The notes under the pieces are model-generated. The model was not told the origin of the DNA, did no database searches, and was given only the letters and a program-made list of their open reading frames with translations. This document shows, piece after piece, positions 1 to 64,000 of a stretch of DNA of 64,000 bases. The position numbers and the translations under genes are program-made. Within the stretch, counting starts at the first letter, position 1; each line of letters begins with the position of its first letter. The stretch spans positions 2,379-66,378 of the forward strand of contig JBDREN010000049.1 of NCBI GenBank assembly GCA_043819795.1, given 5' to 3'. The stretch is from Elusimicrobiota bacterium (GTDB lineage Bacteria > Elusimicrobiota > Elusimicrobia > UBA1565).

Positions 1-720
1 CTGCGTTTCGAGGATAAGACCGTATTCGAGCGCGGGCCGGGCTACGCGGTCATGAGGATCGTCCATTACGTCATCATCGTCGCTTCGTCGATGGTGGCGC
101 TGCAGACGATCGGGTTCAGGCTCACCAGCGTGGCCGTCGTCGGTGGCTTCCTGGGGGTAGGCTTGGGTTTCGGCCTGAAGAACGTCACGGAAAATTTCAT
201 ATCCGGCATCATCCTGCTGCTGGAGCAGCCCATCCGCGTCGGCGACAAGGTGAGCGTCCAGGACCTCATCGGGACGGTCAAGAGGATCGGCATCCGCTCC
301 ACGGTCATCGACACCTTCGACAACATCACGCTGATCCTGCCGAACTCGGTCCTGGTCCAGGAGCAGGTCATCAACTGGTCGCACAGCGACCCGAAAATAC
401 GCATCCATGTGCCCTTCGGCGTCGCCTACGGCAGCGACATCCCCCGCCTGCGCGCCGCGGCGATCAAGACGGCCCTGGATGCGCCCCGGGTGCTCAAGAG
501 CCCGTCGCCGGAGCTGCGCTTCCTCGGGTTCGGCGATTCCTCCCTCGACTTCGACCTGCTCGTCTGGATCGACGAGCCCCTAAACCAGTTCGTGGTCAAG
601 AGCGACATCTACTACGCGCTGGAGAGGGCTTTGCGCGAAAGCGGGATCGAGATCCCGTTCCCCCAGCGCGACGTGCACATCAAGACCGCGCGCGGCCTTC
701 AAGGAGCGAAGATCGGCTGA
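1..720 (+). CDS. Mechanosensitive ion channel, MscS family (5' end truncated by the window edge)
   Basis: The reading frame is open from position 1. The translation contains the MscS pore helix and beta-domain signature (GGFLGVGLGFGLKNVTENFISGIILLLEQPIRVGDKV...GTV..IGIRST). The track's first ATG at 52 is probably internal. Confidence 0.8.
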   Translation: MRFEDKTVFERGPGYAVMRIVHYVIIVASSMVALQTIGFRLTSVAVVGGFLGVGLGFGLKNVTENFISGIILLLEQPIRVGDKVSVQDLIGTVKRIGIRSTVIDTFDNITLILPNSVLVQEQVINWSHSDPKIRIHVPFGVAYGSDIPRLRAAAIKTALDAPRVLKSPSPELRFLGFGDSSLDFDLLVWIDEPLNQFVVKSDIYYALERALRESGIEIPFPQRDVHIKTARGLQGAKIG

Positions 721-806
721 GGTGTGCGCTTCTCAAAATCCACGAGCTGTCCCGGGAGTTTGCTAGACTATTTTGAAGGCCAGGCCGGGCGGTTCAGGGG
801 GGGGAC

Positions 807-2240
807 ATGAGAGTCGCAGAGAAGACGAAGTCCGCGCAGGAGGTCTGGGCCAAAGGGTACGGCGTCATCAAGCACGCGCCCGAGACCCAGAGGCGCGTGC
901 GCGCCATGGCCAAGCACTTCAAGGCCACGGGAGACGGGACGCCTCTCTTCGAGATTCTGGCGGCGGCCGACCGGCTCGCGAGCGCGGCCATGTGGCTCAC
1001 GGTGCACGACACCTACGCCAGGAACGTGTACTTGGACGGGCGCAAGCTCGGCCGCGAGGACTTCAAGAAGAGCCCCGAGGGGCACACCGGAGGCTCCCTC
1101 AACATCTGCCCGGCCTACGCGGGCTATCTCGCCGCGAACGCGATCACCGGCCATACCCGGGGCTGGCTCATGGAGCAGGGGCACACGGTCTCGGCGATCG
1201 ACTCCGTGAACCTGCTCGTCGGCAACCTGACGCCGGCCCATGCGGAGCGTTACGACCTGACCAACGAGGGCCTGAGCCGTTTCGTGCGGGACTTCTACTC
1301 CTACCGGCTCAACGACAAGGGCGAGCAGGATTCCCCGCGGGGCAGCCACGTGAACGCCCACACGGCGGGGGGCATCGCCGAAGGCGGGTATCTCGGCTTC
1401 GCCGGCCTGCAGTACGCGCACCTGCCCCTGGCGGGCGAGAGGCTGGTGGCGTTCCTGAGCGACGGCGCCTTCGAGGAGCAGCGCGGCCCGGACTGGGCCC
1501 CGCGATGGTGGCGGCACGCGGACTGCGGCTTGGTCGCGCCCATCATGATCTGCAACGGCAGGCGCATCGACCAGCGCACCACCATGAGCATGTCCGGCGG
1601 CTCGGCCTGGTTCCGCAGGCATCTGGAGCTCAACAACTTCGATCCCATCGTGATCGACGGAAGGGACCCGGCGGCCTTCGCCTGGGCGATCTGGGAGACG
1701 GAGAGAAGGCTCGAGTCCGCTCCCCGGAAATATCCCGTGAGGCTTCCCTACGCGATCGCGGAGACCGTCAAGGGATACGGCTTCCCCGGGCAGGGGACGA
1801 ACGCGGCCCACGGCCTGCCTATAGGCGGCAAGGCGGACGACGAGATGATCCGCGTATTCAATGACGGCGCCGGGAAGCTGCACGTGCCCGCGCAAGAGCT
1901 CAAGGAGGCGGCGGCGAGGTTCCAGCGGCACAAGGACCGGCCCAAGGAGCGGGACCACGCCATGGCGGCGCGGGACGTGAAACTCAAGAGGACGGTCGAG
2001 CCCCCCTGGCTGCGAGTGGACGAGAAGCACATTCCCATGACGATGATCGACTACATGTTCGTCGAGACCTGCCTGGCGAACAAGCACCTCCGGCCCCGCG
2101 TGGGCAACCCGGACGAGCTCCGCTCCAACCGGATGGAGCGCACCTTGGATATCCTCAAGCACCGGGTGACGCTTCCGGAGCGGGGAATGGCGGAGGCGCT
2201 CGACGGGAAGCTGTCTCCGCACGAGGTGATCCTCCGATGA
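807..2240 (+). CDS. Phosphoketolase (XFP) family protein, N-terminal and central portion only (477 aa; possible truncated gene or pseudogene)
   Basis: Clear similarity to xylulose-5-P/fructose-6-P phosphoketolase TPP-binding regions (GHTGGSLNI.., HTAGGIAEGGYLGFAGLQYAHL, FLSDGAFEEQRGPDWAPRWW, APIMICNGRRIDQRTTMS, RVGNPDELRSNRMERT). The ORF is ~477 aa versus ~790-820 aa for characterised XFPs. It stops just after the central domain, 4 nt after the next gene's start. Confidence 0.7.
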   Translation: MRVAEKTKSAQEVWAKGYGVIKHAPETQRRVRAMAKHFKATGDGTPLFEILAAADRLASAAMWLTVHDTYARNVYLDGRKLGREDFKKSPEGHTGGSLNICPAYAGYLAANAITGHTRGWLMEQGHTVSAIDSVNLLVGNLTPAHAERYDLTNEGLSRFVRDFYSYRLNDKGEQDSPRGSHVNAHTAGGIAEGGYLGFAGLQYAHLPLAGERLVAFLSDGAFEEQRGPDWAPRWWRHADCGLVAPIMICNGRRIDQRTTMSMSGGSAWFRRHLELNNFDPIVIDGRDPAAFAWAIWETERRLESAPRKYPVRLPYAIAETVKGYGFPGQGTNAAHGLPIGGKADDEMIRVFNDGAGKLHVPAQELKEAAARFQRHKDRPKERDHAMAARDVKLKRTVEPPWLRVDEKHIPMTMIDYMFVETCLANKHLRPRVGNPDELRSNRMERTLDILKHRVTLPERGMAEALDGKLSPHEVILR

Positions 2241-2815
2241 GCGGCCCGGCATCCGTCGCGAGAAGACTGCTCTTTGTGGGGCTGTTGGCCGCGGTCCTGG
2301 GGCCGCTCGCCGGCTCCGCCCGCGCCGCGGTCTCCCGGGGCATGCACGTGGGCGGCTTCGCCAACGGGGCGAACTGGGGCGTGGGACGCCTCGGCCGCAT
2401 AACGGACACGGGGATCAACTTCGCGCTGCTCTACAGGTATCACATCACCGGAGCGCTCTCCGCGGGAATGGAGGTGCGCCGCATCGACTACGGGGCCACC
2501 GCGGCCTCGGGCACCGAGTCCGACGTGGAGCTGGATTCCTACGCTCTGATCGGCAGGTGGGATGTCCTGCCCAAGTCCGATCTCCGGCCGCATCTGGTCT
2601 GCGGCGTGTCCAGCAACAGGTTCAAGCGGAAGGTCGTCCTCGGCCGCTCCACCTCCGAGTCGTCCTCGTATAAGCCCGGCGGAAGCGTCGCGATCGGCCT
2701 GGACAGGGACTTCGGGAAGGGCTGGACCGTGGGCGGGCAGTTCCGCTACCTGCACGTGGGCTCGGACATCAACGCCCTCGGGCTCCGCCTGGTGATCTCC
2801 TTCAGGTTCGCGTAG
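2237..2815 (+). CDS. Outer-membrane beta-barrel protein (OmpA-like/porin-family beta-barrel)
   Basis: N-terminal signal peptide (LLFVGLLAAVLGPLAGSARA), alternating amphipathic beta-strand pattern, and the C-terminal aromatic signature RLVISFRFA (terminal F-x-F) typical of BAM substrates. Confidence 0.65.
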   Translation: MSGPASVARRLLFVGLLAAVLGPLAGSARAAVSRGMHVGGFANGANWGVGRLGRITDTGINFALLYRYHITGALSAGMEVRRIDYGATAASGTESDVELDSYALIGRWDVLPKSDLRPHLVCGVSSNRFKRKVVLGRSTSESSSYKPGGSVAIGLDRDFGKGWTVGGQFRYLHVGSDINALGLRLVISFRFA

Positions 2816-2877
2816 AGAACCGGCCCACTCGCACGCCGTCCGACCGCGCCGACTGGGGAGAATCCGTCAAAACGCCG

Positions 2878-3351
2878 CTAATCCTGGCCGTGGAGGGAAG
2901 ACGACTTGTCGTCGTGCACGCCGCGGCGTAGCGTCTGAAAGAGCCGCTCGAAGTGATGGACGCTGACAAGGACCGTGACCGAAACAAGCGCCATCGCCAG
3001 GGCCAGGCCGAATTCCCGGAACCCGATGGCGCAGCCGATGGCGGCCAGGAGCCACACCACCGCCGCCGAGGTGATCCCCGTGACGAGACCTTGCCTGTGC
3101 ATCATGAGTCCGGCGCCCAGGAACCCGACGCCGGTGGCCACCTGGCCCAGCACCCGTGTCGGGTCCCCCTGACCCATATGGCGCATGCCTATGTCAATGT
3201 AGGTGAGGGTGCCGAGGCAGATGAGGATGCTGGTCCGGATGCCGATCGGCTTGCCGCGCAGCTGCCTCTCGATGCCGATGATCACGCCGCAGGCTATGGC
3301 GGCCAGGATCTGAAGCCAGAAGATGCGATCCGCGAGAACATGTGCGCCCAT
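2878..3351 (-). CDS. mgtC: MgtC/SapB family membrane protein
   Basis: MgtC signature IIGIERQLRGKPIGIRT and 4-5 TM helices. I set the start to the internal ATG at 3351 (MGAHVLADRIFWLQ...); the longer track ORF running to 3573 adds an arginine-rich non-homologous leader. Confidence 0.75.
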   Translation of the reverse strand: MGAHVLADRIFWLQILAAIACGVIIGIERQLRGKPIGIRTSILICLGTLTYIDIGMRHMGQGDPTRVLGQVATGVGFLGAGLMMHRQGLVTGITSAAVVWLLAAIGCAIGFREFGLALAMALVSVTVLVSVHHFERLFQTLRRGVHDDKSSSLHGQD

Positions 3352-3555
3352 CCCGGGAGTATAACTTACCCATGAACGGCCTGCAAATCGCCGAATCGCC
3401 CCACGCTCCCTTCCTCTCCCCTCACGGAGAGAATTTCGTGCACATCCGCGGCGTTTCGCCGGGCGCGCGCATCTCAGTCCGGGCCAGCTCTCCATCCCGG
3501 CAGCGTAAAAACGGGACGCCGGTGGGGAGAATATGGTTAAATTGATGCCGCTCTC

Positions 3556-5052
3556 ATGCCCGCCGATCCTCAAACGTGGGAATCCCGGAGCCCGTTGCGG
3601 AACTTTCTATTGGAAAGCGTCACGGGGCAGGTCCTGATTTCCCTGACAAGCGGGACCTTCGTGACCGCCTTCGCCGTCAAGCTCGGAGCGTCCAACGCGC
3701 AGGTCGGGATCCTGGCATCCATCGCCGCCCTGTCCCAGCTCGTGCAAATCCCCTCGATCTATCTGATCAACCGCTTGCGGGATCGCAAGATCATCGCCAT
3801 GGCCGGCTTCCTTCTCTCCAAGCTTTCCTGGCTGTTGATCGTCCTGCCCATCTTGTGGGGGGCCCGGTCCGTCCCCATGGGGCGTCTGACCGTCGCCGTG
3901 GCCTTGAGCTCCACCTTCGCGGCGGCGGCGCTCTGCAGCTGGAATTCCTGGCTTCGCGACGTGATCGGGCGCAGCCGCATGGGCGCGTTCTTCGCCAAGC
4001 GGCTGGCCTACAGCAAGGCCGTGGGCATCATCACCGGCCTGTCGGCCGGATTCTTCGTGACGGCTTGGGGGAGCTACTCCCGGGAGACGGTGCTCGCCAG
4101 CTATGCCATCCTCTTCTTGGGCGGCATCCTGTTCGGACTGATGAGCGTGTATTTCGTCTGGACCTCCCCCGAGCCGCCTCAAATCCCGATCGACGTCGGA
4201 TTCCTTTCCTCGATCCTGGAGCCGTTCCGCGACAGGAATTACCGGATGCTCATCATCTTCCTCGCGATGTGGAGCTTTTCGGTCAACCTGGCCGCCCCGT
4301 TCTTCACTGTGTACATGCTCAGGCGGCTGCACTTCACCGTGGCCTTCGTGATGTCCATGTCCGTCTTGAGCAACGTCATGAACCTCATATTCTTCCGGTT
4401 CTGGGGCGCTTTCGCCGACCAGTTCTCCAACAAAGGCGTCCTCGCCGTTTGCGCGCCGCTTTGCATCGTCAGCACCTTGTCTTGGGCTTTCACGACCTTG
4501 CCCGAGCCGCACTTCCTGACCTTGCCGATGGTGATCGCGATACATATAGTGGTGGGCGCGGCCACCGCCGGTGTCATACTGGCGTCGAGCAATATCGGCA
4601 TGAAATTGTCCCCGAAGGGGAAGTCGGCGTCGTTTCTGGCCGCGAGCTCCATCGTAAGCTCCTTGGCGGCCGGCATCGCCCCGGTCATCGGAGGGATGTC
4701 GGCGGACTACTTCGCCAGCCGGGAGCTGTCCCTCCTGCTGACATGGAAGAGTCCGGCGTTGGACCTCGGCTTGCGGGCGATCAGCTTCAGGCACTGGGAC
4801 TTCTTCTTCGCCATCGCGTTCGCGCTCGGACTCTATGCATTGCGGCGCTTGTCCTTGGTCCGGGAGGAGGGGGAGGTGCAGCAGAGGGTCGCCCTCCGGG
4901 AATTCCTCCGGCGCCTGCGCGCGAGAATGCTGGCGTTGACCACGGTCCGCGGGATGCGGCAGTTCATCCTCATGCCCGTGGAATTCCTCCGGGACTTCAC
5001 CGAGGAGGACGATATCCTGCCGCACGCGGAGTCCCGGGAAATCCCACGATGA
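3556..5052 (+). CDS. MFS (major facilitator superfamily) transporter
   Basis: 498 aa with ~12 hydrophobic helices and an MFS-like loop between TM2 and TM3 (LINRLRDRKII). Substrate cannot be inferred. Confidence 0.7.
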   Translation: MPADPQTWESRSPLRNFLLESVTGQVLISLTSGTFVTAFAVKLGASNAQVGILASIAALSQLVQIPSIYLINRLRDRKIIAMAGFLLSKLSWLLIVLPILWGARSVPMGRLTVAVALSSTFAAAALCSWNSWLRDVIGRSRMGAFFAKRLAYSKAVGIITGLSAGFFVTAWGSYSRETVLASYAILFLGGILFGLMSVYFVWTSPEPPQIPIDVGFLSSILEPFRDRNYRMLIIFLAMWSFSVNLAAPFFTVYMLRRLHFTVAFVMSMSVLSNVMNLIFFRFWGAFADQFSNKGVLAVCAPLCIVSTLSWAFTTLPEPHFLTLPMVIAIHIVVGAATAGVILASSNIGMKLSPKGKSASFLAASSIVSSLAAGIAPVIGGMSADYFASRELSLLLTWKSPALDLGLRAISFRHWDFFFAIAFALGLYALRRLSLVREEGEVQQRVALREFLRRLRARMLALTTVRGMRQFILMPVEFLRDFTEEDDILPHAESREIPR

Positions 5053-5071
5053 ACGAAGAGGCGGTATCCTT

Positions 5072-7951
5072 ATGAAGCACACTGCTTGGCTGTCGATCGG
5101 CGCGATGATCCTGTTCGCGGGAGCCGGGTCCGCGGCCCCGTTTCGCCCCCTCGAGCCCAAGGAGGCCGCCGCGCTGATATCGAAGATCCAGGCCAATCCG
5201 CGCGGGCCGTACGAGCGCGTGATGTGGCACTGCCGGGACGGCTCGGTGCTGCCTCCCGCGCCCTATGCCTGCTCCGAGCGCGGCGGCGGCCGGCAATACG
5301 GCGTCCCGAACGCGGACGCGGGGAAGCTGGCTGCGGCCGGGATATACGTCGGCACGGTCTTGGCGTCATTGTCGCCCGAGGATCTGACCGCCGACGGCTA
5401 TTACCGCGCGCGGGCCATTATCGTGGAGAAATTCCTCGAGATCGCGCTGGACGGGTGGGCCTTGCGTTCGGCGAAGTCGTATCGGGGCTTCAGGCAGGCC
5501 GAAGACGAGGAGAAAGCGGCCGAAACCCTTCTGGCGGTATTGGCCCGCGAGGACGGCTGGGCCCTGCGCCATCGCTACCTCGCCGTCCGGCTCGCGCGGT
5601 CCATGCCGGGCGGAGCGGACGCGAGCCTGGCCGATGAGATCCGCGCCCTCGCCGCCAAGATAGCGGACAAGGACCCCGCGTTCCAGGGCATGCGCTCCAA
5701 GATCCACTCCATCATGGAGCCCGGAGACGCCAGCGCGGTGCTGAGCTATTCGGAAACGGCGCCGGCGGCCGCGCCGGCGGCGAGGGAGCTGGCGGAGAAA
5801 ATCCGGGCCTATTACGACCCGCGCCAGTTGCGCGACCGCCTCCGGAGGATCAGACGCTTCTTGCCGGACCGGGGGATCGCAGGCCTGATCGACGAGTTGG
5901 TTTCCGCGGAAGCCGATGTCTTCGAGCGGATACGGATCGTCGAGGAATTGCTGACCCTGGCGGACCGAGCGCTCGGCCAGGCCGCGTCCCGCACCGACGG
6001 GACCCGGCTCCACCTGATCCAACTCATGAGCGCCTTGGAGGATGTCCTGGCCTCGACGACCGCGCAGCTAAGAGGCGCGAGCATGTTCAGGCTTCAGGCG
6101 GTGGAGACCGCGCAGAGGCTGTCGCGGTGCGCCCGGGCGCTCGGGCTTCTCTCGCCGCGCGAGCTGGAGGCCGCCCGGCCGGTCATAGGGCGCATGCGGA
6201 CCGGAGGGGGAGCGGATTACGTCGCCGGGCATCGCCAGCTGATTCGGACCGCCGAATGGGCTCGTGCCCTGGTGCTGTCGGAGCTGGGCATCCCCATCGG
6301 CCGGTACGTCCTGGCCGAAGGCCGGGCGGCGCAGGTCGTGGACGAGCTGCTTCGCAGCGGGGTGATGCTGCCGCTGGCGGCGATCATCGACCGCATCGGC
6401 GCCGACCTGTACTCCCTGCGGGGAGGGAACCATCGCGTCTACGGCGTGAAGGGGGCCGCCGTGCGGGGCGAGAACCCGGGCCTGGCGATCGGGCCGCTTC
6501 GCGTCCGAGAGCATTCCCAATCGCCCAAAGGACTCAAGCGCAACGAGGTGGCGCTCCTATATGAGCTCCCTTCGGAGCTGCCTCCGGTCGCGGGGATCAT
6601 CACCGTGGGCGCGTCCGGCAGCCTATCGCATGTCGCCCTGCTGGTGCGGAATCTGGGGATTCCCTTGGTTTCCGTGGACGGGCGGACCGCCGACGCGATC
6701 AAGGCCTGGGAAGGGCGGGAGGTGGCCGTGGGCGTGAGCGCGGGCGGCCGCGTGGTCTTGGGAGAGCTTATCGCGTTCGGGGAGGAAGACCGGCGGCTGT
6801 TGGGGCGATCGTCGGCCAAGGACCAGCCTTTCCTGAGGATCCCGCGCGAGTCGCTCAACCTCCGCTTCGCGGAGGCCCTCGCGCTGGGCGAGGTGTCGGA
6901 AAAGGATTCCGGGGCGAGGGTCGGGCCCAAGGCCGCGGAGCTGGCCAGGCTCAAGCGTCTGTTCCCGGATCGCGTGAGCGACGCGGCGGTGCTGCCCTTC
7001 GGGCTGTTCGTCGAGCATGTCGACCGGCCGGGGCCGGACGGGGCTCCGTCCCCCCTGGCGAGGCTGCGGTGGGCCTATGCCCAGGCGGCCACAAAAGGCG
7101 CCGAGGAGCGGGAGCGGTTCATGCTGGAAGAGCTCGCCAGGTTCCGCAAGCGGATACTGGAGCTCCCCTTTGCGGATGGGTTCGAGCGGAAGATCGACGA
7201 GGCGCTCGCGCGCGTCGGCCGGCCGGGCGCATTCGGGGTCTTCGTCCGCAGCGACACCAACGTGGAGGACCTCAAGGAGTTCACCGGCGCCGGCCTGAAC
7301 CTGACGGTACCCAACGTCGTAGCGCGCGATTCGGTCTTCTCCGCGATCCGTTCGGTCTGGGCGTCCCCCTATTCCGAACGCTCCTACGCCTGGCGGCAGC
7401 GCATACTCCTCGATCCGGAGCATGTCTATCCGTCGGTCATTCTCCACAAGACCGTTCCCTCCGAAATATCGGGGGTCCTGGTCACGATGGACATGGAGAC
7501 GGGGGATCCGGGCCAGGTCACGGTGAGCGCGAGCGAGGGCGTGGCCGCGGTGGTGGACAGCGGCCTTCCGGAGACGATCGTCGTGCCCAGACAGGGAGGC
7601 GCCCCTCGGTGGCTCTCCTCGTCCCGGACCGCGACCAGGAAGGCGGTCCCCCCGTTGCCGAAAGAGGGGCTCGAGGTGCTCCCCGCCTCCGGCGGCGAGC
7701 CTCTGCTGGGACCGGCAAGGATCAAGGACATCCTCCATGTCGTTTCGCGTCTGGAGACGATCGAACGGGCCGACCCGGCCGTCCCCTGGGATGTGGAGTT
7801 CGGGTTCCTGGGGGATCGGATGTTCCTCATGCAGCTGCGGCCGCTCAAGGTGTCCCGCTCGGCCGTCCGCCAGCCCTATCTGCGGAAGCTCGATCGGGAG
7901 GTCTCGTCGAGGATCGGCGAGGTCGACATGAGCCGGCCGTTGGCAAGGTGA
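5072..7951 (+). CDS. PEP-utilizing-enzyme family protein with signal peptide and permuted domain order (N-terminal unknown domain, then phosphohistidine swivel domain, then PPDK_N ATP-binding domain)
   Basis: Signal-like N-terminus MKHTAWLSIGAMILFAGAGSAAP. The mid-region matches the PEP-utilizers mobile domain (AGIITVGASGSLSHVALLVRNLGIPLVSVDG). The C-terminal ~330 aa match the PPDK_N / PEP-synthase nucleotide-binding domain (VGPKAAELARLK.., VFVRSDTNVEDL..GAGLNLTVPN...AIRSVWASPYSERSYAWRQ...SGVLVTMDMETGD..VTVSASEGVAAVVDSG). Confidence 0.7.
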   Translation: MKHTAWLSIGAMILFAGAGSAAPFRPLEPKEAAALISKIQANPRGPYERVMWHCRDGSVLPPAPYACSERGGGRQYGVPNADAGKLAAAGIYVGTVLASLSPEDLTADGYYRARAIIVEKFLEIALDGWALRSAKSYRGFRQAEDEEKAAETLLAVLAREDGWALRHRYLAVRLARSMPGGADASLADEIRALAAKIADKDPAFQGMRSKIHSIMEPGDASAVLSYSETAPAAAPAARELAEKIRAYYDPRQLRDRLRRIRRFLPDRGIAGLIDELVSAEADVFERIRIVEELLTLADRALGQAASRTDGTRLHLIQLMSALEDVLASTTAQLRGASMFRLQAVETAQRLSRCARALGLLSPRELEAARPVIGRMRTGGGADYVAGHRQLIRTAEWARALVLSELGIPIGRYVLAEGRAAQVVDELLRSGVMLPLAAIIDRIGADLYSLRGGNHRVYGVKGAAVRGENPGLAIGPLRVREHSQSPKGLKRNEVALLYELPSELPPVAGIITVGASGSLSHVALLVRNLGIPLVSVDGRTADAIKAWEGREVAVGVSAGGRVVLGELIAFGEEDRRLLGRSSAKDQPFLRIPRESLNLRFAEALALGEVSEKDSGARVGPKAAELARLKRLFPDRVSDAAVLPFGLFVEHVDRPGPDGAPSPLARLRWAYAQAATKGAEERERFMLEELARFRKRILELPFADGFERKIDEALARVGRPGAFGVFVRSDTNVEDLKEFTGAGLNLTVPNVVARDSVFSAIRSVWASPYSERSYAWRQRILLDPEHVYPSVILHKTVPSEISGVLVTMDMETGDPGQVTVSASEGVAAVVDSGLPETIVVPRQGGAPRWLSSSRTATRKAVPPLPKEGLEVLPASGGEPLLGPARIKDILHVVSRLETIERADPAVPWDVEFGFLGDRMFLMQLRPLKVSRSAVRQPYLRKLDREVSSRIGEVDMSRPLAR

Positions 7952-7958
7952 ACGGGCG

Positions 7959-9269
7959 ATGAGAGCAAGGGCGCCGAGACTTTTGACGCGGCTGGGGCTG
8001 GCTCTGGGCATGGCCTGCCTACGGCAGGGCGCGGCGGCGTACCCGACGGATTCCGGGGAGCGGACCGGCATCCGCCGGTTGTCCTGGCAGGCGCAGGTCG
8101 ACCGGGGCGAGACGCGGGGAGTCAAGAACCCGCCTGGAGGGCGCTGGGGGGAGGATCGGATACGCCTGCGGCTGCTGAGCTCGGGCGCGCGATTCCGGCT
8201 GTCCGAGGACAGCCCCAAGGACCCGGTCCTTCAGAAGGGCCTGACGGACATACTCAAACGCGGGGGTTGGGAGTCGTACGGGGCGGCGATCGTGGACATC
8301 TCCGACCCGGAAGCCCCGAGATACGCGGCCGTCAACGAGCTCAAGCGCCAGATACCGGGCAGCACGGCCAAGGTGCTGGCGGCCGCGGGCATGCTGGAGG
8401 CGCTGCGGTCCCTTTATCCCGACGACATAGCCGCCCGGGAGAGGGCTTTGCGGACGATTCGGGTTCCGGCGGACTCCTGGGCCATGCCCAACTCTCATGA
8501 TGTCCCGATCCTGACGGCCGAGGGGATGTCGATGCGCCCCATCCGCCCCGGCGACGTCTTCTCACTGTGGGAGTGGCTGGACCACGCACTCTCCCCGAGC
8601 TCCAACGCCGCGGGGACCATGGTGTGGCGCGAGGCGGCGCTGCTGCGCTTGTTGGGGCGGGAATATCCCCCGGCGGCTTGGGACGGAAAGCTCTTCGCAC
8701 GGTGGAGCAGGCAGGATTTCACCAAGGCCGCGTTCGATGCGGTCGACGCTCCGCAGGCCGGGGCCGGGCTCGATACGGACCTGTTGCGGATACGTACATT
8801 CTTCACGGCGGGCGCTTCCCGCCACATCCTTTCGTCGAGCAGCGTCGGGACTCCCTTGGGCCTGGCGCAATGGCTGCTCAGCATGGAGCAGGGCAGGATC
8901 GTGGACCCTTGGTCCAGCCTCGAGCTCAAGCGCCTCCTCTACGTCACGCGCAGGCGCATCCGGTCCGCCGCGGCCCCGGAGCTGGCGGAATGCGCCGTAT
9001 ACTTCAAGAGCGGAAGTCTCTACAAGTGCAGACCCGAGGAGGGCTTCGTCTGCAAGAAGTATATGGGCAACGATCAGAACCTGCTCAACTCGCTGGCCTT
9101 GGTCGAAGTCCCGTCCGCGGAGCCCGATGAGGGCGGTCGACACCGCATTTCAGGGGCGTATATCGTGGCCGTGACGTCGAACGTGCTCAAGCGGAACTCG
9201 GCCGACGATCACGCGCGCCTCGCGGGCGCCATCCATCGCTTGCTGACGGGCCGGCAAAAAAAGAAATGA
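7959..9269 (+). CDS. Class A beta-lactamase-like serine hydrolase (Beta-lactamase2 family), secreted
   Basis: Signal peptide. S-x-x-K (PGSTAKVL), S-x-N (SPSSNAAG) and K-S-G (YFKSGSL) motifs are in class-A order and spacing. Confidence 0.65.
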   Translation: MRARAPRLLTRLGLALGMACLRQGAAAYPTDSGERTGIRRLSWQAQVDRGETRGVKNPPGGRWGEDRIRLRLLSSGARFRLSEDSPKDPVLQKGLTDILKRGGWESYGAAIVDISDPEAPRYAAVNELKRQIPGSTAKVLAAAGMLEALRSLYPDDIAARERALRTIRVPADSWAMPNSHDVPILTAEGMSMRPIRPGDVFSLWEWLDHALSPSSNAAGTMVWREAALLRLLGREYPPAAWDGKLFARWSRQDFTKAAFDAVDAPQAGAGLDTDLLRIRTFFTAGASRHILSSSSVGTPLGLAQWLLSMEQGRIVDPWSSLELKRLLYVTRRRIRSAAAPELAECAVYFKSGSLYKCRPEEGFVCKKYMGNDQNLLNSLALVEVPSAEPDEGGRHRISGAYIVAVTSNVLKRNSADDHARLAGAIHRLLTGRQKKK

Positions 9270-10267
9270 CCAAAAATGGCGCCGTGCTCGCCGTGTCCGC
9301 CTTTCTGCTGAGCGTCTTCCCGCATGCCTCGCCGGCGGGAGAGGAAGCCCCGCCGCCCGTCGAGCTGGACTCCAACGGCAATCCCATCGGAGAGGCGGCC
9401 CTCAACTGCAGGGCGAACTATCCTCTTTTGCGCAAGAACGCGGACCTCATGGCCGCGCTCGCGGCGGCGCTGGAGAAGGCCGGATACAGCGAGGCGATAC
9501 GGAAAAGGAAGATGGCGGTTTCCATCGTCGATCTGACGGCCAAGAACCGCGTCTATTACGCGGGCATCAACGGCAACCACATGATGTACGCCGCCAGCCT
9601 CCCGAAGATAGCCGCGCTTCTGGCGTACGTCGAGGCGGTCAAGGACGGCCGGCTGCCCTGGAATGACGATGTCCGGAGGCGGCTCTCGCGCATGATCAAC
9701 GCATCGAGCAACAAGGACGCCACGTGGGCCATCGAGCAGGTGGGCCTCGATTACATCGAAAAGGTCCTGCGCAAGCAGGGCCGGTGTTTCTACGGCGACC
9801 GGTATGGAGGGCAATGGCTGGGCAAGCCGTACCGGAAGGAAAGCAAGGCGAAGAGGGACCCTTTGCGGGGATTGTCTCACGGCGCCACGACCCGCCAGAC
9901 CGCGAGATGGTTCGTTCTGCTGGACAAGGGTTTGCTCGCGGATCCGGTGGGGAGCAGGCGGATGATGGGGGTGATGAGTCCCCCGCAAAAGCGCCACAAA
10001 TTCGTCAAAGGGCTGAAGCCTCTCGGGGACGTCCGTATTCTGGCCAGAAAAAGCGGGACTTGGCGGACCTACCACTCCGACAGCATCCTGGTGGAGCATG
10101 AGAGCGGCGTCCGCTATGTGGCCGTCGGGATGCTGGACCACCCAAGGGGCGGGAGAATCCTCGTCGATCTGATAAGGATCGTCGACCGGCTGATGGTGGG
10201 AGGGAAACACCGCGTTCCTCGGGCGGAGCCCGGCGGGGGCGCCGGATCGCCCGAGATCCCGCGGTGA
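9266..10267 (+). CDS. Class A beta-lactamase-like serine hydrolase (paralog of the preceding gene), secreted
   Basis: Signal peptide. SLPK (S-x-x-K), ASSNKD (S-x-N), an RKE omega-loop-like triad and ARKSGTW (K-S-G). The start overlaps the upstream stop (ATGA). Confidence 0.65.
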   Translation: MTKNGAVLAVSAFLLSVFPHASPAGEEAPPPVELDSNGNPIGEAALNCRANYPLLRKNADLMAALAAALEKAGYSEAIRKRKMAVSIVDLTAKNRVYYAGINGNHMMYAASLPKIAALLAYVEAVKDGRLPWNDDVRRRLSRMINASSNKDATWAIEQVGLDYIEKVLRKQGRCFYGDRYGGQWLGKPYRKESKAKRDPLRGLSHGATTRQTARWFVLLDKGLLADPVGSRRMMGVMSPPQKRHKFVKGLKPLGDVRILARKSGTWRTYHSDSILVEHESGVRYVAVGMLDHPRGGRILVDLIRIVDRLMVGGKHRVPRAEPGGGAGSPEIPR

Positions 10268-10334
10268 GGGTCCGTCCCCGTCCGGACCGGTAGCTTTTCA
10301 GCTCGACCGGCGACGATCCTTCATCGGAGCTCGG

Positions 10335-10622
10335 TCAGTCGGTCCATTCCCGCGACCGAAGGGCCCGGACCTCGTCCTCGAGCTCGGACACCCGGTCTCT
10401 GAGGGTCAGCATCAAGTGGGCTATCCCGACGTCGACGCCGAGGGCGCGGCAGACGCGCTCTATGCGCCGCAGGCGCGGGAGGGCCCGCCGGTCCAGCTCG
10501 ACCCCCTCATCGGTCTCGCGGACCTCGATGACGGACTCTTCGATGGACCGCTGCAGGAAATCCGGCTCGATGAGCAGCGTCTCCGAAAGTCTGAGGATCT
10601 GCGACCGCCTAACCCGCCGCAT
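10335..10622 (-). CDS. cbpM: Chaperone modulator CbpM-like (MerR-like small protein)
   Basis: 95 aa, similar to E. coli CbpM. It sits immediately downstream of, and overlaps, a DnaJ-family gene, which is the classic cbpA-cbpM arrangement. Confidence 0.6.
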   Translation of the reverse strand: MRRVRRSQILRLSETLLIEPDFLQRSIEESVIEVRETDEGVELDRRALPRLRRIERVCRALGVDVGIAHLMLTLRDRVSELEDEVRALRSREWTD

Positions 10623-11595
10623 TCTGGTGCTCCTTCTTCAGCTCCCCCATCAGAGCCTCCGCCTTGTGCGACAGCTCGGACGGGATGTCGACCTCGATGC
10701 GGGCGTAGAGGTCACCGCGGCCCCGCCGCCCGCCGCCGAGTCCCTTGCCCGGGATGCGAAGCCGCGTACCGGCTCTGGTCCCTTTGGGAACGCGGATGCG
10801 CACCCGGCCGAGAGGAGTGGGGACCAGGACCTCCGCTCCGAGCGCGGCGTCCCACGGCATCACCCGGACGGCGGTCTCGATGTCGGAGCCGCTCACCTTG
10901 AACCTCGGATCGGGCTTGAGCCGGACGGTCAAATAAAGATCGCCCGGAGGCTGGCCGTCCCCCGACTTGTTGCCCTGGCCTTTGAGCCTGATCCTGCTGC
11001 CGTCGCGCAGGTCGGAAGGAAGGCGCGAGCGTATCTCCCGAGCGCTTCGCGTCTCTCCCGCGCCCCCGCAGGCCGGGCAGAACGCCTTCCCGGCGTGCCC
11101 CGCGCCCAGGCATTTCGGGCACACTCCCGTGACGGACATTGAAAAAGAGCGCTCTCCTCCCCGGACAGCCTCTTCCAGGGAAAGCTCGATGACCGCCTCG
11201 ATGTCCAGCGAGGCGGGCGGCGCGCTCCATCGCCCCCCAGCGTGGCCGCCGCCGAAGAAGCTTCGGAAGAAGTCGCTGAATATCTCGTCTCCCGAAGCGC
11301 CCGTCTCGAACCTGAAGGAGTCCCGGGCTCTCTCCTGGGCCGGCGGCGGGCGGAAGGCCTGCCCGTCCTTCCAGTGCTCGCCGAGCTGATCGTACTTCGC
11401 CCGGTTCTCGGCGCTGCCCAGGACCTCGTACGCCTCGTTGATCACCTGGAACGCCTTGGTGTGCTCGGCCTTGTCCTTGTCGGGATGAAGGTCGGGATGA
11501 TGCTCCCGGGCAAGACGCCGGTAAGCCTGCTTGATCTCGTCGGAGCTCGCGCCGCGCGGCACGCCCAGGATCTTGTAGTAGTCCTTGTATTTCAC
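10609..11595 (-). CDS. DnaJ-class co-chaperone, CbpA-like (J domain, partial Cys-rich region, DnaJ C-terminal domain)
   Basis: J-domain DYYKILGV...HPD. Only two CxxCxGxG repeats (CPKCLGAGH, CPACGGAGE). I set the start to GTG at 11593-11595 (VKYKDYYKILGV) with an AGG upstream; the track ORF extends to 11799 through a non-homologous leader. Confidence 0.75.
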   Translation of the reverse strand: MKYKDYYKILGVPRGASSDEIKQAYRRLAREHHPDLHPDKDKAEHTKAFQVINEAYEVLGSAENRAKYDQLGEHWKDGQAFRPPPAQERARDSFRFETGASGDEIFSDFFRSFFGGGHAGGRWSAPPASLDIEAVIELSLEEAVRGGERSFSMSVTGVCPKCLGAGHAGKAFCPACGGAGETRSAREIRSRLPSDLRDGSRIRLKGQGNKSGDGQPPGDLYLTVRLKPDPRFKVSGSDIETAVRVMPWDAALGAEVLVPTPLGRVRIRVPKGTRAGTRLRIPGKGLGGGRRGRGDLYARIEVDIPSELSHKAEALMGELKKEHQNAAG

Positions 11596-11743
11596 CAGTA
11601 CCTGCGATGGTATCAAAACCTGCACGACTCCGCCACCAGAAGGACATGCTCCTGGGCGCGGCTCTCCAAGCGAAATGCTAGAGTATCCGCGTCCCCGCGG
11701 ATACCCGCGTCGGATCGGATCGAAAAGTCTTAAGGAGGCGGCG

Positions 11744-12586
11744 ATGGAAATAACCTTCTGGGGATGTCGCGGATCGATCGCGTCTCCGGGGCAGGACACT
11801 CTTCGCTATGGGGGCAACAGCACCTGCCTGGAGATCCGTCCCCGCGAGGGCGGGGTCATCATCCTGGATGCGGGTTCCGGGATGCGTCATCTCGGCAAGA
11901 AGTTGGCGAAGGACGCGGGGATCAACGAGCTCTATCTGTTGCTGACGCACTCGCATTGGGACCATCTGTCGGGCTTCCCGTTCTTCGCGCCCGCCTACAT
12001 GGAGCGGTTCAAGATCAACGTCTATGGGGGGCCCAAGGCTCGGGAATCCCTTAAGCGCTATCTATCGCACCAGATGAGCGCGCCGTACTTCCCCATCGAA
12101 TTCCGCCACTTGAAGGCGACGTTCAACTTCGGCGACGAGTGCCCCCGCATGGAGGAAATAGGCCTCGTGGAGTTCAGCGCGATCCCTCTCAACCATCCCA
12201 ACGGCGGTTATGGATTCAAGCTTTCGAAGCTCGGCAAGAGCCTCGTCTTTCTCACGGACAACGAGCTCGATGGCCGGCATCCCGGCGGGCTCGGATGGAA
12301 GGACTACCTGGACTTCTGCCGCGGGACCGATTTGCTGATCCACGACGCCCAATACACGGACCAGGAGTACGAGAAGACCAGGGGGTGGGGCCACTCCTCA
12401 TATTCCAGCGCCACGCGCTTCGCCATCGAGTCCGGGGCGAGGAGATTCTGCATTTTCCATCACGATCCCGACAGGACCGACGACGACCTTGACCGCCAGG
12501 TGGAATACTGCGCTCGCCTAATACGGGAGGCAGGCGCATCCGTAGAGTGTTTCGCCGCCAGGGAGGGGATGTCGATCCGTCTCTAG
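11744..12586 (+). CDS. MBL-fold metallo-hydrolase
   Basis: THSHWDH (HxHxDH) motif. Start set at ATG 11744 (MEITFWGCRGS), which is preceded by TAAGGAGG; the track ORF from 11585 lacks an RBS. Confidence 0.75.
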   Translation: MEITFWGCRGSIASPGQDTLRYGGNSTCLEIRPREGGVIILDAGSGMRHLGKKLAKDAGINELYLLLTHSHWDHLSGFPFFAPAYMERFKINVYGGPKARESLKRYLSHQMSAPYFPIEFRHLKATFNFGDECPRMEEIGLVEFSAIPLNHPNGGYGFKLSKLGKSLVFLTDNELDGRHPGGLGWKDYLDFCRGTDLLIHDAQYTDQEYEKTRGWGHSSYSSATRFAIESGARRFCIFHHDPDRTDDDLDRQVEYCARLIREAGASVECFAAREGMSIRL

Positions 12587-12709
12587 GACGGATCTTCCGC
12601 CTCGGCGTCGCCGCGCTCGGGCTCCGCCCGGCGGTCGGCTCGCGCCCTTCGTGGCCGAGAGCGGGCGGAAAGGCTTCCCATGCGGCGACGGCCCGGCCAG
12701 GAAGCCCGC

Positions 12710-13045
12710 CTACCTGGACCCGGGCCTCTCCGTCACTTCCCGGTCTTCGGGAAAATTCGAGTTGAAGGAATACGACTTGACCGTCCCATCCGCGCTGAAT
12801 CGGACGTAGAGATCCCGGGTGTCGCGGGCTCCGAGCAGCCGCAGTCTATAGTGGACCCAAGTCGCCGTGGCGTCCCCGTCATCGAGGCCTCTGCGGTATG
12901 GTCCGCCGAGCTCGCGCAGGAGATCCTGCTCCGTGGTCTTCCCCGTCCGGATCTCCGGGACGCGGGAAACATCGAAGGGCCGCCCGATGGTCACGCATCC
13001 GACGGACATGAATGGAATCGCCAGCAATATCAAGAGCGCGCGCAT
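12710..13045 (-). CDS. Small outer-membrane lipoprotein, SmpA/OmlA (BamE-like)
   Basis: Lipobox ...MSVGC, ~110 aa, and the BamE-like pattern (TGKTTEQDLLRELGGP...W.Y...). Start set at the internal ATG 13045. Confidence 0.5.
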   Translation of the reverse strand: MRALLILLAIPFMSVGCVTIGRPFDVSRVPEIRTGKTTEQDLLRELGGPYRRGLDDGDATATWVHYRLRLLGARDTRDLYVRFSADGTVKSYSFNSNFPEDREVTERPGSR

Positions 13046-13441
13046 ACCGCCTCCCGGTCGGCTTCCCGCCGTTGTGCAGAGCCTCCCGCAGCTATCCCCG
13101 TCTGCGCCAAGATGGTACACTTTTGCGCAAGGCTCTTCCAGCTCACCGACGACGGCGCCATCGACGGCGGGAAGAGCGACGGCGTTCTCGCGGCGGAGAT
13201 CCCGATAGCGCCGGGGAGCCGGCGACGCGGGGCAAGCCTTGCGGCGCCGGGTTGACCCGCCGCAGGGGCGCGCGGCCGGCCGGAGAGACTCCATTAAAAG
13301 AAGCGGCCGGAACCGGCGGATTGTGCGCTATGCTGCGGCCCGCGGCGCCCCCCGGCCTATCGACGCGCGGGAGCGGCGCGGGCTAATAGGAGACGTGACT
13401 CCCGTGGATAGGCGACGCGGCGCCCTTCCGCCCAAAGGCGA

Positions 13442-15985
13442 ATGACTTTCCGGCGCGTCGGGCGATTGCTTCTCGTCGCTCTCGGCCTTGCCATGCTCTT
13501 GACCGCGGGAGGCATCGCCCTCCGCCTTCGCGATATGGCCGCCGAGCTCCGCCCCCGGCTGGAGAAAGCCGCATCCAAGCATCTGCGCAGGGAATTGACC
13601 ATCGGGGCCCTGGAGTGGCGCGCGTTTCCAGGGCCCGCCTTGATCGGCAGGAACGTCCTGCTGTTCGAGAAGGACGGCTCCCTTCTGGCGTCGAGCCCCG
13701 AGGTCGTCCTGGAGGCGGCCGTTGGGGAACTGTTGGGCGGGATGGTCGAGATCGAACAGATGACGATCTCTCGGCTGCAGACGCATCTGCTCCGCCGTTC
13801 GGACGGTCTCTGTCCGGTGGCCGAGATGGTGGGGGAGATCGCGCAGGGAGATGCGCCTTCCGGGGCCGACTCCGCGCTCTTCGGGGTCGGGTTCGGGATC
13901 CGCCGGATCGAGCTCACAACGGCGGACATACGCGCTTGGAAGGAAGACGCGCCGCTCGCGCGCACCAGGCTTCTGGCCGACGGCTTCGTCGTGCTCGGCG
14001 GATCGATGCCGTTCCGGCTGGCCGGTCGTTTGGAGCGGGCCGAATCGGGCGGCGACTTGGAGCTGGCGGGGACGTTCGTCCCCGGCCTGGCCGTCCACGC
14101 GAGATCGGAGGGGATGCCGCTGGACGCGCTCCGTGAGATCGCTCCCTCCATCGAGGGATGGACGGGAATGGCCGCGGGCGAGGCCGGCTTGCGGGACGAC
14201 GGCGCGGGGCTTCGCTGGGATGCGGCCGGCACCGTCAAGGGCCTTCGTCCGCCGGGGGAGGCCTCCCTCCCGGAGCTGACCGGCTCCTACGCGCTGTCGT
14301 CCCGTTCGACGTCCACGCTCGTGCTGGCCGCTTCGCATCCTGCGATCCGCGGATCGGCGCGGATGACGTGGGGGGACCCGGCTCGTCCGGGAGTGCGTGT
14401 GGATGTCGACGCGGACCACGTCGACGTCGGGGCGATCCGGGAGATGCTGCTTCGGCCGGCGGGCGAGGCCGGCGTCCCGAGCGACGCGTCGTTCAGGCCC
14501 CCTCCATGGAGACTGTCCGCGCGGATCGGCGGTCTCAGATGGGGCGAGGAGGTCTTGAGACATGCCGTCTTCGAGGGGGCGGGCGCTTCCGACGGCTCGC
14601 TGAAGGCGGGGCCGATCAGCGCCGAGGGATTCGGAGGGCGGTTGCGGGCGGAGATATCGGTCCAGCCGTCCTCCGGACCGGCCGCGGGCTGGAGCGCGCG
14701 CCATGCGCGGCTGGAATGGAGAGCGCGGGACATGCGGCTCGAGCGGGTCCTCCGCGCGCGCGGGTGGCCGCTGAGGGCTTCAGGCACGGTCTCCGGAAGG
14801 GGACGATGGGAGGGGCCGCTGGGGGGACTGCCCGATCTCCATGGCTCGGGACGGGCCGAGCTGATTCTGCGAGAGATCTTTTCCGCGGATATAAGCAGCA
14901 CCACCCCCTTGCTGCCTGAGGTGCGGGGCAAGATCGCGTGGGAGCCGCGGGAGCCCTGGAGCATCGAGCTGAATGCGGGCGACGACTGGTCGGTCCGGGC
15001 CCATGCGCACCCGCCCCCCCTGCGTCGTCTCTCGGCCGAGATCGAGGGGAAGACGCTGGACTTCGAACGCCTCTCCGGATGGACCGCGCTTGTGCGCGAG
15101 GCCGAGGCGCCGGACCCCGGCCGCCCCGCCGATGACGGGTGGGCCATAGACGCTCAGGTGAAGTTCCAGCAGGCCCGATTTCGCGAGGTCCAGCTCGAGG
15201 AGCTGGCCTTGGTGCTGGAGAAGAGGCCGGAGGGACCTGTCCGCATCTCGGGCTTGCGCGCCCGGGGTATGGGAGGCGTTCTGGAGGCCGATCTGGAGCT
15301 ATCCCTCCCCGCGCGGGGAGACCCGCCTGGGCCCGCGTTCTACGGCATCCGATGGAGCACCGATGGAATGGACGTGGAGAGACTCCTGCGCTCTTTCGGC
15401 GCGAAATACATGATATCGGGCGTCGGACGGACCAGCGGCCGCCTGAGAGGGCCCTTGGATCGGCTGAAATGGGGGCATGCAACGGGGACTATCGACATCG
15501 AGGTCGGGGATGGGAACGTCTGGCAGGCTCCCGCCCTCGTCAAAGCCCTATCGACGCTGAGCGTCACATCGGCCTTGCGCAGAATAGGACGAAAGGCCGA
15601 TGTCGGCTTCCCTTTCCGCACTGGGCGGGCTCAGATCGAGCTGGGCGGCGGCAAAGCGGTCATCCGCGCTCCTGCGCACCTTGAGAACCCCAGCCTCAAG
15701 ATCGCCTTCATCGGAACCTACGACCTGGCTGAAGAGACGATAGACGGACGCTTTGTGATCTATTTCCTCACGGTCGTGGACGAGGTCCTGCGCGTAGTCC
15801 CCGGCGTACGCAGACTGCTGTTCAACAAGCGCATGGGGCTGGTGCCCATCTGGGTCGAGGTGAAGGGTCCCCGCCAGGACCCGAAAGTCACGATCCTCCC
15901 GGCAAGGTCGATCTCCGATGCTCTCTGGCAGCCGGTGAGCAGCGTCTTCCACCTCCCGCTGGACCTCATCAAGAAAGCCGAATAG
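13442..15985 (+). CDS. AsmA family outer-membrane biogenesis protein
   Basis: N-terminal TM anchor, 847 aa, long repetitive beta-rich body and a C-terminal AsmA-like region. Confidence 0.65.
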   Translation: MTFRRVGRLLLVALGLAMLLTAGGIALRLRDMAAELRPRLEKAASKHLRRELTIGALEWRAFPGPALIGRNVLLFEKDGSLLASSPEVVLEAAVGELLGGMVEIEQMTISRLQTHLLRRSDGLCPVAEMVGEIAQGDAPSGADSALFGVGFGIRRIELTTADIRAWKEDAPLARTRLLADGFVVLGGSMPFRLAGRLERAESGGDLELAGTFVPGLAVHARSEGMPLDALREIAPSIEGWTGMAAGEAGLRDDGAGLRWDAAGTVKGLRPPGEASLPELTGSYALSSRSTSTLVLAASHPAIRGSARMTWGDPARPGVRVDVDADHVDVGAIREMLLRPAGEAGVPSDASFRPPPWRLSARIGGLRWGEEVLRHAVFEGAGASDGSLKAGPISAEGFGGRLRAEISVQPSSGPAAGWSARHARLEWRARDMRLERVLRARGWPLRASGTVSGRGRWEGPLGGLPDLHGSGRAELILREIFSADISSTTPLLPEVRGKIAWEPREPWSIELNAGDDWSVRAHAHPPPLRRLSAEIEGKTLDFERLSGWTALVREAEAPDPGRPADDGWAIDAQVKFQQARFREVQLEELALVLEKRPEGPVRISGLRARGMGGVLEADLELSLPARGDPPGPAFYGIRWSTDGMDVERLLRSFGAKYMISGVGRTSGRLRGPLDRLKWGHATGTIDIEVGDGNVWQAPALVKALSTLSVTSALRRIGRKADVGFPFRTGRAQIELGGGKAVIRAPAHLENPSLKIAFIGTYDLAEETIDGRFVIYFLTVVDEVLRVVPGVRRLLFNKRMGLVPIWVEVKGPRQDPKVTILPARSISDALWQPVSSVFHLPLDLIKKAE

Positions 15986-16280
15986 AATCGGATCGCCGGG
16001 GATCGTGTCGCCTGCGCGCTCCCCGCGGTCCGCGCCGCCGCGCAGTGGTCAAGACAGGACCCGTTCCCGGCTCGTTGGAATTCCCGCTGCGCGGCAGACC
16101 CATGGGATTTCCGGGCGCGTCAATCGCCCCGGAACCGCCAATGGAAAGCGCGGCACCGCGGGACGATGAGACAGGTGCGGCTTGATACGATGACGCAGGA
16201 GATGCCGGCTCCCGCGCTTCGCAAGGGGTTTTTCAGCACCCTGCTGGCGGGCCGGAGAATTCGGGCGCCGGCCGTGCGGC

Positions 16281-17759
16281 TCAGAGATAGGGGGAGAGCA
16301 GCCGGACGGCGGCGTCCCTGAGCCTCGCGGCGCGATTGCGCAGCATAAGATCCGCGAGTTTGAGCTCCCTCGCGGAGCGGCGTTTGCGGGCCGCGATCCG
16401 CTCCAGCGCGGCGGCCAGGCCCGGGCTGTAGCATTCCAGGTTGAATTCGAAGTTCAGAGCCAGGCTCCTGGGGTCCCAGTTCCCCGATCCGAGAAGGGCC
16501 CAGGACGAATCAACGAGCATCAGCTTGCTGTGGTCGAACGGAGGCGGCGAAAGCCATATCCTGCACCCGCGGGCGAGCAGCTCCGGCAGCAGGGGGTAGG
16601 AGGCCCACTGGACCAGCCGCAGGTTGGAGCGCTCCGGCAGGAGGATGTCCACGCGTACGCCGGCCATGGCCGCCACGCACAGCGCCGTGACCAGCGCCTC
16701 GTCCGGGAGGAAATAGGGCGTCACGACGATCACCGAGCGCCCGGCGCACTCGATCGCGCCCAAGAGCGTCCAGCGCAGCTTGTCGAAATCCTCGTCGGGG
16801 CCGTCGGCGATGCCGCGGGCGAGGACTCCCCCGGCCTCGGCGAGCGGCGGGAACCAGGCCTCTTCCGAAAGACGCTCGCCCGTGCAGAAGAACCAGTCCT
16901 CCGCGAAGACCTCCTGCAGGTCGGCCACCACCGGCCCCTCGACCCGGAAGTGCAGGTCTCGGATCCGCGGGGGCTCCGCGTCCCGCCCTTGGTAGGACTG
17001 GCCGATGTTCAGGCCGCCCGTGAAGCCGGTCCGTCCGTCGGCGACCAGGATCTTCCTGTGGCTGCGCAGGTTCACGTAGGGCATGCCCCACGGGATCATC
17101 GTGGGCATGAAATGCGCGACCCGCACGCCGGCGCGGCGGAGCGAGGACGTGATGGGAGGGACCGAGTAGCGCGCGCCCACGTCGTCTATCAGGACGCGGA
17201 CCTGGACCCCGCGCCGCACGGCGCGGCCGAGGGCCTCCCGGAACGTCGCCCCGACCGCGTCGTTGGAGAAGATATAGGAAGCCAGCGATACGGACCGTTC
17301 GGCCTCGTCGACGGCGCGCAACATCGCCGGGTAGGCCTGCGAGCCGTCTTGAAGCGGGAGTATCCGGTTTCCCGCGAGCAGCGGCCTTCGCGTCACATTG
17401 TCCATCACCCTCGCCAACGGAAGAAGGTGGCGCCGATCGGGCCCCAGGACGGCTCGCAGCGCTTCCGTCCCGGCGGCCTCGCGGCGGCGCGCGAACCGGA
17501 GCTTGCTCGCCCCCTTGCGCAGGCGCACGGCCTTCCTGCGGATCCGGTTGATGCCGAGCAGCATATAGACGCCGGCTCCGATCACCGGGGCGAGCCAGAT
17601 GAGGCCGATCCATCCCGTCGCCGCCCTGGAGTCCCGTTTGTTGACGAGGACGTGGACGGACGCCGCCACGGTGATCGCGAGGGTGAGGGCCCCGGCGATG
17701 TGGGGCTGAAACTGCCGGATCGTCTCGAGAATCGTCGCCGCGATGAGACCTGAGTTCAT
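16281..17759 (-). CDS. cls: Cardiolipin synthase (phospholipase D superfamily, two HKD motifs)
   Basis: Two N-terminal TM helices. HKD motifs HRKILVADG and HSKLMLVDSSWALLGSGN. Confidence 0.85.
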   Translation of the reverse strand: MNSGLIAATILETIRQFQPHIAGALTLAITVAASVHVLVNKRDSRAATGWIGLIWLAPVIGAGVYMLLGINRIRRKAVRLRKGASKLRFARRREAAGTEALRAVLGPDRRHLLPLARVMDNVTRRPLLAGNRILPLQDGSQAYPAMLRAVDEAERSVSLASYIFSNDAVGATFREALGRAVRRGVQVRVLIDDVGARYSVPPITSSLRRAGVRVAHFMPTMIPWGMPYVNLRSHRKILVADGRTGFTGGLNIGQSYQGRDAEPPRIRDLHFRVEGPVVADLQEVFAEDWFFCTGERLSEEAWFPPLAEAGGVLARGIADGPDEDFDKLRWTLLGAIECAGRSVIVVTPYFLPDEALVTALCVAAMAGVRVDILLPERSNLRLVQWASYPLLPELLARGCRIWLSPPPFDHSKLMLVDSSWALLGSGNWDPRSLALNFEFNLECYSPGLAAALERIAARKRRSARELKLADLMLRNRAARLRDAAVRLLSPYL

Positions 17760-17888
17760 CCGGATGGCGAAGGCTGCGGGCTCATGGTCTTCTCCAGGAA
17801 AAGTATATCTCTTTTCATCGAGGCGGCCGCACGCATGGCCGGGCCCGGGAACTTCCGCCCGGCGGCCGCGTAGTGAAGGACGGGGAGG

Positions 17889-18827
17889 GTGGCAGCCAGT
17901 CCATCGTCATCGATGAGCCTTTCTTTGGGCCGCATCACGGCCGGCCTTCGCGTCCGCGATCGCTCTCACGACGCGCTGCGCCGGCGCGTGCTCCGGCTTT
18001 CATCCCCGTTCAGTATCCGGCGTCAGTTGCGCCGCCTGGCCCAAGCGCGCGCGGATCCCGGCAAGACCGTCCGGTTCGCGGTCCTGGGAGACTGCGAGCC
18101 GGGGCGGTTCCGGGTCACGCGGGCCCTGTTCGGCTCGCCGGGGGCCTTTCAGCGGCTGATGGCCGCGATCGCCGAGAGGGAGCCGGAGTTCCTCCTACAG
18201 CTCGGCGACATGGTCAGCCGGGGCACCCTGCGCAACTATGAGCGCCTTTTCGAGACCCTCGCGGAGCTCGATCCGGCCTTCCCGTTCCTCCCCGTGCCCG
18301 GGAACCACGAACGGAGGTCTCCGCATCTGCGGTCGGATTCGCGGCTGTTCCGCGCCTGCTTCGGGAAGAGCAACTACGCGTTCGACCACGGTCCGGCGCG
18401 CTTCGTGGCGGTCGATACCAGCGACCGGCGGCTGACGCGATTGCAGCTGTCCTGGCTGGACCGCGTTCTGCGCACCCCCCTTCGAAAGCTCGTCTTCACC
18501 CACTTCCCGCCGCGTCCCCTGAGGGAATGGACTTCCGTGCTCCGCGTCCCGATGGCGGCCGGCTTCCGCAAGGGGGCGGAGGCGTTCGTCAGGCTCGCGT
18601 CCGCTCATCGGGTGGACCGGGTGTACGTCGGCCACATCCACGCGCTGGCCTCGACGCGCCACGGGGGCGTGGGATACGTCCTCTCCGGCGCCGGGGGTTC
18701 CCCGCTCTATCCCTGGCCGGTGGGCGAGAGAAGGCATCACTTTCTGATCGTACGAGCCGGTCCGCGCGGGATCCGGGAGGAGGTCCGCTACCTCGACGGA
18801 AGCTCGAAGCCGCTGGTCCCGTCCTGA
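17889..18827 (+). CDS. Calcineurin-like metallophosphoesterase
   Basis: GDxxxRG (LQLGDMVSRG), GNHE and GHIH motifs. The exact start is uncertain. Confidence 0.7.
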   Translation: MAASPSSSMSLSLGRITAGLRVRDRSHDALRRRVLRLSSPFSIRRQLRRLAQARADPGKTVRFAVLGDCEPGRFRVTRALFGSPGAFQRLMAAIAEREPEFLLQLGDMVSRGTLRNYERLFETLAELDPAFPFLPVPGNHERRSPHLRSDSRLFRACFGKSNYAFDHGPARFVAVDTSDRRLTRLQLSWLDRVLRTPLRKLVFTHFPPRPLREWTSVLRVPMAAGFRKGAEAFVRLASAHRVDRVYVGHIHALASTRHGGVGYVLSGAGGSPLYPWPVGERRHHFLIVRAGPRGIREEVRYLDGSSKPLVPS

Positions 18828-18830
18828 GCG

Positions 18831-19823
18831 TCACTTCCATCTGGCGCGCCAGCCCCGGGCGTCTATATGGACGAAGGGCGGGTGGCCGGGGTTTCTACGG
18901 TAGCGCGCCAGGCCGCCCGTCAGGCGGCTCAAGACCGGCTTCCCGAACAGCTCGTCGACCAGGCGGTGAAGGACGTCCGCGTCCCTCCAGTCGGACCTGC
19001 CGTCTCCGTTGAGATCGTCCATGTCGCCGTCTTTCGGCGACTGGTCGACGAAGATGTCCGCGCCCCCGCCCCAGAGATGCCTGCTGTGCTTGACCCGGCC
19101 GATCGCGCGGTTGTGGTGGGGGGTGCGGTAGCCGCTCATGATGTGGAAGGTGTCGGCCCGGTGCCCCTTTTTGTTGAGGGCTTCGAGCAGGAGCTCGAGC
19201 TTGAGCAATAGACGCTCCCGCAGCACGAGGTACTTGGGGAAACCGGACTTCTGCTTGCAGAGGAACTGTCCGAGCGAGAAGTGCGGCGAGACGGGGCGCG
19301 CCATGTTCTCGGCGGTCACCTCCACGAAGCCCGCGGGGGGCTTGTAGATGGGAAGGCCCCGGAAAGGCTTGGCCGGATACTCCCCGATGCGGTATCCGTT
19401 CAGGACTCCTTTGCTGACGCGTGAGTAAGGGACCATCACGAAGGCGTTCAGGAGGATGTCGTCCCCGGACTTCACGCGCGACACGCGGAGCGCGAAGGAG
19501 CCGTGCGTCGATGGGGCCTTCCAGACCCACTTCCGCGGCTCTTTGCGGACCACGTCCCCGGCCTCCGCCCACAGCGTGAACTCCTGCGCGTCCTCCCCGT
19601 CCAGCGCCTCGACGTCCAGACTCTCTCCCGGCAGCACGAATACCGCGAAGACCCGGTATGGGACCGGCTCGCCTTTGACCCTGACCACGAACCCGGCCCG
19701 GCCCGGATCGAAGGGGGGATCGGAGCCGGCCGAGATCGGCGCAGGACGAGACAGGGATGCGAGGACGCATACGACAGGCAGAAGCGGAAGCAGCCGCGAG
19801 CTTCGGCCGAGGCGGATGCTCAT
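18831..19823 (-). CDS. Peptidase M15-like / DUF882 (YcbK/MepK-like murein endopeptidase family)
   Basis: Signal peptide. SGYRTPHHNRAIGRVKHSRHLWGGGADI matches the YcbK/DUF882 zinc-peptidase core. Confidence 0.7.
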   Translation of the reverse strand: MSIRLGRSSRLLPLLPVVCVLASLSRPAPISAGSDPPFDPGRAGFVVRVKGEPVPYRVFAVFVLPGESLDVEALDGEDAQEFTLWAEAGDVVRKEPRKWVWKAPSTHGSFALRVSRVKSGDDILLNAFVMVPYSRVSKGVLNGYRIGEYPAKPFRGLPIYKPPAGFVEVTAENMARPVSPHFSLGQFLCKQKSGFPKYLVLRERLLLKLELLLEALNKKGHRADTFHIMSGYRTPHHNRAIGRVKHSRHLWGGGADIFVDQSPKDGDMDDLNGDGRSDWRDADVLHRLVDELFGKPVLSRLTGGLARYRRNPGHPPFVHIDARGWRARWK

Positions 19824-21487
19824 GGCTCAGGCGGCGTCGAGAGTAGAGCCAGCGCGACGGCTTCGTCCCGTTCGTAGACGTCGCGCCGGAAGTGGACCGC
19901 GCCATCGCCTTCGGCCCACGCGGTCCAGTAGAGGAGATGGACCGGTATGGGCCGTGGAAGCCGCACCGTCCGCTCCTCGCCGGCCTCGATGGCGGCAAGG
20001 ATGCTCTCGCGGCTCCACGCGGGATCGTCCTCGAGCGCCCGCACGGCGAGCTCCAGGGGTCTCTCCACGCGGATGCAGCCCGAGCTGAACGTGCGCGTCC
20101 CTTCGGCGAACAGGCGTCTATCCGGCGTGTCGTGCAGGTAGACGCTGAACTCGTTCGGGAGCATGAATTTGATGCGGCCGAGGGCGTTGAGCGGGCCGGG
20201 CTCCTGCACGAGGCGGTACGGGAAGTCCTCCTCATTGAGGGAGGCCCAGCCGACGGAGTCCGGGTCCACCTCCACCGTCTCGCCCCCGCGGCTTTCATAG
20301 ACCCGCATCCGTTGGCGCTTCAGATAGCGAGGATCCCTTTGGATCTCCGGGAGCTTGTCCGCCACCGCGATGCTGCGCGGGACGTTCCATGAGGGGTTGA
20401 GCACCAGGTACGTCATCCTGTCGCTGAACATGGGAGTGCGCCGGTAGGCGCGGCCGATGATGACGCTCATCCTCAGCGCCTCACGGCCGTCTTCCTGCAT
20501 GCGCAGGCTGAAATCCGGGACATTGACCAGGATGTGCCGGTCCCCGAAGTCCTGCGGCATCCATCGCCACCGCTCCATGTTCACGACGATCTGCTGCGCC
20601 CGGCGCGCCGGGGATACGTTGATCTCCGCGATCGTCCGGGCGCCCGCCACCCCGTCCGCGTCGAGCCCGTGGCGCGCTTGGAAGCGGCGGACCGCCCGTT
20701 CCAGCTCTTCGTCATACAGTTCCGGCGCGGCCGTGCCGGTCCGCTCGATGTCGCCCAAGACCGCCAGCCTGCGGCGCAGCAGAGCGACCGCCGCCCGGCG
20801 GGCGCCGGGGCGCAGGACGGGCGCGGAGGGGATGGCCGTCCACTTGGTCCGCGAGCCCAGACTCCGGTAATGCGCCAGAGCCTCGCGCAGCTTCCAGTAT
20901 CCCGGATCCCTCGGCAGAAGGCCTCTAAGGGCGGCGGAGACCTCCCCCGACGCGAGCGCGTCCTCGAGCACCCTCTCGACGTCGCCTTCCCGCCCGTGGA
21001 CATGCCACTCGGCGTCCAGGGACTGCGGGTTCAGCCGGCCGGACAGGAGGTGCGACGCGTAGACCAGAAAGGCGTCCGTCATGAGGATGTCCGCTTCGGC
21101 CGCCATGTCCCGTGCCCGAGGGGATGCCGGGAGATTTTCGGGCGGCAAAGCCTCGATGGCGCTCAGGTGGTAGTCCTCGGGACGCAGCCCTTCCCGATCC
21201 GCATCGCGCAGGGCCGCGAGCAGCCGGCGTCCGCCCGCATTGAGGCCTCCCTCGGCGACCCACGCCGGCAGGAAGCCTCGCCGCTCATAGAAGGCGGGCA
21301 GGGCAAGCCTGGCGTGCACGCGCTCGTGCCGGGAGGATATCCTCGCGGGCAGGCCCGCGGTCTCGATACGGCGCCTTATCCCCTCGGCGACGCGCTGCTC
21401 CCGATCCGCCTGGGCGGCGGCCGGGACGCGGATCGCGCAGAGCGCGCCGAGGCACAGGCCGGCGAGGATGGCGCGGCGGCGCCCCAT
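19820..21487 (-). CDS. L,D-transpeptidase, YcbB/LdtD-like (PG-binding domain plus YkuD catalytic domain)
   Basis: RFQARHGLDADGVAG (PG_binding_1), YkuD-type catalytic region ...HDTPDRRLF..GTRTFSSGCIRVERP. Start set at ATG 21487 (MGRRRAILAGLCLGALCA); the track ORF extends to 21556. Confidence 0.75.
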   Translation of the reverse strand: MGRRRAILAGLCLGALCAIRVPAAAQADREQRVAEGIRRRIETAGLPARISSRHERVHARLALPAFYERRGFLPAWVAEGGLNAGGRRLLAALRDADREGLRPEDYHLSAIEALPPENLPASPRARDMAAEADILMTDAFLVYASHLLSGRLNPQSLDAEWHVHGREGDVERVLEDALASGEVSAALRGLLPRDPGYWKLREALAHYRSLGSRTKWTAIPSAPVLRPGARRAAVALLRRRLAVLGDIERTGTAAPELYDEELERAVRRFQARHGLDADGVAGARTIAEINVSPARRAQQIVVNMERWRWMPQDFGDRHILVNVPDFSLRMQEDGREALRMSVIIGRAYRRTPMFSDRMTYLVLNPSWNVPRSIAVADKLPEIQRDPRYLKRQRMRVYESRGGETVEVDPDSVGWASLNEEDFPYRLVQEPGPLNALGRIKFMLPNEFSVYLHDTPDRRLFAEGTRTFSSGCIRVERPLELAVRALEDDPAWSRESILAAIEAGEERTVRLPRPIPVHLLYWTAWAEGDGAVHFRRDVYERDEAVALALLSTPPEP

Positions 21488-21593
21488 CTTCGAGGAGATC
21501 CCGGGGCAGGGAAGACGCCGCCGCCCGTCGGCGGGGTCACTGCGCGCGGCGGGCATGGCTCCTTTTGGGCCTCCGGATCACGCCGCCGGCGGC

Positions 21594-21977
21594 TCAGGAG
21601 GCGGATCGGGGCTTGAGCAAAAACTCGATCCGTGTCGTCAGATCGGCCGGGGAGAACGGCTTGGTGATCCAGGAGTCGCACCCGGCTGAGAGCCCTTTGA
21701 TGTATTCCTCGTCGTCGTGGAGCGCGGTCAAAAACAGGATGGGGATGTCCCGGCTCGACGCCCTGGCCCGGAGCTGCCGGCAGACGGATATGCCGTCCGG
21801 CCCCGGCATCATGACGTCGAGGATGATGAGGTCGGGCTCGAAATCCGAGACCGCCTCGTCGATGTCGTCCGCCATGTCGAGCGTGCTGACATCGTAGCGT
21901 CTTCCCAGGCATTCCTGGAGCATCGCGCGGACGCCGGGGTCGTCGTCCACGGCAAGTATTCTCTGTTTTGTCGCCAC
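21594..21977 (-). CDS. Single-domain response regulator (CheY-like receiver)
   Basis: ILAVDDDPGVR...DLIILDVMMPG..DG...ITKPF receiver signature. Confidence 0.8.
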   Translation of the reverse strand: MATKQRILAVDDDPGVRAMLQECLGRRYDVSTLDMADDIDEAVSDFEPDLIILDVMMPGPDGISVCRQLRARASSRDIPILFLTALHDDEEYIKGLSAGCDSWITKPFSPADLTTRIEFLLKPRSAS

Positions 21978-22144
21978 CGGGTGAGGACCTCCTCTCTGGA
22001 TATGTATACTACGGGGAGCTCAGAAGAAAGTTCCCGAAGGCGGGGCCCGAAAGCGACCAGGAGAGGGGCCCGTCGGGAAAGCGATGCCGGGAGGGGCCCA
22101 TGCCGGATAGGCGCTCCGCCCGTCTTGGAGAGGGAGATTAAGAC

Positions 22145-22687
22145 ATGGAAGCCGTAAACGCTTTGTTCGCCGGGCCGTGGGGACCCCTCATCATCTTCGC
22201 GCTCCGCATCTGCGACGTGTCGATCGCGACCATCCGGATGCTATTGATGATGCGGAGCGCGAAAATGATCGTGCCGATCCTCGCGTTCTTCGAGATCCTC
22301 ATCTGGATATTCGCGATAGGCAGCGCCATCAAGAACCTCAACAGCCCCTGGCATATCCTGGGCTACGCCGGAGGCTTCGCCACAGGGACCGTCGTGGGGA
22401 TGTGGATCGAGGAGAAGCTCGCCTACGGCTATGCCACGGCCCGCTTCATCTCGAAGAAATCCGGAGCCGAGCTGGGCGCGATCCTCAGGGAGAGGGGGTT
22501 CGGCGTCACCGAGCTCTCGGGCCGGGGCCGCGAGGGCGAGGTGGCCGTCTTCGTCAGCGTTGTCCGGCGCAAAGAGCTTGAGGACCTCGTAGCGGCGGCT
22601 CAGCAGGCGGACCCGGACATCTTCGTGACGGTCGAGGAAACGCGGTCGATCGCCCGGGGATGGCTGTTTCCCAGGAGACGGAAGTAA
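22145..22687 (+). CDS. UPF0316 / DUF2179 family membrane protein
   Basis: Closely resembles B. subtilis YebE-type UPF0316 proteins (N-terminal 3-TM region plus C-terminal soluble domain). Confidence 0.65.
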   Translation: MEAVNALFAGPWGPLIIFALRICDVSIATIRMLLMMRSAKMIVPILAFFEILIWIFAIGSAIKNLNSPWHILGYAGGFATGTVVGMWIEEKLAYGYATARFISKKSGAELGAILRERGFGVTELSGRGREGEVAVFVSVVRRKELEDLVAAAQQADPDIFVTVEETRSIARGWLFPRRRK

Positions 22688-22893
22688 CGCGTGAAGGCGG
22701 TGAGGAAAGGGCGAATGCCTCTCAGGCTCGGGAACTATCTTGCCGGCGCTCCGTAATGTAAGGGACGACATATGAGGGCCGTTGCCGTGGCGAGAACAGC
22801 GGGGATACTGTCCGCGGGGGAGCGCTCCGATATGGGTGCGGCTCTCCCGCTGAGCCTCGCCGGGCGCTACGGGCGCGGCTGGTCCGGGACAAG

Positions 22894-24000
22894 ATGACGG
22901 ACCCCGGCCAGCCGGCGCAGGGCGACCCCGCCGCCTTCAACCCCCTCGACGGGGCCGAGGGGGATCCTTCCGTCTTCTGGGAGGAGGTCGCCGGACTCCG
23001 GAGAGTGGCCGCGGATCGCGCCGAGCCGCTGGAGCGCCGCCTCGAAGCCTTCGAGGACATTATGGAGTCCGAGGTCGGGGACACGTCGTTCTTGCGCGCC
23101 CGCAAGCTGGAGAGCGAGTTCTCCCTGCGCCAGATCTACCTCAAGTTCGAGGGGGGCAACCCCACCGGCACGCAGAAGGACCGCATCGCTTTCTCCCAGG
23201 TGCTCGACGCCATGCGCCGGGGCTTCGACGCCATCACCCTCGCCACCTGCGGGAACTACGGCGTCGCGGCCGCCCTCGCCGCCTCCATGTGCCGGCTGCG
23301 CTGCATCGTGTACGTCCCGGAGACCTACCGCCCGAGCCGGCTGGGCGAGATCCAGGATCTCGGCGCGGAGGTCGTGCGCGCCGGCGGGGACTACGAGGCG
23401 GCGGTGGCCCTTTCCAGCGAGCGCGCCGCCAAGGAGGAGCTCTACGACGCCAATCCAGGAGGCCAGAACACCCTGCTCCAGCTGCGGGCCTACGGGGAGA
23501 TCTCCTATGAGATCTACGACGAGCTGCGCGACGCTCCCGCCGCCGTGGCCGTGCCCGTGTCCAACGGCACCACCCTCGCCGGGATCTACAAGGGCTTCCT
23601 GAGCCTTTACCGCCGGGGCAAGACCTCCCGGATGCCCAGGCTCGTGGCCGGCTCGGCTTTCAACAAGAATCCCATCGTCCTGGCCTTCCGGAGGGGCAGG
23701 CCCGTCTGCGAGGACCTTCCTCCCCATGTGGTCCGGGAGTCCCGGGTCAACGAGCCGCTGATCAACTGGCATTCCAGCGACGGCGACCACGCGCTGGAAG
23801 CCCTCAGGAAGAGCCATGGCTGGGCGCACAACGCCACGGACCGGATGATGACCGACTTCTGCCGCCTGCTCCGCGAGAAGGAGGGCTACCACGTGCTGCC
23901 CGCCTCCACCGCGGGCCTCATCGCCCTGCTGGAGAGGAACAAAAGCGAGCGGCTCCCGAGCGACCGCTACGTGGCCGTCCTGACGGGTAAGAAGGCATGA
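22894..24000 (+). CDS. PLP-dependent enzyme of the tryptophan-synthase-beta / threonine-synthase-like fold
   Basis: IYLKFEGGNPTGTQKDR (PLP-lysine motif, compare NPTGSFKDR), a glycine-rich loop and ~368 aa. Confidence 0.7.
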   Translation: MTDPGQPAQGDPAAFNPLDGAEGDPSVFWEEVAGLRRVAADRAEPLERRLEAFEDIMESEVGDTSFLRARKLESEFSLRQIYLKFEGGNPTGTQKDRIAFSQVLDAMRRGFDAITLATCGNYGVAAALAASMCRLRCIVYVPETYRPSRLGEIQDLGAEVVRAGGDYEAAVALSSERAAKEELYDANPGGQNTLLQLRAYGEISYEIYDELRDAPAAVAVPVSNGTTLAGIYKGFLSLYRRGKTSRMPRLVAGSAFNKNPIVLAFRRGRPVCEDLPPHVVRESRVNEPLINWHSSDGDHALEALRKSHGWAHNATDRMMTDFCRLLREKEGYHVLPASTAGLIALLERNKSERLPSDRYVAVLTGKKA

Positions 24001-25091
24001 CCGGGTTTCCCGAGGGCCGCGCGGTCGTCTACTGCCAGGGAGCCTTCGCCACCCCCAACGGGAAGACGGCGCACGGGCTGGTCCGCTTCACGCGGCGCTA
24101 CGAGGTCCTCTCCGTCGTGGACGGTTCCTGCGCGGGGCGGGACGCCGGCGTGGTGCTGGACGGCAGGCATCGGGGCATCCCCGTCCTGGCGACCCTGGAG
24201 GAGGCCCTGAAGCACGGCAAAGACGCCGGCCGGCCGGCCACCCACCTGGTGGTCGGGCTCGCGCCCGACGGAGGCCGCCTGCCCCCTTCCGCCAAAGATG
24301 ACATGGCGGCGGCCATCCGGGCCGGGCTGCACGTGGACAGCGGGCTGCACGACTTCCTGAGCGAGGACCCGCTGCTGAGCCGGCTGGCCGCGGAGCGGGG
24401 GGTGCGGATCCGCGACGTGCGCAAGCCCCCGTCGCGCAACGAGCTGAGCTCCTTCAGCGGCCGCATCCGCCAAGTCCGCGCCCCGCGGCTCGCGGTGCTC
24501 GGCACGGACTCGGCGCTCGGCAAACGCACGACAGCCGTGCTCCTGACGGAGGCCCTCCGGGGGCTCGGCTGCAACGCGGAGTTCATCGGGACGGGGCAGA
24601 CGTCGTGGCTGCAGGGGGCGCGCCACTGCATCGTGCTGGATTCCATCATCAACGATTTCGTCGCGGGGGAGATCGAGCGCGTCGTCTGCCTCGCGGACGA
24701 GCGCGAGAACCCCGACGTGATCGTCATCGAGGGCCAGGGCAGCCTGCTCAACCCCGCCTATCCGGGGGGCTTCGAGATACTGGCCGCCGCGCGTCCGGAG
24801 CTGATCGTCCTGCAGCACGCCCCGGCCAGGACGCACTACGACGGCTTCCCGGACTGTCCGATGGACCCGCTCGACCGGCAGATCCAGGCGGTCGAGCTCA
24901 TCGGCAGGAGGCCGCCGGCGGCGATCACGCTCAACCACGAGGGATTGGACGAAGGCCGGATCCCGGCCGTCTGCGAGGATATCTCCCGGAGGACCGGCCT
25001 CCCCGTGTTCGACGTCCTGCTCCAGGGCGCGCAGCCGCTCGCCCGGAGGATCCTCTCCGAAGCCAAGTCGCTATGCCGGCCGTCCGCATGA
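23997..25091 (+). CDS. DUF1611 family protein (Rossmann-like N-domain plus P-loop-containing C-domain), function unknown
   Basis: Overall DUF1611 architecture with GTDSALGKRTT P-loop-like motif. Overlaps the upstream stop by 4 nt. Confidence 0.55.
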   Translation: MTGFPEGRAVVYCQGAFATPNGKTAHGLVRFTRRYEVLSVVDGSCAGRDAGVVLDGRHRGIPVLATLEEALKHGKDAGRPATHLVVGLAPDGGRLPPSAKDDMAAAIRAGLHVDSGLHDFLSEDPLLSRLAAERGVRIRDVRKPPSRNELSSFSGRIRQVRAPRLAVLGTDSALGKRTTAVLLTEALRGLGCNAEFIGTGQTSWLQGARHCIVLDSIINDFVAGEIERVVCLADERENPDVIVIEGQGSLLNPAYPGGFEILAAARPELIVLQHAPARTHYDGFPDCPMDPLDRQIQAVELIGRRPPAAITLNHEGLDEGRIPAVCEDISRRTGLPVFDVLLQGAQPLARRILSEAKSLCRPSA

Positions 25092-25110
25092 CGGGGCAGG
25101 AGGTTTTAAG

Positions 25111-27492
25111 ATGACTTCTAGGGACGCGGCCGGCGACGCCCCTAAGCCGCGCCGCAGGGCCGGCGCCGAGCCTTCGAGCCATCTCGCCGCCCTGCTCTGT
25201 CTCGACGAGCTCCGGGTGGGCCCCCCCAGGCTCGAGCCCCGGAGACTGACGGTGCCCTATGCCGCGACCCGCGACGGCCGCGCCGAGAGCCTGGAGCTCG
25301 TCTACAAGTACGACGAGGACGTCTTCGACCCCGAGGACGAAGGCCACCGCAACCTGGCTTCCATGATCGGCGCCCAGGTGGCGCTGAACTACGGCCTGTT
25401 CTGCCGGGGCATCCGCTTCGACGGGACCTACTCGGAGGCGGACCGCCGGTTCATCGTGGAGATGGCCGAGAACACGGCGCGGGAGATCCTGGTAAAGAAG
25501 CTGCTCCAGCCGAACCCGTTCCTCGTGCCGGACTTCGCCCCGCTGCGGCCGGGGAAGCTCGATACGTACTCCCAGGCCCGAATCCGGTTCTCCTCCCCCG
25601 TGACGGGGGACCGTCAGGTGCCCTGGCAATCCTGGGAGACGAGCCACGAGCGGCTCGCGGTGCTCTCCAGCGGCGGCAAGGACAGCCTCCTGAGCTTCGG
25701 CCTGCTCCAGGAGCTCGGCCGGGAGACGCATCCCATCTTCATCAACGAGTCCGGCCGGCACTGGTTCACCGCGTTCAACGCCTTCAAGCGGTTCAAGGAG
25801 GATGTGCCCCTCACGGCCAAGGTCTGGACCAACGCGGACCAGATGTTCTCCTGGATGCTGCGGCGGCTGCCGTTCATCCGCCGGGACTTCTCCGAGGTGC
25901 GCTCCGACGACTACCCGATCCGTCTGTGGACGGTGGCCGTATTCCTGTTCGGCGCCCTTCCGCTCTTGCGCCGGCGCGGCATCGGCCGCCTCGTCATCGG
26001 CGACGAGTACGACACGACGCGCCGCAGGCGGCATCTCGGCATCCGGCACTACGACGGCCTTTTCGACCAGAGCCGCTACTTCGACAATTATGTGTCGCGC
26101 TACTTCCTGGGCAAGGGCTGGGCCGTGAGCCAGTTCTCCCTGCTGCGCCCCTTGTCCGAGCTTCTGGTCCAGAAGACGCTGGTCGAGCGCTATCCCGATC
26201 TCCAGAGGCTGCAGGTCTCCTGCCACGCCGCCCACATGCGGGAGGGGGCGGCGCGGCCCTGCGGCGGCTGCGAGAAGTGCCGCCGCGTGGTCGGGATGCT
26301 CCTGGCCGCGGACGCGGACCCCTCGCGCTGCGGCTACACCCCGGCGCAGGTCGAAAGCTGTCTCTCCCAGATGGGCAGCAAGGGCGTGCATCAGGAGGAA
26401 GCCTGCTGGCGGCACGTGCTGTTCCTGCTGCGATCCAAGGGGCTCCTCCGCCGGGAAGGGCCCCTGATCGCGCGGGCGGAGGAGAAGCCCGAGGCGCTCA
26501 GCCTGCGCTTCGACGGCGAACGCGCGCCCCTGGACGCCGTCCCCGTGGACCTGCGCCGCCCCCTCTACCGCATCCTCCTGGGCCACGCCGCGGGCGCGAT
26601 GAGGCGGGTGGAGCGGCGCTGGGCGCCCTTCGACCTGCTGGCCGACCGCGGTCTCGCGAAGACCTACCCCTTCGAGTTCGAGACCAAGCGTCAGCCGGGG
26701 GAAGGCGCTCCCCGCAGCTATCTTTACGGCGAGCTGACCTGGCCCGAGATGACGGAGAGGCTGCGGAAGGTCGACCTCGCCCTCCTCCCCGTGGGCGCGA
26801 TCGAGCAGCACGGGCCGCACCTGCCGCTCGACACCGACGCATTCGACGCCGCCTACCTGGCGAGCCGGGTCGCCGAGGCGTGCGGCAAGCCCCAGCCCCT
26901 GGTCCTTCCGGGCATCCCATACGGCGTCTCGTATCACCACGACGAATTCAAGGGCACCGTGAGCATCCGGAACGGCACGCTCTCCGGCCTCGTCTACGAC
27001 GTCGGCATGAGCCTGGCCCGCAACGGCATCCGGAAGCTCGTCATCATCAACGGCCACGGCGGGAACAGCCCGGCGCTCAACTACGCCGCGCAGATGATCA
27101 ACCGCGACGCCCGCATCTTCGTCTGCGTCGATACCGGCGAGACCAGCGACGTGGACATCAACGAGCTGATCGAGACGCCCAACGACGTGCACGCCGGCGA
27201 GATCGAGACCAGCACGGCCCTGGCGGTCCGGCCGGAGCTGGTCCGGATGCGCCTGGCCAAGCGCTCCGTCCCGAGGTTCTCCAGCCGCTATCTCGACTTC
27301 AGCTCGAAGCGCAGCATCTCCTGGCACGCCCACACCAAAAGGATCTCCGAGAGCGGCGTGATGGGCGACCCCACGCGCGCGAGCCGGGAGAAGGGCCGGC
27401 GTATCTGGGAGATCATGGTCGCCCACCTGGTCAACCTGGTGGAGGAGCTGAAATCCTTGAGCCTCGAAGAGATATGCCAGCGCCGCTACTGA
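25111..27492 (+). CDS. Fusion protein: N-terminal domain, PP-loop ATP pyrophosphatase (SGGKDS; QueC/Dph6-like with CxxCxxC zinc motif), and C-terminal creatininase-family amidohydrolase
   Basis: PP-loop LAVLSSGGKDSLLSF at ~residue 187 and CGGCEKCRR at ~372. The C-terminal 250 aa carry creatininase signatures LLPVGAIEQHGPHLPLDTD, IINGHGGN and HAGEIETS. Confidence 0.7.
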   Translation: MTSRDAAGDAPKPRRRAGAEPSSHLAALLCLDELRVGPPRLEPRRLTVPYAATRDGRAESLELVYKYDEDVFDPEDEGHRNLASMIGAQVALNYGLFCRGIRFDGTYSEADRRFIVEMAENTAREILVKKLLQPNPFLVPDFAPLRPGKLDTYSQARIRFSSPVTGDRQVPWQSWETSHERLAVLSSGGKDSLLSFGLLQELGRETHPIFINESGRHWFTAFNAFKRFKEDVPLTAKVWTNADQMFSWMLRRLPFIRRDFSEVRSDDYPIRLWTVAVFLFGALPLLRRRGIGRLVIGDEYDTTRRRRHLGIRHYDGLFDQSRYFDNYVSRYFLGKGWAVSQFSLLRPLSELLVQKTLVERYPDLQRLQVSCHAAHMREGAARPCGGCEKCRRVVGMLLAADADPSRCGYTPAQVESCLSQMGSKGVHQEEACWRHVLFLLRSKGLLRREGPLIARAEEKPEALSLRFDGERAPLDAVPVDLRRPLYRILLGHAAGAMRRVERRWAPFDLLADRGLAKTYPFEFETKRQPGEGAPRSYLYGELTWPEMTERLRKVDLALLPVGAIEQHGPHLPLDTDAFDAAYLASRVAEACGKPQPLVLPGIPYGVSYHHDEFKGTVSIRNGTLSGLVYDVGMSLARNGIRKLVIINGHGGNSPALNYAAQMINRDARIFVCVDTGETSDVDINELIETPNDVHAGEIETSTALAVRPELVRMRLAKRSVPRFSSRYLDFSSKRSISWHAHTKRISESGVMGDPTRASREKGRRIWEIMVAHLVNLVEELKSLSLEEICQRRY

Positions 27493-27508
27493 GCCGGCCG
27501 GGGCCGCG

Positions 27509-28579
27509 ATGAGGATCGCCCGCTGCGAGGCCTGGCTCGTGGAGATGCCCCTGTCCGAGCCCTACGAGATCGCCTATGAGAAGGTCGACAAGGCTCGAAA
27601 CGTGTTCCTGCGCGTCGAGACCACCCGGGGGACCTCGGGCTTCGGCTGCGCGGCGCCGGACCCGAACATCACCGGCGAGACCGTCGAGCAGGCGCTGGCC
27701 GCTCTGCGGGACGCGGCCCCGCCCGTCCTGAAAGGGCTCGATCCCCTGCGCCCGGTCATGGTCATGGAGCGGTTCAAGGTGTCTCTTCAGGCCTTCCCCT
27801 CCGCTCGCGCTGCGATCGACATGGCGCTCCACGACATCTTGGGAAAGGAAGCGGGGCTCCCCCTGTGGAAGCTCCTGGGCGGGTTCCGTTCATCCTTCCG
27901 GACCACCGTCACGCTGGGGATCATGGGCGTCCGCGAGTCCGTCGATAGGTCCCTGGAGATGGCGGCCCGCGGCTTCAAGGCGCTGAAGATCAAGGGGGGG
28001 CTGGACGCGGAGCAGGACGTCGAGCGGCTGGTCCGTATCCGGGAAGCGGTGGGGCCCAGGATCGAGCTGCGATTCGACGCCAACCAGGGCTATACGGCCG
28101 AGCAGACGGCGCGGTTCCTCCGCCGGACGCGCCCGGTCAAGCTGGAGCTCATCGAGCAGCCCACGCCGAGCAAGGACCTCGACCAGCTGGAGCGCGCGAC
28201 CCGGATGGCCTCGATCCCCGTGATGGCCGACGAGAGCCTCATCAACCTCCGGGACGCCTTCCGCCTCGTCCGCAGGGGCATCGCGGACATGGTGAACATC
28301 AAGCTGATGAAGTGCGGCGGCATCACGGAGGCTCTCAACATCAACTCGGTGGCCAAGGCCGGGGGCTACGAGGCGATGGTCGGCTGCATGGACGAGTCGG
28401 CCCTTGCGATCGCGGCCGGCCTGGCTTTCGCCCTGTGCCGGCCGAACGTCGCCTATGCGGACCTGGACGGACACCTGGGCCTGGCGGGCGATCCGTTCGA
28501 GGGGTCGGTCGTGCTGAAGGAAGGAGTGCTCTATCCCACCGGGGCTCCGGGCCTGGGCTGCAAGGCGCCGCGGTCATGA
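27509..28579 (+). CDS. Dipeptide epimerase (L-Ala-D/L-Glu epimerase-like), enolase superfamily MR/MLE subgroup
   Basis: KxK motif (ALKIKGG), metal ligands D/E/D (RFDANQGY, ELIEQP, VMADESL) and second catalytic Lys (NIKLMKCGG). Confidence 0.8.
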   Translation: MRIARCEAWLVEMPLSEPYEIAYEKVDKARNVFLRVETTRGTSGFGCAAPDPNITGETVEQALAALRDAAPPVLKGLDPLRPVMVMERFKVSLQAFPSARAAIDMALHDILGKEAGLPLWKLLGGFRSSFRTTVTLGIMGVRESVDRSLEMAARGFKALKIKGGLDAEQDVERLVRIREAVGPRIELRFDANQGYTAEQTARFLRRTRPVKLELIEQPTPSKDLDQLERATRMASIPVMADESLINLRDAFRLVRRGIADMVNIKLMKCGGITEALNINSVAKAGGYEAMVGCMDESALAIAAGLAFALCRPNVAYADLDGHLGLAGDPFEGSVVLKEGVLYPTGAPGLGCKAPRS

Positions 28580-28616
28580 AGAAACACGACACCTCCTCCT
28601 GCCCGCGCCGCGCGGC

Positions 28617-28814
28617 CTAATCCTTTCGATCCAGATCCTCTTCGGCCACGTCCTTCTCCTGCGCCCCCTCGTCCTCCTCGGCGGCATATTCGTCCGCCGT
28701 CTGCTCCTCCTCCTGCGGCGTGTCGTCGTACGCTTCCTCCGCCGGGCCGCGCGCGCAGCCCCAGGAGGCGGACATCAAGACCCACATCGCGAACAACACT
28801 CCAAGCTTCCTCAT
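28617..28814 (-). CDS. Small acidic lipoprotein (65 aa), hypothetical
   Basis: Strong RBS AGGAGGAGAATCGAGG before ATG 28814. Lipobox-like SASWGC, followed by a highly acidic E/D-rich tail. The track ORF extends further upstream to 29075 through a non-coding-looking leader. Confidence 0.45.
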   Translation of the reverse strand: MRKLGVLFAMWVLMSASWGCARGPAEEAYDDTPQEEEQTADEYAAEEDEGAQEKDVAEEDLDRKD

Positions 28815-28833
28815 CCTCGATTCTCCTCCTCCT

Positions 28834-29208
28834 TCAGAGGGGGGCTCTGGCGCCGTGCTTGCGGCGCGGCGCGGGCCGGCCGCCCTTCTTGTTTCTCGCC
28901 GGCCCGGCATCCGAGACGGTCCCGACGCGGAAATACCTCGACTTAGTCCTGCATGATCGGCCGTCTCCGCCTCCGGCCATCCGGGCCGCCAGCTTGTGCC
29001 TTCCGGGCCGCCCCGCCATCCAGTCGAACCACCAGTAGCCCACGGAAGGCCGGCAGTCCTGCCACGGCCCGTCATCGATAGATACCTCCACCGGCTTCCC
29101 GCCGGGGGAGTCGATGCGGACGGTGTAGTCGCCCGGGGCCACCATCTCGTTGAACCTCGGATAATCCACGCGGATCGTCCCGCGCGCCGCTACCTCTTCC
29201 ATCGGCAT
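28834..29208 (-). CDS. Hypothetical protein (124 aa)
   Basis: AAGGAGG lies 8 nt upstream of the ATG. Balanced composition in the N-terminal 80 aa with a basic C-terminus. No recognisable motif. Confidence 0.4.
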   Translation of the reverse strand: MPMEEVAARGTIRVDYPRFNEMVAPGDYTVRIDSPGGKPVEVSIDDGPWQDCRPSVGYWWFDWMAGRPGRHKLAARMAGGGDGRSCRTKSRYFRVGTVSDAGPARNKKGGRPAPRRKHGARAPL

Positions 29209-29286
29209 CCTCCTCGCCTCCTTATGCGGCCTTGCGCGACGGCTTCCGCCGTCCCTGAAATCACGTCGCGGTCCGGCTCCCCTGAT

Positions 29287-30006
29287 TCACAGCGTCCTCT
29301 CCGGAGGTCCCTCTTTGCCCTCCTCTTGGGGCGGAGGCTCTCGGTCCTGGCCGCCGCGCGGCTGGCGTTTCTTGACGGGGACGGGCGGACGGTCCCGCGG
29401 GCGGTCATCGGGAGCCGGTTGCGCGGAAGACGGCGCCGCGGGCTTTAAGGGGATCCTTTGGTGGTCCGCCCCGTAGCCGAATCGTTCCTCGCCGTCCACG
29501 CTGAAGAGCGCCTTGTCGGCCACGCGCCATGCCCCGTCCGTCCGGGCCAACGTGAAGTCCACCACCGCGCGGACGGGACGGTCGTCCAGCTCCAGGTCGC
29601 TGGGCTCCATGAACTCCGCGCGGAGGATGTACTTGTCCGCGCTTACCCGGCGCATCCCCGCGGGATCGATCCTCTTGAACTCCAGGAAGTACGTCTGATC
29701 GAAGGCGCCATCGTCGACGGGGAATAGTCCGCTGCCCTCGTCGACGGCATTCCGGATATGGGCGAGAAGTTCTTTGCGCAGGCTTCGCCGCAATTCCGAG
29801 TCCTCCGCGTTCGGCATCGGCGCGGGCTCTTTGACCGGGCTCCGTCCGGCGCCGCCGTCCGGCGCGGGCGCCGGACTCCGGGCGTCACCGTCGCGGGCTC
29901 GGGCATCGCCGCCGGGGAGCGCCTGCTGCCCCGCCACGGCGGCCGCGAGCACGGCGATCACGACGAGGCGATTCTTCATTGCGCGCCGCTGTTTCCCGAT
30001 GTGCAT
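29287..30006 (-). CDS. Hypothetical secreted protein (signal peptide; Pro/Arg-rich C-terminal tail)
   Basis: MKNRLVVIAVLAAAVAGQQALP signal-like segment. The start could be ATG 30006 or ATG 29979. No recognisable domain. Confidence 0.4.
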   Translation of the reverse strand: MHIGKQRRAMKNRLVVIAVLAAAVAGQQALPGGDARARDGDARSPAPAPDGGAGRSPVKEPAPMPNAEDSELRRSLRKELLAHIRNAVDEGSGLFPVDDGAFDQTYFLEFKRIDPAGMRRVSADKYILRAEFMEPSDLELDDRPVRAVVDFTLARTDGAWRVADKALFSVDGEERFGYGADHQRIPLKPAAPSSAQPAPDDRPRDRPPVPVKKRQPRGGQDREPPPQEEGKEGPPERTL

Positions 30007-30045
30007 ATTTACACTACGCGGTTGACGGCGGGAAGTTCCGGAGCG

Positions 30046-30083
30046 GCCTGCCGGTCAGCCTGCCGGTCAGGCCTGCCGGTCAG
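30046..30083. repeat. Three tandem direct repeats of (g)cctgccggtcag (12-13 bp period)
   Basis: gcctgccggtcag / cctgccggtcag / gcctgccggtcag read directly. They lie in the divergent intergenic region between 29287-30006 (minus) and 30196 (plus). Confidence 0.8.
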
Positions 30084-30195
30084 GGCGCAGGGCACAGGGT
30101 TGCCAAGCCGCTCCCGCAAGGTTAGAATCCGGGGGACGGCGAACGGGGTCTATGGCGAGCCCTGAGCCCGCGCCTTCCGGCGCAGGAGGAATACG

Positions 30196-30825
30196 ATGTT
30201 CATGAAGTTCAAGAAAGCCCTCTATAAAAATTTCATGGCCGGACTGCTGGTGGTCGTGCCGATCGGCGCGACCTGGATGATCCTGCGGTTCGTGGCGCGC
30301 AGGCTGGACGCCGTGCTGCCCCTGCCCGTCCCGGGCCTGGGCGTGGTGGTCGTCCTGGTCGTGATCGTGCTCGTCGGCGCGCTCGGCAGGCTGTTCGCCG
30401 TGCGCAGGGCGATCGACCTTGGCAACCGCTTCCTGGCCAGCGTGCCGCTGGTCAATAAGATATACGAGCCCTTGCGGCAGATCCTGCACTTTCTGCTGGC
30501 CAAGAAGCCCCATGCCTTCGGGCAGCCGGCCCTCATCGAGTTCCCGCGCAGGGGCATGCGCAGCCTGTGCTTCGTGACCGGGGCCGCTTCCGGGTCCGTC
30601 CGGGAAGCCATGGGCGAGGACTCCGTGCACGTGTTCTGTCCGACCTCGCCCAATCCCACCTCGGGCTTTCTCCTCGTCGTCCCCCGTAGGGACGTGGTCC
30701 TTCTGAGGATGGGCGTGGAGGAGGCGCTGCGCCTGATCCTCTCCGGGGGCATGGTCGGCGCCCAAGCCGCGCAGCCCAGGGCTCAAGCCGCAGGCGAGGA
30801 GCGCTCGCACGAGAAGCCCGATTGA
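30196..30825 (+). CDS. DUF502 family membrane protein
   Basis: Two N-terminal TM helices and a DUF502-like conserved core (PLVNKIYEPLRQIL...GFLLVVPRRDVV). Confidence 0.65.
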   Translation: MFMKFKKALYKNFMAGLLVVVPIGATWMILRFVARRLDAVLPLPVPGLGVVVVLVVIVLVGALGRLFAVRRAIDLGNRFLASVPLVNKIYEPLRQILHFLLAKKPHAFGQPALIEFPRRGMRSLCFVTGAASGSVREAMGEDSVHVFCPTSPNPTSGFLLVVPRRDVVLLRMGVEEALRLILSGGMVGAQAAQPRAQAAGEERSHEKPD

Positions 30826-30941
30826 CGGGCCCGTGGTTGGGCCGGCTCGTCCGTTGTCCGCCCGTCGGGAACTTCTTCACCGAGGCTCCGTAGTGCAGGC
30901 AGGACGCCTTCGGAGCGGGATGATTATCAGGGAGGATCCAT

Positions 30942-32255
30942 ATGCCCACGCGCACGTTGGCCGTTGCCGCCGTCCGGCAGCTGATCGAAGCCGATCCTAG
31001 ACGGGCCGCGTTCTTCCTAGAGGGCCTCGACATCAATGATGCGGGAGCCATGCTGGCCGCCTTGCCGCCGTCCTCCGCGCGCCGCCTCTTCAAGCACCTC
31101 CAGCCCGCCTTCGCGGGCAGGATGCTGAGCGCCTTGCGGCCGGACAGTGTCGCCGCGGTCCTGGAGAGTGTCGAGCCCGAAGCCGCGGTCGATGCCTTCC
31201 GCTCCATGGAGAACGGGGTCCGTCAGACGGTGCTGGGCGCTCTTTCCGAGCAGAGGAAGATCGCGCTTCAGGAGCTGTTGGCCTATCCGGAAGGGAGCGC
31301 GGGCAGGCTCATGAGCACCGACGTCGTGTCCTTCATCCAGGGGACCAAGGTGCGCGAAGTCATCCAGAGGCTGCGCGCGGCCGTCAGGAAGGGCTCGTCG
31401 CCGACGTACGCCTACGTCGTCGATGAGGACCGGAAGCTCAAGGGGGTCCTGGTGATGCGGGACCTGCTCTTCGCGGATTCGGGCGCGCCGATCGAGAGCG
31501 TGATGAGCCCGGGGGTCAAGGCCGTATCCGGCTTCACGGACCGCGAGGATTTGGTCCAGCTGGCCAAGGAGAGACGCTACCTCTCGGTGCCGGTGGTGGA
31601 CGCGGACGGACGGATCCTCGGCTCGGTGCGCATGGCCGAGCTCCTGGAGTCCAGCCAGGAGGAGGCCGGCGAGGACATCCAGCTCATGTTCGGCGGGAGC
31701 GCGGACGAGAGGCCGTTCTCTCCGGTCTCGTTCAAGCTGGCGCGAAGGCTGCCGTGGCTCCATGTGAACCTCGTTACGGCCTTCATGGCCGGGGCGGTGG
31801 TGGCCCTCTTCGAGGGACTGATCAGCCAGCTGGCCGTGCTCGCGGTGTTCCTGCCGATCATCGCGGGGCAGGGGGGCAACGCCGGGACCCAGACGCTGTC
31901 CGTGGTCCTGCGCGGCCTCATCATGCGGGAGATCCGGCCCCGGGACGCTTGGCGCGCGATCGTCAGGGAGTCGGGGGTGGGCGCGATCACCGGCCTGGTC
32001 ACGGGCGTGGTGACCGCAGGCGTGGCGTGGCTGTGGAAGGGGAACCTGTTTCTGGGGCTCGTCGTGGGGCTCGCCATGATCGTGAACCTGGTCGCGGCGG
32101 GGGCCGCGGGCGCGGTCATACCGCTGGCCATGAAGAGGCTCGGCTTCGACCCGGCCCAATCCTCGGGCATCATCCTTACCACGGTGACGGACGTCGTCGG
32201 TTTCTTCGCCTTCCTGGGCTTCGCGTTCCTGTTCCGGAGCCGGCTCATCGGATGA
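30942..32255 (+). CDS. mgtE: Magnesium transporter MgtE
   Basis: MgtE N-domain, tandem CBS-like region (VVDEDRKLKGVLVMRDLL, SVPVVDADGRILGSVRMAELL) and C-terminal 5-TM MgtE pore domain (PIIAGQGGNAGTQT). Confidence 0.85.
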   Translation: MPTRTLAVAAVRQLIEADPRRAAFFLEGLDINDAGAMLAALPPSSARRLFKHLQPAFAGRMLSALRPDSVAAVLESVEPEAAVDAFRSMENGVRQTVLGALSEQRKIALQELLAYPEGSAGRLMSTDVVSFIQGTKVREVIQRLRAAVRKGSSPTYAYVVDEDRKLKGVLVMRDLLFADSGAPIESVMSPGVKAVSGFTDREDLVQLAKERRYLSVPVVDADGRILGSVRMAELLESSQEEAGEDIQLMFGGSADERPFSPVSFKLARRLPWLHVNLVTAFMAGAVVALFEGLISQLAVLAVFLPIIAGQGGNAGTQTLSVVLRGLIMREIRPRDAWRAIVRESGVGAITGLVTGVVTAGVAWLWKGNLFLGLVVGLAMIVNLVAAGAAGAVIPLAMKRLGFDPAQSSGIILTTVTDVVGFFAFLGFAFLFRSRLIG

Positions 32256-32268
32256 GCGCGCGCCGCGA

Positions 32269-35200
32269 TCACCGGAAGGCGAAGTTGAGCAGGATGTCGA
32301 TGACGTACGTGCCGTCGCTCGAGTCGCGGCCCTCCAGGCTCCAGCGGGGCGAGAGCGTGTAACGCGCCTCGACGCGCCTCTGCCCCGCGGGTCCCAGCGT
32401 CTGGCCGTAGGTCACGAAGAGCCGCTTCGTGAGATACTTCCCGGCGGTCACGTCCGCTTCCCGCGCCCCCCTGGCACGCACCTGGAAGGTGTCGATCTTG
32501 GCCTTGCGGATGACGTGCCGATGGAGGCTCCGGGAGACGTACTCGGTGAACAGCCGGGCCGCTTCCTCCCGCTTCTTCTTGGAGTCGCTCTCCGATCCCA
32601 GATCGTAGACGGGCTTTCCCAGGGTGAGCATGGAGATGATGTCGCGCTGCTCCATGGGGGGCTCCGAGCTCAGAGACACGACGGGCCGGCTGGCCGTGCC
32701 GCTCAGGTCAAGGAAGACCTTGGCCCGCGTGCCCTGGTCCACGTAGACGGCTCGGACGTCGATGGTGGGATCCGGGGGAGCCGCGCCCGAGAACTCGGCG
32801 CGCCCTTCCCGGATATCGAACGGCCGGCCGTAGATGACGTAGCGGCCCTGCAGGGTCCGCACCGCGCCCAGGATCCGGGCGGGCTCGCTTTGCTCTTTCT
32901 TCACGAGGAGCTCGCCTTTGGTCTCTATGTCGCTCGCGCCCTGCCGGAACCAGGCGTTCCTGTCGAAGCGCACGCGCAGGTCGAGCTGCAGCGGGGACAT
33001 CTCCGCCCGCGCGGAAGCCTTCAACTCCCGGGCCCCGCGCGCGGGGGCGCGCGGGGAGGCCGGAGCCTCGGGCTTCTTGGGGGGCGGCATGAATTCGGCC
33101 TCGGAGAGCGCGATCGTCCCTCCCACCCGGAGGGCTTTCCAGGCTCCTTTCAGGCCGACGTCGAGGTCCGCCTCTCCCGAGAGGCCGGCCTCGGAGCGGA
33201 AAGGAAGGTTCCGCGCCGAGACGAGTAGATCAGGCCCGTCCAGCCCGGCCTCGCCGGACAGCGTCAGGGTCCCGCGCGGCTCCTCTATCTTCCGTTCGAA
33301 TATCCCGGAGAGCCTTCGGGCGACGCGCCGCAGCAGGCCGGCCAGCGGCGGCTCCTGTCCCAGAGGGACCGCCGATCCCCGCAACGACAGGGCCGGTCGT
33401 CCTTCTCCAACGGCGCTTAGGGTCACGCCGGTCAGCGTTATCCCGGCCGCGGGGATGCGGACGGCTTCCGCGCGCAGAGCCGCCTCGCCGTCGCAGAACG
33501 GCGCGCCGGCGCGCCGGCCGACGCGCATCCGCCCCGAGAGCCGGCTTGACTCCGGAACGATCGCGTCGGACCAAGCGGCCAGGGGAGCGGGATCGAACCC
33601 GTCCGCTTCCAGGTCCACGAGGAAGTCGGGGGTCTCGCCCCCGCCGAAAGCCAGCGGCGCCGTGCCGCGGAGGGTCAGCGTTCCCCCTCCGGATTCCCAG
33701 AGCAGAGTCTCGACGCGCAGGGTCTTCCCGTCGGAGGAGAGCCTGCCAGAAATGTCGCCCAGCGGCCGTCTCCGCCAATGCCCGTCTCGGAGCCGGAAGG
33801 CCGCCTTCCCCGACGGCGCGGACAGCGCGCCTTTCAGCTCGATCGCGGCGTCCACCTCTCCGTCCAATGGGACCGTGCGGACGCCTATGTGCCGCAGAAA
33901 GGCGGGGTCGAAGCCGGACGCGGTCATCCGGAGGCGCTCGAAGATGGTCCCCCTCGCGGCCGCGTCGACCGCGAGCCGCGCCTTCCCATCCGAGACCGCG
34001 AGGCTCGAGACCGACCAGGCGCCGGACCCGATCTCGGTCTTGAACGGCGTCGAGCTGCGGTATACCCGCCCCGCGTATGCTTGAAGCTCTTTCCAACGCA
34101 CGGTCCAGACGCCGCCGGCGAGCGCGCCGCTCCCTCTCGCCGCCAAAGTACCGCCGGAGACCGCCGCCTCCCAATCGGTCGTGTGCGAGGAGGTCGAGCC
34201 TGAGAGGGATACCCGCGCCTCATCCAGGGAGACCGCCCCGGCGCGCAGTCCCGCCGCGACCACCCGCACGTCCATGACGGCCGGCCGCAAGCCGCGGCCC
34301 GCGGCGGTGAATGCCGCGCTGGAGAGGCGGATGGTTTCGTGGTCCAGGCCTTCCATCCGGCCTTCGGCCCGCCATCGCAAGGCCGGCCACGTTCCGGAGA
34401 CCGATCCCGCGGCCCGCATCCCCGCCGCCCAGGTCCCGGCCAGGCGTCGGATCGCGGCCGCGTCCGCCTCCAGCGTCCAGGTCGCCCGAACGACGCCGGA
34501 CTCGAAGGAGCCTAGGGAGGAGGCGGAGGCTCCCGCCGTGGAGAGCTCCACGCGCCAGTCCGTTCTTCCCTCCGCCGTATGTCCCTTCGCCTGGAGGCGG
34601 AGGCCTCCCTCCTCTTGCAGATCGAACAGGCCCGCGGATATTCCTCCCGGACCGGGACCGCCGCCCTTTGCCTGGAGGTCGCCGGAGACGGGCGCGATCC
34701 GGAAAGGCAGGGCGATCATCAAGTCGGCCGGGTCCAGCCGGGCCAGGTTCCCCTGGAAATGCCAGGCGTTCTCCTTGTCCGAGCGGGCGGCGACAGAGAG
34801 CGACGGTTTCCGTCGCTTCTTGATCTCGGCGTTGGCCTTCCAGCCTTCCGCATCGCGGGTCCACCGGAAGGACCCCTCGATGTCGCGGTCCCAGCGCAGG
34901 GTCGTGTTCACGGAGAGAGGGGCAAAACCGACCGTGCCTGTGGCATTCATCTCCCGCCCCGCCATGCGCCACGTGGCTGATTCGAGGTGAACGCGCTCTT
35001 CGTCCACGCGCAGGCGGGCGTCCAGACGTTCGATCCGGCCGGGCAGGATCGCGGAAGGGGGCTCCCATATGATGGCCCCCTCCTGGATGCTGGCTCGGAG
35101 GAGGGATATGATCCAGGCCGGCTTCTTGCGCGCGGAAGAATCCGGCAGGGATGTTTCCCCGGGCGGTTTGAGCCGCAGGGTCGGCCGGGTCAGCGCCAGC

Positions 35201-35493
35201 GATGTCACGATCACGCGCTTGCGCAACAAAGACTTCGCGTCTACCTTCATGGCCAAGCGGGGAACCGCGAGGACGCCTGCGGGCCAGCTCAGCTCGACGT
35301 CGTGGAGCACGAGGCCTTCGGCGGGGCTTCCCGATACGCCGCCGACTTCCACGCGCACGCCCGTCCGGGCCTCGAGCCAGGAGGCCGCTTTTTCGACGAA
35401 CGGTCCCGGAATCCTGAGCGCCGCGGTCGCCGGCCCGGCGACGGCCGCCATCGCCGCCGCGAGGAGCGCAAAGTGAAGGGGCTTGCGGCCCAT
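32269..35493 (-). CDS. tamB: Translocation and assembly module subunit TamB (DUF490 C-terminus)
   Basis: N-terminal signal-anchor MGRKPLHFALLAAAMAAVAG, >1000 aa beta-rich body and DUF490-like C-terminus. I set the start to ATG 35491-35493, which overlaps the tamA stop (ATGA); the track ORF continues to 36213 in a non-homologous leader. Confidence 0.75.
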   Translation of the reverse strand: MGRKPLHFALLAAAMAAVAGPATAALRIPGPFVEKAASWLEARTGVRVEVGGVSGSPAEGLVLHDVELSWPAGVLAVPRLAMKVDAKSLLRKRVIVTSLALTRPTLRLKPPGETSLPDSSARKKPAWIISLLRASIQEGAIIWEPPSAILPGRIERLDARLRVDEERVHLESATWRMAGREMNATGTVGFAPLSVNTTLRWDRDIEGSFRWTRDAEGWKANAEIKKRRKPSLSVAARSDKENAWHFQGNLARLDPADLMIALPFRIAPVSGDLQAKGGGPGPGGISAGLFDLQEEGGLRLQAKGHTAEGRTDWRVELSTAGASASSLGSFESGVVRATWTLEADAAAIRRLAGTWAAGMRAAGSVSGTWPALRWRAEGRMEGLDHETIRLSSAAFTAAGRGLRPAVMDVRVVAAGLRAGAVSLDEARVSLSGSTSSHTTDWEAAVSGGTLAARGSGALAGGVWTVRWKELQAYAGRVYRSSTPFKTEIGSGAWSVSSLAVSDGKARLAVDAAARGTIFERLRMTASGFDPAFLRHIGVRTVPLDGEVDAAIELKGALSAPSGKAAFRLRDGHWRRRPLGDISGRLSSDGKTLRVETLLWESGGGTLTLRGTAPLAFGGGETPDFLVDLEADGFDPAPLAAWSDAIVPESSRLSGRMRVGRRAGAPFCDGEAALRAEAVRIPAAGITLTGVTLSAVGEGRPALSLRGSAVPLGQEPPLAGLLRRVARRLSGIFERKIEEPRGTLTLSGEAGLDGPDLLVSARNLPFRSEAGLSGEADLDVGLKGAWKALRVGGTIALSEAEFMPPPKKPEAPASPRAPARGARELKASARAEMSPLQLDLRVRFDRNAWFRQGASDIETKGELLVKKEQSEPARILGAVRTLQGRYVIYGRPFDIREGRAEFSGAAPPDPTIDVRAVYVDQGTRAKVFLDLSGTASRPVVSLSSEPPMEQRDIISMLTLGKPVYDLGSESDSKKKREEAARLFTEYVSRSLHRHVIRKAKIDTFQVRARGAREADVTAGKYLTKRLFVTYGQTLGPAGQRRVEARYTLSPRWSLEGRDSSDGTYVIDILLNFAFR

Positions 35494-37022
35494 CAGAAGG
35501 CCTCCCCCAGGCTGAAGTGGACGCGCCAGTCCGAGCCGTCGGCGGGCTGCCGGCTGAGCTTGTAGCCCGCGTCCAGCCGCAGCGGGCCGACCGGCGTCCT
35601 CAGGCGCAGCCCGAAGCCCGTCCCGTAGCGCCACTGGCCCGGGACCGCGAGGTCCTCGTGCGCGGCTACTTGGCCGCCGTCCACGAACACCGCCCCCCAG
35701 AACCGCCATGCGAGGGGGAAGCGCAGCTCCGCGTTGGCGCCCGTCATCACGTTCCCGCCCAGGGGCGCGCCCAGGCTGTCCACGGGCCCCACGCCGCGCT
35801 CGCGGTAGCCGCGGACCGTGTTCGCGCCCCCCATGAAGAAGCGCTCGTAGACCGGGACCTCCGACGCGCGTCCGAACTGACGTACGACTCCGGCGCGAGC
35901 CGAGAAGGCGGCGGTGAGCCTCTTCCATGGCGTCCAGTAACGGGACGCTTCCAGGCTCGCCCGGTTGAGGTGGACGTCGCCGCCCAGCACGCCGCCGGAG
36001 CGCTCGATGCGTCCCTGCAGGAGAGCCCCCTTGGTCGGGAAGAAGGGATCGTCGGTCGTGTCCCGGTTGGCGAGCAGGGCGACGGAGCTGGCCAGGTCGT
36101 GACGCCGCGCGGACGCGGCGGTTTCCGGGTTCAGGTTGAAGAGCGCCGAGCGCTGGAGCTTGTACAGGAAGGTCCCCCGGAGCCGGTAAGGCAGCGCCCG
36201 GCCCAGGCTGCACTGCCCCCCGGCCCTTTCGATGTCGTAGCCGCGGCGGTCTTCCCTGCGCCAGGAGGCCTGAAGGCGGTTCTCGATATCGGTTCCGAGG
36301 AGGTGGCGGTTGACGAACTCGCCGCGGTACTCCAGCCAGATGCGGGAGTAGAGGGCGCCGAACTCGGTCCGGTAGGCGCGTCCCAGGAAGTTGCCGTGCG
36401 TGAGCCGGGCCGAGAAGCGCTCCTGCTCTTCGGACCCGTAACCGACGCCGGTGTTGACCGACTTCATCGGCTTCTCTTGAAGCCCGATGAGGACCTCCGC
36501 CGTTTTCGCCGCCGTCGTGGAGGCGCGGATGCTCAGGTCCTCGAAGAAGCCGAGGCCGTAGAGACGGCTCTGGGCCGTGAAGAGGAGCGGCCTCTCGTAC
36601 GGGTCGCCCGGGCGGTAGGGCAGTTCCCTGCGGACATGCTTCTCCTTGACGGCGCTGAGCCCTTCGATGCGTGTCTCCCCGAAGCGGTAGAGGGGGCCTT
36701 CCGTCGACCGGAGCGTCAGCTCGAACGCTCCCTCCCGCCGGACCACCCGGCTCTCCACCGAGGCCTCCAGGTATCCGCTGTTCTGCAGAAGAGAGAGGAG
36801 GCTCTCGGTCGCGAAGTCCACCTTGGCGGGTTCGTAGGGATCGCCCGCGTGGACCGCGACCGCCGCGTCCACTCTGGACCGCGGGAGCGAAGGCGCGCCT
36901 TCGATCAGGACCGACGAGAAGGTGGTGGTGGATGCGGGAGCGGCGTCGGCGCCGGCCCAGGAAGGACTCCGTGCCGAGAGAGCGCCGATGACGGCCGCGG
37001 CTAGGAAGAGAGAGCGCGTCAT
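35493..37022 (-). CDS. tamA: Omp85-family outer-membrane protein TamA/BamA-like (POTRA domains plus D15 beta-barrel)
   Basis: Signal peptide MTRSLFLAAAVIGALSA, POTRA-like repeats and a C-terminal barrel ending ...VHFSLGEAF. Start set at ATG 37022; the track ORF extends to 37679. Confidence 0.75.
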   Translation of the reverse strand: MTRSLFLAAAVIGALSARSPSWAGADAAPASTTTFSSVLIEGAPSLPRSRVDAAVAVHAGDPYEPAKVDFATESLLSLLQNSGYLEASVESRVVRREGAFELTLRSTEGPLYRFGETRIEGLSAVKEKHVRRELPYRPGDPYERPLLFTAQSRLYGLGFFEDLSIRASTTAAKTAEVLIGLQEKPMKSVNTGVGYGSEEQERFSARLTHGNFLGRAYRTEFGALYSRIWLEYRGEFVNRHLLGTDIENRLQASWRREDRRGYDIERAGGQCSLGRALPYRLRGTFLYKLQRSALFNLNPETAASARRHDLASSVALLANRDTTDDPFFPTKGALLQGRIERSGGVLGGDVHLNRASLEASRYWTPWKRLTAAFSARAGVVRQFGRASEVPVYERFFMGGANTVRGYRERGVGPVDSLGAPLGGNVMTGANAELRFPLAWRFWGAVFVDGGQVAAHEDLAVPGQWRYGTGFGLRLRTPVGPLRLDAGYKLSRQPADGSDWRVHFSLGEAF

Positions 37023-37075
37023 GAAGGGCAACCCTTTGGATCCTCCGCTCGGGCCGTGGGCCGAGATCGCGCGCT

Positions 37076-38254
37076 TCAGGACCTTTCGGCCCCGGCGCCG
37101 AATGCGTGCATCTTGTCCACGACCGCGGGGATCTCCTCCGCCGACACGTTTCCCAGGGCTAACCGGACGCAGCGCTCTTGTCCGGGACCGAAGAAGGTCC
37201 CCGGCAGCATGATGATGTTCTCTTTCCGGAGGAAGCCGCGGCAGATCTCGTCGGCCGAGGCGCACATGTCGGACTCCAGGTAGACGAAGAAGGCGCCGGC
37301 GGCGCGCAGGCGGAAGCGCGATGGCCGGCTCGCGAAAGCGTCTTGGAAGGCCTTCAGCCGGGCGCGCATCATCTCGATCTTCCCCTCGAGCCAGGCCCTG
37401 GAGGCGCGCAAGCCCCCGAGCGCCGCGGCCTGGCCTATGCTCGGGGCGCAGATGACGTTGGTGTCGTGGACCTTCATGAACTCGCGGAGGAACCGCGTGG
37501 AGGCCGCTACGAAGCCCACGCGCAAGCCCGTCAGGCTGAAGGTCTTGGAGTAGGAATGGACGGCGACCGCGTGCTCCTCGAAGCCCTCGATGTTCAGTAC
37601 CGAGGCGGGCCGAGGATAGGCGTCGTGGAAGTAGTTGTAGACCTCGTCGGAGATGAGGACGACCCCGCGCTCGCGGCACAGCGCGAAGAGGGCGTCGACC
37701 TCCTCCTGAGCGCTGGACCTCCCGGTGGGGTTGCAGGGATTGACCAGGACGACGGCCCGGGTTCTGGGGCCCAGGGCCCTCTCGATCTCAGCCAAGGGCA
37801 GGGGGAAGCCGGCCGCGGGGTCCCGCACGATCTCCACCGGCTTGAGGCCGCGGATGACCGCCGCCATGTAGTAGTTGAAATAGTAAGGCGCCAGGAATAC
37901 GATCTCGTCGCCCGCCTCGGCCAGGGTGTTCAGGACGGAGAAGAACGCGTTATTGGCTCCGGCCGTGAGGCAGATGCTCTCCGCCGCGGGGGGGCGGGCG
38001 TAGAGCCTTCCTAGCTCCTGGGCGATGGCCTCTCTGAGCTCTCGCGTGCCCTCGTCCGCGGTGTAGTGCGAGTAGTCGTCCGTGTTCAGGAACCTCTTGA
38101 GAGCGAGGCGGATCTCTTCGGGAGGGGGGTAGTCGGGTACGGCCTGGCTCAGGTCGTAGACCTTCTTGGCCGGGTCCGTCGTCTTCTCGGCCAGGTCCTT
38201 GAAGTCGCAGATGGGAGGATAGTATAGGTCTCGGATGGCTTTGGGCAGGTCCAT
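37076..38254 (-). CDS. Pyridoxal-phosphate-dependent aminotransferase, class I/II
   Basis: SYSKTFSLTGLRVG (PLP-lysine motif), NPCNPTG. Start set at ATG 38254 (MDLPKAIRDL). Confidence 0.8.
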   Translation of the reverse strand: MDLPKAIRDLYYPPICDFKDLAEKTTDPAKKVYDLSQAVPDYPPPEEIRLALKRFLNTDDYSHYTADEGTRELREAIAQELGRLYARPPAAESICLTAGANNAFFSVLNTLAEAGDEIVFLAPYYFNYYMAAVIRGLKPVEIVRDPAAGFPLPLAEIERALGPRTRAVVLVNPCNPTGRSSAQEEVDALFALCRERGVVLISDEVYNYFHDAYPRPASVLNIEGFEEHAVAVHSYSKTFSLTGLRVGFVAASTRFLREFMKVHDTNVICAPSIGQAAALGGLRASRAWLEGKIEMMRARLKAFQDAFASRPSRFRLRAAGAFFVYLESDMCASADEICRGFLRKENIIMLPGTFFGPGQERCVRLALGNVSAEEIPAVVDKMHAFGAGAERS

Positions 38255-38357
38255 AGCTGATGGCCAGTATATTAAAAAAACGCGGCCATAGCTCAGCTTC
38301 TCGTCGCACGGTTTTGTATTATGCTGGACCGACGCATCGCAGTCCGGAGGCGTGCCC

Positions 38358-39686
38358 ATGACCGCAGCGATCAGCCGTTTTTTCGAGCTCGAGGAGCGGA
38401 ACACGAACGTCCGCACGGAGCTGGCCGCGGGGCTGACCACGTTCATGACCATGGCCTATATCATCTTCGTCCAGCCCCAGGTCTTGGGAGCGGCCGGGAT
38501 GGACAAGGGGGCGGTCCTGGTGGCCACGTGCCTCTCCAGCGCCTTGGCGTGCTTTCTGATGGGCATCCTGGCCAACTATCCCATCGCCCAGGCCCCGCTG
38601 ATGGGCGAGAACTTCTTCTTCGCCTACACGGTGATCCTGGGTATGGGGATACCCTGGGAGAAGGCCCTGGGGCTGGTATTCCTGTCGGGCGTGCTTTTCT
38701 TGGCCCTGACGCTGACCCAGGTGCGCGAGATGATCGTGAACTCCGTGCCGGAGGGGCTCAAGTACGGGATCGCGGTGGGGATAGGCTTCTTCGTCACGCT
38801 GATCGGCTTGAAAGAGGCCGGAGTGGTGGTGTTCACCGAGGCCGCCCCGAAGCTGGGGCCCGTCACGAGCCTTCCCGTGGCCCTCTCCTTGGCGGGCTTC
38901 ACGCTGATGGCCGTCTTGACGGCCCGGCGGGTGAAGGGCGCCGTGCTCATCGGGATCCTGGCCACTGGAGTCGCGGCCTGGGCCTGCGGCCTGGTCGTCT
39001 ACGAGGGGCTCGTCAGCGCGCCTCCCTCGCTGTCCCCGACGTTCCTGAAGTTCGATCTCGCGGGGCTGTGGCGCTGGGAGTACCTCTCCCTGATCATCGT
39101 ATTCCTCTACATGACCCTCTTCGATACCGTGGGCACCCTCCTCGGCGTGAGCATTCAGGCGGACCTCCTCAAGGACGGCAAGCTCCCCCGGGCCTCCCGG
39201 GCGCTCATGGCGGACGCCGTGGCCACCACCGTGGGCGCGTGTCTGGGGACCTCCACGGTCTCGAGCTACATCGAGAGCAGCACGGGGGTAAGGGTGGGAG
39301 GCAGGACGGGGCTCACCGCCGTGACGGTCGGAGGCTTGTTCCTGGCGGCGCTCTTCGCGTTCCCGCTGGTGCGCATGATCAGCGGGGGCGTTGAGATCGC
39401 GGGCGGCCACATGATCCATCCCATCACGGCCCCGGCGTTGATCCTCGTCGGAGCCTTCATGGTGGAGGGCCTGCGGCGCATCGACTGGAAGGACTTCACC
39501 GAGTCCATGCCCGCCTTCCTGACGATCGTATGCATCCCCTTCACGTTCAGCATCGCCGAGGGCATCGCGATCGGGTTCATCTCCTATCCGATCCTCAAGG
39601 CCGCCGCCGGCCGGCCGCGGGACGCCAGCCCCCTGGTCTGGGTCATGGCGACGTTGTTCGTGCTGCGCTACGTCTTTCTTGATTAG
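38358..39686 (+). CDS. NCS2-family nucleobase permease (AzgA/PbuG-like guanine/hypoxanthine permease type)
   Basis: ~13 TM helices with an NCS2/AzgA-like conserved core. Start set at ATG 38358, 7 nt after GGAGG; the track lists a GTG start at 38352. Confidence 0.75.
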   Translation: MTAAISRFFELEERNTNVRTELAAGLTTFMTMAYIIFVQPQVLGAAGMDKGAVLVATCLSSALACFLMGILANYPIAQAPLMGENFFFAYTVILGMGIPWEKALGLVFLSGVLFLALTLTQVREMIVNSVPEGLKYGIAVGIGFFVTLIGLKEAGVVVFTEAAPKLGPVTSLPVALSLAGFTLMAVLTARRVKGAVLIGILATGVAAWACGLVVYEGLVSAPPSLSPTFLKFDLAGLWRWEYLSLIIVFLYMTLFDTVGTLLGVSIQADLLKDGKLPRASRALMADAVATTVGACLGTSTVSSYIESSTGVRVGGRTGLTAVTVGGLFLAALFAFPLVRMISGGVEIAGGHMIHPITAPALILVGAFMVEGLRRIDWKDFTESMPAFLTIVCIPFTFSIAEGIAIGFISYPILKAAAGRPRDASPLVWVMATLFVLRYVFLD

Positions 39687-40126
39687 GCGGGGCGGATGTA
39701 CTTCGCGGGGACTTCGCCGGTGAGCCAGGTCCCGCTCGCGTTGAAGAATCGGTAGCGGTCCTTGAACATCCCCCCGGAGTCCACCCTCAGCACCGCCGGT
39801 GTGCCGCGCCTGCGTCCGACACTGCGGGCGGTCTTCGTATCCGGTGAGAGATGCACGTACTGCCTGCGCATGGGCTTGATGCCGTGCGCCAGGATCGAGG
39901 CCACGCTGGACTGCGCGGTTCCATGGAAGAGCGTCGAAGGAGGGCGCGCGGGCTCGTATTGGAGGTCCACCGGCGCCGAGTGGCCGTAGTTGGCCCTGAT
40001 ATGCCTGCCGTCCATCGACAGGGAGAGCCTAGGCTTATCCCCGTCGACGACCACTCCCTCGACGTCCCGCCCGGTGAGAGGGAAATCGTGGCGCTTACAG
40101 GCATCGAGCAAGGCCTTGAGTTCCAC
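39683..40126 (-). CDS. kptA: RNA 2'-phosphotransferase Tpt1/KptA family
   Basis: LFHGTAQSSVASILAHGIKPMRRQYVHLS matches the KptA catalytic HGT / HxH core. The only canonical start in frame is GTG 40126, but conserved N-terminal KptA sequence continues upstream to a CTG at 40223-40225 (see findings). Confidence 0.7.
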   Translation of the reverse strand: MELKALLDACKRHDFPLTGRDVEGVVVDGDKPRLSLSMDGRHIRANYGHSAPVDLQYEPARPPSTLFHGTAQSSVASILAHGIKPMRRQYVHLSPDTKTARSVGRRRGTPAVLRVDSGGMFKDRYRFFNASGTWLTGEVPAKYIRPA

Positions 40127-40461
40127 CCAGCCGCCCGGAGCCAGACGGAGCCCCAGGCGCTCCGGGTGATGCCTCAGGTGCCTGCTCAGGTACTTGCTTA
40201 TCTTGACGAGGCGTGAGCTGCGCAGAGACTACCTCTTCTTGTGTCCGCAGTCCGACCGGCCGGCCTCGCCGTCGCATTCGTTGTCCGAGCCGTCGCAGGC
40301 TTCGGCGGACGGCGCCACGGGAAATTGTACATTGTCCGGAGCGCGGGGCTCAAGGCCGCCGGGAGGGGCCGCCGGGAGGGGCGCTCAAGGTGGCGGGTGG
40401 TTTGCGGGCCCGGCATTTTCTGGTATAGTTTCAAGTATACACCCCGTTTCTGGAGGCGGAT

Positions 40462-41577
40462 ATGGCTGACATCAGGCTGATAAGACTCGCGAAGATACTT
40501 GTCGAATATTCGCTTGGGATCAAGAAGGGCGATTATCTGGCGATCCAGGGCGCGGTCGTGGCGCAGCCCCTCATGAAAGAGGTGACGCGCCTTGCCGCGC
40601 GCAAGGGCGCCATGGTCGACGTCTACACCAATCTGCCCGAGATCAAGAGGGTCTTCCTGGAGAACGCCGGTCCCGACCAGCTGAAGCGGACGCCGCTTCT
40701 GATGAAGACGTTCCTCGGGGACTACGACAAGAACCTGACGCTCTTCGGCGAGACGAACACCCGGGAGCTCAACAGCCTCCCGCCCCAGAAGCTGAAGGCG
40801 TCCATGCAGGGGGTCAAGAAGATCCGCGAGAAGTTCTTCAAGCGGATGGGGGAGAACAAGGTCAGCTGGTGCGGCAGCATATTCCCCACCAACCCGCTCG
40901 CCCAGGAGGCGGGGATGGCGCTCGAGGAGTACGAGGATTTCGTCTATGGCGCGTGCTTCTGCGATAAGCCGGATCCCGTGGCCCTCTGGAAGAAGATGTC
41001 CCGGAAGCAGGAGAAGGTGGCGGCTTTCCTCAACAGGGCCAAAGAGATCCATATCATGGCCCCGGGCACCGATCTCAGGGCGAGCGTCAAAGGGCGCAGG
41101 TGGGTGAACTGCGACGGCAAAGTAAACCTGCCCGACGGAGAGGTCTTCACCGGCCCGGTCGAGACGAGCATCAACGGGCATATCCGGTTCTCTTTCCCGG
41201 GGATCTATATGTCCAAAGAGGTCGACGACATCTACCTGGAGTTCAAGGACGGCAAGGTGGTCAAGGCCCGGGCCGCGAAGGGAGAGGGACTGCTGCACCA
41301 GCTTCTGAAGACCGACGCGGGCGCGCCGTTCGTGGGCGAGCTGGCCGTCGGGACGAACCACGGGATCCAGACCTTCACGCGCAACATGCTCTTCGACGAA
41401 AAGATCGGGGGCACGGTCCACCTCGCCATCGGCGCCGGGTTCCCCGAGACCGGCTCGAAGAACAGGTCCTCGCTCCACTGGGACATGCTCTGCGACATGC
41501 GCAAGGGCGGGAGGCTCTCCGTCGACGGCAAGCTCGCCTACAAGAACGGCAAGTTCGTCGACAATCGTTTGAACTGA
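40462..41577 (+). CDS. Aminopeptidase, M29 (AmpS/PepS, thermophilic metalloprotease) family
   Basis: 371 aa, M29-like core (ELAVGTNHGIQTF..., GTVHLAIGAGFPETG). Confidence 0.75.
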   Translation: MADIRLIRLAKILVEYSLGIKKGDYLAIQGAVVAQPLMKEVTRLAARKGAMVDVYTNLPEIKRVFLENAGPDQLKRTPLLMKTFLGDYDKNLTLFGETNTRELNSLPPQKLKASMQGVKKIREKFFKRMGENKVSWCGSIFPTNPLAQEAGMALEEYEDFVYGACFCDKPDPVALWKKMSRKQEKVAAFLNRAKEIHIMAPGTDLRASVKGRRWVNCDGKVNLPDGEVFTGPVETSINGHIRFSFPGIYMSKEVDDIYLEFKDGKVVKARAAKGEGLLHQLLKTDAGAPFVGELAVGTNHGIQTFTRNMLFDEKIGGTVHLAIGAGFPETGSKNRSSLHWDMLCDMRKGGRLSVDGKLAYKNGKFVDNRLN

Positions 41578-41705
41578 GGCGCGGAGGAATACCGCCGTCC
41601 GCCGTCCGTTCGTCGGCGGGGCGCTCTGCTCGGCATCTCCACCTTCCGGAAATCCCGGCGGCGTTCTCGCGACTTTAATGCCAAAATAGAACGTCATCCG
41701 CACGG

Positions 41706-44700
41706 TTGGCGGCGGCGCTTGATGACAAGCGGGGACGTAACTTCTTACACTACATCAAGGACATGAGAGCGGGAAGAGCGGGCAGCGAAAAGGCCAGGCT
41801 CGCGGCCGCGGCCGAGTCGGGGCTGCTCGATACGCCGCCGGAGGAGCGTTTCGACCGCATCACGCGGATCGCCCGGCGGCATTTCGGGACCTCGGTGGCC
41901 TACATCTCCCTGGTGGACGCCGACCGCGAGTGGTTCAAGTCCCGGCAGGGACTGCGCCTGCGGTCCGTCCCGCGGGAAGTCTCGTTCGGCGCGCGGGTCG
42001 TCCGGAAGAGCGGGGTATTCTCTCTCGTGGACGCCCGCAAGGACCCGAAGTTCTCCGAGCATCCCCTGGTGGCCGGAGGGCCGCGCGTCCGGTTCGTGGC
42101 GGCATGCCCGCTTTCCACATCGGACGGAAGCCGGGTCGGCGCTCTGGCGATCGCGGACCGGAAGCCCAGACGGCTGGGGAAAGGGGATCTCGGCGCGCTG
42201 CGCGACCTGGCCCGGATCGCCGAGGCGGAGCTGCGCGCTTCCGGGGCTCATGATCCGGCCGCCGGGACGCTCCGGCGGGTCCGGGACCTGCAGGACTTCG
42301 TGGACAACGTGCCCGAGCTCATCCAAAGCGTCGCTCCCGACGGGAGTTTCCGGTACGTGAACCGGGCCTGGCGCCGGGCCCTGGGCTACGACGAGGATGA
42401 TGTCGCGCGGCTCAACCTCTTCGACATCATCGCCCCGGAGAGTTTCGCGCATTGCCAGGACGTCTTTAAAAGGGTGATGTCCGGGGAGTACGTCCAAGAC
42501 ATGGAGGCGGTGTTCCTCGCCAAGGGCGGGGGCAAGGTATTCCTTTCCGGGAGCGCGAACTGCCACATGGAAAGCGGCAAGCCCACGCACACCCGGGCCA
42601 TTTTCAGAGACGTCACGGAGCAGAAGCGCGCGGAGGCCGAGTTGCGGAAGCGGACGTATGAGCTCGGCGAACGGGTCAAGGAGCTGAACTGCCTCTACGG
42701 GATCTCGGCTCTGTCCGAGAGGGCGGATATCTCGTTGGAGGAGTTCCTCCAGGAGACCGCGGAGCTCATCCTCCGTTCGTGGCAGTATCCGGAGGTCACC
42801 TGCGCGCGCATCACTTTGGAGGGCCGGGAGTTCAGGACGAGGAACTTCCGCGAGAGTCCCTGGAAACAAACCGCGGACCTCCAGGCGCGCGGCGCGCGGT
42901 TCGGCTCCGTCGAGGTGTATTACCTCGAGAAACGGCCGCGGCGCTACGAAGGCCCCTTTCTCAAGGAGGAGCGGAGGCTGCTCAACGCTATCGCGGAGCG
43001 GTTGGGGAAGATCGCGCAGCGCCGGCGAGTGGAGGACGCTCTCAGGAAGGGCGAGGCCGGTTACAGGACGCTCGTGGACAACCTGCCGCAGAAGGTTTTC
43101 CTGAAGGACGAAAATTCCGTCTACCTGTCCTGCAATGAGAGGTACGCGCGCGACCTGAAGATCCGTCCCGAGGAGATCCTGGGAAGGACGGACTACGAGT
43201 TCTTCCCCCGGGAGCTCGCCGAGAAATACAGGACCGACGACAAGAGGATCATGGAGTCGGGCAGGATCGAGGATCTGGAGGAGGAGTACATAGAGGACGG
43301 CCGGCGGGCGATCATCCAGACCGTAAAGACGCCGATCAAGGACGACTCGGGCGTCGTCGTCGGGGTGCTGGGCATCTTCTGGGACATCACGGAGCGCAAG
43401 CGGGCGGAGCAGAAGCTGCGCCAGCTGTCGCTCGCCGTCGAGCACAGCCCGAACATCGTGATGATCACCGATCCCGAGGGCAAGATCGAATACGTCAATC
43501 CGGCGTTCTCCTCGGTGGCCGGATACGCGCCCGAGGACGTGCTCGGGCGGGGCGCGGGGGAGCTGGGCGAGCAGTCCGCCGAGGAGCAGGGGCGGATGTG
43601 GGCCGCCATCAGGTCCGGCACGGTATGGCGGGGAGAGTTCCCGAACAAGACCAAGTCCGGCGGGTCCTACTGGGAGCTGGCCTCGATCGCTCCGATCAAG
43701 GACGAGGACGGGAATATCACTCATTTCGTCAAGGTCGCGCAGGACATCACCGAGCGCAAGCGCATGGAGGCCGAGCTGGCCAAGGCCCGGGACCAGGCCC
43801 TGGCGGCGGCCAAGGCCAAGGCCCAGTTCCTGGCCAAGATGAGCCACGAGCTTCGCACGCCCCTCAACGCCATCATCGGCATGAGCGACCTGCTCTTGGA
43901 TACCCCGCTCAAGCACCAGCAGCGGGAATACGCGTCCACGGTCCACGATTCCGGCGAGGTGCTGCTGTCCTTGATCAACGACGTCCTGGACTTCTCCAAG
44001 CTCGAGGTCGGGAAGCTCCAGCTGGAAAGCGTCGAGTTCGACCTTCGCTTGCTCTTAGAGGAGGCGGCCCAGCTCTGCTCGTTCCAGGCCCACGCGAAGG
44101 GGCTGGAGGTGCTGCTCGCCATGCCCGACGACGTGCCGAGCGCCCTGCGCGGGGATTCGGGCCGGCTGCGCCAGATCCTGATGAATTTCCTGGGCAACGC
44201 CGTGAAGTTCACGGAGAAGGGCCAGGTGGTCCTGCTCGCGTCCAAGGAAGAGGAGGACGAGCGGCGCGCGATGCTGCGGCTGGCGGTGGCGGATACGGGC
44301 CTCGGGATCGAGCCCGAGACGCAGGCCCGCCTGTTCGAGGCCTTCACCCAGGCGGACGCCTCGACCACCAGGAGGTTCGGCGGGACGGGTCTCGGGCTGG
44401 CCATCTCGCGGCAGATCATCGAGCGGATGGGAGGAGAGTTCGGGGTCGAGAGTTCTCCGGGCATCGGCTCGACCTTCTGGTGCCGGGTTCCTTTCGAGAA
44501 GGCGCCGGGCGAGGGCTCCGCCGAGGCCGCGCGCAAGCCGGATTTCTCGGGCGCGCGGGTGCTCGTGGTCGACGACAACGCGGCCAACCGCGAGATCATG
44601 CGCGAGCGGCTCTCGGGCTGGGGGATGCGGCCGGATGTGGCCGCGGGAGCCCCCGAGGCGCTGGACAGGCTGCGGCGGGAGGCGGCGGGACCGGACCCGC

Positions 44701-45680
44701 ACCGTCTCCTGCTCACGGACATGCGGATGCCGGAGACGGACGGCGCGGACCTGGCGCGGGAGGTGCGCCGGGACCCGGCCTTGGCGGACGTTCCGATCGT
44801 GGTGATGACCTCGCTGGGGCAGTCGCTTCCCGCGGACCAGGCGCGCGAGGCCGGGATCGTGGGCTGGCTCTACAAGCCGGTCCGGTCGGCGGAGCTTCTC
44901 GCCTGTCTCGCCTTGGTCCTGGGCAAGGGCGGGCGGGAGCCCGCGGGGCCGGCGCCCGCACCTCCTCGATGGCGCGCGCGACGCAGACAGCGTCTTCGCG
45001 TGCTTCTCGTCGAGGATAACCCCGTGAACCGGAAAGTAGCCCTGATCCAGCTCGACAGGCTGGGGTACCAGGCCGACGCGGCGGCCAACGGCCTGGAGGC
45101 GCTCCGCGCGTTCGAGAAGGGCTCCTATGACCTGGTGCTCATGGACTGCGAGATGCCGGAGATGGACGGCTATCAGGCGACCGCGGAGATCCGCCGCCGC
45201 GAGGGGGCCCAGGATCGCGTCCCCATCATCGCCATGACGGCGCACGCGCTGAAAGGGGACCGCGAGAAGTGTCTGGCGGCCGGGATGGACGACTACGTCT
45301 CCAAGCCGGTCCGGTTCAAGGACCTGTCGGCGGCGCTGGCGCGCTGGGAGGATCCGCTGGACCGTTCCGTCGTGGACGATCTGCGCGAGGTCGCCGGCGA
45401 TGTGAGCGAGGTGGCCGGCGTCTTCCTGGAGGACGCCCCGAAGCGGATCGCGGCGATGCGCGGAGCCGTCTCGGCGGGCGATTCCCATAAGCTCGCTTTC
45501 GAGAGCCACCAGCTCAAGGGCGCGAGCGGCAGCATTGGCGCGAGGCGTCTGCGCCGGCTCTGCGCCCGGATCGAGGCGATCGCCAAGTCGGGCGCCGTCT
45601 CCGAGGTCGAGGGGCTCCTCAGCGGGCTGGAGGACGAGTTCCAGGAGGTTCAGGCGGGGCTCGAGAGGAATACTAGATAG
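41706..45680 (+). CDS. Hybrid sensor histidine kinase: GAF, multiple PAS/PAC, HisKA, HATPase_c, two receiver domains and a C-terminal Hpt domain
   Basis: GAF (FGTSVAYISLVDADREWF), several PAS/PAC repeats, H-box MSHELRTPLNAI, G-box GTGLGLAI, receivers (VLVVDDNAANR; VLLVEDNPVNR...DLVLMDCEMPEMDG) and Hpt (HQLKGASGSIGARRL). The start is uncertain (a TTG at 41706 per the track, or ATG 41763). Confidence 0.8.
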   Translation: MAAALDDKRGRNFLHYIKDMRAGRAGSEKARLAAAAESGLLDTPPEERFDRITRIARRHFGTSVAYISLVDADREWFKSRQGLRLRSVPREVSFGARVVRKSGVFSLVDARKDPKFSEHPLVAGGPRVRFVAACPLSTSDGSRVGALAIADRKPRRLGKGDLGALRDLARIAEAELRASGAHDPAAGTLRRVRDLQDFVDNVPELIQSVAPDGSFRYVNRAWRRALGYDEDDVARLNLFDIIAPESFAHCQDVFKRVMSGEYVQDMEAVFLAKGGGKVFLSGSANCHMESGKPTHTRAIFRDVTEQKRAEAELRKRTYELGERVKELNCLYGISALSERADISLEEFLQETAELILRSWQYPEVTCARITLEGREFRTRNFRESPWKQTADLQARGARFGSVEVYYLEKRPRRYEGPFLKEERRLLNAIAERLGKIAQRRRVEDALRKGEAGYRTLVDNLPQKVFLKDENSVYLSCNERYARDLKIRPEEILGRTDYEFFPRELAEKYRTDDKRIMESGRIEDLEEEYIEDGRRAIIQTVKTPIKDDSGVVVGVLGIFWDITERKRAEQKLRQLSLAVEHSPNIVMITDPEGKIEYVNPAFSSVAGYAPEDVLGRGAGELGEQSAEEQGRMWAAIRSGTVWRGEFPNKTKSGGSYWELASIAPIKDEDGNITHFVKVAQDITERKRMEAELAKARDQALAAAKAKAQFLAKMSHELRTPLNAIIGMSDLLLDTPLKHQQREYASTVHDSGEVLLSLINDVLDFSKLEVGKLQLESVEFDLRLLLEEAAQLCSFQAHAKGLEVLLAMPDDVPSALRGDSGRLRQILMNFLGNAVKFTEKGQVVLLASKEEEDERRAMLRLAVADTGLGIEPETQARLFEAFTQADASTTRRFGGTGLGLAISRQIIERMGGEFGVESSPGIGSTFWCRVPFEKAPGEGSAEAARKPDFSGARVLVVDDNAANREIMRERLSGWGMRPDVAAGAPEALDRLRREAAGPDPHRLLLTDMRMPETDGADLAREVRRDPALADVPIVVMTSLGQSLPADQAREAGIVGWLYKPVRSAELLACLALVLGKGGREPAGPAPAPPRWRARRRQRLRVLLVEDNPVNRKVALIQLDRLGYQADAAANGLEALRAFEKGSYDLVLMDCEMPEMDGYQATAEIRRREGAQDRVPIIAMTAHALKGDREKCLAAGMDDYVSKPVRFKDLSAALARWEDPLDRSVVDDLREVAGDVSEVAGVFLEDAPKRIAAMRGAVSAGDSHKLAFESHQLKGASGSIGARRLRRLCARIEAIAKSGAVSEVEGLLSGLEDEFQEVQAGLERNTR

Positions 45681-45712
45681 TATAAGGCGCAGTTTCCGGA
45701 GGAGGCCGCCAT

Positions 45713-47005
45713 ATGACATCCGAAACCCGTGGGTACGCGATCGTCTTGAGCGCGCTCCTGCTTCTGGCCGGGGGAGCCGGGGCCGGTCATGCGGCGCCGG
45801 ACAAGCTGGGGAAGGTCAACGTCCTGGGCGTCTGGAAAGGCGAGGAGCTGCGCAGCTTCCGGGCCGTGGTGAAGCCGTGGGAAAAGGAGACGGGCGGCAA
45901 GATGCGTTTCGAGGGCAGCCGGGACCTGTCGGCCGTCTTGACGGCTCGGGCGGCGAAGGGCGACGCGCCCGACGTCGCCATCCTGCCCAATCCCGGCCTC
46001 ATGGTCCAGCTGGCGAAGACGAAGAAGCTCGTCCCCCTCGACGGGATGCTGGATATGACGCATTTCGAGGCGGAGTACGCGCGGACCTGGATCGAGCTGG
46101 GATCGGTGGAGGGCAGCCTCTACGGCGTCTTCTACAAGGCCGCCAACAAGAGCACGCTTTGGTACAGCCCCCAGCAGTTCTCCGACCACCAGTGGCCGAT
46201 CCCGCGGACCTGGAAGAGCCTCCTGGCGGTGTCGGAAAGGATCCACGAGGAGGGCAAGACCCCCTGGGCCCTGGGCCTGGAAAGCGGGGATGCGAGCGGC
46301 TGGCCGGCCACCGACTGGATCGGCGAGATCCTGCTCAAGGAGTACGGCCCGGAGAAATACGACGCGTGGGTCGCGCATGAGATCCCCTGGACCGACGAAG
46401 CCGTGCGCTCGGCGTGGGAGAATTTCGGGCGGATCGCGCACGGCGAGGGATACGTGGCGGGAGGCGCTTCCGGGATATTGACCACCGGCTTCCGGGAAGC
46501 GGCGTACCGGGTCTTCCGGAAGCCACCGAAGGCGTATCTCTACTTCCTCGGGAGCTTTACCAAGAAATTCATCACCGAGCGGTTCTCCGGCCTGATGCCG
46601 GCGAAGGACTATTCCTTCATCCCGTTCCCGGCCTTGAACCCCGCATACAGCGGGGCCGTGACCGGCGGGGCGGACGTGGTCGTCGTGTTCAAGGACAACG
46701 CGACCACGCGCTCGTTCATCAACTATCTCGCCTCGGCCGAGGCTCAGGAGATCTGGGTCGAGCGCGGGGGCTTCACGGCCGTCAACCGGAAGGTCAGGCT
46801 CCACAGCTATCCCGACTGGGTCTCCGCGCGGATCGCCTTGCAGCTGTCGAACGCCAAGGTCTTCCGCTTCGACGCCGACGACCAGATGCCGGCCGAGGTC
46901 CAGAAGGCCTTCTGGAAGGGAGCGCTCGACTACGTCCGTGATCAGGCGAGCCTGGACCGCGTCCTCGAAGACATCGAAGCCGTCGCCCGGAAGGCCTACC
47001 GGTAG
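45713..47005 (+). CDS. Extracellular solute-binding protein (ABC transporter SBP family 1-like), secreted
   Basis: Signal peptide and ~430 aa periplasmic-binding-protein fold. No cognate permease or ATPase genes in the window. Confidence 0.65.
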   Translation: MTSETRGYAIVLSALLLLAGGAGAGHAAPDKLGKVNVLGVWKGEELRSFRAVVKPWEKETGGKMRFEGSRDLSAVLTARAAKGDAPDVAILPNPGLMVQLAKTKKLVPLDGMLDMTHFEAEYARTWIELGSVEGSLYGVFYKAANKSTLWYSPQQFSDHQWPIPRTWKSLLAVSERIHEEGKTPWALGLESGDASGWPATDWIGEILLKEYGPEKYDAWVAHEIPWTDEAVRSAWENFGRIAHGEGYVAGGASGILTTGFREAAYRVFRKPPKAYLYFLGSFTKKFITERFSGLMPAKDYSFIPFPALNPAYSGAVTGGADVVVVFKDNATTRSFINYLASAEAQEIWVERGGFTAVNRKVRLHSYPDWVSARIALQLSNAKVFRFDADDQMPAEVQKAFWKGALDYVRDQASLDRVLEDIEAVARKAYR

Positions 47006-47177
47006 CGTTGAAGCGGCCCGCTCGTAATGGGAAGGCCGTTCCCAAGCGAATCCGCGAGAGAGTGAGCGTCCTGGCCGGGTCGCCGCGTCTGTGTCTCCCC
47101 GGAAGGAACGAATGAATGCGTAGGCCGCGGGGCGAGCTTGCGGCGCTGGAAAGAATCCGCCGGTGTTGAACGCCGGT

Positions 47178-47220
47178 CCGCACGGCTGGGGATAGATCGG
47201 GAAAGTCCCCAGCCGTGCGG
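47178..47220. other. Perfect 15-bp GC-rich hairpin (ccgcacggctgggga / tccccagccgtgcgg, 13-nt loop) followed by TGCTTTG
   Basis: Read directly. Could be an intrinsic terminator with a weak U-tract, or part of a structured RNA. Confidence 0.5.
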
Positions 47221-47470
47221 TGCTTTGAGGCCTGCCCGAGTATCCTAGCCCGAATTCCCCGTCTGGATCGCTGGATTCGACGCAAGATGCCGGGACTTTT
47301 CTGTGCGAAATGTCTCGACCGCACGGTTTCCTGACAGGGAGTGGAAGCGGCATTTCCTCGTGGTGACGCTTGGTCATGCCGCAGCGGGTACGCTCTCCAA
47401 ATTCCGCGTTGAACTGGCCTCGGCCTCTTGCATCTCGGTCCCACGCGCCCAACTGGGGAATCCGGGCCAG

Positions 47471-47773
47471 GTGTAGTGAACCATAAATCCCTTGACATTC
47501 GGGCGATCGATTTCGGCCTCCGGCTAGGCGCGGGGAGCGCGCATGCCCGCAGGTATGTAAGCGACGAGCAACGACGCCGGAAGCCAAAAGCGCCCGCCCC
47601 CTCCTCCTTGACGCGGACAGCGGCGAAATTCTATGGAAAGGGGAGGCCCGATCCCGGCCGATTCCCACGTTGCTCCTCGGTTGCATAGCTTAAGCCATGC
47701 GCCCTCATCGCGCCTCGAAATCGACTCGGGCTCGGGCCTCCAAATGACAAGGGATTTATGATTCACTACACTA
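47471..47773. mobile_element. Candidate MITE-like element: ~303 bp bounded by ~32-bp imperfect terminal inverted repeats (29/32 core identity, extended similarity with one 12-nt indel)
   Basis: Left arm gtgtagtgaaccataaatcccttgacattcgg. Right arm ccaaatgacaagggatttatgattcactacac is its near-exact reverse complement. The interior is non-coding. Two mirror-image 86-aa ORFs on opposite strands are artefacts of this symmetry. Confidence 0.45.
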
Positions 47774-47941
47774 GCGATGGCCACTTACTGATTCGGATGG
47801 GGCAAATCCTTTCTATAGCGCAGTATTGTTAAATATGAAACATGTGGCGCTGCTAAACGTTGCAAAAGAGAAACTAGAAGCAGTTTGGAGGCATTCTGAA
47901 CTGGTCAAAAAGAACGAAAAAAACGCAACTATTGGTGGCTA

Positions 47942-47970
47942 TTGCAAAATGGAACGATATCTGCTATAAT
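47942..47970 (+). promoter_or_regulatory. Sigma-70-type promoter (TTGCAA, 17 bp spacer, TATAAT) for the downstream sigma-54 activator gene
   Basis: TTGCAA at 47942-47947, exactly 17 nt of spacer, TATAAT at 47965-47970, ~40 nt upstream of ATG 48011. Embedded in an unusually AT-rich stretch. Confidence 0.55.
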
Positions 47971-48010
47971 AGAACCATAGCATACGTTTCCAGCCGCCGG
48001 GAGTTGATAT

Positions 48011-49369
48011 ATGCAGTTTGAAGGCCAAGGTCGTTTTTTCGAGACCATCCTCCGTTGTGTCGCTGACGGCGTGTTCACGGTGGACCGCGACTGGCGTATC
48101 ACCTCCTTCAATAAGGCGGCCGAGCGCATCACGGGCATGAGCGCCCGGCAGGCCATGGGCAAGAGATGCTCCGAAGTCTTTCACGCGGACCTCTGCGGTG
48201 ACGGCTGCGCCATCAGGCGGGCTCTCGAGACCAAACGCGAGGTCATCGAGCAGCCGGCCAATATCCGCGACCAGCGCGGCAGGGCGATCCCGATAAGCAT
48301 CAGCGCGGCCGTGCTTCGGGGGGAGGACGGGACCGTCCTCGGCGGGGTCGAGACGTTCCGCGACCTGTCGGCCATCGAGCAGCTCAGGCGCGAGATCCGG
48401 AGCCAGTACACCTTCGAGGAGATCGTCGGCAAGAGCGAGGCTTTCCAGAAGGTGTTCTCCATCCTGCCGGACGTCGCCGCCAGCGAGAGCACGGTCCTCA
48501 TCGAAGGCCCGAGCGGCTCCGGCAAACAGCTCCTGGCGCGGACCATACACAACCTGAGCCCCCGCCGGGATCGGCCTTACGTCGTGGCGAACTGCGGGAT
48601 GATGCCGTCCGGCCGCTGCGCGTCCGAGCTTTTCGGCCACGTGCGAGGCGCCTTCAAGGACGCCAAGGGGGACCGGCTCGGCCGCATCGCGCAGGCCGAA
48701 GGGGGGACCATCTTCCTGGACGAGATCGGCGACCTGTCGATGGAGAGCCAGGTCAGGCTCCTCAAGGTCCTTCGGGACGGAGAATACGAGCCGCTGGGCG
48801 GCGTCAGTCCCCGGCGCGCCGATGTGCGCGTGGTCGCTGCCACGAGCAAGAGCCTGCCGGATCTGGTCGGGCGGGGGCTTTTCCGCGACGATCTCTACTT
48901 CCGCCTGGCGGTGGTGCGGCTGAGCATACCGCCCCTGTCCGAGCGGCGCGAGGACATCCCCTGCCTGGTCGAGCACTTCGTCCAGCGCTTCAACGCCAAG
49001 CGCGGCAAGAGCATCCAGGGGGTGACGCCCGCGGCCATGGAGCTTCTCATGCGCCATGGTTTTCCCGGGAACGTGCGCGAGCTGGAGAACCTGATCGAAT
49101 GCGGCTTCGCTCTATGCCACGGCGGATGGATGGACGTCGGCCATCTGCCCGAGGATCTGAGGCCGTCGCGGCGGCCGGGCGCCGCCGGGCGCCGCCTCGA
49201 GGGCGCGTCCCTGCTCCGGCACATCGAGGCGGACGCGGTCCGCGCCTCCTTGGGGCGGAACGCGGGCCATCTCGGCCGCACGGCCGAGGAGCTGGGCATC
49301 AGCCGGACCACGTTGTGGCGCAAGATGAACAAGTACGCCATCGAAGCGGACGAGTTCCGGGCCGGTTGA
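48011..49369 (+). CDS. Sigma-54-dependent transcriptional activator with N-terminal PAS sensor (no receiver domain) and C-terminal Fis-type HTH
   Basis: PAS (VFTVDRDWRITSFNKAAERITG) with a Cys cluster (CSEVFHADLCGDGC). AAA+ sigma-54 interaction domain (LIEGPSGSGKQLLA, GAFKDA, ESQVRLLKVL...FRDDLYFRL). HTH_8 (ELGISRTTLWRKMNKY). Confidence 0.85.
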   Translation: MQFEGQGRFFETILRCVADGVFTVDRDWRITSFNKAAERITGMSARQAMGKRCSEVFHADLCGDGCAIRRALETKREVIEQPANIRDQRGRAIPISISAAVLRGEDGTVLGGVETFRDLSAIEQLRREIRSQYTFEEIVGKSEAFQKVFSILPDVAASESTVLIEGPSGSGKQLLARTIHNLSPRRDRPYVVANCGMMPSGRCASELFGHVRGAFKDAKGDRLGRIAQAEGGTIFLDEIGDLSMESQVRLLKVLRDGEYEPLGGVSPRRADVRVVAATSKSLPDLVGRGLFRDDLYFRLAVVRLSIPPLSERREDIPCLVEHFVQRFNAKRGKSIQGVTPAAMELLMRHGFPGNVRELENLIECGFALCHGGWMDVGHLPEDLRPSRRPGAAGRRLEGASLLRHIEADAVRASLGRNAGHLGRTAEELGISRTTLWRKMNKYAIEADEFRAG

Positions 49370-49388
49370 CCCGGGGGGAGAGAACGCG

Positions 49389-50762
49389 GTGAGCACCCAA
49401 AGGAAATACAGCTACTTCGTCGAGCCCAAGGCGCTCGAGGTCGCGGAGCGTCCGCGAAAATTCCTCATGGCATTCGCGGCCGTGCTGAAGAACGCCAGCT
49501 ACGGGCTGGCGCTCGATACGTACGCGCGCCTGAGCACCAAATGCGGGCGTTGCGTGGCCTCCTGTCAGCTCTATCAGACCACGCGCGAGGAGCGGGACAT
49601 CCCCTGCCATCGCTCCGAGCTCCTGCTGCGGGTGTACCGGCGGTACTTCACGCATTCGGGCCGCCTCAAGGCCAAGATATTCAGCGGTTTCGAGTTGACG
49701 GACGCCTACTTGGACGAGATGGGCGAGGCCTACTACCGCTGCACCGCCTGCCGGCGGTGCAAGGCCACCTGCCCCATGGGCATCGACCACGCCCTGGTCA
49801 CTCATCTGGCCCGGTGGCTGCTCTCGGAGATCGACGTCATCCCCAAGGCGCTGTTGGTGGCGACGCGCGAGCAGCTCGAGGGCGTCGGCAATACCTCGGC
49901 CATCCCGGTCCCCGCGCTCAAGGACACCTGCGAGTTTCTGGAGGAGGAGCTCAAGGAGATCACCGGCGTGGACATCAAGTTCCCCATGGATGTCGAGGGC
50001 GCCGAGTACGTCTTCTTCCCGGCGGTCTCGGACTATCTGCTCGAGGCGGACACCCTCATGGGCAACGCGGCCGTCATGCACGTCACCGGCGGGTCGTGGA
50101 CCATCGGCACGGGCAACTACGACGGCATCAACTACGGCCTGTTCTACAGCGATCGCATGATGGAGCGGATCGTCAACAACGTCGTCAAGGAGGTCCGCCG
50201 CCTCAAGGGGAGGAAGGTCCTCGTCGGCGAATGCGGCCACGCCACTCGCAGCGCCTGGTACGTGCCGGCCTTCGGCGGCCCGGACGCGCCGCCGGTGGTC
50301 AATTGCTTGCAGTACGCCCACCGGATGCTCGAGGCCGGGAAGCTCCCCCTGAAGAAAGAGCTTATCAAGGAGCGGGTCACCTATCACGATCCGTGCAATA
50401 TCGCCAGGAGCGGGCGGATCACCGAGGAGCCTCGGGAGCTCCTTAAGGCTATCTGCGGGGACTTCGTGGAGATGACGCCGAACCGCGCGGAGAACTACTG
50501 CTGCGGCGGAGGCGGCGGCACGGTCTCCATCGACGAGATCCGGGCTTTCCGCACGGGTCTCATGGGAAAGCGCAAGGCGGATCAGATCCGCGCGACCGGC
50601 GCCAAATACGTCGTGTCGCCCTGCGCCAACTGCAAGAAACAGCTCCGCGAGGTCTGCGAGGACAACGGCCTCAACGAGGTCGAGGTCGTGGGCCTGCACG
50701 ACCTGCTGCTGAAGGCGATCGACTTCGGGGTCCCCGAGAAGAAAGGAGAGGACGATGGGTGA
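49389..50762 (+). CDS. DsrK/HdrD/HmcF-like iron-sulfur oxidoreductase (CCG-domain protein)
   Basis: Ferredoxin-type CxxCxxCxxxCP motifs (CGRCVASCQ; CTACRRCKATCP) and C-terminal CCG-domain motifs (PCNIA...YCCGGGGG...SPCANC). Confidence 0.75.
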   Translation: MSTQRKYSYFVEPKALEVAERPRKFLMAFAAVLKNASYGLALDTYARLSTKCGRCVASCQLYQTTREERDIPCHRSELLLRVYRRYFTHSGRLKAKIFSGFELTDAYLDEMGEAYYRCTACRRCKATCPMGIDHALVTHLARWLLSEIDVIPKALLVATREQLEGVGNTSAIPVPALKDTCEFLEEELKEITGVDIKFPMDVEGAEYVFFPAVSDYLLEADTLMGNAAVMHVTGGSWTIGTGNYDGINYGLFYSDRMMERIVNNVVKEVRRLKGRKVLVGECGHATRSAWYVPAFGGPDAPPVVNCLQYAHRMLEAGKLPLKKELIKERVTYHDPCNIARSGRITEEPRELLKAICGDFVEMTPNRAENYCCGGGGGTVSIDEIRAFRTGLMGKRKADQIRATGAKYVVSPCANCKKQLREVCEDNGLNEVEVVGLHDLLLKAIDFGVPEKKGEDDG

Positions 50763-51465
50763 GCTAGAGATCTGGACCGAGTGGGCGCGCGGGCCGCTGT
50801 TCAGGGCCGCGCTGGCGTTCATGATCCTGGGCCTTCTGCGTCACGCGGCGTTGACCATATGGGAGCTGGCGGGGATCATGTACCGCGCCGGCGACAAGGC
50901 CTTCCCGTGGAGGCGGGCATTCTCCGCCACGCTAAAATGGCTTTTCCCGGTGGGGCAGATCAAGAACCGTGTCCTCTACAGCCTGACCACGCTCGGCTTC
51001 CATGCCGCCGTCATCATCGTTCCCGTTTTTCTCGCGGGCCACGTCGCGCTCTGGGAGCGGGGCACGGGCCTGTGCTGGCCGACCATCCCCAACGGCGTGG
51101 CGGACGTGCTGACGATCATGGCCGTGCTCGCGGCGGCCTTGCTCGTGGCGGAGCGCGCGGCCGCGCGGGACTCCCGGGCGCTGAGCCGCTTCCAGGACTA
51201 CGCCTTGCCCCTGCTCGTGGCCGCGCCCTTCGCGACCGGCTTCCTGGTCATGCATCCGGCTTTAAACCCGTTCGGCCATGAAGCGACGATTCTGGTCCAC
51301 GTGTTGAGCGCGGATATTCTGTTCATCCTCATCCCGCTGACCAAGCTGAGCCACATGATCCTGCTCCCGGGCACGCAGATCATCTCCGAGCTGTCCTGGC
51401 ATTTCCCGCCGGACGCCGGCAGGAAAGTGGGCGTCGATCTCGGGAAGGAGAAGCAACCCATATGA
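50755..51465 (+). CDS. DsrM/HmcE/NarI-like di-heme b membrane subunit
   Basis: Five TM helices with conserved His pairs placed as in the nitrate-reductase gamma family. Translationally coupled to flanking genes. Confidence 0.65.
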   Translation: MGELEIWTEWARGPLFRAALAFMILGLLRHAALTIWELAGIMYRAGDKAFPWRRAFSATLKWLFPVGQIKNRVLYSLTTLGFHAAVIIVPVFLAGHVALWERGTGLCWPTIPNGVADVLTIMAVLAAALLVAERAAARDSRALSRFQDYALPLLVAAPFATGFLVMHPALNPFGHEATILVHVLSADILFILIPLTKLSHMILLPGTQIISELSWHFPPDAGRKVGVDLGKEKQPI

Positions 51466-52595
51466 AGAAGCCCGTCGCCATCCTTACGGACACGACGCTC
51501 TGCACCGGCTGCGAGGAATGCGTCGCGGCGTGCAAGAAGGAGAACGGCCTGGGCGAGGATCGCCGGTGGCGCTGGCAAAGCTCCGTGAGCGAGCTTTCCG
51601 CGTCGCGCTTCACCGCAATCATCCGTCGGCCCGGCAACCGCTACGTCCGCCAGCAGTGCCGGCACTGCGTGGACCCGGCGTGCGTGAGCGCCTGCATCGT
51701 GGGCGCGCTGCGGAAGACGGAAGAAGGCGCGGTGGTCTACGACCAGGATAAGTGCATCGGCTGCCGTTACTGCATGCTGGCCTGCCCCTACGGGATCCCG
51801 CGCTACGATTGGGAGAAGCCGATCCCGTACATCAGGAAGTGCACGCTCTGCTATGACAGGCTTGAGGAGGGAAAGGCCCCCGCCTGCGTGGAGGCCTGCC
51901 CCGAGAAGGCGACGATATTCGGCTCCCGCTCCGATATGCTGGCCGAGGCCCATCGGCGCCTGAAACGGCATCCCGGGAAGTACGTCCAGAAGGTCTACGG
52001 GGAACGCGAGGTGGGGGGGACGTCGGTCCTCTACATCTCGGACATACCCCTTGATTTCCTCGGCTGGCAGACCGATCCCGGCGAGCGGCCGCTGCCGGAC
52101 CTCACGTGGGCCGCCCAAAGGAAGATCCCGGCCGCGGCTCTGGGGGTGTTCGGGCTCATGGGCGGCACCTACTGGGTCATCGGCCGGAGGATGCAGGCCG
52201 CGGCGCGGGCGGGCCTGAAAGACGCGCCCCGGGAAGGGGACGCCCCGTCCGTGGGGCACGGGCATCCGGAGCAGGGAGGGGCCCTCTCCGGCCTGAAGAC
52301 GGCCCTGTGGATGCCTCTCGGCGTGGTGGCGGCCGTGACCATCGTGCGTTTCGCGCGGAATCTGGACGCGGCCGCGAGCCTCGGGGACGGAGCCCTCTGG
52401 ACCCTGTGGCTCGCCCTCGGCGTGGCGGGAGGCACCGGTCTCGGGGCGGGGATCCATTGGCTCGCCGCCCGCCGCAAGAAGGCGCCGGAGGAGGACGCGG
52501 AGCCCGAGGAAGGAACTCCCACCCCGCCCGTCCAGGCGTCGAAGACTTCCGTTCCCAAGCAGATCGCGGGCGACGGCGGCCCGAAGGAGCGATAG
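51462..52595 (+). CDS. DsrO/HmcB/PsrB-like four-cluster [4Fe-4S] ferredoxin-type subunit with C-terminal membrane anchor
   Basis: Four CxxCxxCxxxC(P) motifs (CTGCEECVAAC, CRHCVDPACVSAC, CIGCRYCMLACP, CTLC...ACVEACP) and 2-3 C-terminal TM helices. No obvious Tat signal. Confidence 0.7.
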   Translation: MKKPVAILTDTTLCTGCEECVAACKKENGLGEDRRWRWQSSVSELSASRFTAIIRRPGNRYVRQQCRHCVDPACVSACIVGALRKTEEGAVVYDQDKCIGCRYCMLACPYGIPRYDWEKPIPYIRKCTLCYDRLEEGKAPACVEACPEKATIFGSRSDMLAEAHRRLKRHPGKYVQKVYGEREVGGTSVLYISDIPLDFLGWQTDPGERPLPDLTWAAQRKIPAAALGVFGLMGGTYWVIGRRMQAAARAGLKDAPREGDAPSVGHGHPEQGGALSGLKTALWMPLGVVAAVTIVRFARNLDAAASLGDGALWTLWLALGVAGGTGLGAGIHWLAARRKKAPEEDAEPEEGTPTPPVQASKTSVPKQIAGDGGPKER

Positions 52596-52599
52596 GGCG

Positions 52600-54561
52600 A
52601 TGATGCCTCTGAGAAGAATCAAGAGCCTGCTCTGGTTCGTCCTGGGCGCGGGCATGGTGACCATCGCCGCGCGGCTGCTCACCGGGCTCGGCGCGGTCAC
52701 CAACCTGTCCCACAACGTTTCCTGGGGCCTGTGGAACGCGGTCAAGATCAGCATCGTGCCCCTCTCGGCCGGAGGGTTCGTTTTGGCTGCGATCGTCTAC
52801 GTCTTCCATATGGAGAGGTTCCGTCCCGTGCTCCGTTTGGCCATCCTTACGGGGTTTTTGGGCTACTCGACCTTCGCCACGATGCTCATGTTCGATATCG
52901 GGGTGCCCTACCGGATATGGCATCCCATGGTCTACTGGCAGCACCATTCCGTGCTCTTCGAAGTGGCGTGGTGCGTGATGCTGTATCTGACCGTGCTGGC
53001 CCTCGAGTTCTTGCCCAACGTGCTGGAGCATCCTCTGCTGAAGCACCCCCTGCTCCAGAAGGGATACAAGCTCCTGAAGAGCGCGACCGTACCCCTGGTG
53101 ACCGCGGGGATCGTGCTGTCCACGCTGCACCAGTCGTCGTTGGGCTCGCTGTTTTTGATCGTCCCCCACCGTCTCGATCCCTTATGGTACAGCCCGCTGA
53201 TACACGCGCTCTTCCTGGTCTCCGCCGTCGGGATGGGGCTTCTGGTGATCGCCGTGGAGGCGGTCCTGATCGAGCGTCTCTACGGCGTCAAGGCGCCGCT
53301 GGACGTCCTCGCCCCTTTGGCCCGCGCGGGCGCGGTGGTGATGGCCCTCTTCTTGGCCGTCAGGCTGGCCGACCAGGTCGCTCGCGGGGTGCTCCCGGGT
53401 GCTCTGAGCACATCTCCGATGGCGGCGGCATTCGTCCTTGAGACTCTGATCGCCTCGATCGTGCCGCTGCTGCTTCTGCGCAGGAGCGTCCGCGAGAGCC
53501 GCGGGGGCCTGTTCGCCTGCTCTCTTTCCGCGGTGCTGGGAGTCGTCTGGTACAGGTCGAACGTCGCCTTGCTGGCCATCGACTGGGGCGAGGCGGCCTA
53601 TTTCCCGGCGTGGACCGAGTTCGCCCTGTGCTTCGGCATACTGGCCGGGTCGGGCTTGGTGTTCTTCTTGCTGCTGGAGAACCTGGACATTTATTACGGG
53701 CCGGCCGCATCCGGCCGTGACCGCGAGCCGCAGGTGCCGGGGTTGGCGTTCGAGGCTTGGCTGGCGGACGCGAGGATCACCGCGGCCAGGCGCTATTCCC
53801 TGTTCATCGTGGCGGGCGCGGCGGCGGCCGTCTTGTTTCTCCCCGAGGGCACGGTGTTCGGAGCCAGGCCCGCGGACACGCCGGCGGCGCAGGCCCGGCG
53901 GGTCCGGGGCTTGTCGGTCCGGACCGGCGGCGGACGCGTCAGCACGCTGCGCCTCGGCGAGAGGCCGGTCCCCGCTAAGGGCCGAGTGAAGCGCCTGCCG
54001 CTTTACCTGATTGACGGCGACCGCGATGAGGACGCGGTCCTCTTCGATCACGCGGGCCATGTCAAGCGGGCGGGCGGCGAGAAGCGCTGCGGGGTGTGCC
54101 ATCACCTGAACATGCCGCTCGACGAGAACACCTCCTGCCATGAATGTCATCGCGACATGTACGAGCCCGCCTCCGTGTTCAGCCACGCATCGCATGTGCG
54201 CGAACTCGGGGGGAACGCGGGCTGCGTCAAGTGCCATGAGGATCCTCTCGTGGTGAAGGACCGCCGGACGGCCGTCGCTTGCGGGGAATGCCACTCCGAT
54301 TCGGCGGCAAAGGGCTCCTTCGTCGAGGCGCCGGGGCCGAGGTGGGGGGCCGCGCCGGGCTACGCGGACGCGATGCACGGCCTCTGCGAGAGTTGTCATA
54401 AGAAGAAGGCGAAAGAAGAGCCGGGCCGTTATCCCGCGGCGCTGGGGCGTTGCGCCGCCTGCCACGATACGGACCGCCCCATGGATATCCGTCGGATGGC
54501 GCCGCGAAGTGATAGAATGCGGGCCATGCGCGCCGAGGAACGCGGGCTCTCGGGCGGCTGA
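52600..54561 (+). CDS. NrfD/PsrC/DsrP-like polytopic membrane subunit fused to a C-terminal hexaheme cytochrome c domain (DsrJ/HmcA-like)
   Basis: ~10 TM helices of the NrfD family over ~430 aa, then a soluble C-terminal domain with six CxxCH motifs (CGVCH, CHECH, CVKCH, CGECH, CESCH, CAACH). Confidence 0.7.
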   Translation: MMPLRRIKSLLWFVLGAGMVTIAARLLTGLGAVTNLSHNVSWGLWNAVKISIVPLSAGGFVLAAIVYVFHMERFRPVLRLAILTGFLGYSTFATMLMFDIGVPYRIWHPMVYWQHHSVLFEVAWCVMLYLTVLALEFLPNVLEHPLLKHPLLQKGYKLLKSATVPLVTAGIVLSTLHQSSLGSLFLIVPHRLDPLWYSPLIHALFLVSAVGMGLLVIAVEAVLIERLYGVKAPLDVLAPLARAGAVVMALFLAVRLADQVARGVLPGALSTSPMAAAFVLETLIASIVPLLLLRRSVRESRGGLFACSLSAVLGVVWYRSNVALLAIDWGEAAYFPAWTEFALCFGILAGSGLVFFLLLENLDIYYGPAASGRDREPQVPGLAFEAWLADARITAARRYSLFIVAGAAAAVLFLPEGTVFGARPADTPAAQARRVRGLSVRTGGGRVSTLRLGERPVPAKGRVKRLPLYLIDGDRDEDAVLFDHAGHVKRAGGEKRCGVCHHLNMPLDENTSCHECHRDMYEPASVFSHASHVRELGGNAGCVKCHEDPLVVKDRRTAVACGECHSDSAAKGSFVEAPGPRWGAAPGYADAMHGLCESCHKKKAKEEPGRYPAALGRCAACHDTDRPMDIRRMAPRSDRMRAMRAEERGLSGG

Positions 54562-54565
54562 AACC

Positions 54566-55681
54566 ATGGCCCCCAAAGAGATAGAAAGCTGGCTTCGATC
54601 GAGCCTCTTTAACGAGGTCCCGGTGAGCATCTGCGTGATCGACCGGGGTTTCCGGATCATCGAGGCGAACCGGAGGTTCAGGGAGGAATACGGCCCCTGG
54701 AAGGACCGGGCGTGCCACGAGGTCTGCAAGGGTCTGGAGGAGCCCTGCGAGCGTTGCGGCGCGGTCAAGACCTTCTCGGACGGGCGCGTGCGCAACCGGG
54801 AGGAGACGGGAGCGGGCGGGAAGCACTACCTGGTGCACATGGTCCCCATCACCACCGACGGCGGGGATATCTCCTACGTCATCGAGACGTTCACGGATAT
54901 CACGCAGGTGAAGCAGCTGGAGGGCGAGAAGCGCGAAGCCGAGCGTCTGGCCGCCGTCGGCGAGACCGTGGCCGGCATCGCCCACGGCATGAAGAACGTG
55001 CTTACCGGGCTCGAAGGCGGCGTCTATGCCGTCAATACGGGCATCCAGCATGGCGACGACGAGAGGATCACCGAAGGCTGGGCCATGCTCGAGGAGAATA
55101 TCGCGCGCATCTCGGAGTTTGTCAAGGAGTTCCTGGCTTTCTCCAAGGGGCGCATCGCGCGGGTGGCCTTCGTGGACCCCAACGCCCCGGCGCGGGCGGT
55201 CTTTGAGCTCTTCCGGGAGAAGGCCGCGCAGGCGGGCATCGAGCTGAAGGCGGACCTGCAAGAGGGGATTCCTCCCGCGCCCCTGGACGAGCAGGGGATC
55301 CACGCCTGCCTGGCCAACCTCGTATCGAACGCCCTGGACGCCTGCTCCATGGGCGAGCAGCGGCGCGCGTGCGTGGTGACGATTCGCTCCCGGGAGCGCA
55401 GCGGGACGCTAGTGTACGAGGTTGCGGACAACGGCCGCGGGATGGACTACGAGATCAGTAGGAAAGTGTTTTCGAGGTTCTTCAGCACGAAGGGCTCGGA
55501 CCGGGGCACGGGTCTGGGGCTGCTCACCACTAAGAAGACCATCCACCAGCACGGCGGCCGGGTCTCGTTCAGCTCCGAGGAGAGCAGGGGCTCGGTGTTC
55601 CGCATCGAGCTTCCCCGGGAAAGACTGCCCAAGCCGGGCGGGAAGCCCGCCCAACGACAGGCCGCGGAAGGAGACGCCTGA
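54566..55681 (+). CDS. PAS-domain sensor histidine kinase (cytoplasmic; PAS with Cys4 cluster)
   Basis: PAS (ICVIDRGFRIIEANRRF) with CHEVCKGLEEPCERC. H-box AHGMKNVL, N/G boxes (LVSNALDA, GTGLGL). Start set at ATG 54566. Confidence 0.8.
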   Translation: MAPKEIESWLRSSLFNEVPVSICVIDRGFRIIEANRRFREEYGPWKDRACHEVCKGLEEPCERCGAVKTFSDGRVRNREETGAGGKHYLVHMVPITTDGGDISYVIETFTDITQVKQLEGEKREAERLAAVGETVAGIAHGMKNVLTGLEGGVYAVNTGIQHGDDERITEGWAMLEENIARISEFVKEFLAFSKGRIARVAFVDPNAPARAVFELFREKAAQAGIELKADLQEGIPPAPLDEQGIHACLANLVSNALDACSMGEQRRACVVTIRSRERSGTLVYEVADNGRGMDYEISRKVFSRFFSTKGSDRGTGLGLLTTKKTIHQHGGRVSFSSEESRGSVFRIELPRERLPKPGGKPAQRQAAEGDA

Positions 55682-56229
55682 TGGACAAAGAGAACGCCAA
55701 AGGACGCGCCGAGGATAAGACCGTACTCGTGGTCGATGACGAGCCGAACGTGCGCCGCCACCTGGCCCACATCCTAGAGGACGCCGGCTTCAAGGTCCTT
55801 ACGGCCTCCGATGGGGATGAGGCCCTGAAGACCATCCGGGAGCGGCGCCCGGACATCATCTCGCTCGACCTGGTCATGCCGCGCAAGAGCGGGCGCCGGC
55901 TGCTCTACGAGCTGAAGAAGGATAAGGAGCTCTCCCGCATCCCGGTGGTCATCGTCACCGCGCACGCCCAGGACGAGCTGGGCCAGAGCGACATGGAAGC
56001 CATCAGGGAGAGCATGATCATATCGGGCCCGGGCTTCTATCTGGAGAAGCCGGTTAGGCCCATGGACTACGTGCGCTGCATCCAGGAAGCCCTGGGCATC
56101 GAAGTGGCGGATCAAGCCGCGGACAAAGTCAGCCTCAAGGACGAGCTGAAGCGGCAGATGCAGGGGGCGGAGCCGCACGCGCTGCGCCGCGCCCTCGAGG
56201 CGTTGAGAAAGAAAGGCCCGCCGCGCTAG
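55681..56229 (+). CDS. Response regulator, receiver domain with C-terminal extension (no DNA-binding domain recognised)
   Basis: VLVVDDEPNVRRHL...DIISLDLVMPRKSG...VVIVTAH receiver signature. Confidence 0.75.
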   Translation: MDKENAKGRAEDKTVLVVDDEPNVRRHLAHILEDAGFKVLTASDGDEALKTIRERRPDIISLDLVMPRKSGRRLLYELKKDKELSRIPVVIVTAHAQDELGQSDMEAIRESMIISGPGFYLEKPVRPMDYVRCIQEALGIEVADQAADKVSLKDELKRQMQGAEPHALRRALEALRKKGPPR

Positions 56230-56248
56230 AGGGCCGAGGAGACCTGCG

Positions 56249-56602
56249 ATGGCGAAGAAGATCCTGATCGTCGAAGACGAGCCGCACGTCGTGAAGTATC
56301 TCGAGATGTTCCTCCACGACGCGGGCTTCCAGACGGTATCCGCGAGCGACGGTCAGACGGGTCTGGAGCTGGCCAAGCGCGAGAAGCCGGACCTGGTGAT
56401 CCTGGACCTTATGATGCCGAAGAAGACGGGGACGGACTTCTACCGGAAGCTCTCCAGGGACAAGGAGCTCGGCGATACCCCCGTCATCGTGGTCAGCGGT
56501 CTGGCCGGCCGAGATCTCGTCGTCAGGAAGCCTGCGGCGGTGTTCGACAAGCCCCCGGACCGCGAGGGGCTCATCGCCGCCATCAAGAAAGCCCTCCCGT
56601 AG
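56249..56602 (+). CDS. Single-domain response regulator (CheY-like)
   Basis: ILIVEDEPHVVKYL...DLVILDLMMPKKTG..PVIVVSG. Confidence 0.8.
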   Translation: MAKKILIVEDEPHVVKYLEMFLHDAGFQTVSASDGQTGLELAKREKPDLVILDLMMPKKTGTDFYRKLSRDKELGDTPVIVVSGLAGRDLVVRKPAAVFDKPPDREGLIAAIKKALP

Positions 56603-56651
56603 AGCCCCGGCTTCTGGAGCTTGCCCGGAGCAGGTATCCGGGCGACCGCCC

Positions 56652-56676
56652 CGGCAGGAACGTTGCGTGCTATAAT
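56652..56676 (+). promoter_or_regulatory. Candidate sigma-54 (-24/-12) promoter cGGcaggaacgttGCg overlapping a TATAAT box, upstream of the hydrogenase operon
   Basis: GG at 56653-56654 and GC at 56665-56666, separated by exactly 10 nt (consensus TGGCAC-N5-TTGCA). TATAAT at 56671-56676. A sigma-54 activator is encoded at 48011. Confidence 0.4.
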
Positions 56677-56708
56677 CCTGTGAGAACGCGGCGCCGGGGG
56701 GAAGTCCG

Positions 56709-57752
56709 ATGCTGTACAAGGTGATCACGAAGGCCGAGTTTCGGAAGTTCGTCGACGGCCTGATCCAGGACAACCAGACTATAGGCCCCAAGCGGGTCGC
56801 CACGGACGCGAAAGGCAAGCCCGTCTACCAGTTTGTCGAGGTCCGCTCCTTCGACGAGTTGGACCTCGACTACACGATCACCTACTCCTCGGTGAAGAAT
56901 TTCTTCCACCCCTTCCGCGAGGAGCTGTCTCGTTTCAAGCTGAAAGATGACGATTGGGAGCAGGAGATCGAATACCGCGTCAATCCGAGGGTCATCATCG
57001 GCGTGCGGCCGTGCGACATCAACGCCTTGGCGATCCTGGACAAGGTGTTCTTGAGCGGGAGATTCCCCTCGCCGTACTACATCGCCCGGCGCCGGAACAC
57101 CTTCCTGATCGGAATGGACCATCTGCCCCTGGATGACTGCTTCTGCGAGTCCCTGAACCGGCACGCCCCGCGCGAGGGGTTCAACCTCTACTGCTCGGAC
57201 ATCGGGGACAGATACTATCTCTCGATCCTTTCCTCAAAGGCCTTCAGCTTCCTCAAGAACGTGAGGACGAGCGAGCCCTCCAAGGCGGACAACAAAAGAT
57301 ACATCGAGAGAAGAAAGCTCATCAAACGGAGCTTCAAGACCAAGGTGGAGGTCTCGGGCCTGCCGAGCTTCCTGGACATCGAGTTCAAGTCCCCGATATG
57401 GGATAAATGGGGGGACAAGTGCCTGAACTGCGGGACATGCGCCATGGTCTGCCCCACGTGCTACTGCTACGGGGTGGAGCAGTCCGTGGACGTGGACCTG
57501 AAGACCGCCCGCAAGGAGCGCATGCTGTACTCCTGCAACGTCGTGGATTTCGCGGAGGTGGCCGGAGGGCACAACTTCAGGCCGAAGAAGGCGGACAGGC
57601 TGAAGTACCGGTTCTATCACCATTACAGGGGTTTCGAGGAGAACGCCGACGAGCAGATCTGCGTTGGCTGCAACCGGTGCGGCAGGGCCTGCCTGGCGGG
57701 GATCAACCCGAAGGACGTGATCAACGACTTGAGGCTGGAGACCGGAGAATGA
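56709..57752 (+). CDS. Group 3b [NiFe]-hydrogenase beta subunit / anaerobic sulfite reductase AsrA-like iron-sulfur subunit
   Basis: AsrA/HydB-like Cys clusters ([16 protein letters not shown]; [14 protein letters not shown]). Confidence 0.75.
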
Positions 57753-58663
57753 AGGCGGGATTCAAAATACCCAGGCAGGACATCAATCTCGAGCCGTTCA
57801 TGACGGCGCCTCCCCAGTTCAACCGCAAGACCATCGTCATGCGCACGGACAAGGTCTACAAGTGCGAGCTCATCAACATCGTCGAGCTGACCTCCATGGA
57901 GAAGCTCTTCCATCTCAAGATCATCGACCCCCGCGAGAGGAAGCTGTTCTCCTTCCGGCCGGGACAGTTCGTGATGGTCCAGGTGCCCGGCTCCGGGGAG
58001 GTCCCGGTCTCCATATCGAGCTCGAGCAACAACCGGGAGTTCCTGGAGCTGTGCGTCCGCAGGGCGGGGCGCACCACCGGCATGCTGCACCGGGCCCGGA
58101 TCGGCGCGAAGGTGGGGATCCGCGGGCCCTTCGGCTCGTCTTTCCCCATGGAGGAGATGGCTGGCCACAACGTCCTGCTGATCGCCGGAGGGCTCGGCCT
58201 GGCCCCCCTGCGCGCCCCCATCTGCTGGGTCAACGAGCGCCGGGACCAGTACGGCGACGTCCACATCCTCTACGGCGCCAAAGAGCCTTCCCAGATGCTC
58301 TTCACGTACGAATTCAAGGAATGGGAACGGGTGAACCACATCAATCTGCTGACCATCGTCGAGAAGGCGGACAAGGCCTGGAAGGGCGGGACGGGCCTCA
58401 TCACCGAGCTCTTCAGGGATTTCTCCATCAAGCCGCTCGACACCTACGCGATCGTGTGCGGGCCGCCCGTCATGTTCAAGTTCGTGTGCGGGCATCTGGA
58501 CTCCATCGGGGTTCCCATGAACCGCATGTTCGTCTCCCTGGAGCGGCGGATGCACTGCGGCATGGGCAAGTGCTGCCGGTGCATGGTGGGCTCGACGTTC
58601 ACCTGCGTGGAAGGCCCCGTGTTCGACTACTGGAGCGTCATGAATTTGAAGGAGGCGATTTGA
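57749..58663 (+). CDS. Group 3b [NiFe]-hydrogenase gamma subunit / AsrB-like FAD-NAD(P) oxidoreductase with [2Fe-2S] cluster
   Basis: Ferredoxin-reductase-type FAD/NAD-binding fold ([20 protein letters not shown]) and C-terminal CGMGKCCRC...C cluster. Start set at ATG 57749, overlapping the upstream stop. Confidence 0.75.
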
Positions 58664-59415
58664 GATACCTCGGCATCGAGCTCAAGAAGCCCAGGATCGC
58701 CGTCTTCGACTTCACCTGCTGCGAGGGCTGCGAGCTGCAGCTGGCGAACAAGGAGGAGACCCTGGTCGATTTCCTCTCCCTTGTCGAGGTCGTGAACTTC
58801 CGGGAGGTGTCCTCGGACAAGAGCGAGGACTACGAGATCGCCTTCGTGGAGGGGGCGGTCTCGAGGGAGGATGAGGTCGCTCGCCTGAAGAAGATCAGGG
58901 TGAACGCGAAGGTCCTCGTGGCTTTCGGCGCCTGCGCCTGCTTCGGCGGCGTGAACCAGATCAAGAACAAGTTCCCGCTCAAGTCGGTCGTCCGAGAGGT
59001 GTACGGCAGGCACCGCGTGGCCACGTCCAAGGTGCGGAAGATCAGCGAAGTGGTCAAAGTGGATCTCGAGATCCCGGGCTGTCCGGTCTCCAAGAAAGAG
59101 GTGGAAAGGATCGTCGTCGCTCTGGTCACGGGCGCGGGCATCAGCCTGCCGAAGTACCCCGTCTGCCTCGAGTGCAAGGCGAAGTGCAACGTCTGCGTCC
59201 TGGACCTCGGGCAGATCTGCCTGGGTCCGATCACGCGCGCGGGCTGCGATTCGCCCTGCCCATCCGGGGGGACCGCGTGCCTGGGCTGCAGGGGGCCGGC
59301 GCCCGAGGCCAATTACGAGTCGTTCCTGCGGATATTGAAAGACCGGGGCTTCAAGGCCCCGGAGATCAAGGAGAGGCTCGAGTTCTACGGCGCCTTCAAC
59401 GGGGTCATGAGATGA
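58660..59415 (+). CDS. [NiFe]-hydrogenase small (delta) subunit, group 3 type
   Basis: Proximal-cluster Cys ligands ([10 protein letters not shown]; GACACFGG; PGCP). TTG start at 58660 after AGGAGG. The track ORF in this frame is artificially extended upstream. Confidence 0.75.
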
Positions 59416-60686
59416 AGCGCGCCAGGGAGATCACCGTACGCCATGTGACCCGGGTCGAGGGCCACGGCGACATCCATATCAAGGTGAAAGACGGCCGGCT
59501 CGTGGATGCGCGGTGGGCCGTGGTGGAGACCCCGCGTTTCTTCGAGGCCATGCTCAAGGGCATGTCCCATGATCTGGCGCCCATACTGACGGCCAGGATC
59601 TGCGGCATCTGCTCCATAGGCCACTGCCTGGCGAGCCTGAGGGCGGTGGAGAGGGCCATGGACGTCAAGGTCCCGGAGACCGCGCGGCTGTTGCGCCTGC
59701 TCGCCAAGCACGGCGAGACCCTTCAGAGCCACGCGCTCCACGTGTTCTTCCTGTCCGCGCCCGATCTCTTCAAGGTGGGGAGCGTCATCCCCCTGATCAA
59801 GTCCCATCCCGAGGTCGTCGGCATCGCGGCCAGGCTCAAGAAGCTGGGAAACGACGCTTGCGACCTGATCGCGGGGCGGACCACGCACCCGGTGAGCCTG
59901 GTGGTGGGCGGGCTCAGCAGGCTGCCCACGGACAAGCAGATCGAGGAGCTGAGGGGCGCGTTCCTTGCGAGGCTGCCGGACATGCGCGCGGCCGTCGACC
60001 TCTTCAAGACGCTTCCCATGCCGGACTTCCAGCGGGAGACGGAGTTCGTGTCATTGAAGGGCCAGGGGGACTATCCCTGGATCGGGGGGGATCTCGTGTC
60101 GTCCGACGGCGTCCGCAGGCCGGAGGACGGCTACCTGGCCATGACGAACGAATACAAAGTGGAGTTCAGCACCTCGAAGTTCGCCAAGCTGAGTAGGGAG
60201 TCCTTCGCGGTCGGCGCCCTGGCGAGGTTCAACAACAATCACAAGCATCTGCGGCCGGAGGCGAAGGGAGCCGCCAAGGCGCTGGGCTTGAGTCCCCTGA
60301 GCCACAACCCTTTCATGAACAACGTGGCCCAGCTCGTGGAATGCTATCACGTGATGCTGGAGTCCATCGAGTTGCTGGACGGGCTTCTGGGCCGCCGGGG
60401 AAAGACCGCGTCCCGTCCTTATAAAGTGAAGGCCGGCCGGGGCGTCGCCGCCGTGGAGGTGCCCCGGGGCATCCTCTACCACGAATACGAGCTCGACAAG
60501 AAGGGCAAGGTCGTCAGGGCGAACTGCGTCATCCCCACCACGCAGAACCACGCCAACATCCACCACGATCTCCGGGCGCTCGCCGCGCGGCTGGTGCGGG
60601 AAGGCAAAAGCGACGGGGAGATCACTTTGCTGAGCGAGATGCTGGTCCGGTCCTACGACCCCTGCATCTCCTGCTCCGTCCACTAG
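59412..60686 (+). CDS. [NiFe]-hydrogenase large (alpha) subunit, group 3b type
   Basis: N-terminal Ni-Fe ligands [10 protein letters not shown] and C-terminal DPCISCSVH. The protein ends exactly at the His, with no C-terminal extension. Start ATG 59412 overlaps the small-subunit stop. Confidence 0.85.
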
Positions 60687-61591
60687 AGCAGATCTTTCGC
60701 CTCGGGGAAGCTCGTCTGGGTGCCGGACGAGCGCACGCTGAGGGCGGCCACGCGGTTGGCCCGCCGTACCGCTTCGGGCAGCGCCGTGCCGGAGGCCAGG
60801 AAGAAGGCCAGGCTGCCCACGAACGCGTCCCCGGCTCCGGTCGTGTCGACGGCCTTCACGGGCTCGACGGGCACGTGCTCGGCGCCGCCGCCGGCGACTA
60901 GCAGGCTGCCCCGCTCTCCCAGGGTCAGGATCACCGTCCCCGCTCCGCGCTCCACGAGGACGCGCGCCGCGGCCTCGGCCTCCTTTGGGGTCCCCACCGG
61001 CATGCCGGTCAGGAGCTCGGTCTCGCTCTCGTTGGGGCAGAAGACGTCGCTCAGCCGGTAGAGCTCCTCCGGCAGGTCCGGACGGGCCGGCGCCGGATTG
61101 AAGATGGTCCTTACTCCTTCCTGGCGGGCGATGCGCAGGGCGGCCAAGGAGACCTCCAGGGGGATCTCCAGCTGGCAGACCAGTATCCGGGCGGCGGCGA
61201 TCGACCGGCGCCCGGCCTCGATCTCACCCTCGGTCAGCAGATCGTTGGCTCCGGTCACGATGATGATGGAGTTGCGCCCTTCCGGGTCCACGGCGATCGG
61301 GGCCACTCCCGAGAACGCCCGGTCGGTGAGATGCACATGCCGGGTGTCCACTCCCAGGGACTCGAAGTTCTTCAAGGTGTCCTTGCCGAAGACGTCGTCT
61401 CCCAGCTTGGCCACCATGGCGACGTCGCCTCCCAGTTTGGCGGCCATGACCGCCTGGTTGGCGCCCTTGCCCCCGAATCCCATGTGGAAGCGGGTCCCAT
61501 GCAGAGTCTCGCCCACGCGGGGCAGCCTCGGCACGTAACTGATCAGATCGAGATTGCATGCCCCCACGACGCAGATCTTCGGTCTATCCAT
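60683..61591 (-). CDS. rbsK: Ribokinase (PfkB family)
   Basis: GGKGANQA and DTTGAGDAF motifs. 302 aa. Confidence 0.85.
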   Translation of the reverse strand: MDRPKICVVGACNLDLISYVPRLPRVGETLHGTRFHMGFGGKGANQAVMAAKLGGDVAMVAKLGDDVFGKDTLKNFESLGVDTRHVHLTDRAFSGVAPIAVDPEGRNSIIIVTGANDLLTEGEIEAGRRSIAAARILVCQLEIPLEVSLAALRIARQEGVRTIFNPAPARPDLPEELYRLSDVFCPNESETELLTGMPVGTPKEAEAAARVLVERGAGTVILTLGERGSLLVAGGGAEHVPVEPVKAVDTTGAGDAFVGSLAFFLASGTALPEAVRRANRVAALSVRSSGTQTSFPEAKDLL

Positions 61592-61706
61592 GTGGCTTCC
61601 TCCTGAGCGTGCGGCCGGCCAGCTCGTAGATGGTATGAAAAAAAGCGGGCGGCGGACCCGGGCCCGAGTCCCGCCGGAAGCATCCTACATGTGTTCGGTC
61701 AGGTTA

Positions 61707-61735
61707 TTGATTTGGGAGTACAGTTAAGCTATACT
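61707..61735 (+). promoter_or_regulatory. Sigma-70-type promoter (TTGATT, 17 bp spacer, TATACT) for the MerR-family gene, overlapping a 16/20 imperfect palindrome
   Basis: TTGATT at 61707-61712, TATACT at 61730-61735. Palindrome gctatactatatagagtagc spans the -10 region. Confidence 0.45.
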
Positions 61736-61756
61736 ATATAGAGTAGCTTTGTAATA

Positions 61757-62272
61757 ATGGTAGACCCTGCAAAGGCTTTTACCGAACCTGTGATTGCGAT
61801 CGGGACGCTGGCTGAGAAGAGCGGCCTTTCCGTATCCGCGATCCGGAAGTACGAGGCGGAGGGCCTGCTCATTCCCTTTCGGACGCCTTCCGGCCATCGC
61901 CTGTTTTCTCACGAGGACATGGACCGGGTGAAGATCATCCGCCACATGATCCAGGAGCTGGGCCTGAACATCGAGGGCATCAGGAGGCTGCAGGCGCTGC
62001 TTCCGTGCTGGGAGCTGGTCCGGTGCTCGGAGGATAAGCGAAGCGAGTGCCCGGCCTACAAAGACAACTCCAAGCCGTGCTGGATGGTCCGGGGAGGGGA
62101 CTGCAGCGCGCGCGGGAACGAATGCCGCAGCTGCGCGGTGTACCGGTTCGGCTCGCAGTGCACCGAGGACATCAAGCGCGTGGTGCACAACCGGGCGGCT
62201 CCGGAGGAGCTGAGCGAGGAAGTGCGGAAGGCTTTGAACAGGCTGGAACAACCTGAGAAGGGGGATAGATGA
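61757..62272 (+). CDS. MerR-family transcriptional regulator with C-terminal Cys-rich (8 Cys) domain
   Basis: MerR HTH (IGTLAEKSGLSVSAIRKYEAEGLL) and a C-terminal segment CWELVRC...C..C...C..C..C..C. Confidence 0.75.
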   Translation: MVDPAKAFTEPVIAIGTLAEKSGLSVSAIRKYEAEGLLIPFRTPSGHRLFSHEDMDRVKIIRHMIQELGLNIEGIRRLQALLPCWELVRCSEDKRSECPAYKDNSKPCWMVRGGDCSARGNECRSCAVYRFGSQCTEDIKRVVHNRAAPEELSEEVRKALNRLEQPEKGDR

Positions 62273-63156
62273 TAGTCATACTCACCTATGTCGCGTTGAT
62301 CGTGTTCGGGGCGGGATTCCTTTATAGAGGCTTAAGCATCGCGATGATGCCGGTGCATCTGCGATGGGAGCTCGCGCCCGTGCCGCACGAAAAAGGAAGA
62401 GCCCATTACGGGGGGTCTTACCTGGAGGAGTTCGAGTGGTGGACCAAGCCCAGGGAGAAGTCGCTTGTGGGCGAAGCCTTCTACATGTTCCAGGAGATCG
62501 TCTTCCTCAAGGGAGTCTGGGAGCACAACCGCTCTTTGTGGGTGTTCTCCTTCCCGTTCCATTTCGGTTTGTACCTGCTCGTCGGCATGGGGGGGTGCCT
62601 CATCCTGGCGTCTTTCGGCGTCCCATTCTTCGGCCCGGCGGCTTTGGCCCTCGGAGGAGCGGGCTACGTGCTGGGCAGCGTCGGGACCTTGGGGCTCCTT
62701 GCCAGGCGCGCCTTCGACCCCAAGCTCAAGCCCTTCACCAGCATGGCGTCGTATTTCAACCTCCTGTTCCTGGCGGCGGTGTTCGTGACCGGCTGCGTCG
62801 CGTTGTTCTCGGGGGGCTTTCTGGCGGACATGACCTCCTACCTCAAGGCCGTCGCCTTCGCCGAGGCGGGGCCGGCGCTGGGCGCCGCGATCTCGACGCA
62901 CATCGCCGTGGGGATGCTCTTCCTCGTCTACCTGCCGTTCACCTACATGATGCATTTCGTGGCCAAGTACTTCACCTACCACGAAGTGCGGTGGAACGGC
63001 GAGCCCATGTCGGGCAATGACGCCATGCAGGAAGAGGTCAAGAAGCTGCTCGGGCAGACCGTGACGTGGTCCGCTCCACACATCGGCGCCGACGGCAAGA
63101 AGAACTGGGTCGATATCGCCACCGCGGGGACAGCCAAGGAGAAAAAAGATGCCTAA
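62269..63156 (+). CDS. NarI/DsrM/HdrE-like heme-b membrane subunit (second copy)
   Basis: Five to six TM helices with conserved His residues. Confidence 0.55.
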   Translation: MIVILTYVALIVFGAGFLYRGLSIAMMPVHLRWELAPVPHEKGRAHYGGSYLEEFEWWTKPREKSLVGEAFYMFQEIVFLKGVWEHNRSLWVFSFPFHFGLYLLVGMGGCLILASFGVPFFGPAALALGGAGYVLGSVGTLGLLARRAFDPKLKPFTSMASYFNLLFLAAVFVTGCVALFSGGFLADMTSYLKAVAFAEAGPALGAAISTHIAVGMLFLVYLPFTYMMHFVAKYFTYHEVRWNGEPMSGNDAMQEEVKKLLGQTVTWSAPHIGADGKKNWVDIATAGTAKEKKDA

Positions 63157-64000
63157 GCCCCTGAGAGTCGAGGATTTCGGGAAGAACGAAGGGCAGCAGC
63201 TGACCAGCGTCGACATGAGCGACCTGGTCCCCCTGCCGCCCCCTTACGACAAGATCGAGGAGCAGCCGGTATGGAAGGAGATCAAGCCGGAGGCGAAGGA
63301 GAAGATGGCCTGCAACCTCGACGGGGTGGTCGCCTGCAGCCTGCCCAAGCCCAAGGACGCCGCCGAGGAGCAGGAGATCGTCGACAAGTTCGTCTCGGGC
63401 CTTAGGAAAATCCTGACGAAAGAGAACAATTGGACCTTCCTCCAGCCGCTTATGCTGTCTTTGGAGTACTGCGCCAAGTGCCAGACCTGCAACGACGCCT
63501 GCCCGGTCTACGAATTCAGCGGCAAGAACGACCTCTACCGGCCCACTTACCGTTCCGAGGTGTGGCGGCGCCTGGTCAACAAGTACGTCAAGTCCGGCCC
63601 CAAGTGGCTGGCGAAGTTCAAGCACGGGGATATCGACCTTAACTGGACGACGGTCTCGAGGCTCTACGAGCTTGCCTACCGCTGCACCTTGTGCCGCCGC
63701 TGCGCGCAGGCCTGCCCCATGGGAGTCGACAACGGGCTCATCACCCACGAGCTGCGCAAGATCTTCAGCCAGGAGCTGGGCTGGGCCCCGAAGGAGCTCC
63801 ATGAGAAGGGCACCGTGCTGCAGCTCGATGTCGGCTCCTCGACGGGCATGAGCCCCCTGGTGGTCAAGGACAACATCGAGTTCGTGGACGAGGACTTCTC
63901 CGAGGAGTCCGGCCTGGACGCCAAGACTCCGTGGGACAAGGAGGGCGCGGAGGTCCTGCTCATCCATAACGCGGGCGAGATCATGACCTGGCCGGAGAAC
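63149..64000 (+). CDS. DsrK/HdrD-like iron-sulfur oxidoreductase, second copy (3' end beyond the window)
   Basis: Not in the ORF track because no stop occurs before 64000. Frame read manually from ATG 63149 (RBS AAGGAG). CAKCQTCNDACP and CTLCRRCAQACPMG motifs are paralogous to the 49389 gene. Confidence 0.65.
   Translation, partial: MPKPLRVEDFGKNEGQQLTSVDMSDLVPLPPPYDKIEEQPVWKEIKPEAKEKMACNLDGVVACSLPKPKDAAEEQEIVDKFVSGLRKILTKENNWTFLQPLMLSLEYCAKCQTCNDACPVYEFSGKNDLYRPTYRSEVWRRLVNKYVKSGPKWLAKFKHGDIDLNWTTVSRLYELAYRCTLCRRCAQACPMGVDNGLITHELRKIFSQELGWAPKELHEKGTVLQLDVGSSTGMSPLVVKDNIEFVDEDFSEESGLDAKTPWDKEGAEVLLIHNAGEIMTWPEN

Follow-up and report, generated by a model that had tools for sequence, protein, structure and literature searches.

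A fusion of a predicted PP-loop ATP pyrophosphatase and a creatininase-family amidohydrolase encoded in a conserved four-gene operon

The third gene of a conserved operon, found in a 64,000-nucleotide stretch of Elusimicrobiota DNA (the window, to which all coordinates refer), encodes a 793-aa protein in which a predicted ATP-using carboxylate activator is joined to a metal-dependent amide hydrolase. The genes encode, in this order, a threonine-synthase-like PLP enzyme, a DUF1611 (DgcN-like) protein, the fusion, and a dipeptide epimerase. With high confidence we predict that the fusion open reading frame (ORF) specifies a genuine bifunctional enzyme with the architecture and the chemistry classes assigned below. 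We infer that the enzyme most likely activates a dipeptide-like amino-acid substrate with ATP and hydrolyses an amide in it, as part of a pathway that interconverts D and L forms. The best explanation of the data as a whole, a predicted bifunctional enzyme of amino-acid stereoinversion or turnover, is a tentative one that falls just short of an even chance, and a role of the operon in the D/L metabolism of amino acids or dipeptides is held to the same cautious degree. No characterised member of a PP-loop-creatininase fusion was found in literature searches, in agreement with an earlier note on this DNA, whose author knew of no characterised enzyme with such an architecture.

Results

Layout of the fusion gene and its operon

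The features of the operon and of the fusion protein are the following.

22145..22687, + strand, small membrane protein, DUF5698 and DUF2179 (Pfam)
22894..24000, + strand, operon gene 1, fold-type II PLP enzyme, threonine-synthase-like (Pfam PALP, E 8.6e-54)
23997..25091, + strand, operon gene 2, DUF1611 protein (Pfam DUF1611_N and DUF1611)
25111..27492, + strand, operon gene 3, 793-aa fusion protein, one uninterrupted ORF
25192..25620, + strand, family-specific N-terminal alpha/beta subdomain of the N-module, aa 28-170
25633..26310, + strand, QueC-type PP-loop ATP pyrophosphatase core, aa ~175-400
25669..25686, + strand, PP-loop SGGKDS, aa 187-192
26221..26280, + strand, Cys4 zinc site, C371, then C384-G-G-C387-E-K-C390 (Cys invariant)
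26311..26670, + strand, C-terminal helical/beta subdomain of the N-module, aa 401-520 (pLDDT 84-97)
26671..26730, + strand, inter-domain linker, aa ~521-540 (pLDDT <50 at aa 525-542)
26731..27441, + strand, Creatininase-family binuclear-metal amidohydrolase domain, aa 541-777 (Pfam PF02633)
27509..28579, + strand, operon gene 4, enolase-superfamily dipeptide epimerase (Pfam MR_MLE_N and MR_MLE_C)

The N-terminal ~520 aa of the fusion form one conserved module (N-module). The earlier note had recognised a PP-loop ATP pyrophosphatase with a zinc motif, a creatininase-family half, and an additional N-terminal region; all three hold, the last as the family-specific alpha/beta subdomain. S187, G188, G189, K190, and S192 of the PP-loop are invariant in 36 fusion proteins and in 13 diverse N-modules, the four zinc-site cysteines never vary in any of alignments A1, A2, and A3, and R466, P478, R482, G495, and W504 of the C-terminal subdomain are invariant in the fusion family. 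That subdomain is also kept in stand-alone homologues, which match aa 28-508 of the query. The linker varies in length and sequence (alignment A1, columns ~575-598).

More than 120 full-length homologues at 60-65% identity were found (772-836 aa, coverage 96-100%), both halves lie in one ORF in 78 of 80 loci from many phyla (the best 80 of at least 596 species genomes), fusions are still present at 33% identity (P0151 and P0153), and GC3 is 0.85-1.0 throughout the junction and uniform in frame. A merger of two neighbouring genes by a sequencing or assembly error that deleted a stop codon, which the earlier note had raised against its own reading, would find its sole foothold in the low-confidence, sequence-variable linker of ~20 aa, and it is ruled out by the number and divergence of the homologues, the single-ORF loci, and the GC3 continuity.

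The creatininase domain

The C-terminal 250 aa belong to the creatininase family of di-metal amidohydrolases and retain all of the catalytic residues. Pfam PF02633 scores 245.1 bits against a gathering score of 31.3 (E 8.6e-73) and is matched over model positions 2-238 of 238; the PDB matches are 1q3k, 3a6*, 3lub, and 3no4. E565, H567, D576, H649, E699, and H694 are invariant among 36 homologues and align with the 1q3k positions that we take to be the metal ligands and catalytic His of creatininase. Creatininase itself hydrolyses creatinine, a five-membered cyclic amide. The domain shares with the characterised members of the family (creatinine amidohydrolase, MftE, ArfB, and IolN) the full-length match and the retained ligands and catalytic His, and it scores best against the peptide-cleaving MftE (TIGR03964, 150.9 bits, below the cutoff of 172). 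It differs from them in failing to reach the curated cutoff of any characterised subfamily, that of creatinine amidohydrolase included (TIGR04448, 112.3 bits against 235), in its position behind an ATPase module, and in that sister lineages of the fusion lack the domain or encode an M14-like peptidase nearby. The window and four annotated homologous loci contain neither radical-SAM nor mft genes.

The N-module and its relation to QueC and MurL

In the N-module the SGGxDS loop ends the first strand of a Rossmann-like fold, as in the PP-loop ATP pyrophosphatase superfamily. The fold is of the QueC type and includes a C-terminal zinc site (Cys4) whose spacing resembles that of the QueC site. The fold is similar to QueC, QatC, and Cap9, at 13-18% identity to solved QueC-family chains. 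Pfam, which has no model for the N-module, returned no QueC match (PF06508) at E <=10 for aa 1-540 or three sub-pieces of it, only PAPS_reduct at E 0.15, and the only match of the N-module sequence among PDB chains was a chance one to a ribosomal protein (E 0.11). The N-module differs from the QueC family (QueC; Cap9 of type IV CBASS; QatC of QatABCD) in lying under PF06508 detection, in its own family-specific N- and C-terminal subdomains, and in its surroundings: no 7-deazaguanine or defence genes (queD/E/F, Cap10/CD-NTase, QatABD) occur in the inspected neighbourhoods, and PADLOC gave no match for defence-system membership. A 2026 survey of the QueC family makes no mention of a fusion of this kind.

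The only characterised family detectable by sequence for the N-module is MurL. The query matches the MurL model NF041275 at aa 339-394, which covers the Cys4 zinc-site region (E 7e-6, 25 bits, cutoff 700). The related protein P0240, which the query matches at E 1.9e-28, reaches 37.9 bits on the same model (E 7e-10, model positions 130-354). Six of 18 family members matched MurL, and there was only one other weak match (E 0.007); P0240 used as a search query returned five hypothetical relatives, none of them named MurL. MurL is a remote homologue only, connected transitively through P0240 and at scores below the equivalog cutoff, and it is the only biochemical anchor of the N-module. MurL is ATP/Mg-dependent and AMP-forming and epimerises the C-terminal residue of a peptide, the proposed mechanism being adenylation, epimerisation, and hydrolysis (PMC5808125, PMC8788868); the literature calls it an "unprecedented" ATP-dependent peptide epimerase of unknown fold and without a known domain. 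QueC-family enzymes make amides out of adenylated carboxylates, and this chemistry extends to conjugation to proteins (PMC13279940). The present operon resembles the MurL system in containing an epimerase for a C-terminal (dipeptide) residue, but MurL is a stand-alone protein of ~447 aa encoded beside murD2, whereas the module of ~520 aa studied here is fused to a hydrolase and has PLP, DUF1611, and enolase-type genes as neighbours in place of a UDP-MurNAc context; no Mur ligase gene (murD2) adjoins the fusion in any inspected locus.

The other operon genes

The PLP enzyme carries its PLP lysine within GTQKDR and scores 408 bits on NCBIfam NF004996 (cutoff 266); against solved threonine synthases the E value is no better than 1e-26. 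The stop of its gene overlaps the start of the DUF1611 gene by 4 bp. The DUF1611 protein consists of a Rossmann-like N domain and a P-loop domain (PDB matches 2obn, 2g0t, and 7xrj), and in one homologue, P0124, DUF1611 and the N-module are fused in a single protein, from which a complex of the two would be predicted. The fourth gene product matches the dipeptide epimerases 3rit (2.6e-69), 3jva, and YkfB (1jpm) in the PDB, and alignment to these three structures locates the catalytic lysines (LKIK and NIKLMK), three metal ligands, and the DxD motif (D318-L-D320), which in dipeptide epimerases binds the N-terminal ammonium of the substrate. K160, K162, D318, and D320 are invariant among 62 orthologues, and the enzyme is predicted to be of the dipeptide type. 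At the position of YkfB Arg24, which we take to bind the Glu side chain of the substrate, the 62 orthologues have Glu (55), Gln (6), or Asp (1) and never Arg, which argues that the epimerase is not Glu-type and would not favour Glu as the C-terminal residue; a basic residue may be preferred there. Its score on the L-Ala-D/L-Glu epimerase model NF041118 is 212 bits (cutoff 500). Since the DUF1611 protein reaches only 162.6 bits on NCBIfam DgcN (cutoff 480) and the epimerase 170.1 bits on DgcA (cutoff 400), the two are paralogues, not orthologues, of DgcN and DgcA.

The small membrane protein upstream may be operon-associated, possibly as a transporter or regulator; DUF2179 proteins, either DUF5698 plus DUF2179 or of the full YitT type, adjoin the operon in ~23 of the 80 fusion loci (best 80 of at least 596). 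An L,D-transpeptidase/M15 peptidase pair lies upstream of the operon in the window and in locus L003, and an M15 gene is also seen in L016. A general link to peptidoglycan genes was considered and rejected, such genes being seen in only 2-3 of the best 80 fusion loci. No Rfam riboswitch family reached its gathering score in the window or in eight homologous loci.

Distribution and operon variants

The earlier note had described the architecture as unusual, but it cannot be called rare. Relatives of the N-module are encoded in the genomes of at least 596 species; the best 80 carry the creatininase fusion, and the JGI pipeline already labels some fusions creatininase/QueC-like. All four genes occur in the same order in 59 of these best 80 loci, from more than ten phyla, with the PLP gene upstream of DUF1611 in all 59; 12 further loci are too short for the order to be judged. 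The operon is present in Elusimicrobiota, Acidobacteriota, Desulfobacterota, Ignavibacteria, Calditrichota, Latescibacterota, Gemmatimonadota, Planctomycetota, Bacteroidota, NC10, and some archaea, and the fusion has a cultured host, delta proteobacterium NaphS2, where it lies on contig ADZZ01000547.1 (locus L065). The operon occurs in at least several hundred species, mostly of uncultured organisms, and the names of the metagenome sources suggest sediment and groundwater habitats.

In NC10 bacteria the N-module of the operon stands alone, and a hydrolase is missing altogether. There is also a large stand-alone N-module subfamily, which has genes for an M14-like peptidase and a GNAT protein close by instead: in 80 such loci the peptidase gene adjoins that of the epimerase in 23 and the GNAT gene adjoins that of the N-module in 51, while DUF1611 is directly upstream of the N-module in all 69 with enough upstream sequence. 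The creatininase domain is therefore an optional, lineage-specific add-on, and hydrolysis is not an obligatory step. For the same reason the substrate channelling that the earlier note had derived from the fusion is unsupported as an obligatory feature, because the N-module also occurs unfused in the same operon. Six Desulfobacterales loci among the best 80 have only the PLP gene and the fusion, so that these two proteins must act there without DUF1611 and without epimerisation.

Discussion

Proposed pathway

The reading that we prefer, ATP-driven activation and amide hydrolysis of a dipeptide-like substrate, can be written as a series of steps. The N-module would adenylate the carboxylate of an amino-acid or dipeptide-type metabolite, converting ATP to AMP and PPi, and, probably together with the DUF1611 protein, would form or re-form an amide to a free-amine partner. 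The product, an N-aminoacyl (dipeptide-like) compound, would then have its C-terminal residue inverted by the enolase-type epimerase, and the creatininase domain would cleave the amide last, releasing the inverted amino acid and an acyl or aminoacyl "handle" that the N-module of the same fusion could re-activate. Overall, an amino acid would be converted between its D and L forms, or turned over, in one direction and at the expense of ATP. By guess, the PLP enzyme makes or consumes the free amino acid and DUF1611 assists in amide formation. In this exact form, as a stereoinversion or directional turnover with a recycled handle, the cycle is a long shot; an "activation cycle", one of the ideas in the earlier note, would be compatible with the operon content. 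An ATP-dependent ligase fused to a hydrolase also risks a futile cycle unless both are stereospecific.

The logic of the proposed pathway would be that of DgcN-DgcA and of N-succinyl-amino-acid racemase, i.e., acylation, racemisation, and deacylation, and its net energetics would be those of MurL. In D-glutamate catabolism by DgcN-DgcA, DgcN is a D-Glu N-acetyltransferase (PMC10845958). In these systems too a DUF1611 protein and an enolase-superfamily racemase or epimerase share an operon, stereoinversion takes place on an N-substituted intermediate, and the amidohydrolase comes from a third component. They differ in that the present epimerase keeps the DxD of dipeptide epimerases (free N-terminal amine), in that neither of the two present proteins comes near the cutoff for DgcN or DgcA, and in the added ATP-dependent module and PLP enzyme. 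Murein-peptide recycling by MpaA (M14)-YcjG or YkfA-C offers a second comparison. There, as in the stand-alone subfamily with its M14-like protein, a dipeptide epimerase is found beside a peptidase, and the L,D-transpeptidase/M15 pair of the window and L003 is a further likeness; the present epimerase differs in lacking the Arg for the Glu side chain, and the scarcity of peptidoglycan genes among the best 80 fusion loci is a second difference.

Alternative readings

The operon could instead be biosynthetic and serve an exported or accumulated peptide-like metabolite, for example a dipeptide with a D-residue or an N-acyl amino acid, as osmolyte or signal. In that case an unusual amino acid made by the PLP enzyme would be ligated by the N-module with DUF1611, the epimerase would set the stereochemistry, the creatininase domain would trim, mature, or recycle the product, and YitT or MFS proteins would transport it. 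The description of QueC-family enzymes as amide-forming ligases (PMC13279940) is consistent with this scheme, as are the adjoining YitT/DUF2179 genes, MFS transporters in several of the best 80 loci, MscS, CorA, or MgtE genes near some loci, Ddl-like ATP-grasp ligases in six, and the optional nature of the creatininase domain, as expected of a tailoring step. However, the ion-channel and transporter associations are infrequent and could be due to chance, and the sigma-54-type promoters and NtrC-type activators of Desulfobacterota loci, like the M14-peptidase and GNAT neighbours, look more catabolic. We regard a biosynthetic operon as unlikely.

Somewhat less likely still is that the N-module is itself a unidirectional, ATP-driven epimerase of the MurL type, which would adenylate an N-acyl or peptidyl amino acid at its C-terminal carboxylate and allow racemisation through an activated or cyclic (oxazolone-like) intermediate, the creatininase domain hydrolysing the ring or the activated species stereoselectively. 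MurL, as the sole characterised homologue found by sequence, and its adenylation-epimerisation-hydrolysis mechanism point in this direction, as does the opening of a five-membered cyclic amide by the founding member of the creatininase family. But a classical two-base dipeptide epimerase is already encoded in 59 of the best 80 loci, so a second epimerase would be redundant; the MurL model scores are tiny (25-38 bits), stand-alone and NC10 versions occur without the creatininase domain, and the oxazolone is purely conjectural.

Finally, a function of the parent families themselves (queuosine/7-deazaguanine synthesis by QueC, anti-phage conjugation by QatC/Cap9, creatinine degradation, or mycofactocin maturation by MftE) is very improbable: the likeness in fold, the QueC-like JGI names, and the top rank of MftE among curated creatininase subfamilies are outweighed by the absence of a PF06508 or PADLOC match, the low identity to solved chains, the sub-cutoff TIGR04448 and MftE scores, the lack of Qat, CBASS, que, and mft genes in the inspected neighbourhoods, and the silence of the 2026 survey.

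Significance

Placing the N-module and MurL together in the QueC-type PP-loop/zinc clade would give both a common mechanistic frame, that of carboxylate adenylation. Should the handle cycle be true, it would constitute an unrecognised ATP-driven stereoinversion, and MurL would be shown to be a QueC-type PP-loop/zinc enzyme. If the pathway handles D-amino acids or dipeptides with D-residues, it would bear on the recycling of peptidoglycan-derived necromass by anaerobes; if it does not, the operon would still be a well-defined target for enzyme discovery, with NaphS2 as a cultured host.

Fusion gene and conserved residues

The 793-aa fusion protein is encoded by one uninterrupted ORF, ATG to TGA, within four close-packed genes on a single strand of the window:

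22894-24000, (+), PLP gene
23997-25091, (+), DUF1611 gene, with a 4-bp overlap with the PLP gene
25111-27492, (+), fusion gene, after a 19-bp gap
27509-28579, (+), enolase-superfamily gene, after a 16-bp gap

Its motifs are intact:

aa 187-192, SGGKDS
aa 370-372, SCH
aa 384-390, CGGCEKC
aa 565-570, EQHGPH, creatininase signature
aa 647-652, NGHGGN, creatininase signature
aa 694-699, HAGEIE, creatininase signature

The sole Pfam domain in the protein is Creatininase (PF02633, aa 541-777, full model, E 8.6e-73), and creatininases of solved structure matched at about 1e-24 in a PDB sequence comparison. Residues E565, H567, D576, H649, E699, and H694 are all invariant among 36 homologues and align to the metal-binding residues and the catalytic His of 1q3k.

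The earlier note had proposed a true fusion, with a missing stop codon between two genes as the alternative. An identical protein (P0001, "creatininase family protein") is present on a 91-kb contig of an Elusimicrobiota MAG, and many independent assemblies supply full-length homologues, more than 120 in all, that are 772-836 aa long and share 60-65% identity at 96-100% coverage. Both halves were found in 80 loci (drawn from the best 80 loci among at least 596 genomes plus three further loci), in a single reading frame in 78 of the 80, with a median of 793 aa. GC3 is 0.85-1.00 per 40-codon block throughout the gene, aa 441-560 included. Both halves thus belong to a single polypeptide, and a sequencing or assembly artefact merging two adjoining genes is refuted, its probability being negligible. 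The architecture, earlier called unusual, is common: with each species represented by one genome, relatives turned up in at least 596 genomes, and creatininase fusions are still found at 33% identity (P0151, P0153). The supposedly motif-less aa 440-540 form mostly a conserved, confidently modelled subdomain, and only about aa 521-545 make up a variable linker. Long ORFs overlapping the gene (window 24931-27426 (-), 831 aa, antisense; 25926-27512 (+), 528 aa, other frame) are shadow ORFs due to the 69% G+C content; antisense ORFs of the operon genes were also grouped into spurious "families" across loci.

N-terminal module

The N-module is a distinct family outside Pfam coverage: a Pfam search gave no model for aa 1-540, and HMMER found just 438 relatives among 1.84 billion representative proteins. 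These form three groups, i.e., creatininase fusions, stand-alone proteins, and one DUF1611-module fusion. Many stand-alone proteins (460-520 aa) align to query aa 28-508, and the whole ~520-aa region is therefore one evolutionary unit. Fusion and stand-alone members share the PP-loop, the NESGxHW, GxExD, and DQS motifs, C371, C384, C387, and C390, as well as the N-terminal-subdomain residues N93, F97, and D111. In the stand-alone P0131 and P0209 the PP-loop is degenerate (VESGTND and LNAAPEA; alignment A2, columns ~207-214) and the zinc cysteines are retained; such homologues may be non-catalytic paralogues. The DUF1611-module fusion, P0124, found in the representative library (855 aa, possibly truncated by a contig end), carries DUF1611 at aa 44-349 and the PP-loop module at aa 379-854, an independent sign that the two work together.

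The sole named family matching the N-module by sequence is MurL (NF041275), with E 7e-6 for the fusion protein (aa 339-394) and E 7e-10 for the homologue P0240 (model positions 130-354); it was matched by 6 of 18 diverse members, the only other match having E 0.007. MurL requires ATP and Mg and releases AMP; it was described as having no known domains, with alpha-carboxylate adenylation as the proposed mechanism (PMC5808125, PMC8788868). In the CBASS and Qat defence systems, QueC-family enzymes attach a deazaguanine base to proteins (PMC13279940). The 2026 QueC-family survey mentions neither this creatininase fusion nor MurL. Carboxylate adenylation is the chemistry shared by all these relatives, and the link from MurL to the QueC-type PP-loop/zinc fold appears unreported in the literature searched. 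QueC, QatC, or Cap9 proper was ruled out as the identity of the module (no PF06508 or PADLOC match); no que, CBASS, or qat genes occur in the inspected neighbourhoods of the fusion gene.

Operon partners and distribution

Threonine synthases of solved structure are only distant relatives of the PLP enzyme (E 1e-26). The DUF1611 protein scored 162 bits against the DgcN model (cutoff 480) and is a paralogue of this D-Glu N-acetyltransferase. The enolase-superfamily protein, a dipeptide epimerase, matched PDB 3rit (E 2.6e-69), 3jva, and YkfB. It retains the catalytic lysines, metal ligands, and DxD motif, with no variation at K160, K162, D318, and D320 among 62 orthologues. Where YkfB has Arg24, all 62 have Glu, Gln, or Asp, never Arg, which excludes an Ala-Glu epimerase.

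Annotations of a Latescibacterota chromosome, a Holophagae MAG, and a JGI contig show the same four-gene order. A tblastn census of 80 fusion loci (the best 80 of at least 596 genomes) found the complete operon in order in 59; 12 were too short to judge. Six loci, all Desulfobacterales, have the PLP and fusion genes alone, usually followed by a YitT/DUF2179 membrane protein. The taxa include Ignavibacteria, Acidobacteriota, Gemmatimonadota, Latescibacterota, Desulfobacterota, Calditrichota, Planctomycetota, Bacteroidales, Zixibacteria, KSB1, and others, with one cultured strain, delta proteobacterium NaphS2. One Desulfobacterales bin (D0606S02metaG_Bin_280) holds three copies of the two-gene variant (PLP, fusion, and YitT, without DUF1611 or epimerase) on contigs L035, L041, and L069, reflecting either paralogue expansion or bin heterogeneity. 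In locus L003, an AlaDh_PNT-type dehydrogenase (446 aa; 6656-7996) is inserted ahead of the fusion gene and a 310-aa protein without Pfam match (10433-11365) ahead of the epimerase.

The creatininase domain is not a fixed part of the operon. With stand-alone modules as seeds, a metagenome scan recovered 80 loci, none with a creatininase; DUF1611 lies immediately upstream in 69 of 69 with upstream sequence, usually preceded by the PLP gene, a convergent GNAT gene follows the module in 51/80, and an M14-like ~450-aa protein plus epimerase occurs in 23/80. In NC10 bacteria the operon consists of PALP, DUF1611, a 497-aa module, and epimerase, with no hydrolase. The core is therefore PLP, DUF1611, and module (plus epimerase). 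Coupling of the two halves is not obligatory, and the channelling that the earlier note suggested is not supported as a necessary feature. Amidohydrolase activity would come from the fused creatininase domain, possibly from the nearby M14-like protein, or from nothing within the operon.

Flanking genes and regulation

Genes around the operon in the window are:

13442-15985 (+), 16281-17759 (-), 30196-32255 (+), 32269-36213 (-), envelope- or ion-related genes
18831-19823, (-), M15/DUF882-type peptidase, just upstream of the operon
19820-21556, (-), L,D-transpeptidase (Scaffold + PG_binding_1 + YkuD), just upstream of the operon
22145-22687, (+), DUF2179-containing membrane protein

The transpeptidase/M15 pair recurs ahead of the operon in L003 (1-2247), an unrelated locus, and was not detected in the remaining 78 loci, L016 having M15 alone. 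DUF2179-type membrane proteins, either short (DUF5698 + DUF2179) or full YitT-family members, flank the operon in ~23/80 fusion loci (e.g., L035:6757-7614, L050:11416-12282), directly after the fusion gene in the two-gene variant; they may transport the pathway's substrate or product. The envelope- or ion-related genes encode AsmA-like, PLD-type (cardiolipin-synthase-like), and DUF502 proteins, the Mg transporter MgtE, and a 1314-aa TamB; CorA or MgtE lies near the operon in ~11 other loci, and 5 loci have MscS nearby, an association that may be coincidental. In one complete chromosome from Desulfobacterales (L048:10435-14795 (-)), genes convergent with the fusion gene encode a 749-aa histone-deacetylase-type/GNAT fusion and two D-Ala-D-Ala-ligase-like ATP-grasp proteins; Ddl-like genes occur within 8 kb in 6/80 fusion loci.

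Sigma-54-type -24/-12 elements (TGGCA[CT]-N5-[TC]TGCT) lie 85-334 nt ahead of the PLP gene in 6 of 67 loci (~0.5 expected), all Desulfobacterota (L035, L047, L050, L064, L080, L081), and 18 loci have an NtrC-type sigma-54 activator gene within 8 kb. The window itself lacks such an element, and no Rfam family reached gathering score in 1-64000.

Proposed function

From the established domain identities, intact catalytic residues, conserved operon, and physical and genomic coupling of module and DUF1611, we propose that the N-module would adenylate an amino-acid or dipeptide-type compound at a carboxylate and, together with DUF1611, form an amide; the epimerase would invert the C-terminal residue of the resulting dipeptide-like intermediate, and the creatininase domain would then hydrolyse the amide. 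As in MurL, dependence on ATP would give the conversion a direction. The DgcN-DgcA pathway is one parallel and the N-succinyl-amino-acid racemase pathway a second. This general class of mechanism is tentative, its chance falling somewhat short of even, and a specific handle-recycling cycle is unlikely. Its weak points are the NC10 form without hydrolase, the Desulfobacterales form without epimerase, and the putative roles of the PLP enzyme and DUF1611. A biosynthetic ligase operon making an exported metabolite is likewise unlikely, and a MurL-type epimerase, with the creatininase domain opening its intermediate, is slightly less likely still. That the proteins simply perform the known functions of their parent families is very improbable.

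Each half of the fusion is a member of a known superfamily, and the protein already carries labels from automated pipelines. The literature searched contained no report of a characterised member and no description of the four-gene operon, and the fusion family is a solid target for enzyme discovery.

Follow-up and report, generated by a model that had tools for sequence, protein, structure and literature searches.

A 1005-bp gap at 47006-48010 of the window (the whole stretch of DNA that was analysed, 64 kb long) separates a gene for an ABC-type solute-binding protein from a PAS/sigma54-interaction/HTH_8 activator gene, which is followed by a DsrMKJOP-like operon. Within this gap lies a 301-bp intergenic unit, 47471-47771, the whole of which is an imperfect palindrome, and between the unit and the activator gene lies a group of regulatory sites with counterparts at orthologous loci (Table 1). 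NCBI protein MFH1723720.1, which belongs to a MAG with the label Elusimicrobiota bacterium, matches the activator (hereafter the regulator) at 100% identity. The next homologues of the regulator, found in Gemmatimonadota, Latescibacterota, Planctomycetota and other MAGs, are 68-72% identical. The phylum label Elusimicrobiota, at 67% GC, may deserve checking. Orthologous regulators (loci L044, L045/L046, L047, L048 and L049) precede CCG/DsrK-like, 233-aa, Fer4_11/DsrO-like and NrfD-plus-cytochrome-c genes, and the same operon genes occupy 49389-54561 of the window.

Table 1. Features in and around the 301-bp palindromic unit, in window coordinates unless a locus is named
Feature	Position	Strand	Remarks
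ABC-type solute-binding protein gene	45713-47005	+	upstream gene
GGCCA, sole candidate direct repeat in the flanks	47465-47469, partner 47779-47783	.	asymmetric offsets of 1 nt and 7 nt
Terminal-repeat end sequence of the 301-bp unit			GTGTAGTGAAYCATAAATCCCTTGWCATTYGG
Left terminal inverted repeat	47471-47502	.	32 bp, 44% GC
Inner left arm	47503-47573	.	pairs with inner right arm at ~70%, with indels
Foldback loop, central region of ~93 nt	47574-47667	.	weak residual symmetry (CCCCCTCCTCC vs GGGGAGG)
Inner right arm	47668-47739	.	mirror of 47503-47573
Tandem CTCGGG x2	47725-47736	.	right arm only
Right terminal inverted repeat	47740-47771	.	32 bp, 38% GC, 29/32 complementary to left arm
Weak sigma70-like match ATGACA-17-TACACT, 9/12	47744-47772	+	consensus match only; outward, inside right terminal repeat, towards regulator gene
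Pair of GTTTCA-N4-TGAAAC-like sites	47826-47841 and 47859-47874	+	33 bp apart; outside the element
Sigma70-like TTGCAA-17-TATAAT	47942-47970	+	overlaps sigma54-like site
Sigma54-like TGGAACGATATCTGCT	47950-47965	+	starts 61 nt before ATG at 48011
PAS/sigma54-interaction/HTH_8 activator gene	48011-49369	+	downstream gene, then DsrMKJOP-like operon
Enhancer-promoter module in orthologues	L044 5808-5955 and 7398-7517; L045 5366-5516; L047 5369-5521; L048 5442-5591; L049 1743-1894

The left terminal repeat, GTGTAGTGAACCATAAATCCCTTGACATTCGG, returns as its reverse complement at the right end of the unit with 29 of 32 positions matching (91%). An inverted repeat at this place had been described in the initial annotation and proved to be real: allowing at most three mismatches, the arm 29-mer occurs exactly twice in the 64 kb against 0.00 times expected from 100 dinucleotide shuffles, and in the whole window no inverted repeat within 1.5 kb ranks higher than the arm pair. 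The left arm had been placed correctly at 47471-47502, whereas the right arm had been given as 47742-47773, which is 2 nt too high. The arms had also been called AT-rich, and their GC contents are indeed low, at 44% and 38%, compared with 65% in the element interior and 67% in the window. The left arm forms an isolated AT-rich island inside a GC-rich spacer, and the right arm runs on into the AT-rich promoter region (47742-48010). The imperfection of the arms (~72%), their indels and their mid-contig position led to the rejection of an assembly artefact.

The symmetry of the unit extends far beyond its ends. A blastn self-comparison gives a 104-nt alignment between 47471-47573 and 47668-47771 at 72% (E = 5e-9), an inner inverted repeat of 48 nt aligns ungapped at 77%, and in a global alignment of the left half with the reverse complement of the right half the symmetry is recognisable nearly to the centre. 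With the 32-bp ends removed, the interior scores 24, against -25 +/- 9 for shuffles, none of which (0/500) reach that score. Weaker similarity running some 20 bp inward from the termini, as first reported, is therefore present, but its extent had been understated, given arms of 104 nt. A 12-nt insertion, CTCGGG CTCGGG, had been reported in the right arm and was found there; this tandem accounts for the 10-nt indel between the arms, and its confinement to the right arm shows that divergence of the two arms followed the formation of the palindrome. The termini match at 29/32 positions and the interior at 73/100 ungapped columns (Fisher p = 0.05), or at 73/137 when gap columns are counted (p = 5e-5). 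Termini that are more alike than the interior are expected if only the ends are constrained.

Symmetry that spans nearly the whole unit, together with a right arm that continues into the native AT-rich region at its side, would also suit a relic of local inverted duplication, in which a replication template switch or foldback of the native spacer by the AT-rich promoter region produced a palindrome that was never mobile and has no function. A palindromic interior is unnecessary for a MITE (miniature inverted-repeat transposable element) and could equally come from such a local duplication. However, had decay been uniform and neutral, the outer 32 bp would not stand at 91% beside an interior at ~70% with indels, the left arm stands as an AT-rich island in spacer of high GC content, and the symmetry ends very sharply. 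A local duplication is thus regarded as a possible but unlikely origin of the unit.

No codon-position GC signal was detected in the 1005-bp gap, whereas third-position GC in the flanking genes is 0.8-0.97, indicating that the gap is non-coding. An 86-codon open reading frame runs across the element on both strands, each translating the terminal repeat as VVNHKSL. The small reading frames that cross the element gave 0 Pfam family matches, and the 86-codon translations had no match in 5.8 billion protein clusters or in 1.84 billion representatives. Translations of these spurious frames were used as probes for miscalled reading frames in other copies of the element. The unit had been annotated as non-coding, and the lack of a codon-position signal, of Pfam matches and of homologous translations bears this out.

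The unit is predicted to fold very stably. The predicted RNA fold reaches -154.6 kcal/mol on the + strand (z -6.4) and -174.3 kcal/mol on the - strand (z -8.1), the predicted DNA fold of the unit reaches -90 kcal/mol, and z ranges from -6.4 to -8.5 across the RNA and DNA folds. According to these models, a hairpin over the whole length of the element can form. Folding into one very long stem-loop RNA had been offered as an alternative from the start, and as far as the predicted fold is concerned it is possible. Such a transcribed hairpin might act in cis on transcripts reading through from the upstream gene, as an insulator or as an RNase III site, or might be an antisense or small RNA made from the - strand. 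Apart from the stability of the predicted folds on both strands, it is favoured by the arm mismatches, which become G-U wobbles more commonly on the - strand (10) than on the + strand (3); this bias, however, is not significant (p = 0.09), and any DNA palindrome automatically folds stably. Rfam 15 returned 0 matches at the gathering score in the whole window and 0 even at E <= 5 in 46950-48060, and a scan of 46900-48150 found no intrinsic (rho-independent) terminator-like site on either strand and no promoter-like site on the - strand. Homologues of the unit, from which covariation might be read, are absent. A functional hairpin RNA is therefore considered improbable, its fold being possible and a supporting promoter, terminator and Rfam match all lacking in these searches.

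To the right of the element, the AT-rich stretch at ~47820-47970 is best read as an enhancer-plus-promoter module. Its two dyads, TTGTTAAATATGAAAC at 47826 and GTTGCAAAAGAGAAAC at 47859, match GTTTCA-N4-TGAAAC at 9/12 and 10/12 positions, respectively, and the sigma54-like site TGGAACGATATCTGCT starts 91 bp downstream of the start of the second dyad. The spacers that follow the regulator in orthologues contain a GG-N10-GC sigma54-type promoter, such as TGGCGTGGCCTTTGCC, and a pair of dyads 32-33 bp apart, the nearer of which starts 100-105 bp upstream of the promoter. In the window the module sits upstream of the regulator instead of after it; L044 shows the same arrangement upstream of its regulator, where the promoter also starts 61 nt before the start codon. 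TGAAAC reaches a density of 8.8 per kb in the orthologue spacers, compared with 0.3-1.5 per kb in these loci overall and 0.11 per kb in the window, and only six dyad matches of at least 9/12 occur in the whole 64 kb. The paired dyads probably serve the activator as its own enhancer sites (UAS), and as such would control the DsrMKJOP-like operon. The right end of the palindrome lies 54 bp to the left of this module and thus outside it.

Several further observations concern the same region. The stretch 47774-48010 is the most AT-rich of the 64-kb window (35-47% GC, against 67% overall) and coincides with the module. The interval from the dyads to the promoter, in which an IHF-type bend would be expected, includes an A-rich tract, AAAAAGAACGAAAAAAACG. 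The combination of a dyad pair and a GG-N10-GC promoter is kept across phyla in this PAS-sigma54 activator family. The regulator of the window is fused to the CCG/DsrK-like gene with a 19-bp gap (49369-49389), whereas orthologues have a promoter spacer of 185-260 bp and then a small gene (113-128 aa, Nitro_FeMo-Co-like) between the two. This small gene and the promoter spacer are missing in the window (orthologues compared: L044 7359-7924, L047 5362-5933 and L049 1728-2289).

The position of the element directly upstream of the UAS and sigma54 promoter raises another reading, in which the 32-bp arms would be paired protein-binding sites, a distal operator or enhancer, and a regulator, possibly the adjacent sigma54 activator, would loop out the intervening 270 bp to control the downstream promoter. 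Each arm includes TGAAYCAT, which agrees at 7/8 positions with the TGAAACAT motif that is enriched near orthologous regulators, and a third dyad-like site, GTTGCATAGCTTAAGC, matches at 9/12 positions in the right inner arm (47680-47695), 146 bp upstream of the first genuine dyad and one of the six sites of this quality in the 64 kb. The 47680 site, which no site of comparable quality mirrors in the left arm, may be due to chance. Against the full GTTTCA-N4-TGAAAC sequence, however, the arms match at only ~5/12 positions when compared by eye; the left half and both 32-bp arms are free of dyads scoring at least 8/12. The true UAS pair, with its conserved spacing of 32-33 bp, is outside the element, no such distal pair exists in the orthologous loci, and binding sites leave the 104-nt arm homology unexplained. 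The arms were also considered as Rex-like or activator half-sites, and these candidates were rejected after scoring against the derived dyad. Paired binding sites are accordingly judged very improbable. It is likewise very unlikely that the palindrome is a lineage-specific functional addition to the sigma54-controlled Dsr-like operon, either as cruciform or looping DNA that would recruit the activator or a second regulator through the arms and the 47680 site, or as a - strand gene for a hairpin RNA with a stem of ~135 bp.

The five distinct orthologous loci, all from other phyla, carry the regulatory module without the palindrome: upstream of the regulator none shows an inverted repeat of this kind, nor does any of them resemble the element. 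These loci also have different upstream genes, and in 4 of the 5 the spacer upstream of the regulator is 150-360 bp long, compared with 1005 bp in the window. The best match of the solute-binding protein among GTDB species representatives is 57% identical and is found in Chloroflexota MAGs, whereas the regulator matches other phyla at ~70%, suggesting that the 1-kb spacer is a synteny breakpoint. Loci that hold relatives of the upstream solute-binding protein showed no synteny and no similarity to the element. At a distance of 170 nt past the end of the solute-binding-protein gene, counted from its stop codon, a separate hairpin with a perfect 15-bp stem and a 13-nt loop (CCGCACGGCTGGGGA ... 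TCCCCAGCCGTGCGG) occupies 47178-47220. It lacks a T-run, and might serve as an atypical terminator or in RNA stability. Its identification as a REP-like repeat was rejected on account of its single occurrence in the window.

Size and ends are those expected of a MITE: its 301 bp fall inside the MITE range of 50-800 bp (PMC11602168), and its 32-bp terminal inverted repeats are longer than the minimum of 10-15 bp expected of such elements. The traces that transposition may leave were then sought around and beyond the unit. No target-site duplication of 2-10 bp abuts the arms, in agreement with the initial annotation, which had identified none; the only candidate in the flanks, GGCCA, is a match at chance level, as 20% of flank shuffles do as well. 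The element occurs once in the 64-kb window, with no second copy or solo arm, and no transposase or integrase was found among the 31 window reading frames scanned against Pfam. The terminal 21-mer TAGTGAAYCATAAATCCCTTG had 0 exact matches in 596 Gb of GTDB species representatives, JGI metagenomes and IMG/VR, collections that do not include the source MAG. The unit and each of its arms gave chance matches only in blastn searches of plasmids and phages, as did the element in blastn against 129 metagenome loci holding regulator paralogues (at most 53% identity). In the literature, the terminal-repeat strings recovered only unrelated primer sequences.

The single copy in the window, the missing target-site duplication and the lack of TAGTGAAYCATAAATCCCTTG matches in the collections scanned count against a MITE and are each in keeping with the local inverted duplication discussed above. 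The lack of database relatives is, at the same time, to be expected, given that MITE families are mostly conserved within a genus, according to a survey of 183,232 genomes (PMC11602168), and that the nearest regulator orthologue is only 72% identical.

Taken together, the 301-bp unit is most likely a non-autonomous MITE-like foldback element, present as an old and inactive insertion, a reading to which we assign a probability of roughly 0.45, that is, somewhat short of even. The initial annotation had proposed a MITE or a remnant of an insertion sequence (IS). In its favour are the sharp AT-rich ends, the size, the non-coding sequence and the absence of the unit from orthologous loci; a target-site duplication, a second copy in the 64 kb, matching ends in the collections searched and a transposase among the frames scanned are wanting, and the proposal, partly supported, stands as the best reading with membership unproven. 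As no such duplication was found, and neither a further copy nor a cognate IS was seen in the sequence searched, the element is called MITE-like and is filed under no family. Derivation from the collapsed ends of an IS is less likely.

We infer that the element was once mobile, that it had a transposase partner and that it is old. In the proposed mechanism, the two AT-rich 32-bp termini would have been bound and cleaved by a transposase that a cognate IS elsewhere in the genome provided in trans, and this transposase would have inserted the element between the solute-binding-protein gene and the regulatory region of the sigma54 activator and Dsr-like operon. The element would then have decayed in place, its interior falling to ~70%, a 6-nt tandem duplication arising in one arm and any target-site duplication being lost. 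An old, inactive copy is indicated by the divergence of the interior, by the tandem duplication confined to one arm and by the lack of a target duplication.

Since the element lies outside the UAS and sigma54-promoter module, it is probably neutral today. Its likely maximum effect would be to add a long hairpin to read-through from the upstream gene, or to provide a weak outward promoter. For the locus itself, ~300 bp of an unusually long 1-kb spacer can be set down as an insertion-like palindrome, and not as regulatory sequence common to the orthologues. The left boundary of the conserved sigma54 enhancer-promoter module for a DsrMKJOP-like redox complex is thereby fixed, which is of modest practical value. 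If the unit is a MITE, it would be the first view of one transposable-element family from an uncultured and poorly sampled lineage, whose nearest regulator orthologues are ~70% identical, and its ends could be used to find the cognate IS. The element is best described as an orphan, probably dead small palindrome, an ordinary kind of object with no known sequence relatives.

Intergenic imperfect palindromes of this general kind include the ERIC/IRU sequences of enterobacteria, which often lie 5' of genes, may carry promoter-like or IHF motifs and form hairpins in read-through RNA. The Correia or NEMIS elements of Neisseria resemble the unit in the same way, being intergenic imperfect palindromes, often 5' of genes, that may carry promoter-like or IHF motifs and form read-through hairpins (PMC3184786). 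Both groups differ from the 301-bp unit in that they number tens to hundreds of copies per genome, measure 100-160 bp and have defined target duplications (TA for Correia), none of which is seen for the unit. Similar in size are the IMU (integron mobilization unit, 288 bp) and other MITEs derived from IS, MITEAba12 among them, which share with the unit inverted repeats at their ends, an interior without coding sequence and a stable predicted fold (PMC3184786, PMC6382973). These elements are mobilised in trans by an IS transposase with matching ends, and their transposition has been demonstrated (PMC3184786, PMC6382973). They have a known cognate IS, whereas for the 301-bp unit no IS with related ends was present in the collections searched.

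Features described as typical of bacterial MITEs are AT-rich ends, a position 5' of genes and long hairpins of high stability, and a stable full-length hairpin is a classic MITE feature according to Delihas (PMC3184786). A further parallel is Chunjie of Geobacter uraniireducens, which is multicopy and flanked by 9-bp direct repeats (PMC3184786), whereas here there is one copy in the window and no flanking direct repeat. The two are likened by anatomy, not by sequence similarity. Chunjie measures 178-235 bp, has 21-bp terminal repeats and folds at -98 to -130 kcal/mol (PMC3184786); the unit described here measures 301 bp, has 32-bp repeats and is predicted to fold at -155 to -174 kcal/mol, and both are small non-coding elements with AT-rich ends, terminal inverted repeats and a very stable hairpin.

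Follow-up and report, generated by a model that had tools for sequence, protein, structure and literature searches.

Cysteine-cluster regulators associated with Hmc-like and DsrMK-like redox operons in an Elusimicrobiota bacterium

Introduction

Three regulators encoded close to membrane redox genes of an Elusimicrobiota bacterium carry clusters of cysteines in their sensory regions, which raises the question of what these cysteines do and which operons they serve. The window analysed here is the whole 64,000-nucleotide stretch of DNA that contains them. An initial annotation proposed that the clusters mediate Fe-S, metal or thiol-disulfide sensing, tying expression of a Dsr-like complex and a hydrogenase to the redox state. 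All three proteins and their cysteine-rich stretches are located where it placed them. The clusters are real and beyond chance. The observation is confirmed in part, and the interpretation is likewise partly supported, as set out below.

Organisation of the locus

The regulators, the operons and the candidate promoters described here all lie on the + strand. A sigma-54 enhancer-binding protein of 452 residues (48011..49369) precedes an Hmc-like membrane redox operon (49389..54561), identified by Pfam and NCBIfam matches. The operon encodes an HmcF/DsrK-like CCG protein (49389-50762), an HmcE/TmcC-like membrane subunit (50755-51465), an HmcB-like 4Fe-4S protein (51462-52595) and an HmcC/NrfD-like subunit that carries a fused multihaem cytochrome c (52600-54561). 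The scores of these subunits are all under the NCBIfam equivalog cut-offs, and they are therefore regarded as relatives, not orthologs. A soluble histidine kinase follows, with a single PAS domain and a HATPase_c domain (Pfam; 54566..55681), then two single-domain response regulators (55681..56602), one of 182 residues (55681-56229) and one of 117 (56249-56602). A four-subunit soluble [NiFe] hydrogenase (56709..60686) comes next; its subunits match Fer4_22, FAD_binding_6/NAD_binding_1/DHODB_Fe-S_bind, Oxidored_q6 and NiFeSe_Hases, a composition that we read as group-3b-like.

The three regulators had been described as flanking the redox island. This is true of the activator and the kinase, but the MerR-family regulator (171 residues, 61757..62272) lies past the hydrogenase and a reverse-strand ribokinase, where it heads a second, separate DsrMK-like operon. 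Its stop codon is overlapped by the start of a NarI/DsrM-like membrane subunit (62269..63156; Pfam Nitrate_red_gam, weak HmcE/TmcC/DsrM matches). A DsrK/HdrD-like Fe-S protein, recognised by its translation and Pfam Fer4_8, then runs past the window end (63215..64000); its full-length ortholog in locus L001 reaches 319 bits with the NCBIfam DsrK model, for which the cut-off is 400.

The sigma-54 activator

The activator consists of a PAS domain (PAS_9, residues 19-120), an AAA+ sigma-54 interaction domain (Sigma54_activat, 138-304, E 3.9e-56; AAA_lid_14) and a C-terminal HTH_8 (402-442). The segment CSEVFHADLCGDGC of the PAS domain had been read as C-x8-C-x3-C-x2-C. A cluster is indeed present, but it comprises three cysteines, not four: C53, C62 and C66 (codons at 48167, 48194 and 48206; motif at 48167..48208), in the spacing C-x8-C-x3-C. 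The fourth cysteine of the domain, C16, is outside the cluster and is replaced by serine in 99/120 homologs. The triad itself is kept in 120, 120 and 119 of the 120 homologs, respectively, and the position two residues after the first cysteine (E55 here) is D or E in 116. Every member of this set, and of the MerR set below, is at least 49-55% identical, and the invariance of the cysteines is partly due to relatedness.

The same arrangement is found in a sigma-54 activator of Desulfovibrio vulgaris Hildenborough, OrpR (DVU2106), whose PAS domain holds a redox-sensitive [4Fe-4S] cluster; the ligands are C52, C61, C65 and D/E54, the [4Fe-4S]2+ form is convertible to [3Fe-4S]1+, and changing Cys to Ser or deleting the PAS domain makes the protein constitutive (PMC8359166). 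The two proteins, both from anaerobes, share the PAS-AAA+-HTH architecture, an identical cysteine spacing with the numbering shifted by one residue, and the conserved acidic residue at the first cysteine +2. The match is one of published residue numbers and spacing, rather than of aligned sequences; judged by it, the activator PAS is of the OrpR kind, an already known sensor type. For this regulator the suggestion of Fe-S sensing therefore coincides with the published mechanism of a protein with the same triad (PMC8359166). OrpR lies between two orp operons, whereas the window activator precedes an Hmc-like membrane complex, and because of this difference in context the latter is considered an OrpR paralog or functional analog, not an ortholog. 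The hosts also differ (Elusimicrobiota and Desulfovibrio), and the cluster in the window protein is a prediction.

By homology, C53, C62 and C66 of the activator PAS, probably together with E55, would ligate a [4Fe-4S] cluster. By analogy with OrpR, sigma-54-dependent activation would be possible only at a low redox potential, and oxidation of the cluster would switch it off. The likely target is the co-oriented unit of the activator and the Hmc-like operon. A candidate promoter, TGGAACGATATCTGC (47950..47964), with GG-N10-GC intact, is situated in an AT-rich intergenic region 46 nt 5' of the activator ATG and is a weak lead to a sigma-54 promoter of the activator. In locus L064, a sigma-54-like site is found 36 nt 5' of the redox operon. 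Across the window the pattern shows no enrichment (35 matches vs 47 expected), and the candidates in the window and in L064 are no commoner than chance. The pattern search of the window gave no statistical support to a second candidate, CGGCAGGAACGTTGC (56652..56666), which has two mismatches and lies 43 nt 5' of the hydrogenase operon.

The histidine kinase

The kinase was called from a GTG at 54509 (54509-55681), but the ATG at 54566 is the likelier start; it directly follows the upstream stop at 54561, and homologs align from MAPKE. In GTG numbering, PAS_4 covers residues 34-135 and HATPase_c 260-371. The segment CHEVCKGLEEPCERC contains four cysteines (codons at 54713, 54725, 54746 and 54755; motif at 54713..54757). 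The pattern first given, C-x3-C-x6-C-x2-C, is correct for the window protein, but only cysteines 1, 3 and 4 (C-x10-C-x2-C) are a family trait. The second is tyrosine in 75 of 78 domains taken from 39 fetched loci and cysteine in 50/276 domains (~18%) of the wider family. The triad is intact in all 78 locus-derived domains, at 33-57% identity, as well as in 276/328 domains from 148 cluster representatives, rising to 173/174 for those scoring at least 80 bits. In a diverse alignment of 24 sequences (26-49% identity) the three cysteines are the sole invariant columns.

Profile-profile comparison of the kinase PAS with the OrpR-type PAS gives a probability of 97.5% (E 5e-12), with all three cysteine columns aligned, which points to a homologous variant of the OrpR type. 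The fourth ligand of that type is not conserved, since the residue at the first cysteine +2 is glutamate in only about half of the kinase domains and glutamine in many. The kinase PAS belongs to a large and uncharacterised family in which tandem PAS domains are usual. With 706 cluster representatives at E <= 1e-10 for the kinase PAS, next to 332 short homologs of the activator PAS, the two sensors are members of large families and no rare exceptions.

Another cytoplasmic kinase with an N-terminal PAS domain and three or four cysteines in a helical region is NreB, in which CX2CX11CX2C carries [4Fe-4S] in S. carnosus, and CX2CX11C carries [2Fe-2S] with a labile sulfur ligand in B. licheniformis (PMC13478379). 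The open coordination site of the three-cysteine cluster may have a parallel in the window kinase. The spacing and order here are different, C-x10-C-x2-C with an optional cysteine at +4, and the family differs further in being usually tandem-PAS and profile-homologous to the OrpR type; a PDB profile search returned no sequence match between NreB chains and the kinase PAS. Most likely the kinase PAS also holds an Fe-S cluster, the state of which would set autophosphorylation and hence the signal to the two response regulators. The 117-residue regulator is DVU0259/DivK-like (NCBIfam NF045717, 135 bits, cut-off 160).

The MerR-family regulator

The MerR-family protein combines a winged HTH (residues ~13-80; MerR_1, 15-79, E 6.6e-16) with the eight-cysteine C-terminal tail ascribed to it. 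The cysteines span residues 84-135 (62006..62161) as C84-x5-C90-x7-C98-x9-C108-x7-C116-x6-C123-x2-C126-x8-C135, with two P-C-W motifs and a single CxxC pair, and each is kept in 118-120 of 120 homologs. In total 595 homologs were found, and the tail family is large and uncharacterised. The closest PDB relatives of the HTH are GlnR, TnrA and SoxR. The tail has no Pfam family in a Pfam search, no sequence or fold match in the PDB and no canonical ferredoxin motif. All 20 tails tested match a single NCBIfam model, two_CW_domain (NF045718), at 16-17 bits (cut-off 35). The match spans the region with both P-C-W motifs, but the tail lacks ~27 profile positions and the scores are sub-threshold; the comparison transfers no function, since no paper using 'two-CW' in this sense was found in the literature searched.

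SoxR, also of the MerR family, carries a [2Fe-2S] cluster at its C terminus, with four cysteines (CX2CXCX5C) that follow a long dimerisation helix. The window protein resembles it in having a MerR-type winged HTH followed by a cysteine cluster, a possible redox sensor. It differs in that eight cysteines occupy a 52-residue domain starting directly after the HTH, the HTH is nearest in sequence to GlnR/TnrA/HspR, and the tails share no sequence similarity. The 'two-CW-like' domain may comprise two four-cysteine sites, either Fe-S clusters or zinc sites doubling as thiol switches.

The gene is preceded by a promoter and a putative operator (61707..61746). The promoter hexamers are TTGATT (61707-61712) and TATACT (61730-61735), 17 nt apart. 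MerR-type activator promoters typically have spacers of 19-20 nt, and the shorter spacer here counts against the explanation given below. The operator half-sites are GTACAG (61718-61723), CTATAC (61729-61734) and GAGTAG (61741-61746), and the element GTRTAG-N5-CTAYAC-N6-GTRTAG is enriched 22-fold 5' of MerR homologs (9.5 vs 0.43 per kb). The protein would bind this conserved operator, which overlaps the -10 region of the merR promoter. As the operator (61718-61746) occurs once in the window, directly 5' of merR itself, the most probable target of the regulator is the NarI-like/DsrK-like operon that it heads, rather than the Hmc-like island or the hydrogenase; this control would depend on the redox or metal state of the cysteine domain.

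Association with redox operons

The Hmc-like gene order recurs in four other loci (L064, L004, L054 and L020). In L064 and L004 the whole cassette of activator, HmcF-E-B-C-cytochrome, kinase and response regulators is conserved, including the kinase-regulator-regulator order, and the activator PAS of L064 is 71% identical to that of the window. Homologs adjoining DsrMK/Hmc-like genes retain the cysteine spacing, a check that the initial annotation had itself proposed. Among the MerR loci with at least 2.5 kb of downstream sequence (n = 49), 47 have a NarI-like and DsrK-like pair directly 3' on the same strand; they span Elusimicrobiota, Planctomycetota, Gemmatimonadota, Ignavibacteria, Acidobacteriota and Riflebacteria. 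The NarI/DsrM-like subunit comes after MerR in 39/49. In one case MerR is at the head of TmcD and TmcC genes with scores over the NCBIfam cut-offs. In two Planctomycetota loci (L054 and L020) MerR replaces the activator before the orthologous Hmc-like operon, preceding an HmcF 77-79% identical to that of the window. A cysteine-PAS kinase of the kind described above is found within ~6 kb in 35 of 59 loci retrieved through MerR alone.

Among known systems, the Hmc, Tmc and DsrMKJOP complexes of sulfate reducers are close counterparts of these modules. The regulators of the hmc operon in Desulfovibrio are, we assume, Rrf1/Rrf2, and DVU0258-0260 presumably adjoin tmc. The genes under the regulators here are similarly HmcF/E/B/C-, TmcD/C/B- and DsrK/M-like, and the DVU0259-like response regulator is a further likeness. 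Most of the window subunits, however, score under the equivalog cut-offs, and the regulators are an OrpR-type activator, a cysteine-PAS kinase and an eight-cysteine MerR, not Rrf2. Both homology and synteny speak for redox sensing linked to the membrane complexes; for the hydrogenase, which had been included in the same proposal, the possible link consists of adjacency and one weak sigma-54-like site.

Nature of the cysteine sites

Three or four cysteines could equally bind zinc, which is counted against the Fe-S explanation. It is possible, if rather unlikely, that the cysteines in the kinase PAS and in the MerR tail form structural zinc sites, which support the fold without any sensing role, the signals being, for example, PAS-pocket ligands or partner proteins. 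Three or four cysteines with one CxxC pair are a typical zinc ligand set, a cytoplasmic zinc-binding PAS is known (WalK), canonical Fe-S spacing is absent, and the AlphaFold model of the MerR tail, of middling confidence (pLDDT 62-79), suggests mostly short helices and loops, like small zinc-knuckle domains. Against this, each column of the kinase triad coincides with one in the triad of a PAS type for which [4Fe-4S] binding has been demonstrated, and the concentration of the families beside Fe-S and haem redox modules is in keeping with a redox input; zinc-thiolate sites can also be redox switches, and a purely structural role leaves the tight synteny unexplained.

Less probable still are metal-free thiol/disulfide (or persulfide) switches poised by the substrate pool of the DsrK/HdrD-type CCG proteins (thiol/disulfide, sulfane sulfur). 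Such proteins, which reduce disulfide or trisulfide substrates, are encoded beside the regulators, and thiol-based PAS and MerR-family sensors are known (ArcB and NmlR), NmlR being among the PDB relatives of the window MerR. Yet the homologous OrpR PAS works by a cluster, an odd number of invariant PAS cysteines suits cluster ligation more than disulfide pairing, and a disulfide switch needs fewer than eight invariant cysteines. A functionless origin by lineage noise or compositional chance, to which the non-conserved cysteines in the motifs first described (activator C16 and the second kinase cysteine) might lend colour, is refuted by conservation of the core cysteines in hundreds of homologs, with identities as low as 26%, and the neighbouring multi-PAS kinase (41706-45680), an internal control, has no such cluster in its PAS region, only 5 scattered cysteines in ~530 residues.

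We therefore favour, with a probability of roughly 60%, the reading that the window holds three sensor regulators with cysteine clusters, a set that recurs elsewhere and is dedicated to membrane redox modules of CCG Fe-S (DsrK/HmcF/TmcB-like) and NarI-like membrane subunits, acting by the mechanisms proposed above for each. The families of the kinase sensor and of the MerR tail accompany DsrMK/Hmc/Tmc-type operons in seven or more bacterial lineages.

Organization of the region

On the forward strand, the gene for a sigma-54 enhancer-binding protein with PAS, AAA+ and HTH_8 domains (48011-49369) is followed by genes for an HmcF/DsrK-like CCG protein (49389-50762), an HmcE/TmcC-like membrane subunit (50755-51465), an HmcB-like 4Fe-4S protein (51462-52595) and an HmcC/NrfD-like subunit fused to a multihaem cytochrome c (52600-54561). 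The cytochrome (Cytochrom_CIII, Cytochrome_C7) forms the C-terminus of the fusion and replaces a separate HmcA-type cytochrome; the same arrangement is kept at two homologous loci from other genomes, L064 and L054. Next on this strand come a soluble PAS histidine kinase, which starts at 54509 or, more likely, 54566 and ends at 55681, two single-domain response regulators (55681-56229 and 56249-56602) and a four-subunit soluble [NiFe] hydrogenase (56709-60686). After a ribokinase gene on the reverse strand (60683-61591), the forward strand resumes with a MerR-family regulator (61757-62272), a NarI-like membrane protein whose start overlaps the MerR stop (62269-63156) and a DsrK/HdrD-like protein that begins near 63215 and continues past the window end. 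Each of the three sensor modules was found once only within the window.

A 1324-aa hybrid histidine kinase is encoded just upstream of the region (41706-45680) and appears, by reading of its sequence, to comprise a GAF-like N-terminus, several PAS domains, two receivers and one Hpt domain; its cysteine content, checked as an internal control, revealed no cluster. Between it and the activator region lies an ABC solute-binding protein gene (45713-47005). A 24-nt inverted repeat with one mismatch (47471-47494, GTGTAGTGAACCATAAATCCCTTG; 47748-47771, CAAGGGATTTATGATTCACTACAC) encloses about 250 nt of the intergenic sequence that precedes the activator gene. The hexamers at the outer edges of the repeat, GTGTAG and CTACAC, are those of the MerR operator half-sites, yet they stand about 290 nt apart. 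An Rfam scan of the window gave no match, at the repeat or elsewhere, and the repeat could be the remnant of a small mobile element or a coincidence.

The sigma-54 activator and OrpR

In the activator, Pfam places PAS_9 at residues 19-120, Sigma54_activat at 138-304 and HTH_8 at 402-442. The PAS segment CSEVFHADLCGDGC carries three cysteines, C53, C62 and C66 (C-x8-C-x3-C); the cluster of the initial annotation is thus confirmed, without the fourth cysteine of its C-x8-C-x3-C-x2-C motif. The triad is retained in 120, 120 and 119 of 120 PAS homologs (49-74% identity), C16 is replaced by Ser in 99 of the 120, and the residue two positions after the first cysteine (E55) is Asp or Glu in 116.

To our knowledge, the Desulfovibrio vulgaris protein OrpR (DVU2106) has the only characterised Fe-S PAS domain among sigma-54 activators. 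Its PAS domain holds a [4Fe-4S]2+ cluster that is converted by mild oxidant to [3Fe-4S]1+, with C52, C61, C65 and an Asp/Glu at position 54 implicated (PMC8359166). Cys-to-Ser and PAS-deletion mutants are constitutive, activity is lost once the redox potential climbs by about 140 mV, and the cluster gates sigma-54 activation at low potential (PMC8359166). The activator of the window has the same PAS-AAA+-HTH architecture, triad spacing and acidic residue, all shifted by one residue, in a comparison by published residue numbers and spacing (PMC8359166) rather than by aligned sequence. Because of this shared architecture, spacing and acidic residue, its PAS domain can be filed under the OrpR type, a kind described in 2021, and is predicted to bind a [4Fe-4S] cluster.

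The activator is not, however, an OrpR ortholog, because its neighbours are Hmc-like and not orp genes: whereas OrpR lies between the divergent orp operons that it controls, this gene has the ABC solute-binding gene upstream and the Hmc-like operon downstream. This Hmc-like context recurs at L064 and at another homologous locus, L004, both of which carry the cassette of activator, HmcF-E-B-C-cytochrome, kinase and response regulators; the PAS domain of the L064 activator is 71% identical to that of the window, with the triad intact. In L064, the activator gene lies between genes for small Nitro_FeMo-Co (dinitrogenase iron-molybdenum cofactor-like) proteins (9628-9906 and 11547-11918), which precede the Hmc-like operon and are absent from the cassette in the window. 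At three Ignavibacteria loci (L047, L052 and L055, about 9450-10910) the triad of an OrpR-type activator is one residue shorter, C-x8-C-x2-C (CQDVFHSDICENC), so the spacing of the second and third cysteines is not fixed among activators of this type.

A pattern scan for sigma-54 promoters gave candidate sites at 47950-47964 and 56652-56666 in the window and at 11497-11511 in L064. Since the pattern is not enriched over shuffled sequence, these sites are weak leads, and the target of the activator is read from gene order.

A homologous PAS domain in the histidine kinase

The kinase segment CHEVCKGLEEPCERC does contain the annotated C-x3-C-x6-C-x2-C motif, but the four cysteines are not a family-wide feature: the first, third and fourth (C-x10-C-x2-C) are retained in all 78 PAS domains from the fetched loci (33-57% identity), and the second is Tyr in 75 of them. 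Nor are such PAS domains rare, as had been supposed, since a full-library HMMER search for this family alone returned 706 cluster representatives at E ≤ 1e-10 (5631 at E ≤ 1e-3). Among the best 148 proteins of that search, the triad is present in 276 of 328 PAS domains and in 173 of the 174 scoring at least 80 bits; every protein has at least one triad-bearing domain and usually two, and the extra cysteine of the window kinase is found in 50 of the 276. The three cysteines are the only invariant columns in an alignment of 24 kinase-type sequences (26-49% identity). Family members are soluble kinases that carry from two to twelve PAS domains, for which annotation goes no further than generic PAS_4/PAS_9.

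Comparison of the kinase-type and activator-type profiles with hhalign gave a probability of 97.5% (E 5.3e-12) over 109 columns; all three pairs of cysteine columns coincide, and small indels explain the difference in spacing. Judged from these profiles, the kinase PAS is a homologous variant of the OrpR type, attached to another output class and belonging to a much larger family, and by this homology it is predicted to bind an Fe-S cluster. The acidic residue after the first cysteine is conserved in only about half of the kinase family, where it is often Gln, so the fourth cluster ligand may not be that of OrpR; it may be a different residue, the extra cysteine in a minority of members, or absent. 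Attachment of c-type haem was rejected because the sequence has no CXXCH.

PDB searches with the sequences of both PAS domains and with the kinase-PAS profile gave generic PAS matches only and no solved structure with the cysteine motif; no NreB chain was returned from the copy searched, which may not include the 2026 NreB PAS structure. A literature search found no description of a C-x10-C-x2-C PAS domain, and an exact sequence look-up gave no record for the window kinase. In a 2023 classification of PAS domains, NreB is the sole mention of an Fe-S cluster. Its motifs, CX2CX11CX2C and CX2CX11C (PMC13478379), are unlike the C-x3-C-x6-C-x2-C of the kinase, or its C-x10-C-x2-C core, in both order and spacing.

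The MerR-family regulator and its cysteine-rich tail

The helix-turn-helix domain of the third regulator matches Pfam MerR_1 (E 6.6e-16) and, in PDB profile and fold searches, GlnR, TnrA, SoxR and CueR over residues ~7-90; it is closest to GlnR, TnrA, HspR and SoxR. The eight-cysteine tail attributed to this protein at the outset was borne out. It spans residues 84-135 with the spacing C-x5-C-x7-C-x9-C-x7-C-x6-C-x2-C-x8-C and the consensus LLPCW[DE]LLPC-x7-CPAY-x6-PCWMIKGLDC-x6-CRxC-x-VYRFGSLC, and each cysteine is retained in 118-120 of 120 homologs (54-99% identity), the closest of which, at 99%, comes from an Elusimicrobiota MAG.

No Pfam family covers the tail, and searches of the PDB with MerR-family and tail profiles gave MerR-HTH matches only, with no sequence or fold relative of the tail. 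The only family matched, in all 20 tails tested, was the NCBIfam two-CW domain (NF045718), with scores of 16-17 bits (best E 0.0017) where the cut-off is 35; with scores below the cut-off, any relationship to this family can only be distant, and the literature search found no paper on "two-CW" in this domain sense. SoxR carries a C-terminal CX2CXCX5C motif that binds a [2Fe-2S] cluster. This motif is not present in the tail, and the SoxR model TIGR01950 matches the HTH only; SoxR is the nearest functional analog, with the scaffold idea alone in common. By these comparisons the tail has no characterised relative, and what is defined here is a putative new sensor domain, rich in cysteine and carried by a MerR scaffold, along with the predicted operator of the regulator.

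The hexamers GTRTAG/CTAYAC are concentrated upstream of the MerR genes, at 9.5 per kb versus 0.43 per kb across the loci, and at least two are found in 29 of 56 upstream regions. The typical operator is GTRTAG-N5-CTAYAC-N6-GTRTAG, with a pitch of 11-12 bp. A single such site is present in the window, GTACAG-TTAAG-CTATAC-TATATA-GAGTAG at 61718-61746, within and just past a predicted promoter, TTGATT-17 nt-TATACT, with half-sites in the spacer and overlapping the -10 element. Classical MerR activators bind an operator in a promoter with an over-long spacer of 19-20 nt. The predicted spacer of 17 nt does not fit this arrangement and, with the GlnR/HspR-like HTH, suggests GlnR/HspR-like repression rather than classical MerR activation. 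As the operator site is the only one in the window, the regulator most likely autoregulates the operon of merR, the NarI-like gene and the DsrK-like gene.

Genomic linkage and interchange of regulators

The proteins found in the first two homolog searches were all shorter than about 250 aa and largely fragments, and gene context was therefore taken from contig look-ups and a genome scan. With one genome per species, 59 MerR loci were collected from Elusimicrobiota, Planctomycetota, Gemmatimonadota, Ignavibacteria, Acidobacteriota, Riflebacteria and KSB1. Downstream sequence of at least 2.5 kb is available for 49 loci, and in 47 of these a NarI-like and a DsrK/HmcF/TmcB-like CCG gene lie directly downstream on the same strand. 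L014, one of the two exceptions, has the pair upstream and divergent; so does L007, whose downstream sequence is too short for it to be among the 49. The module is of the window type, with a 295-aa NarI-like and a 533-aa DsrK-like protein, in 39 loci; it consists of a 242-aa protein and a 454-aa HmcF-like protein in six, and of a full Hmc-like operon in two. In the Elusimicrobiota contig L001, a second MerR copy stands at the head of TmcD and TmcC genes, both with scores over the NCBIfam cut-offs. The MerR protein, on which the literature search found no relevant paper in connection with DsrMK (a G20 MerR paper concerns choline), is the least known of the three regulators and has the strongest genomic linkage.

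In L054 (Phycisphaerales) and L020 (Planctomycetia), the MerR gene precedes an HmcF gene whose product is 77-79% identical to that of the window, followed by HmcE, HmcB, the HmcC-cytochrome and a Cys-PAS kinase. MerR here holds the position that the OrpR-type activator has in the window, so that the two regulators interchange before orthologous operons. Three Ignavibacteria loci have, in a row, MerR, a DsrMK-like pair, a single-domain response regulator and an OrpR-type activator, and a kinase with the PAS triad, usually as a tandem pair, is found in 35 of the 59 loci although these were fetched via MerR alone. Sequence and gene order thus show three conserved Cys-cluster sensor modules in tight, repeated synteny with CCG/NarI-type redox modules.

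Some loci have additional genes. In L001 (JBDRPD010000105.1), AprB- and AprA-like genes (APS-reductase_C, FAD_binding_2) and a SulP/STAS sulfate transporter gene, at 4348-6709 and 1801-4047, sit just upstream of the MerR-DsrMK-like and MerR-TmcDCB loci and hint that this Elusimicrobiota lineage metabolises sulfate or sulfite by a dissimilatory route. A 285-aa Cys-rich protein with a CxxCxxCC domain (PF03692) is encoded directly upstream of the MerR gene in L001 (7068-7925) and in a further locus, L002 (1364-2221). In L003 (Planctomycetota), a Macro-domain protein gene (8541-9125) lies between MerR and the membrane subunit genes of a 242-aa/454-aa module.

Proposed sensing mechanism

In the proposed scheme, the activator would switch on the Hmc-like operon by cluster-gated activation at low potential, as OrpR does, and the kinase PAS would hold a cluster and signal to the two receiver proteins. 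The MerR tail would form two four-cysteine metal sites, either Fe-S or Zn/thiolate, whose state sets binding at the operator. The initial annotation coupled the redox complexes to Fe-S, metal or thiol sensing, a proposal that the OrpR-type homology and the synteny support in part; the target it supposed for MerR needs revision, the regulator's own operon being likelier.

A more specific reading, to which we give a probability of roughly one in four, is that the three-Cys kinase PAS and the eight-Cys "two-CW-like" MerR tail are undescribed cofactor-binding sensors that make up a regulatory toolkit, shared across phyla and specific to CCG/NarI-type (DsrMK/Hmc/Tmc) membrane modules. Three protein ligands alone would leave one iron of the PAS cluster open, and it is there that sulfide, persulfide or the thiol substrate of the neighbouring complex, not bulk redox potential, would be sensed. 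Sensing of this kind has recently been shown for NreB of B. licheniformis, with its three-Cys [2Fe-2S] cluster (PMC13478379).

Structural zinc in the kinase PAS and the MerR tail is an unlikely but serious alternative; sets of three or four cysteines would suit zinc, and against it speaks the kinase PAS, whose cysteine columns coincide with those of the OrpR type. Metal-free thiol switches in the same two proteins are improbable and face the same homology in the kinase. Chance occurrence of the clusters is excluded. If the open-site reading is true, the interchange of activator and MerR would mean that two unrelated DNA-binding scaffolds read one chemical signal.

The Fe-S PAS domain of sigma-54 activators such as OrpR would also extend to a second, much larger family of kinases. 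Energy metabolism based on sulfur and hydrogen depends centrally on DsrMK-, Hmc- and Tmc-type modules. Paralogs of these modules are also widespread in phyla that are not regarded as sulfate reducers, among them Planctomycetota, Gemmatimonadota and Ignavibacteria. A dedicated, conserved set of regulators offers a direct experimental handle on these modules in such phyla: the adjoining complex is expected to have as its signal, or as its substrate, whatever switches MerR or the kinase.
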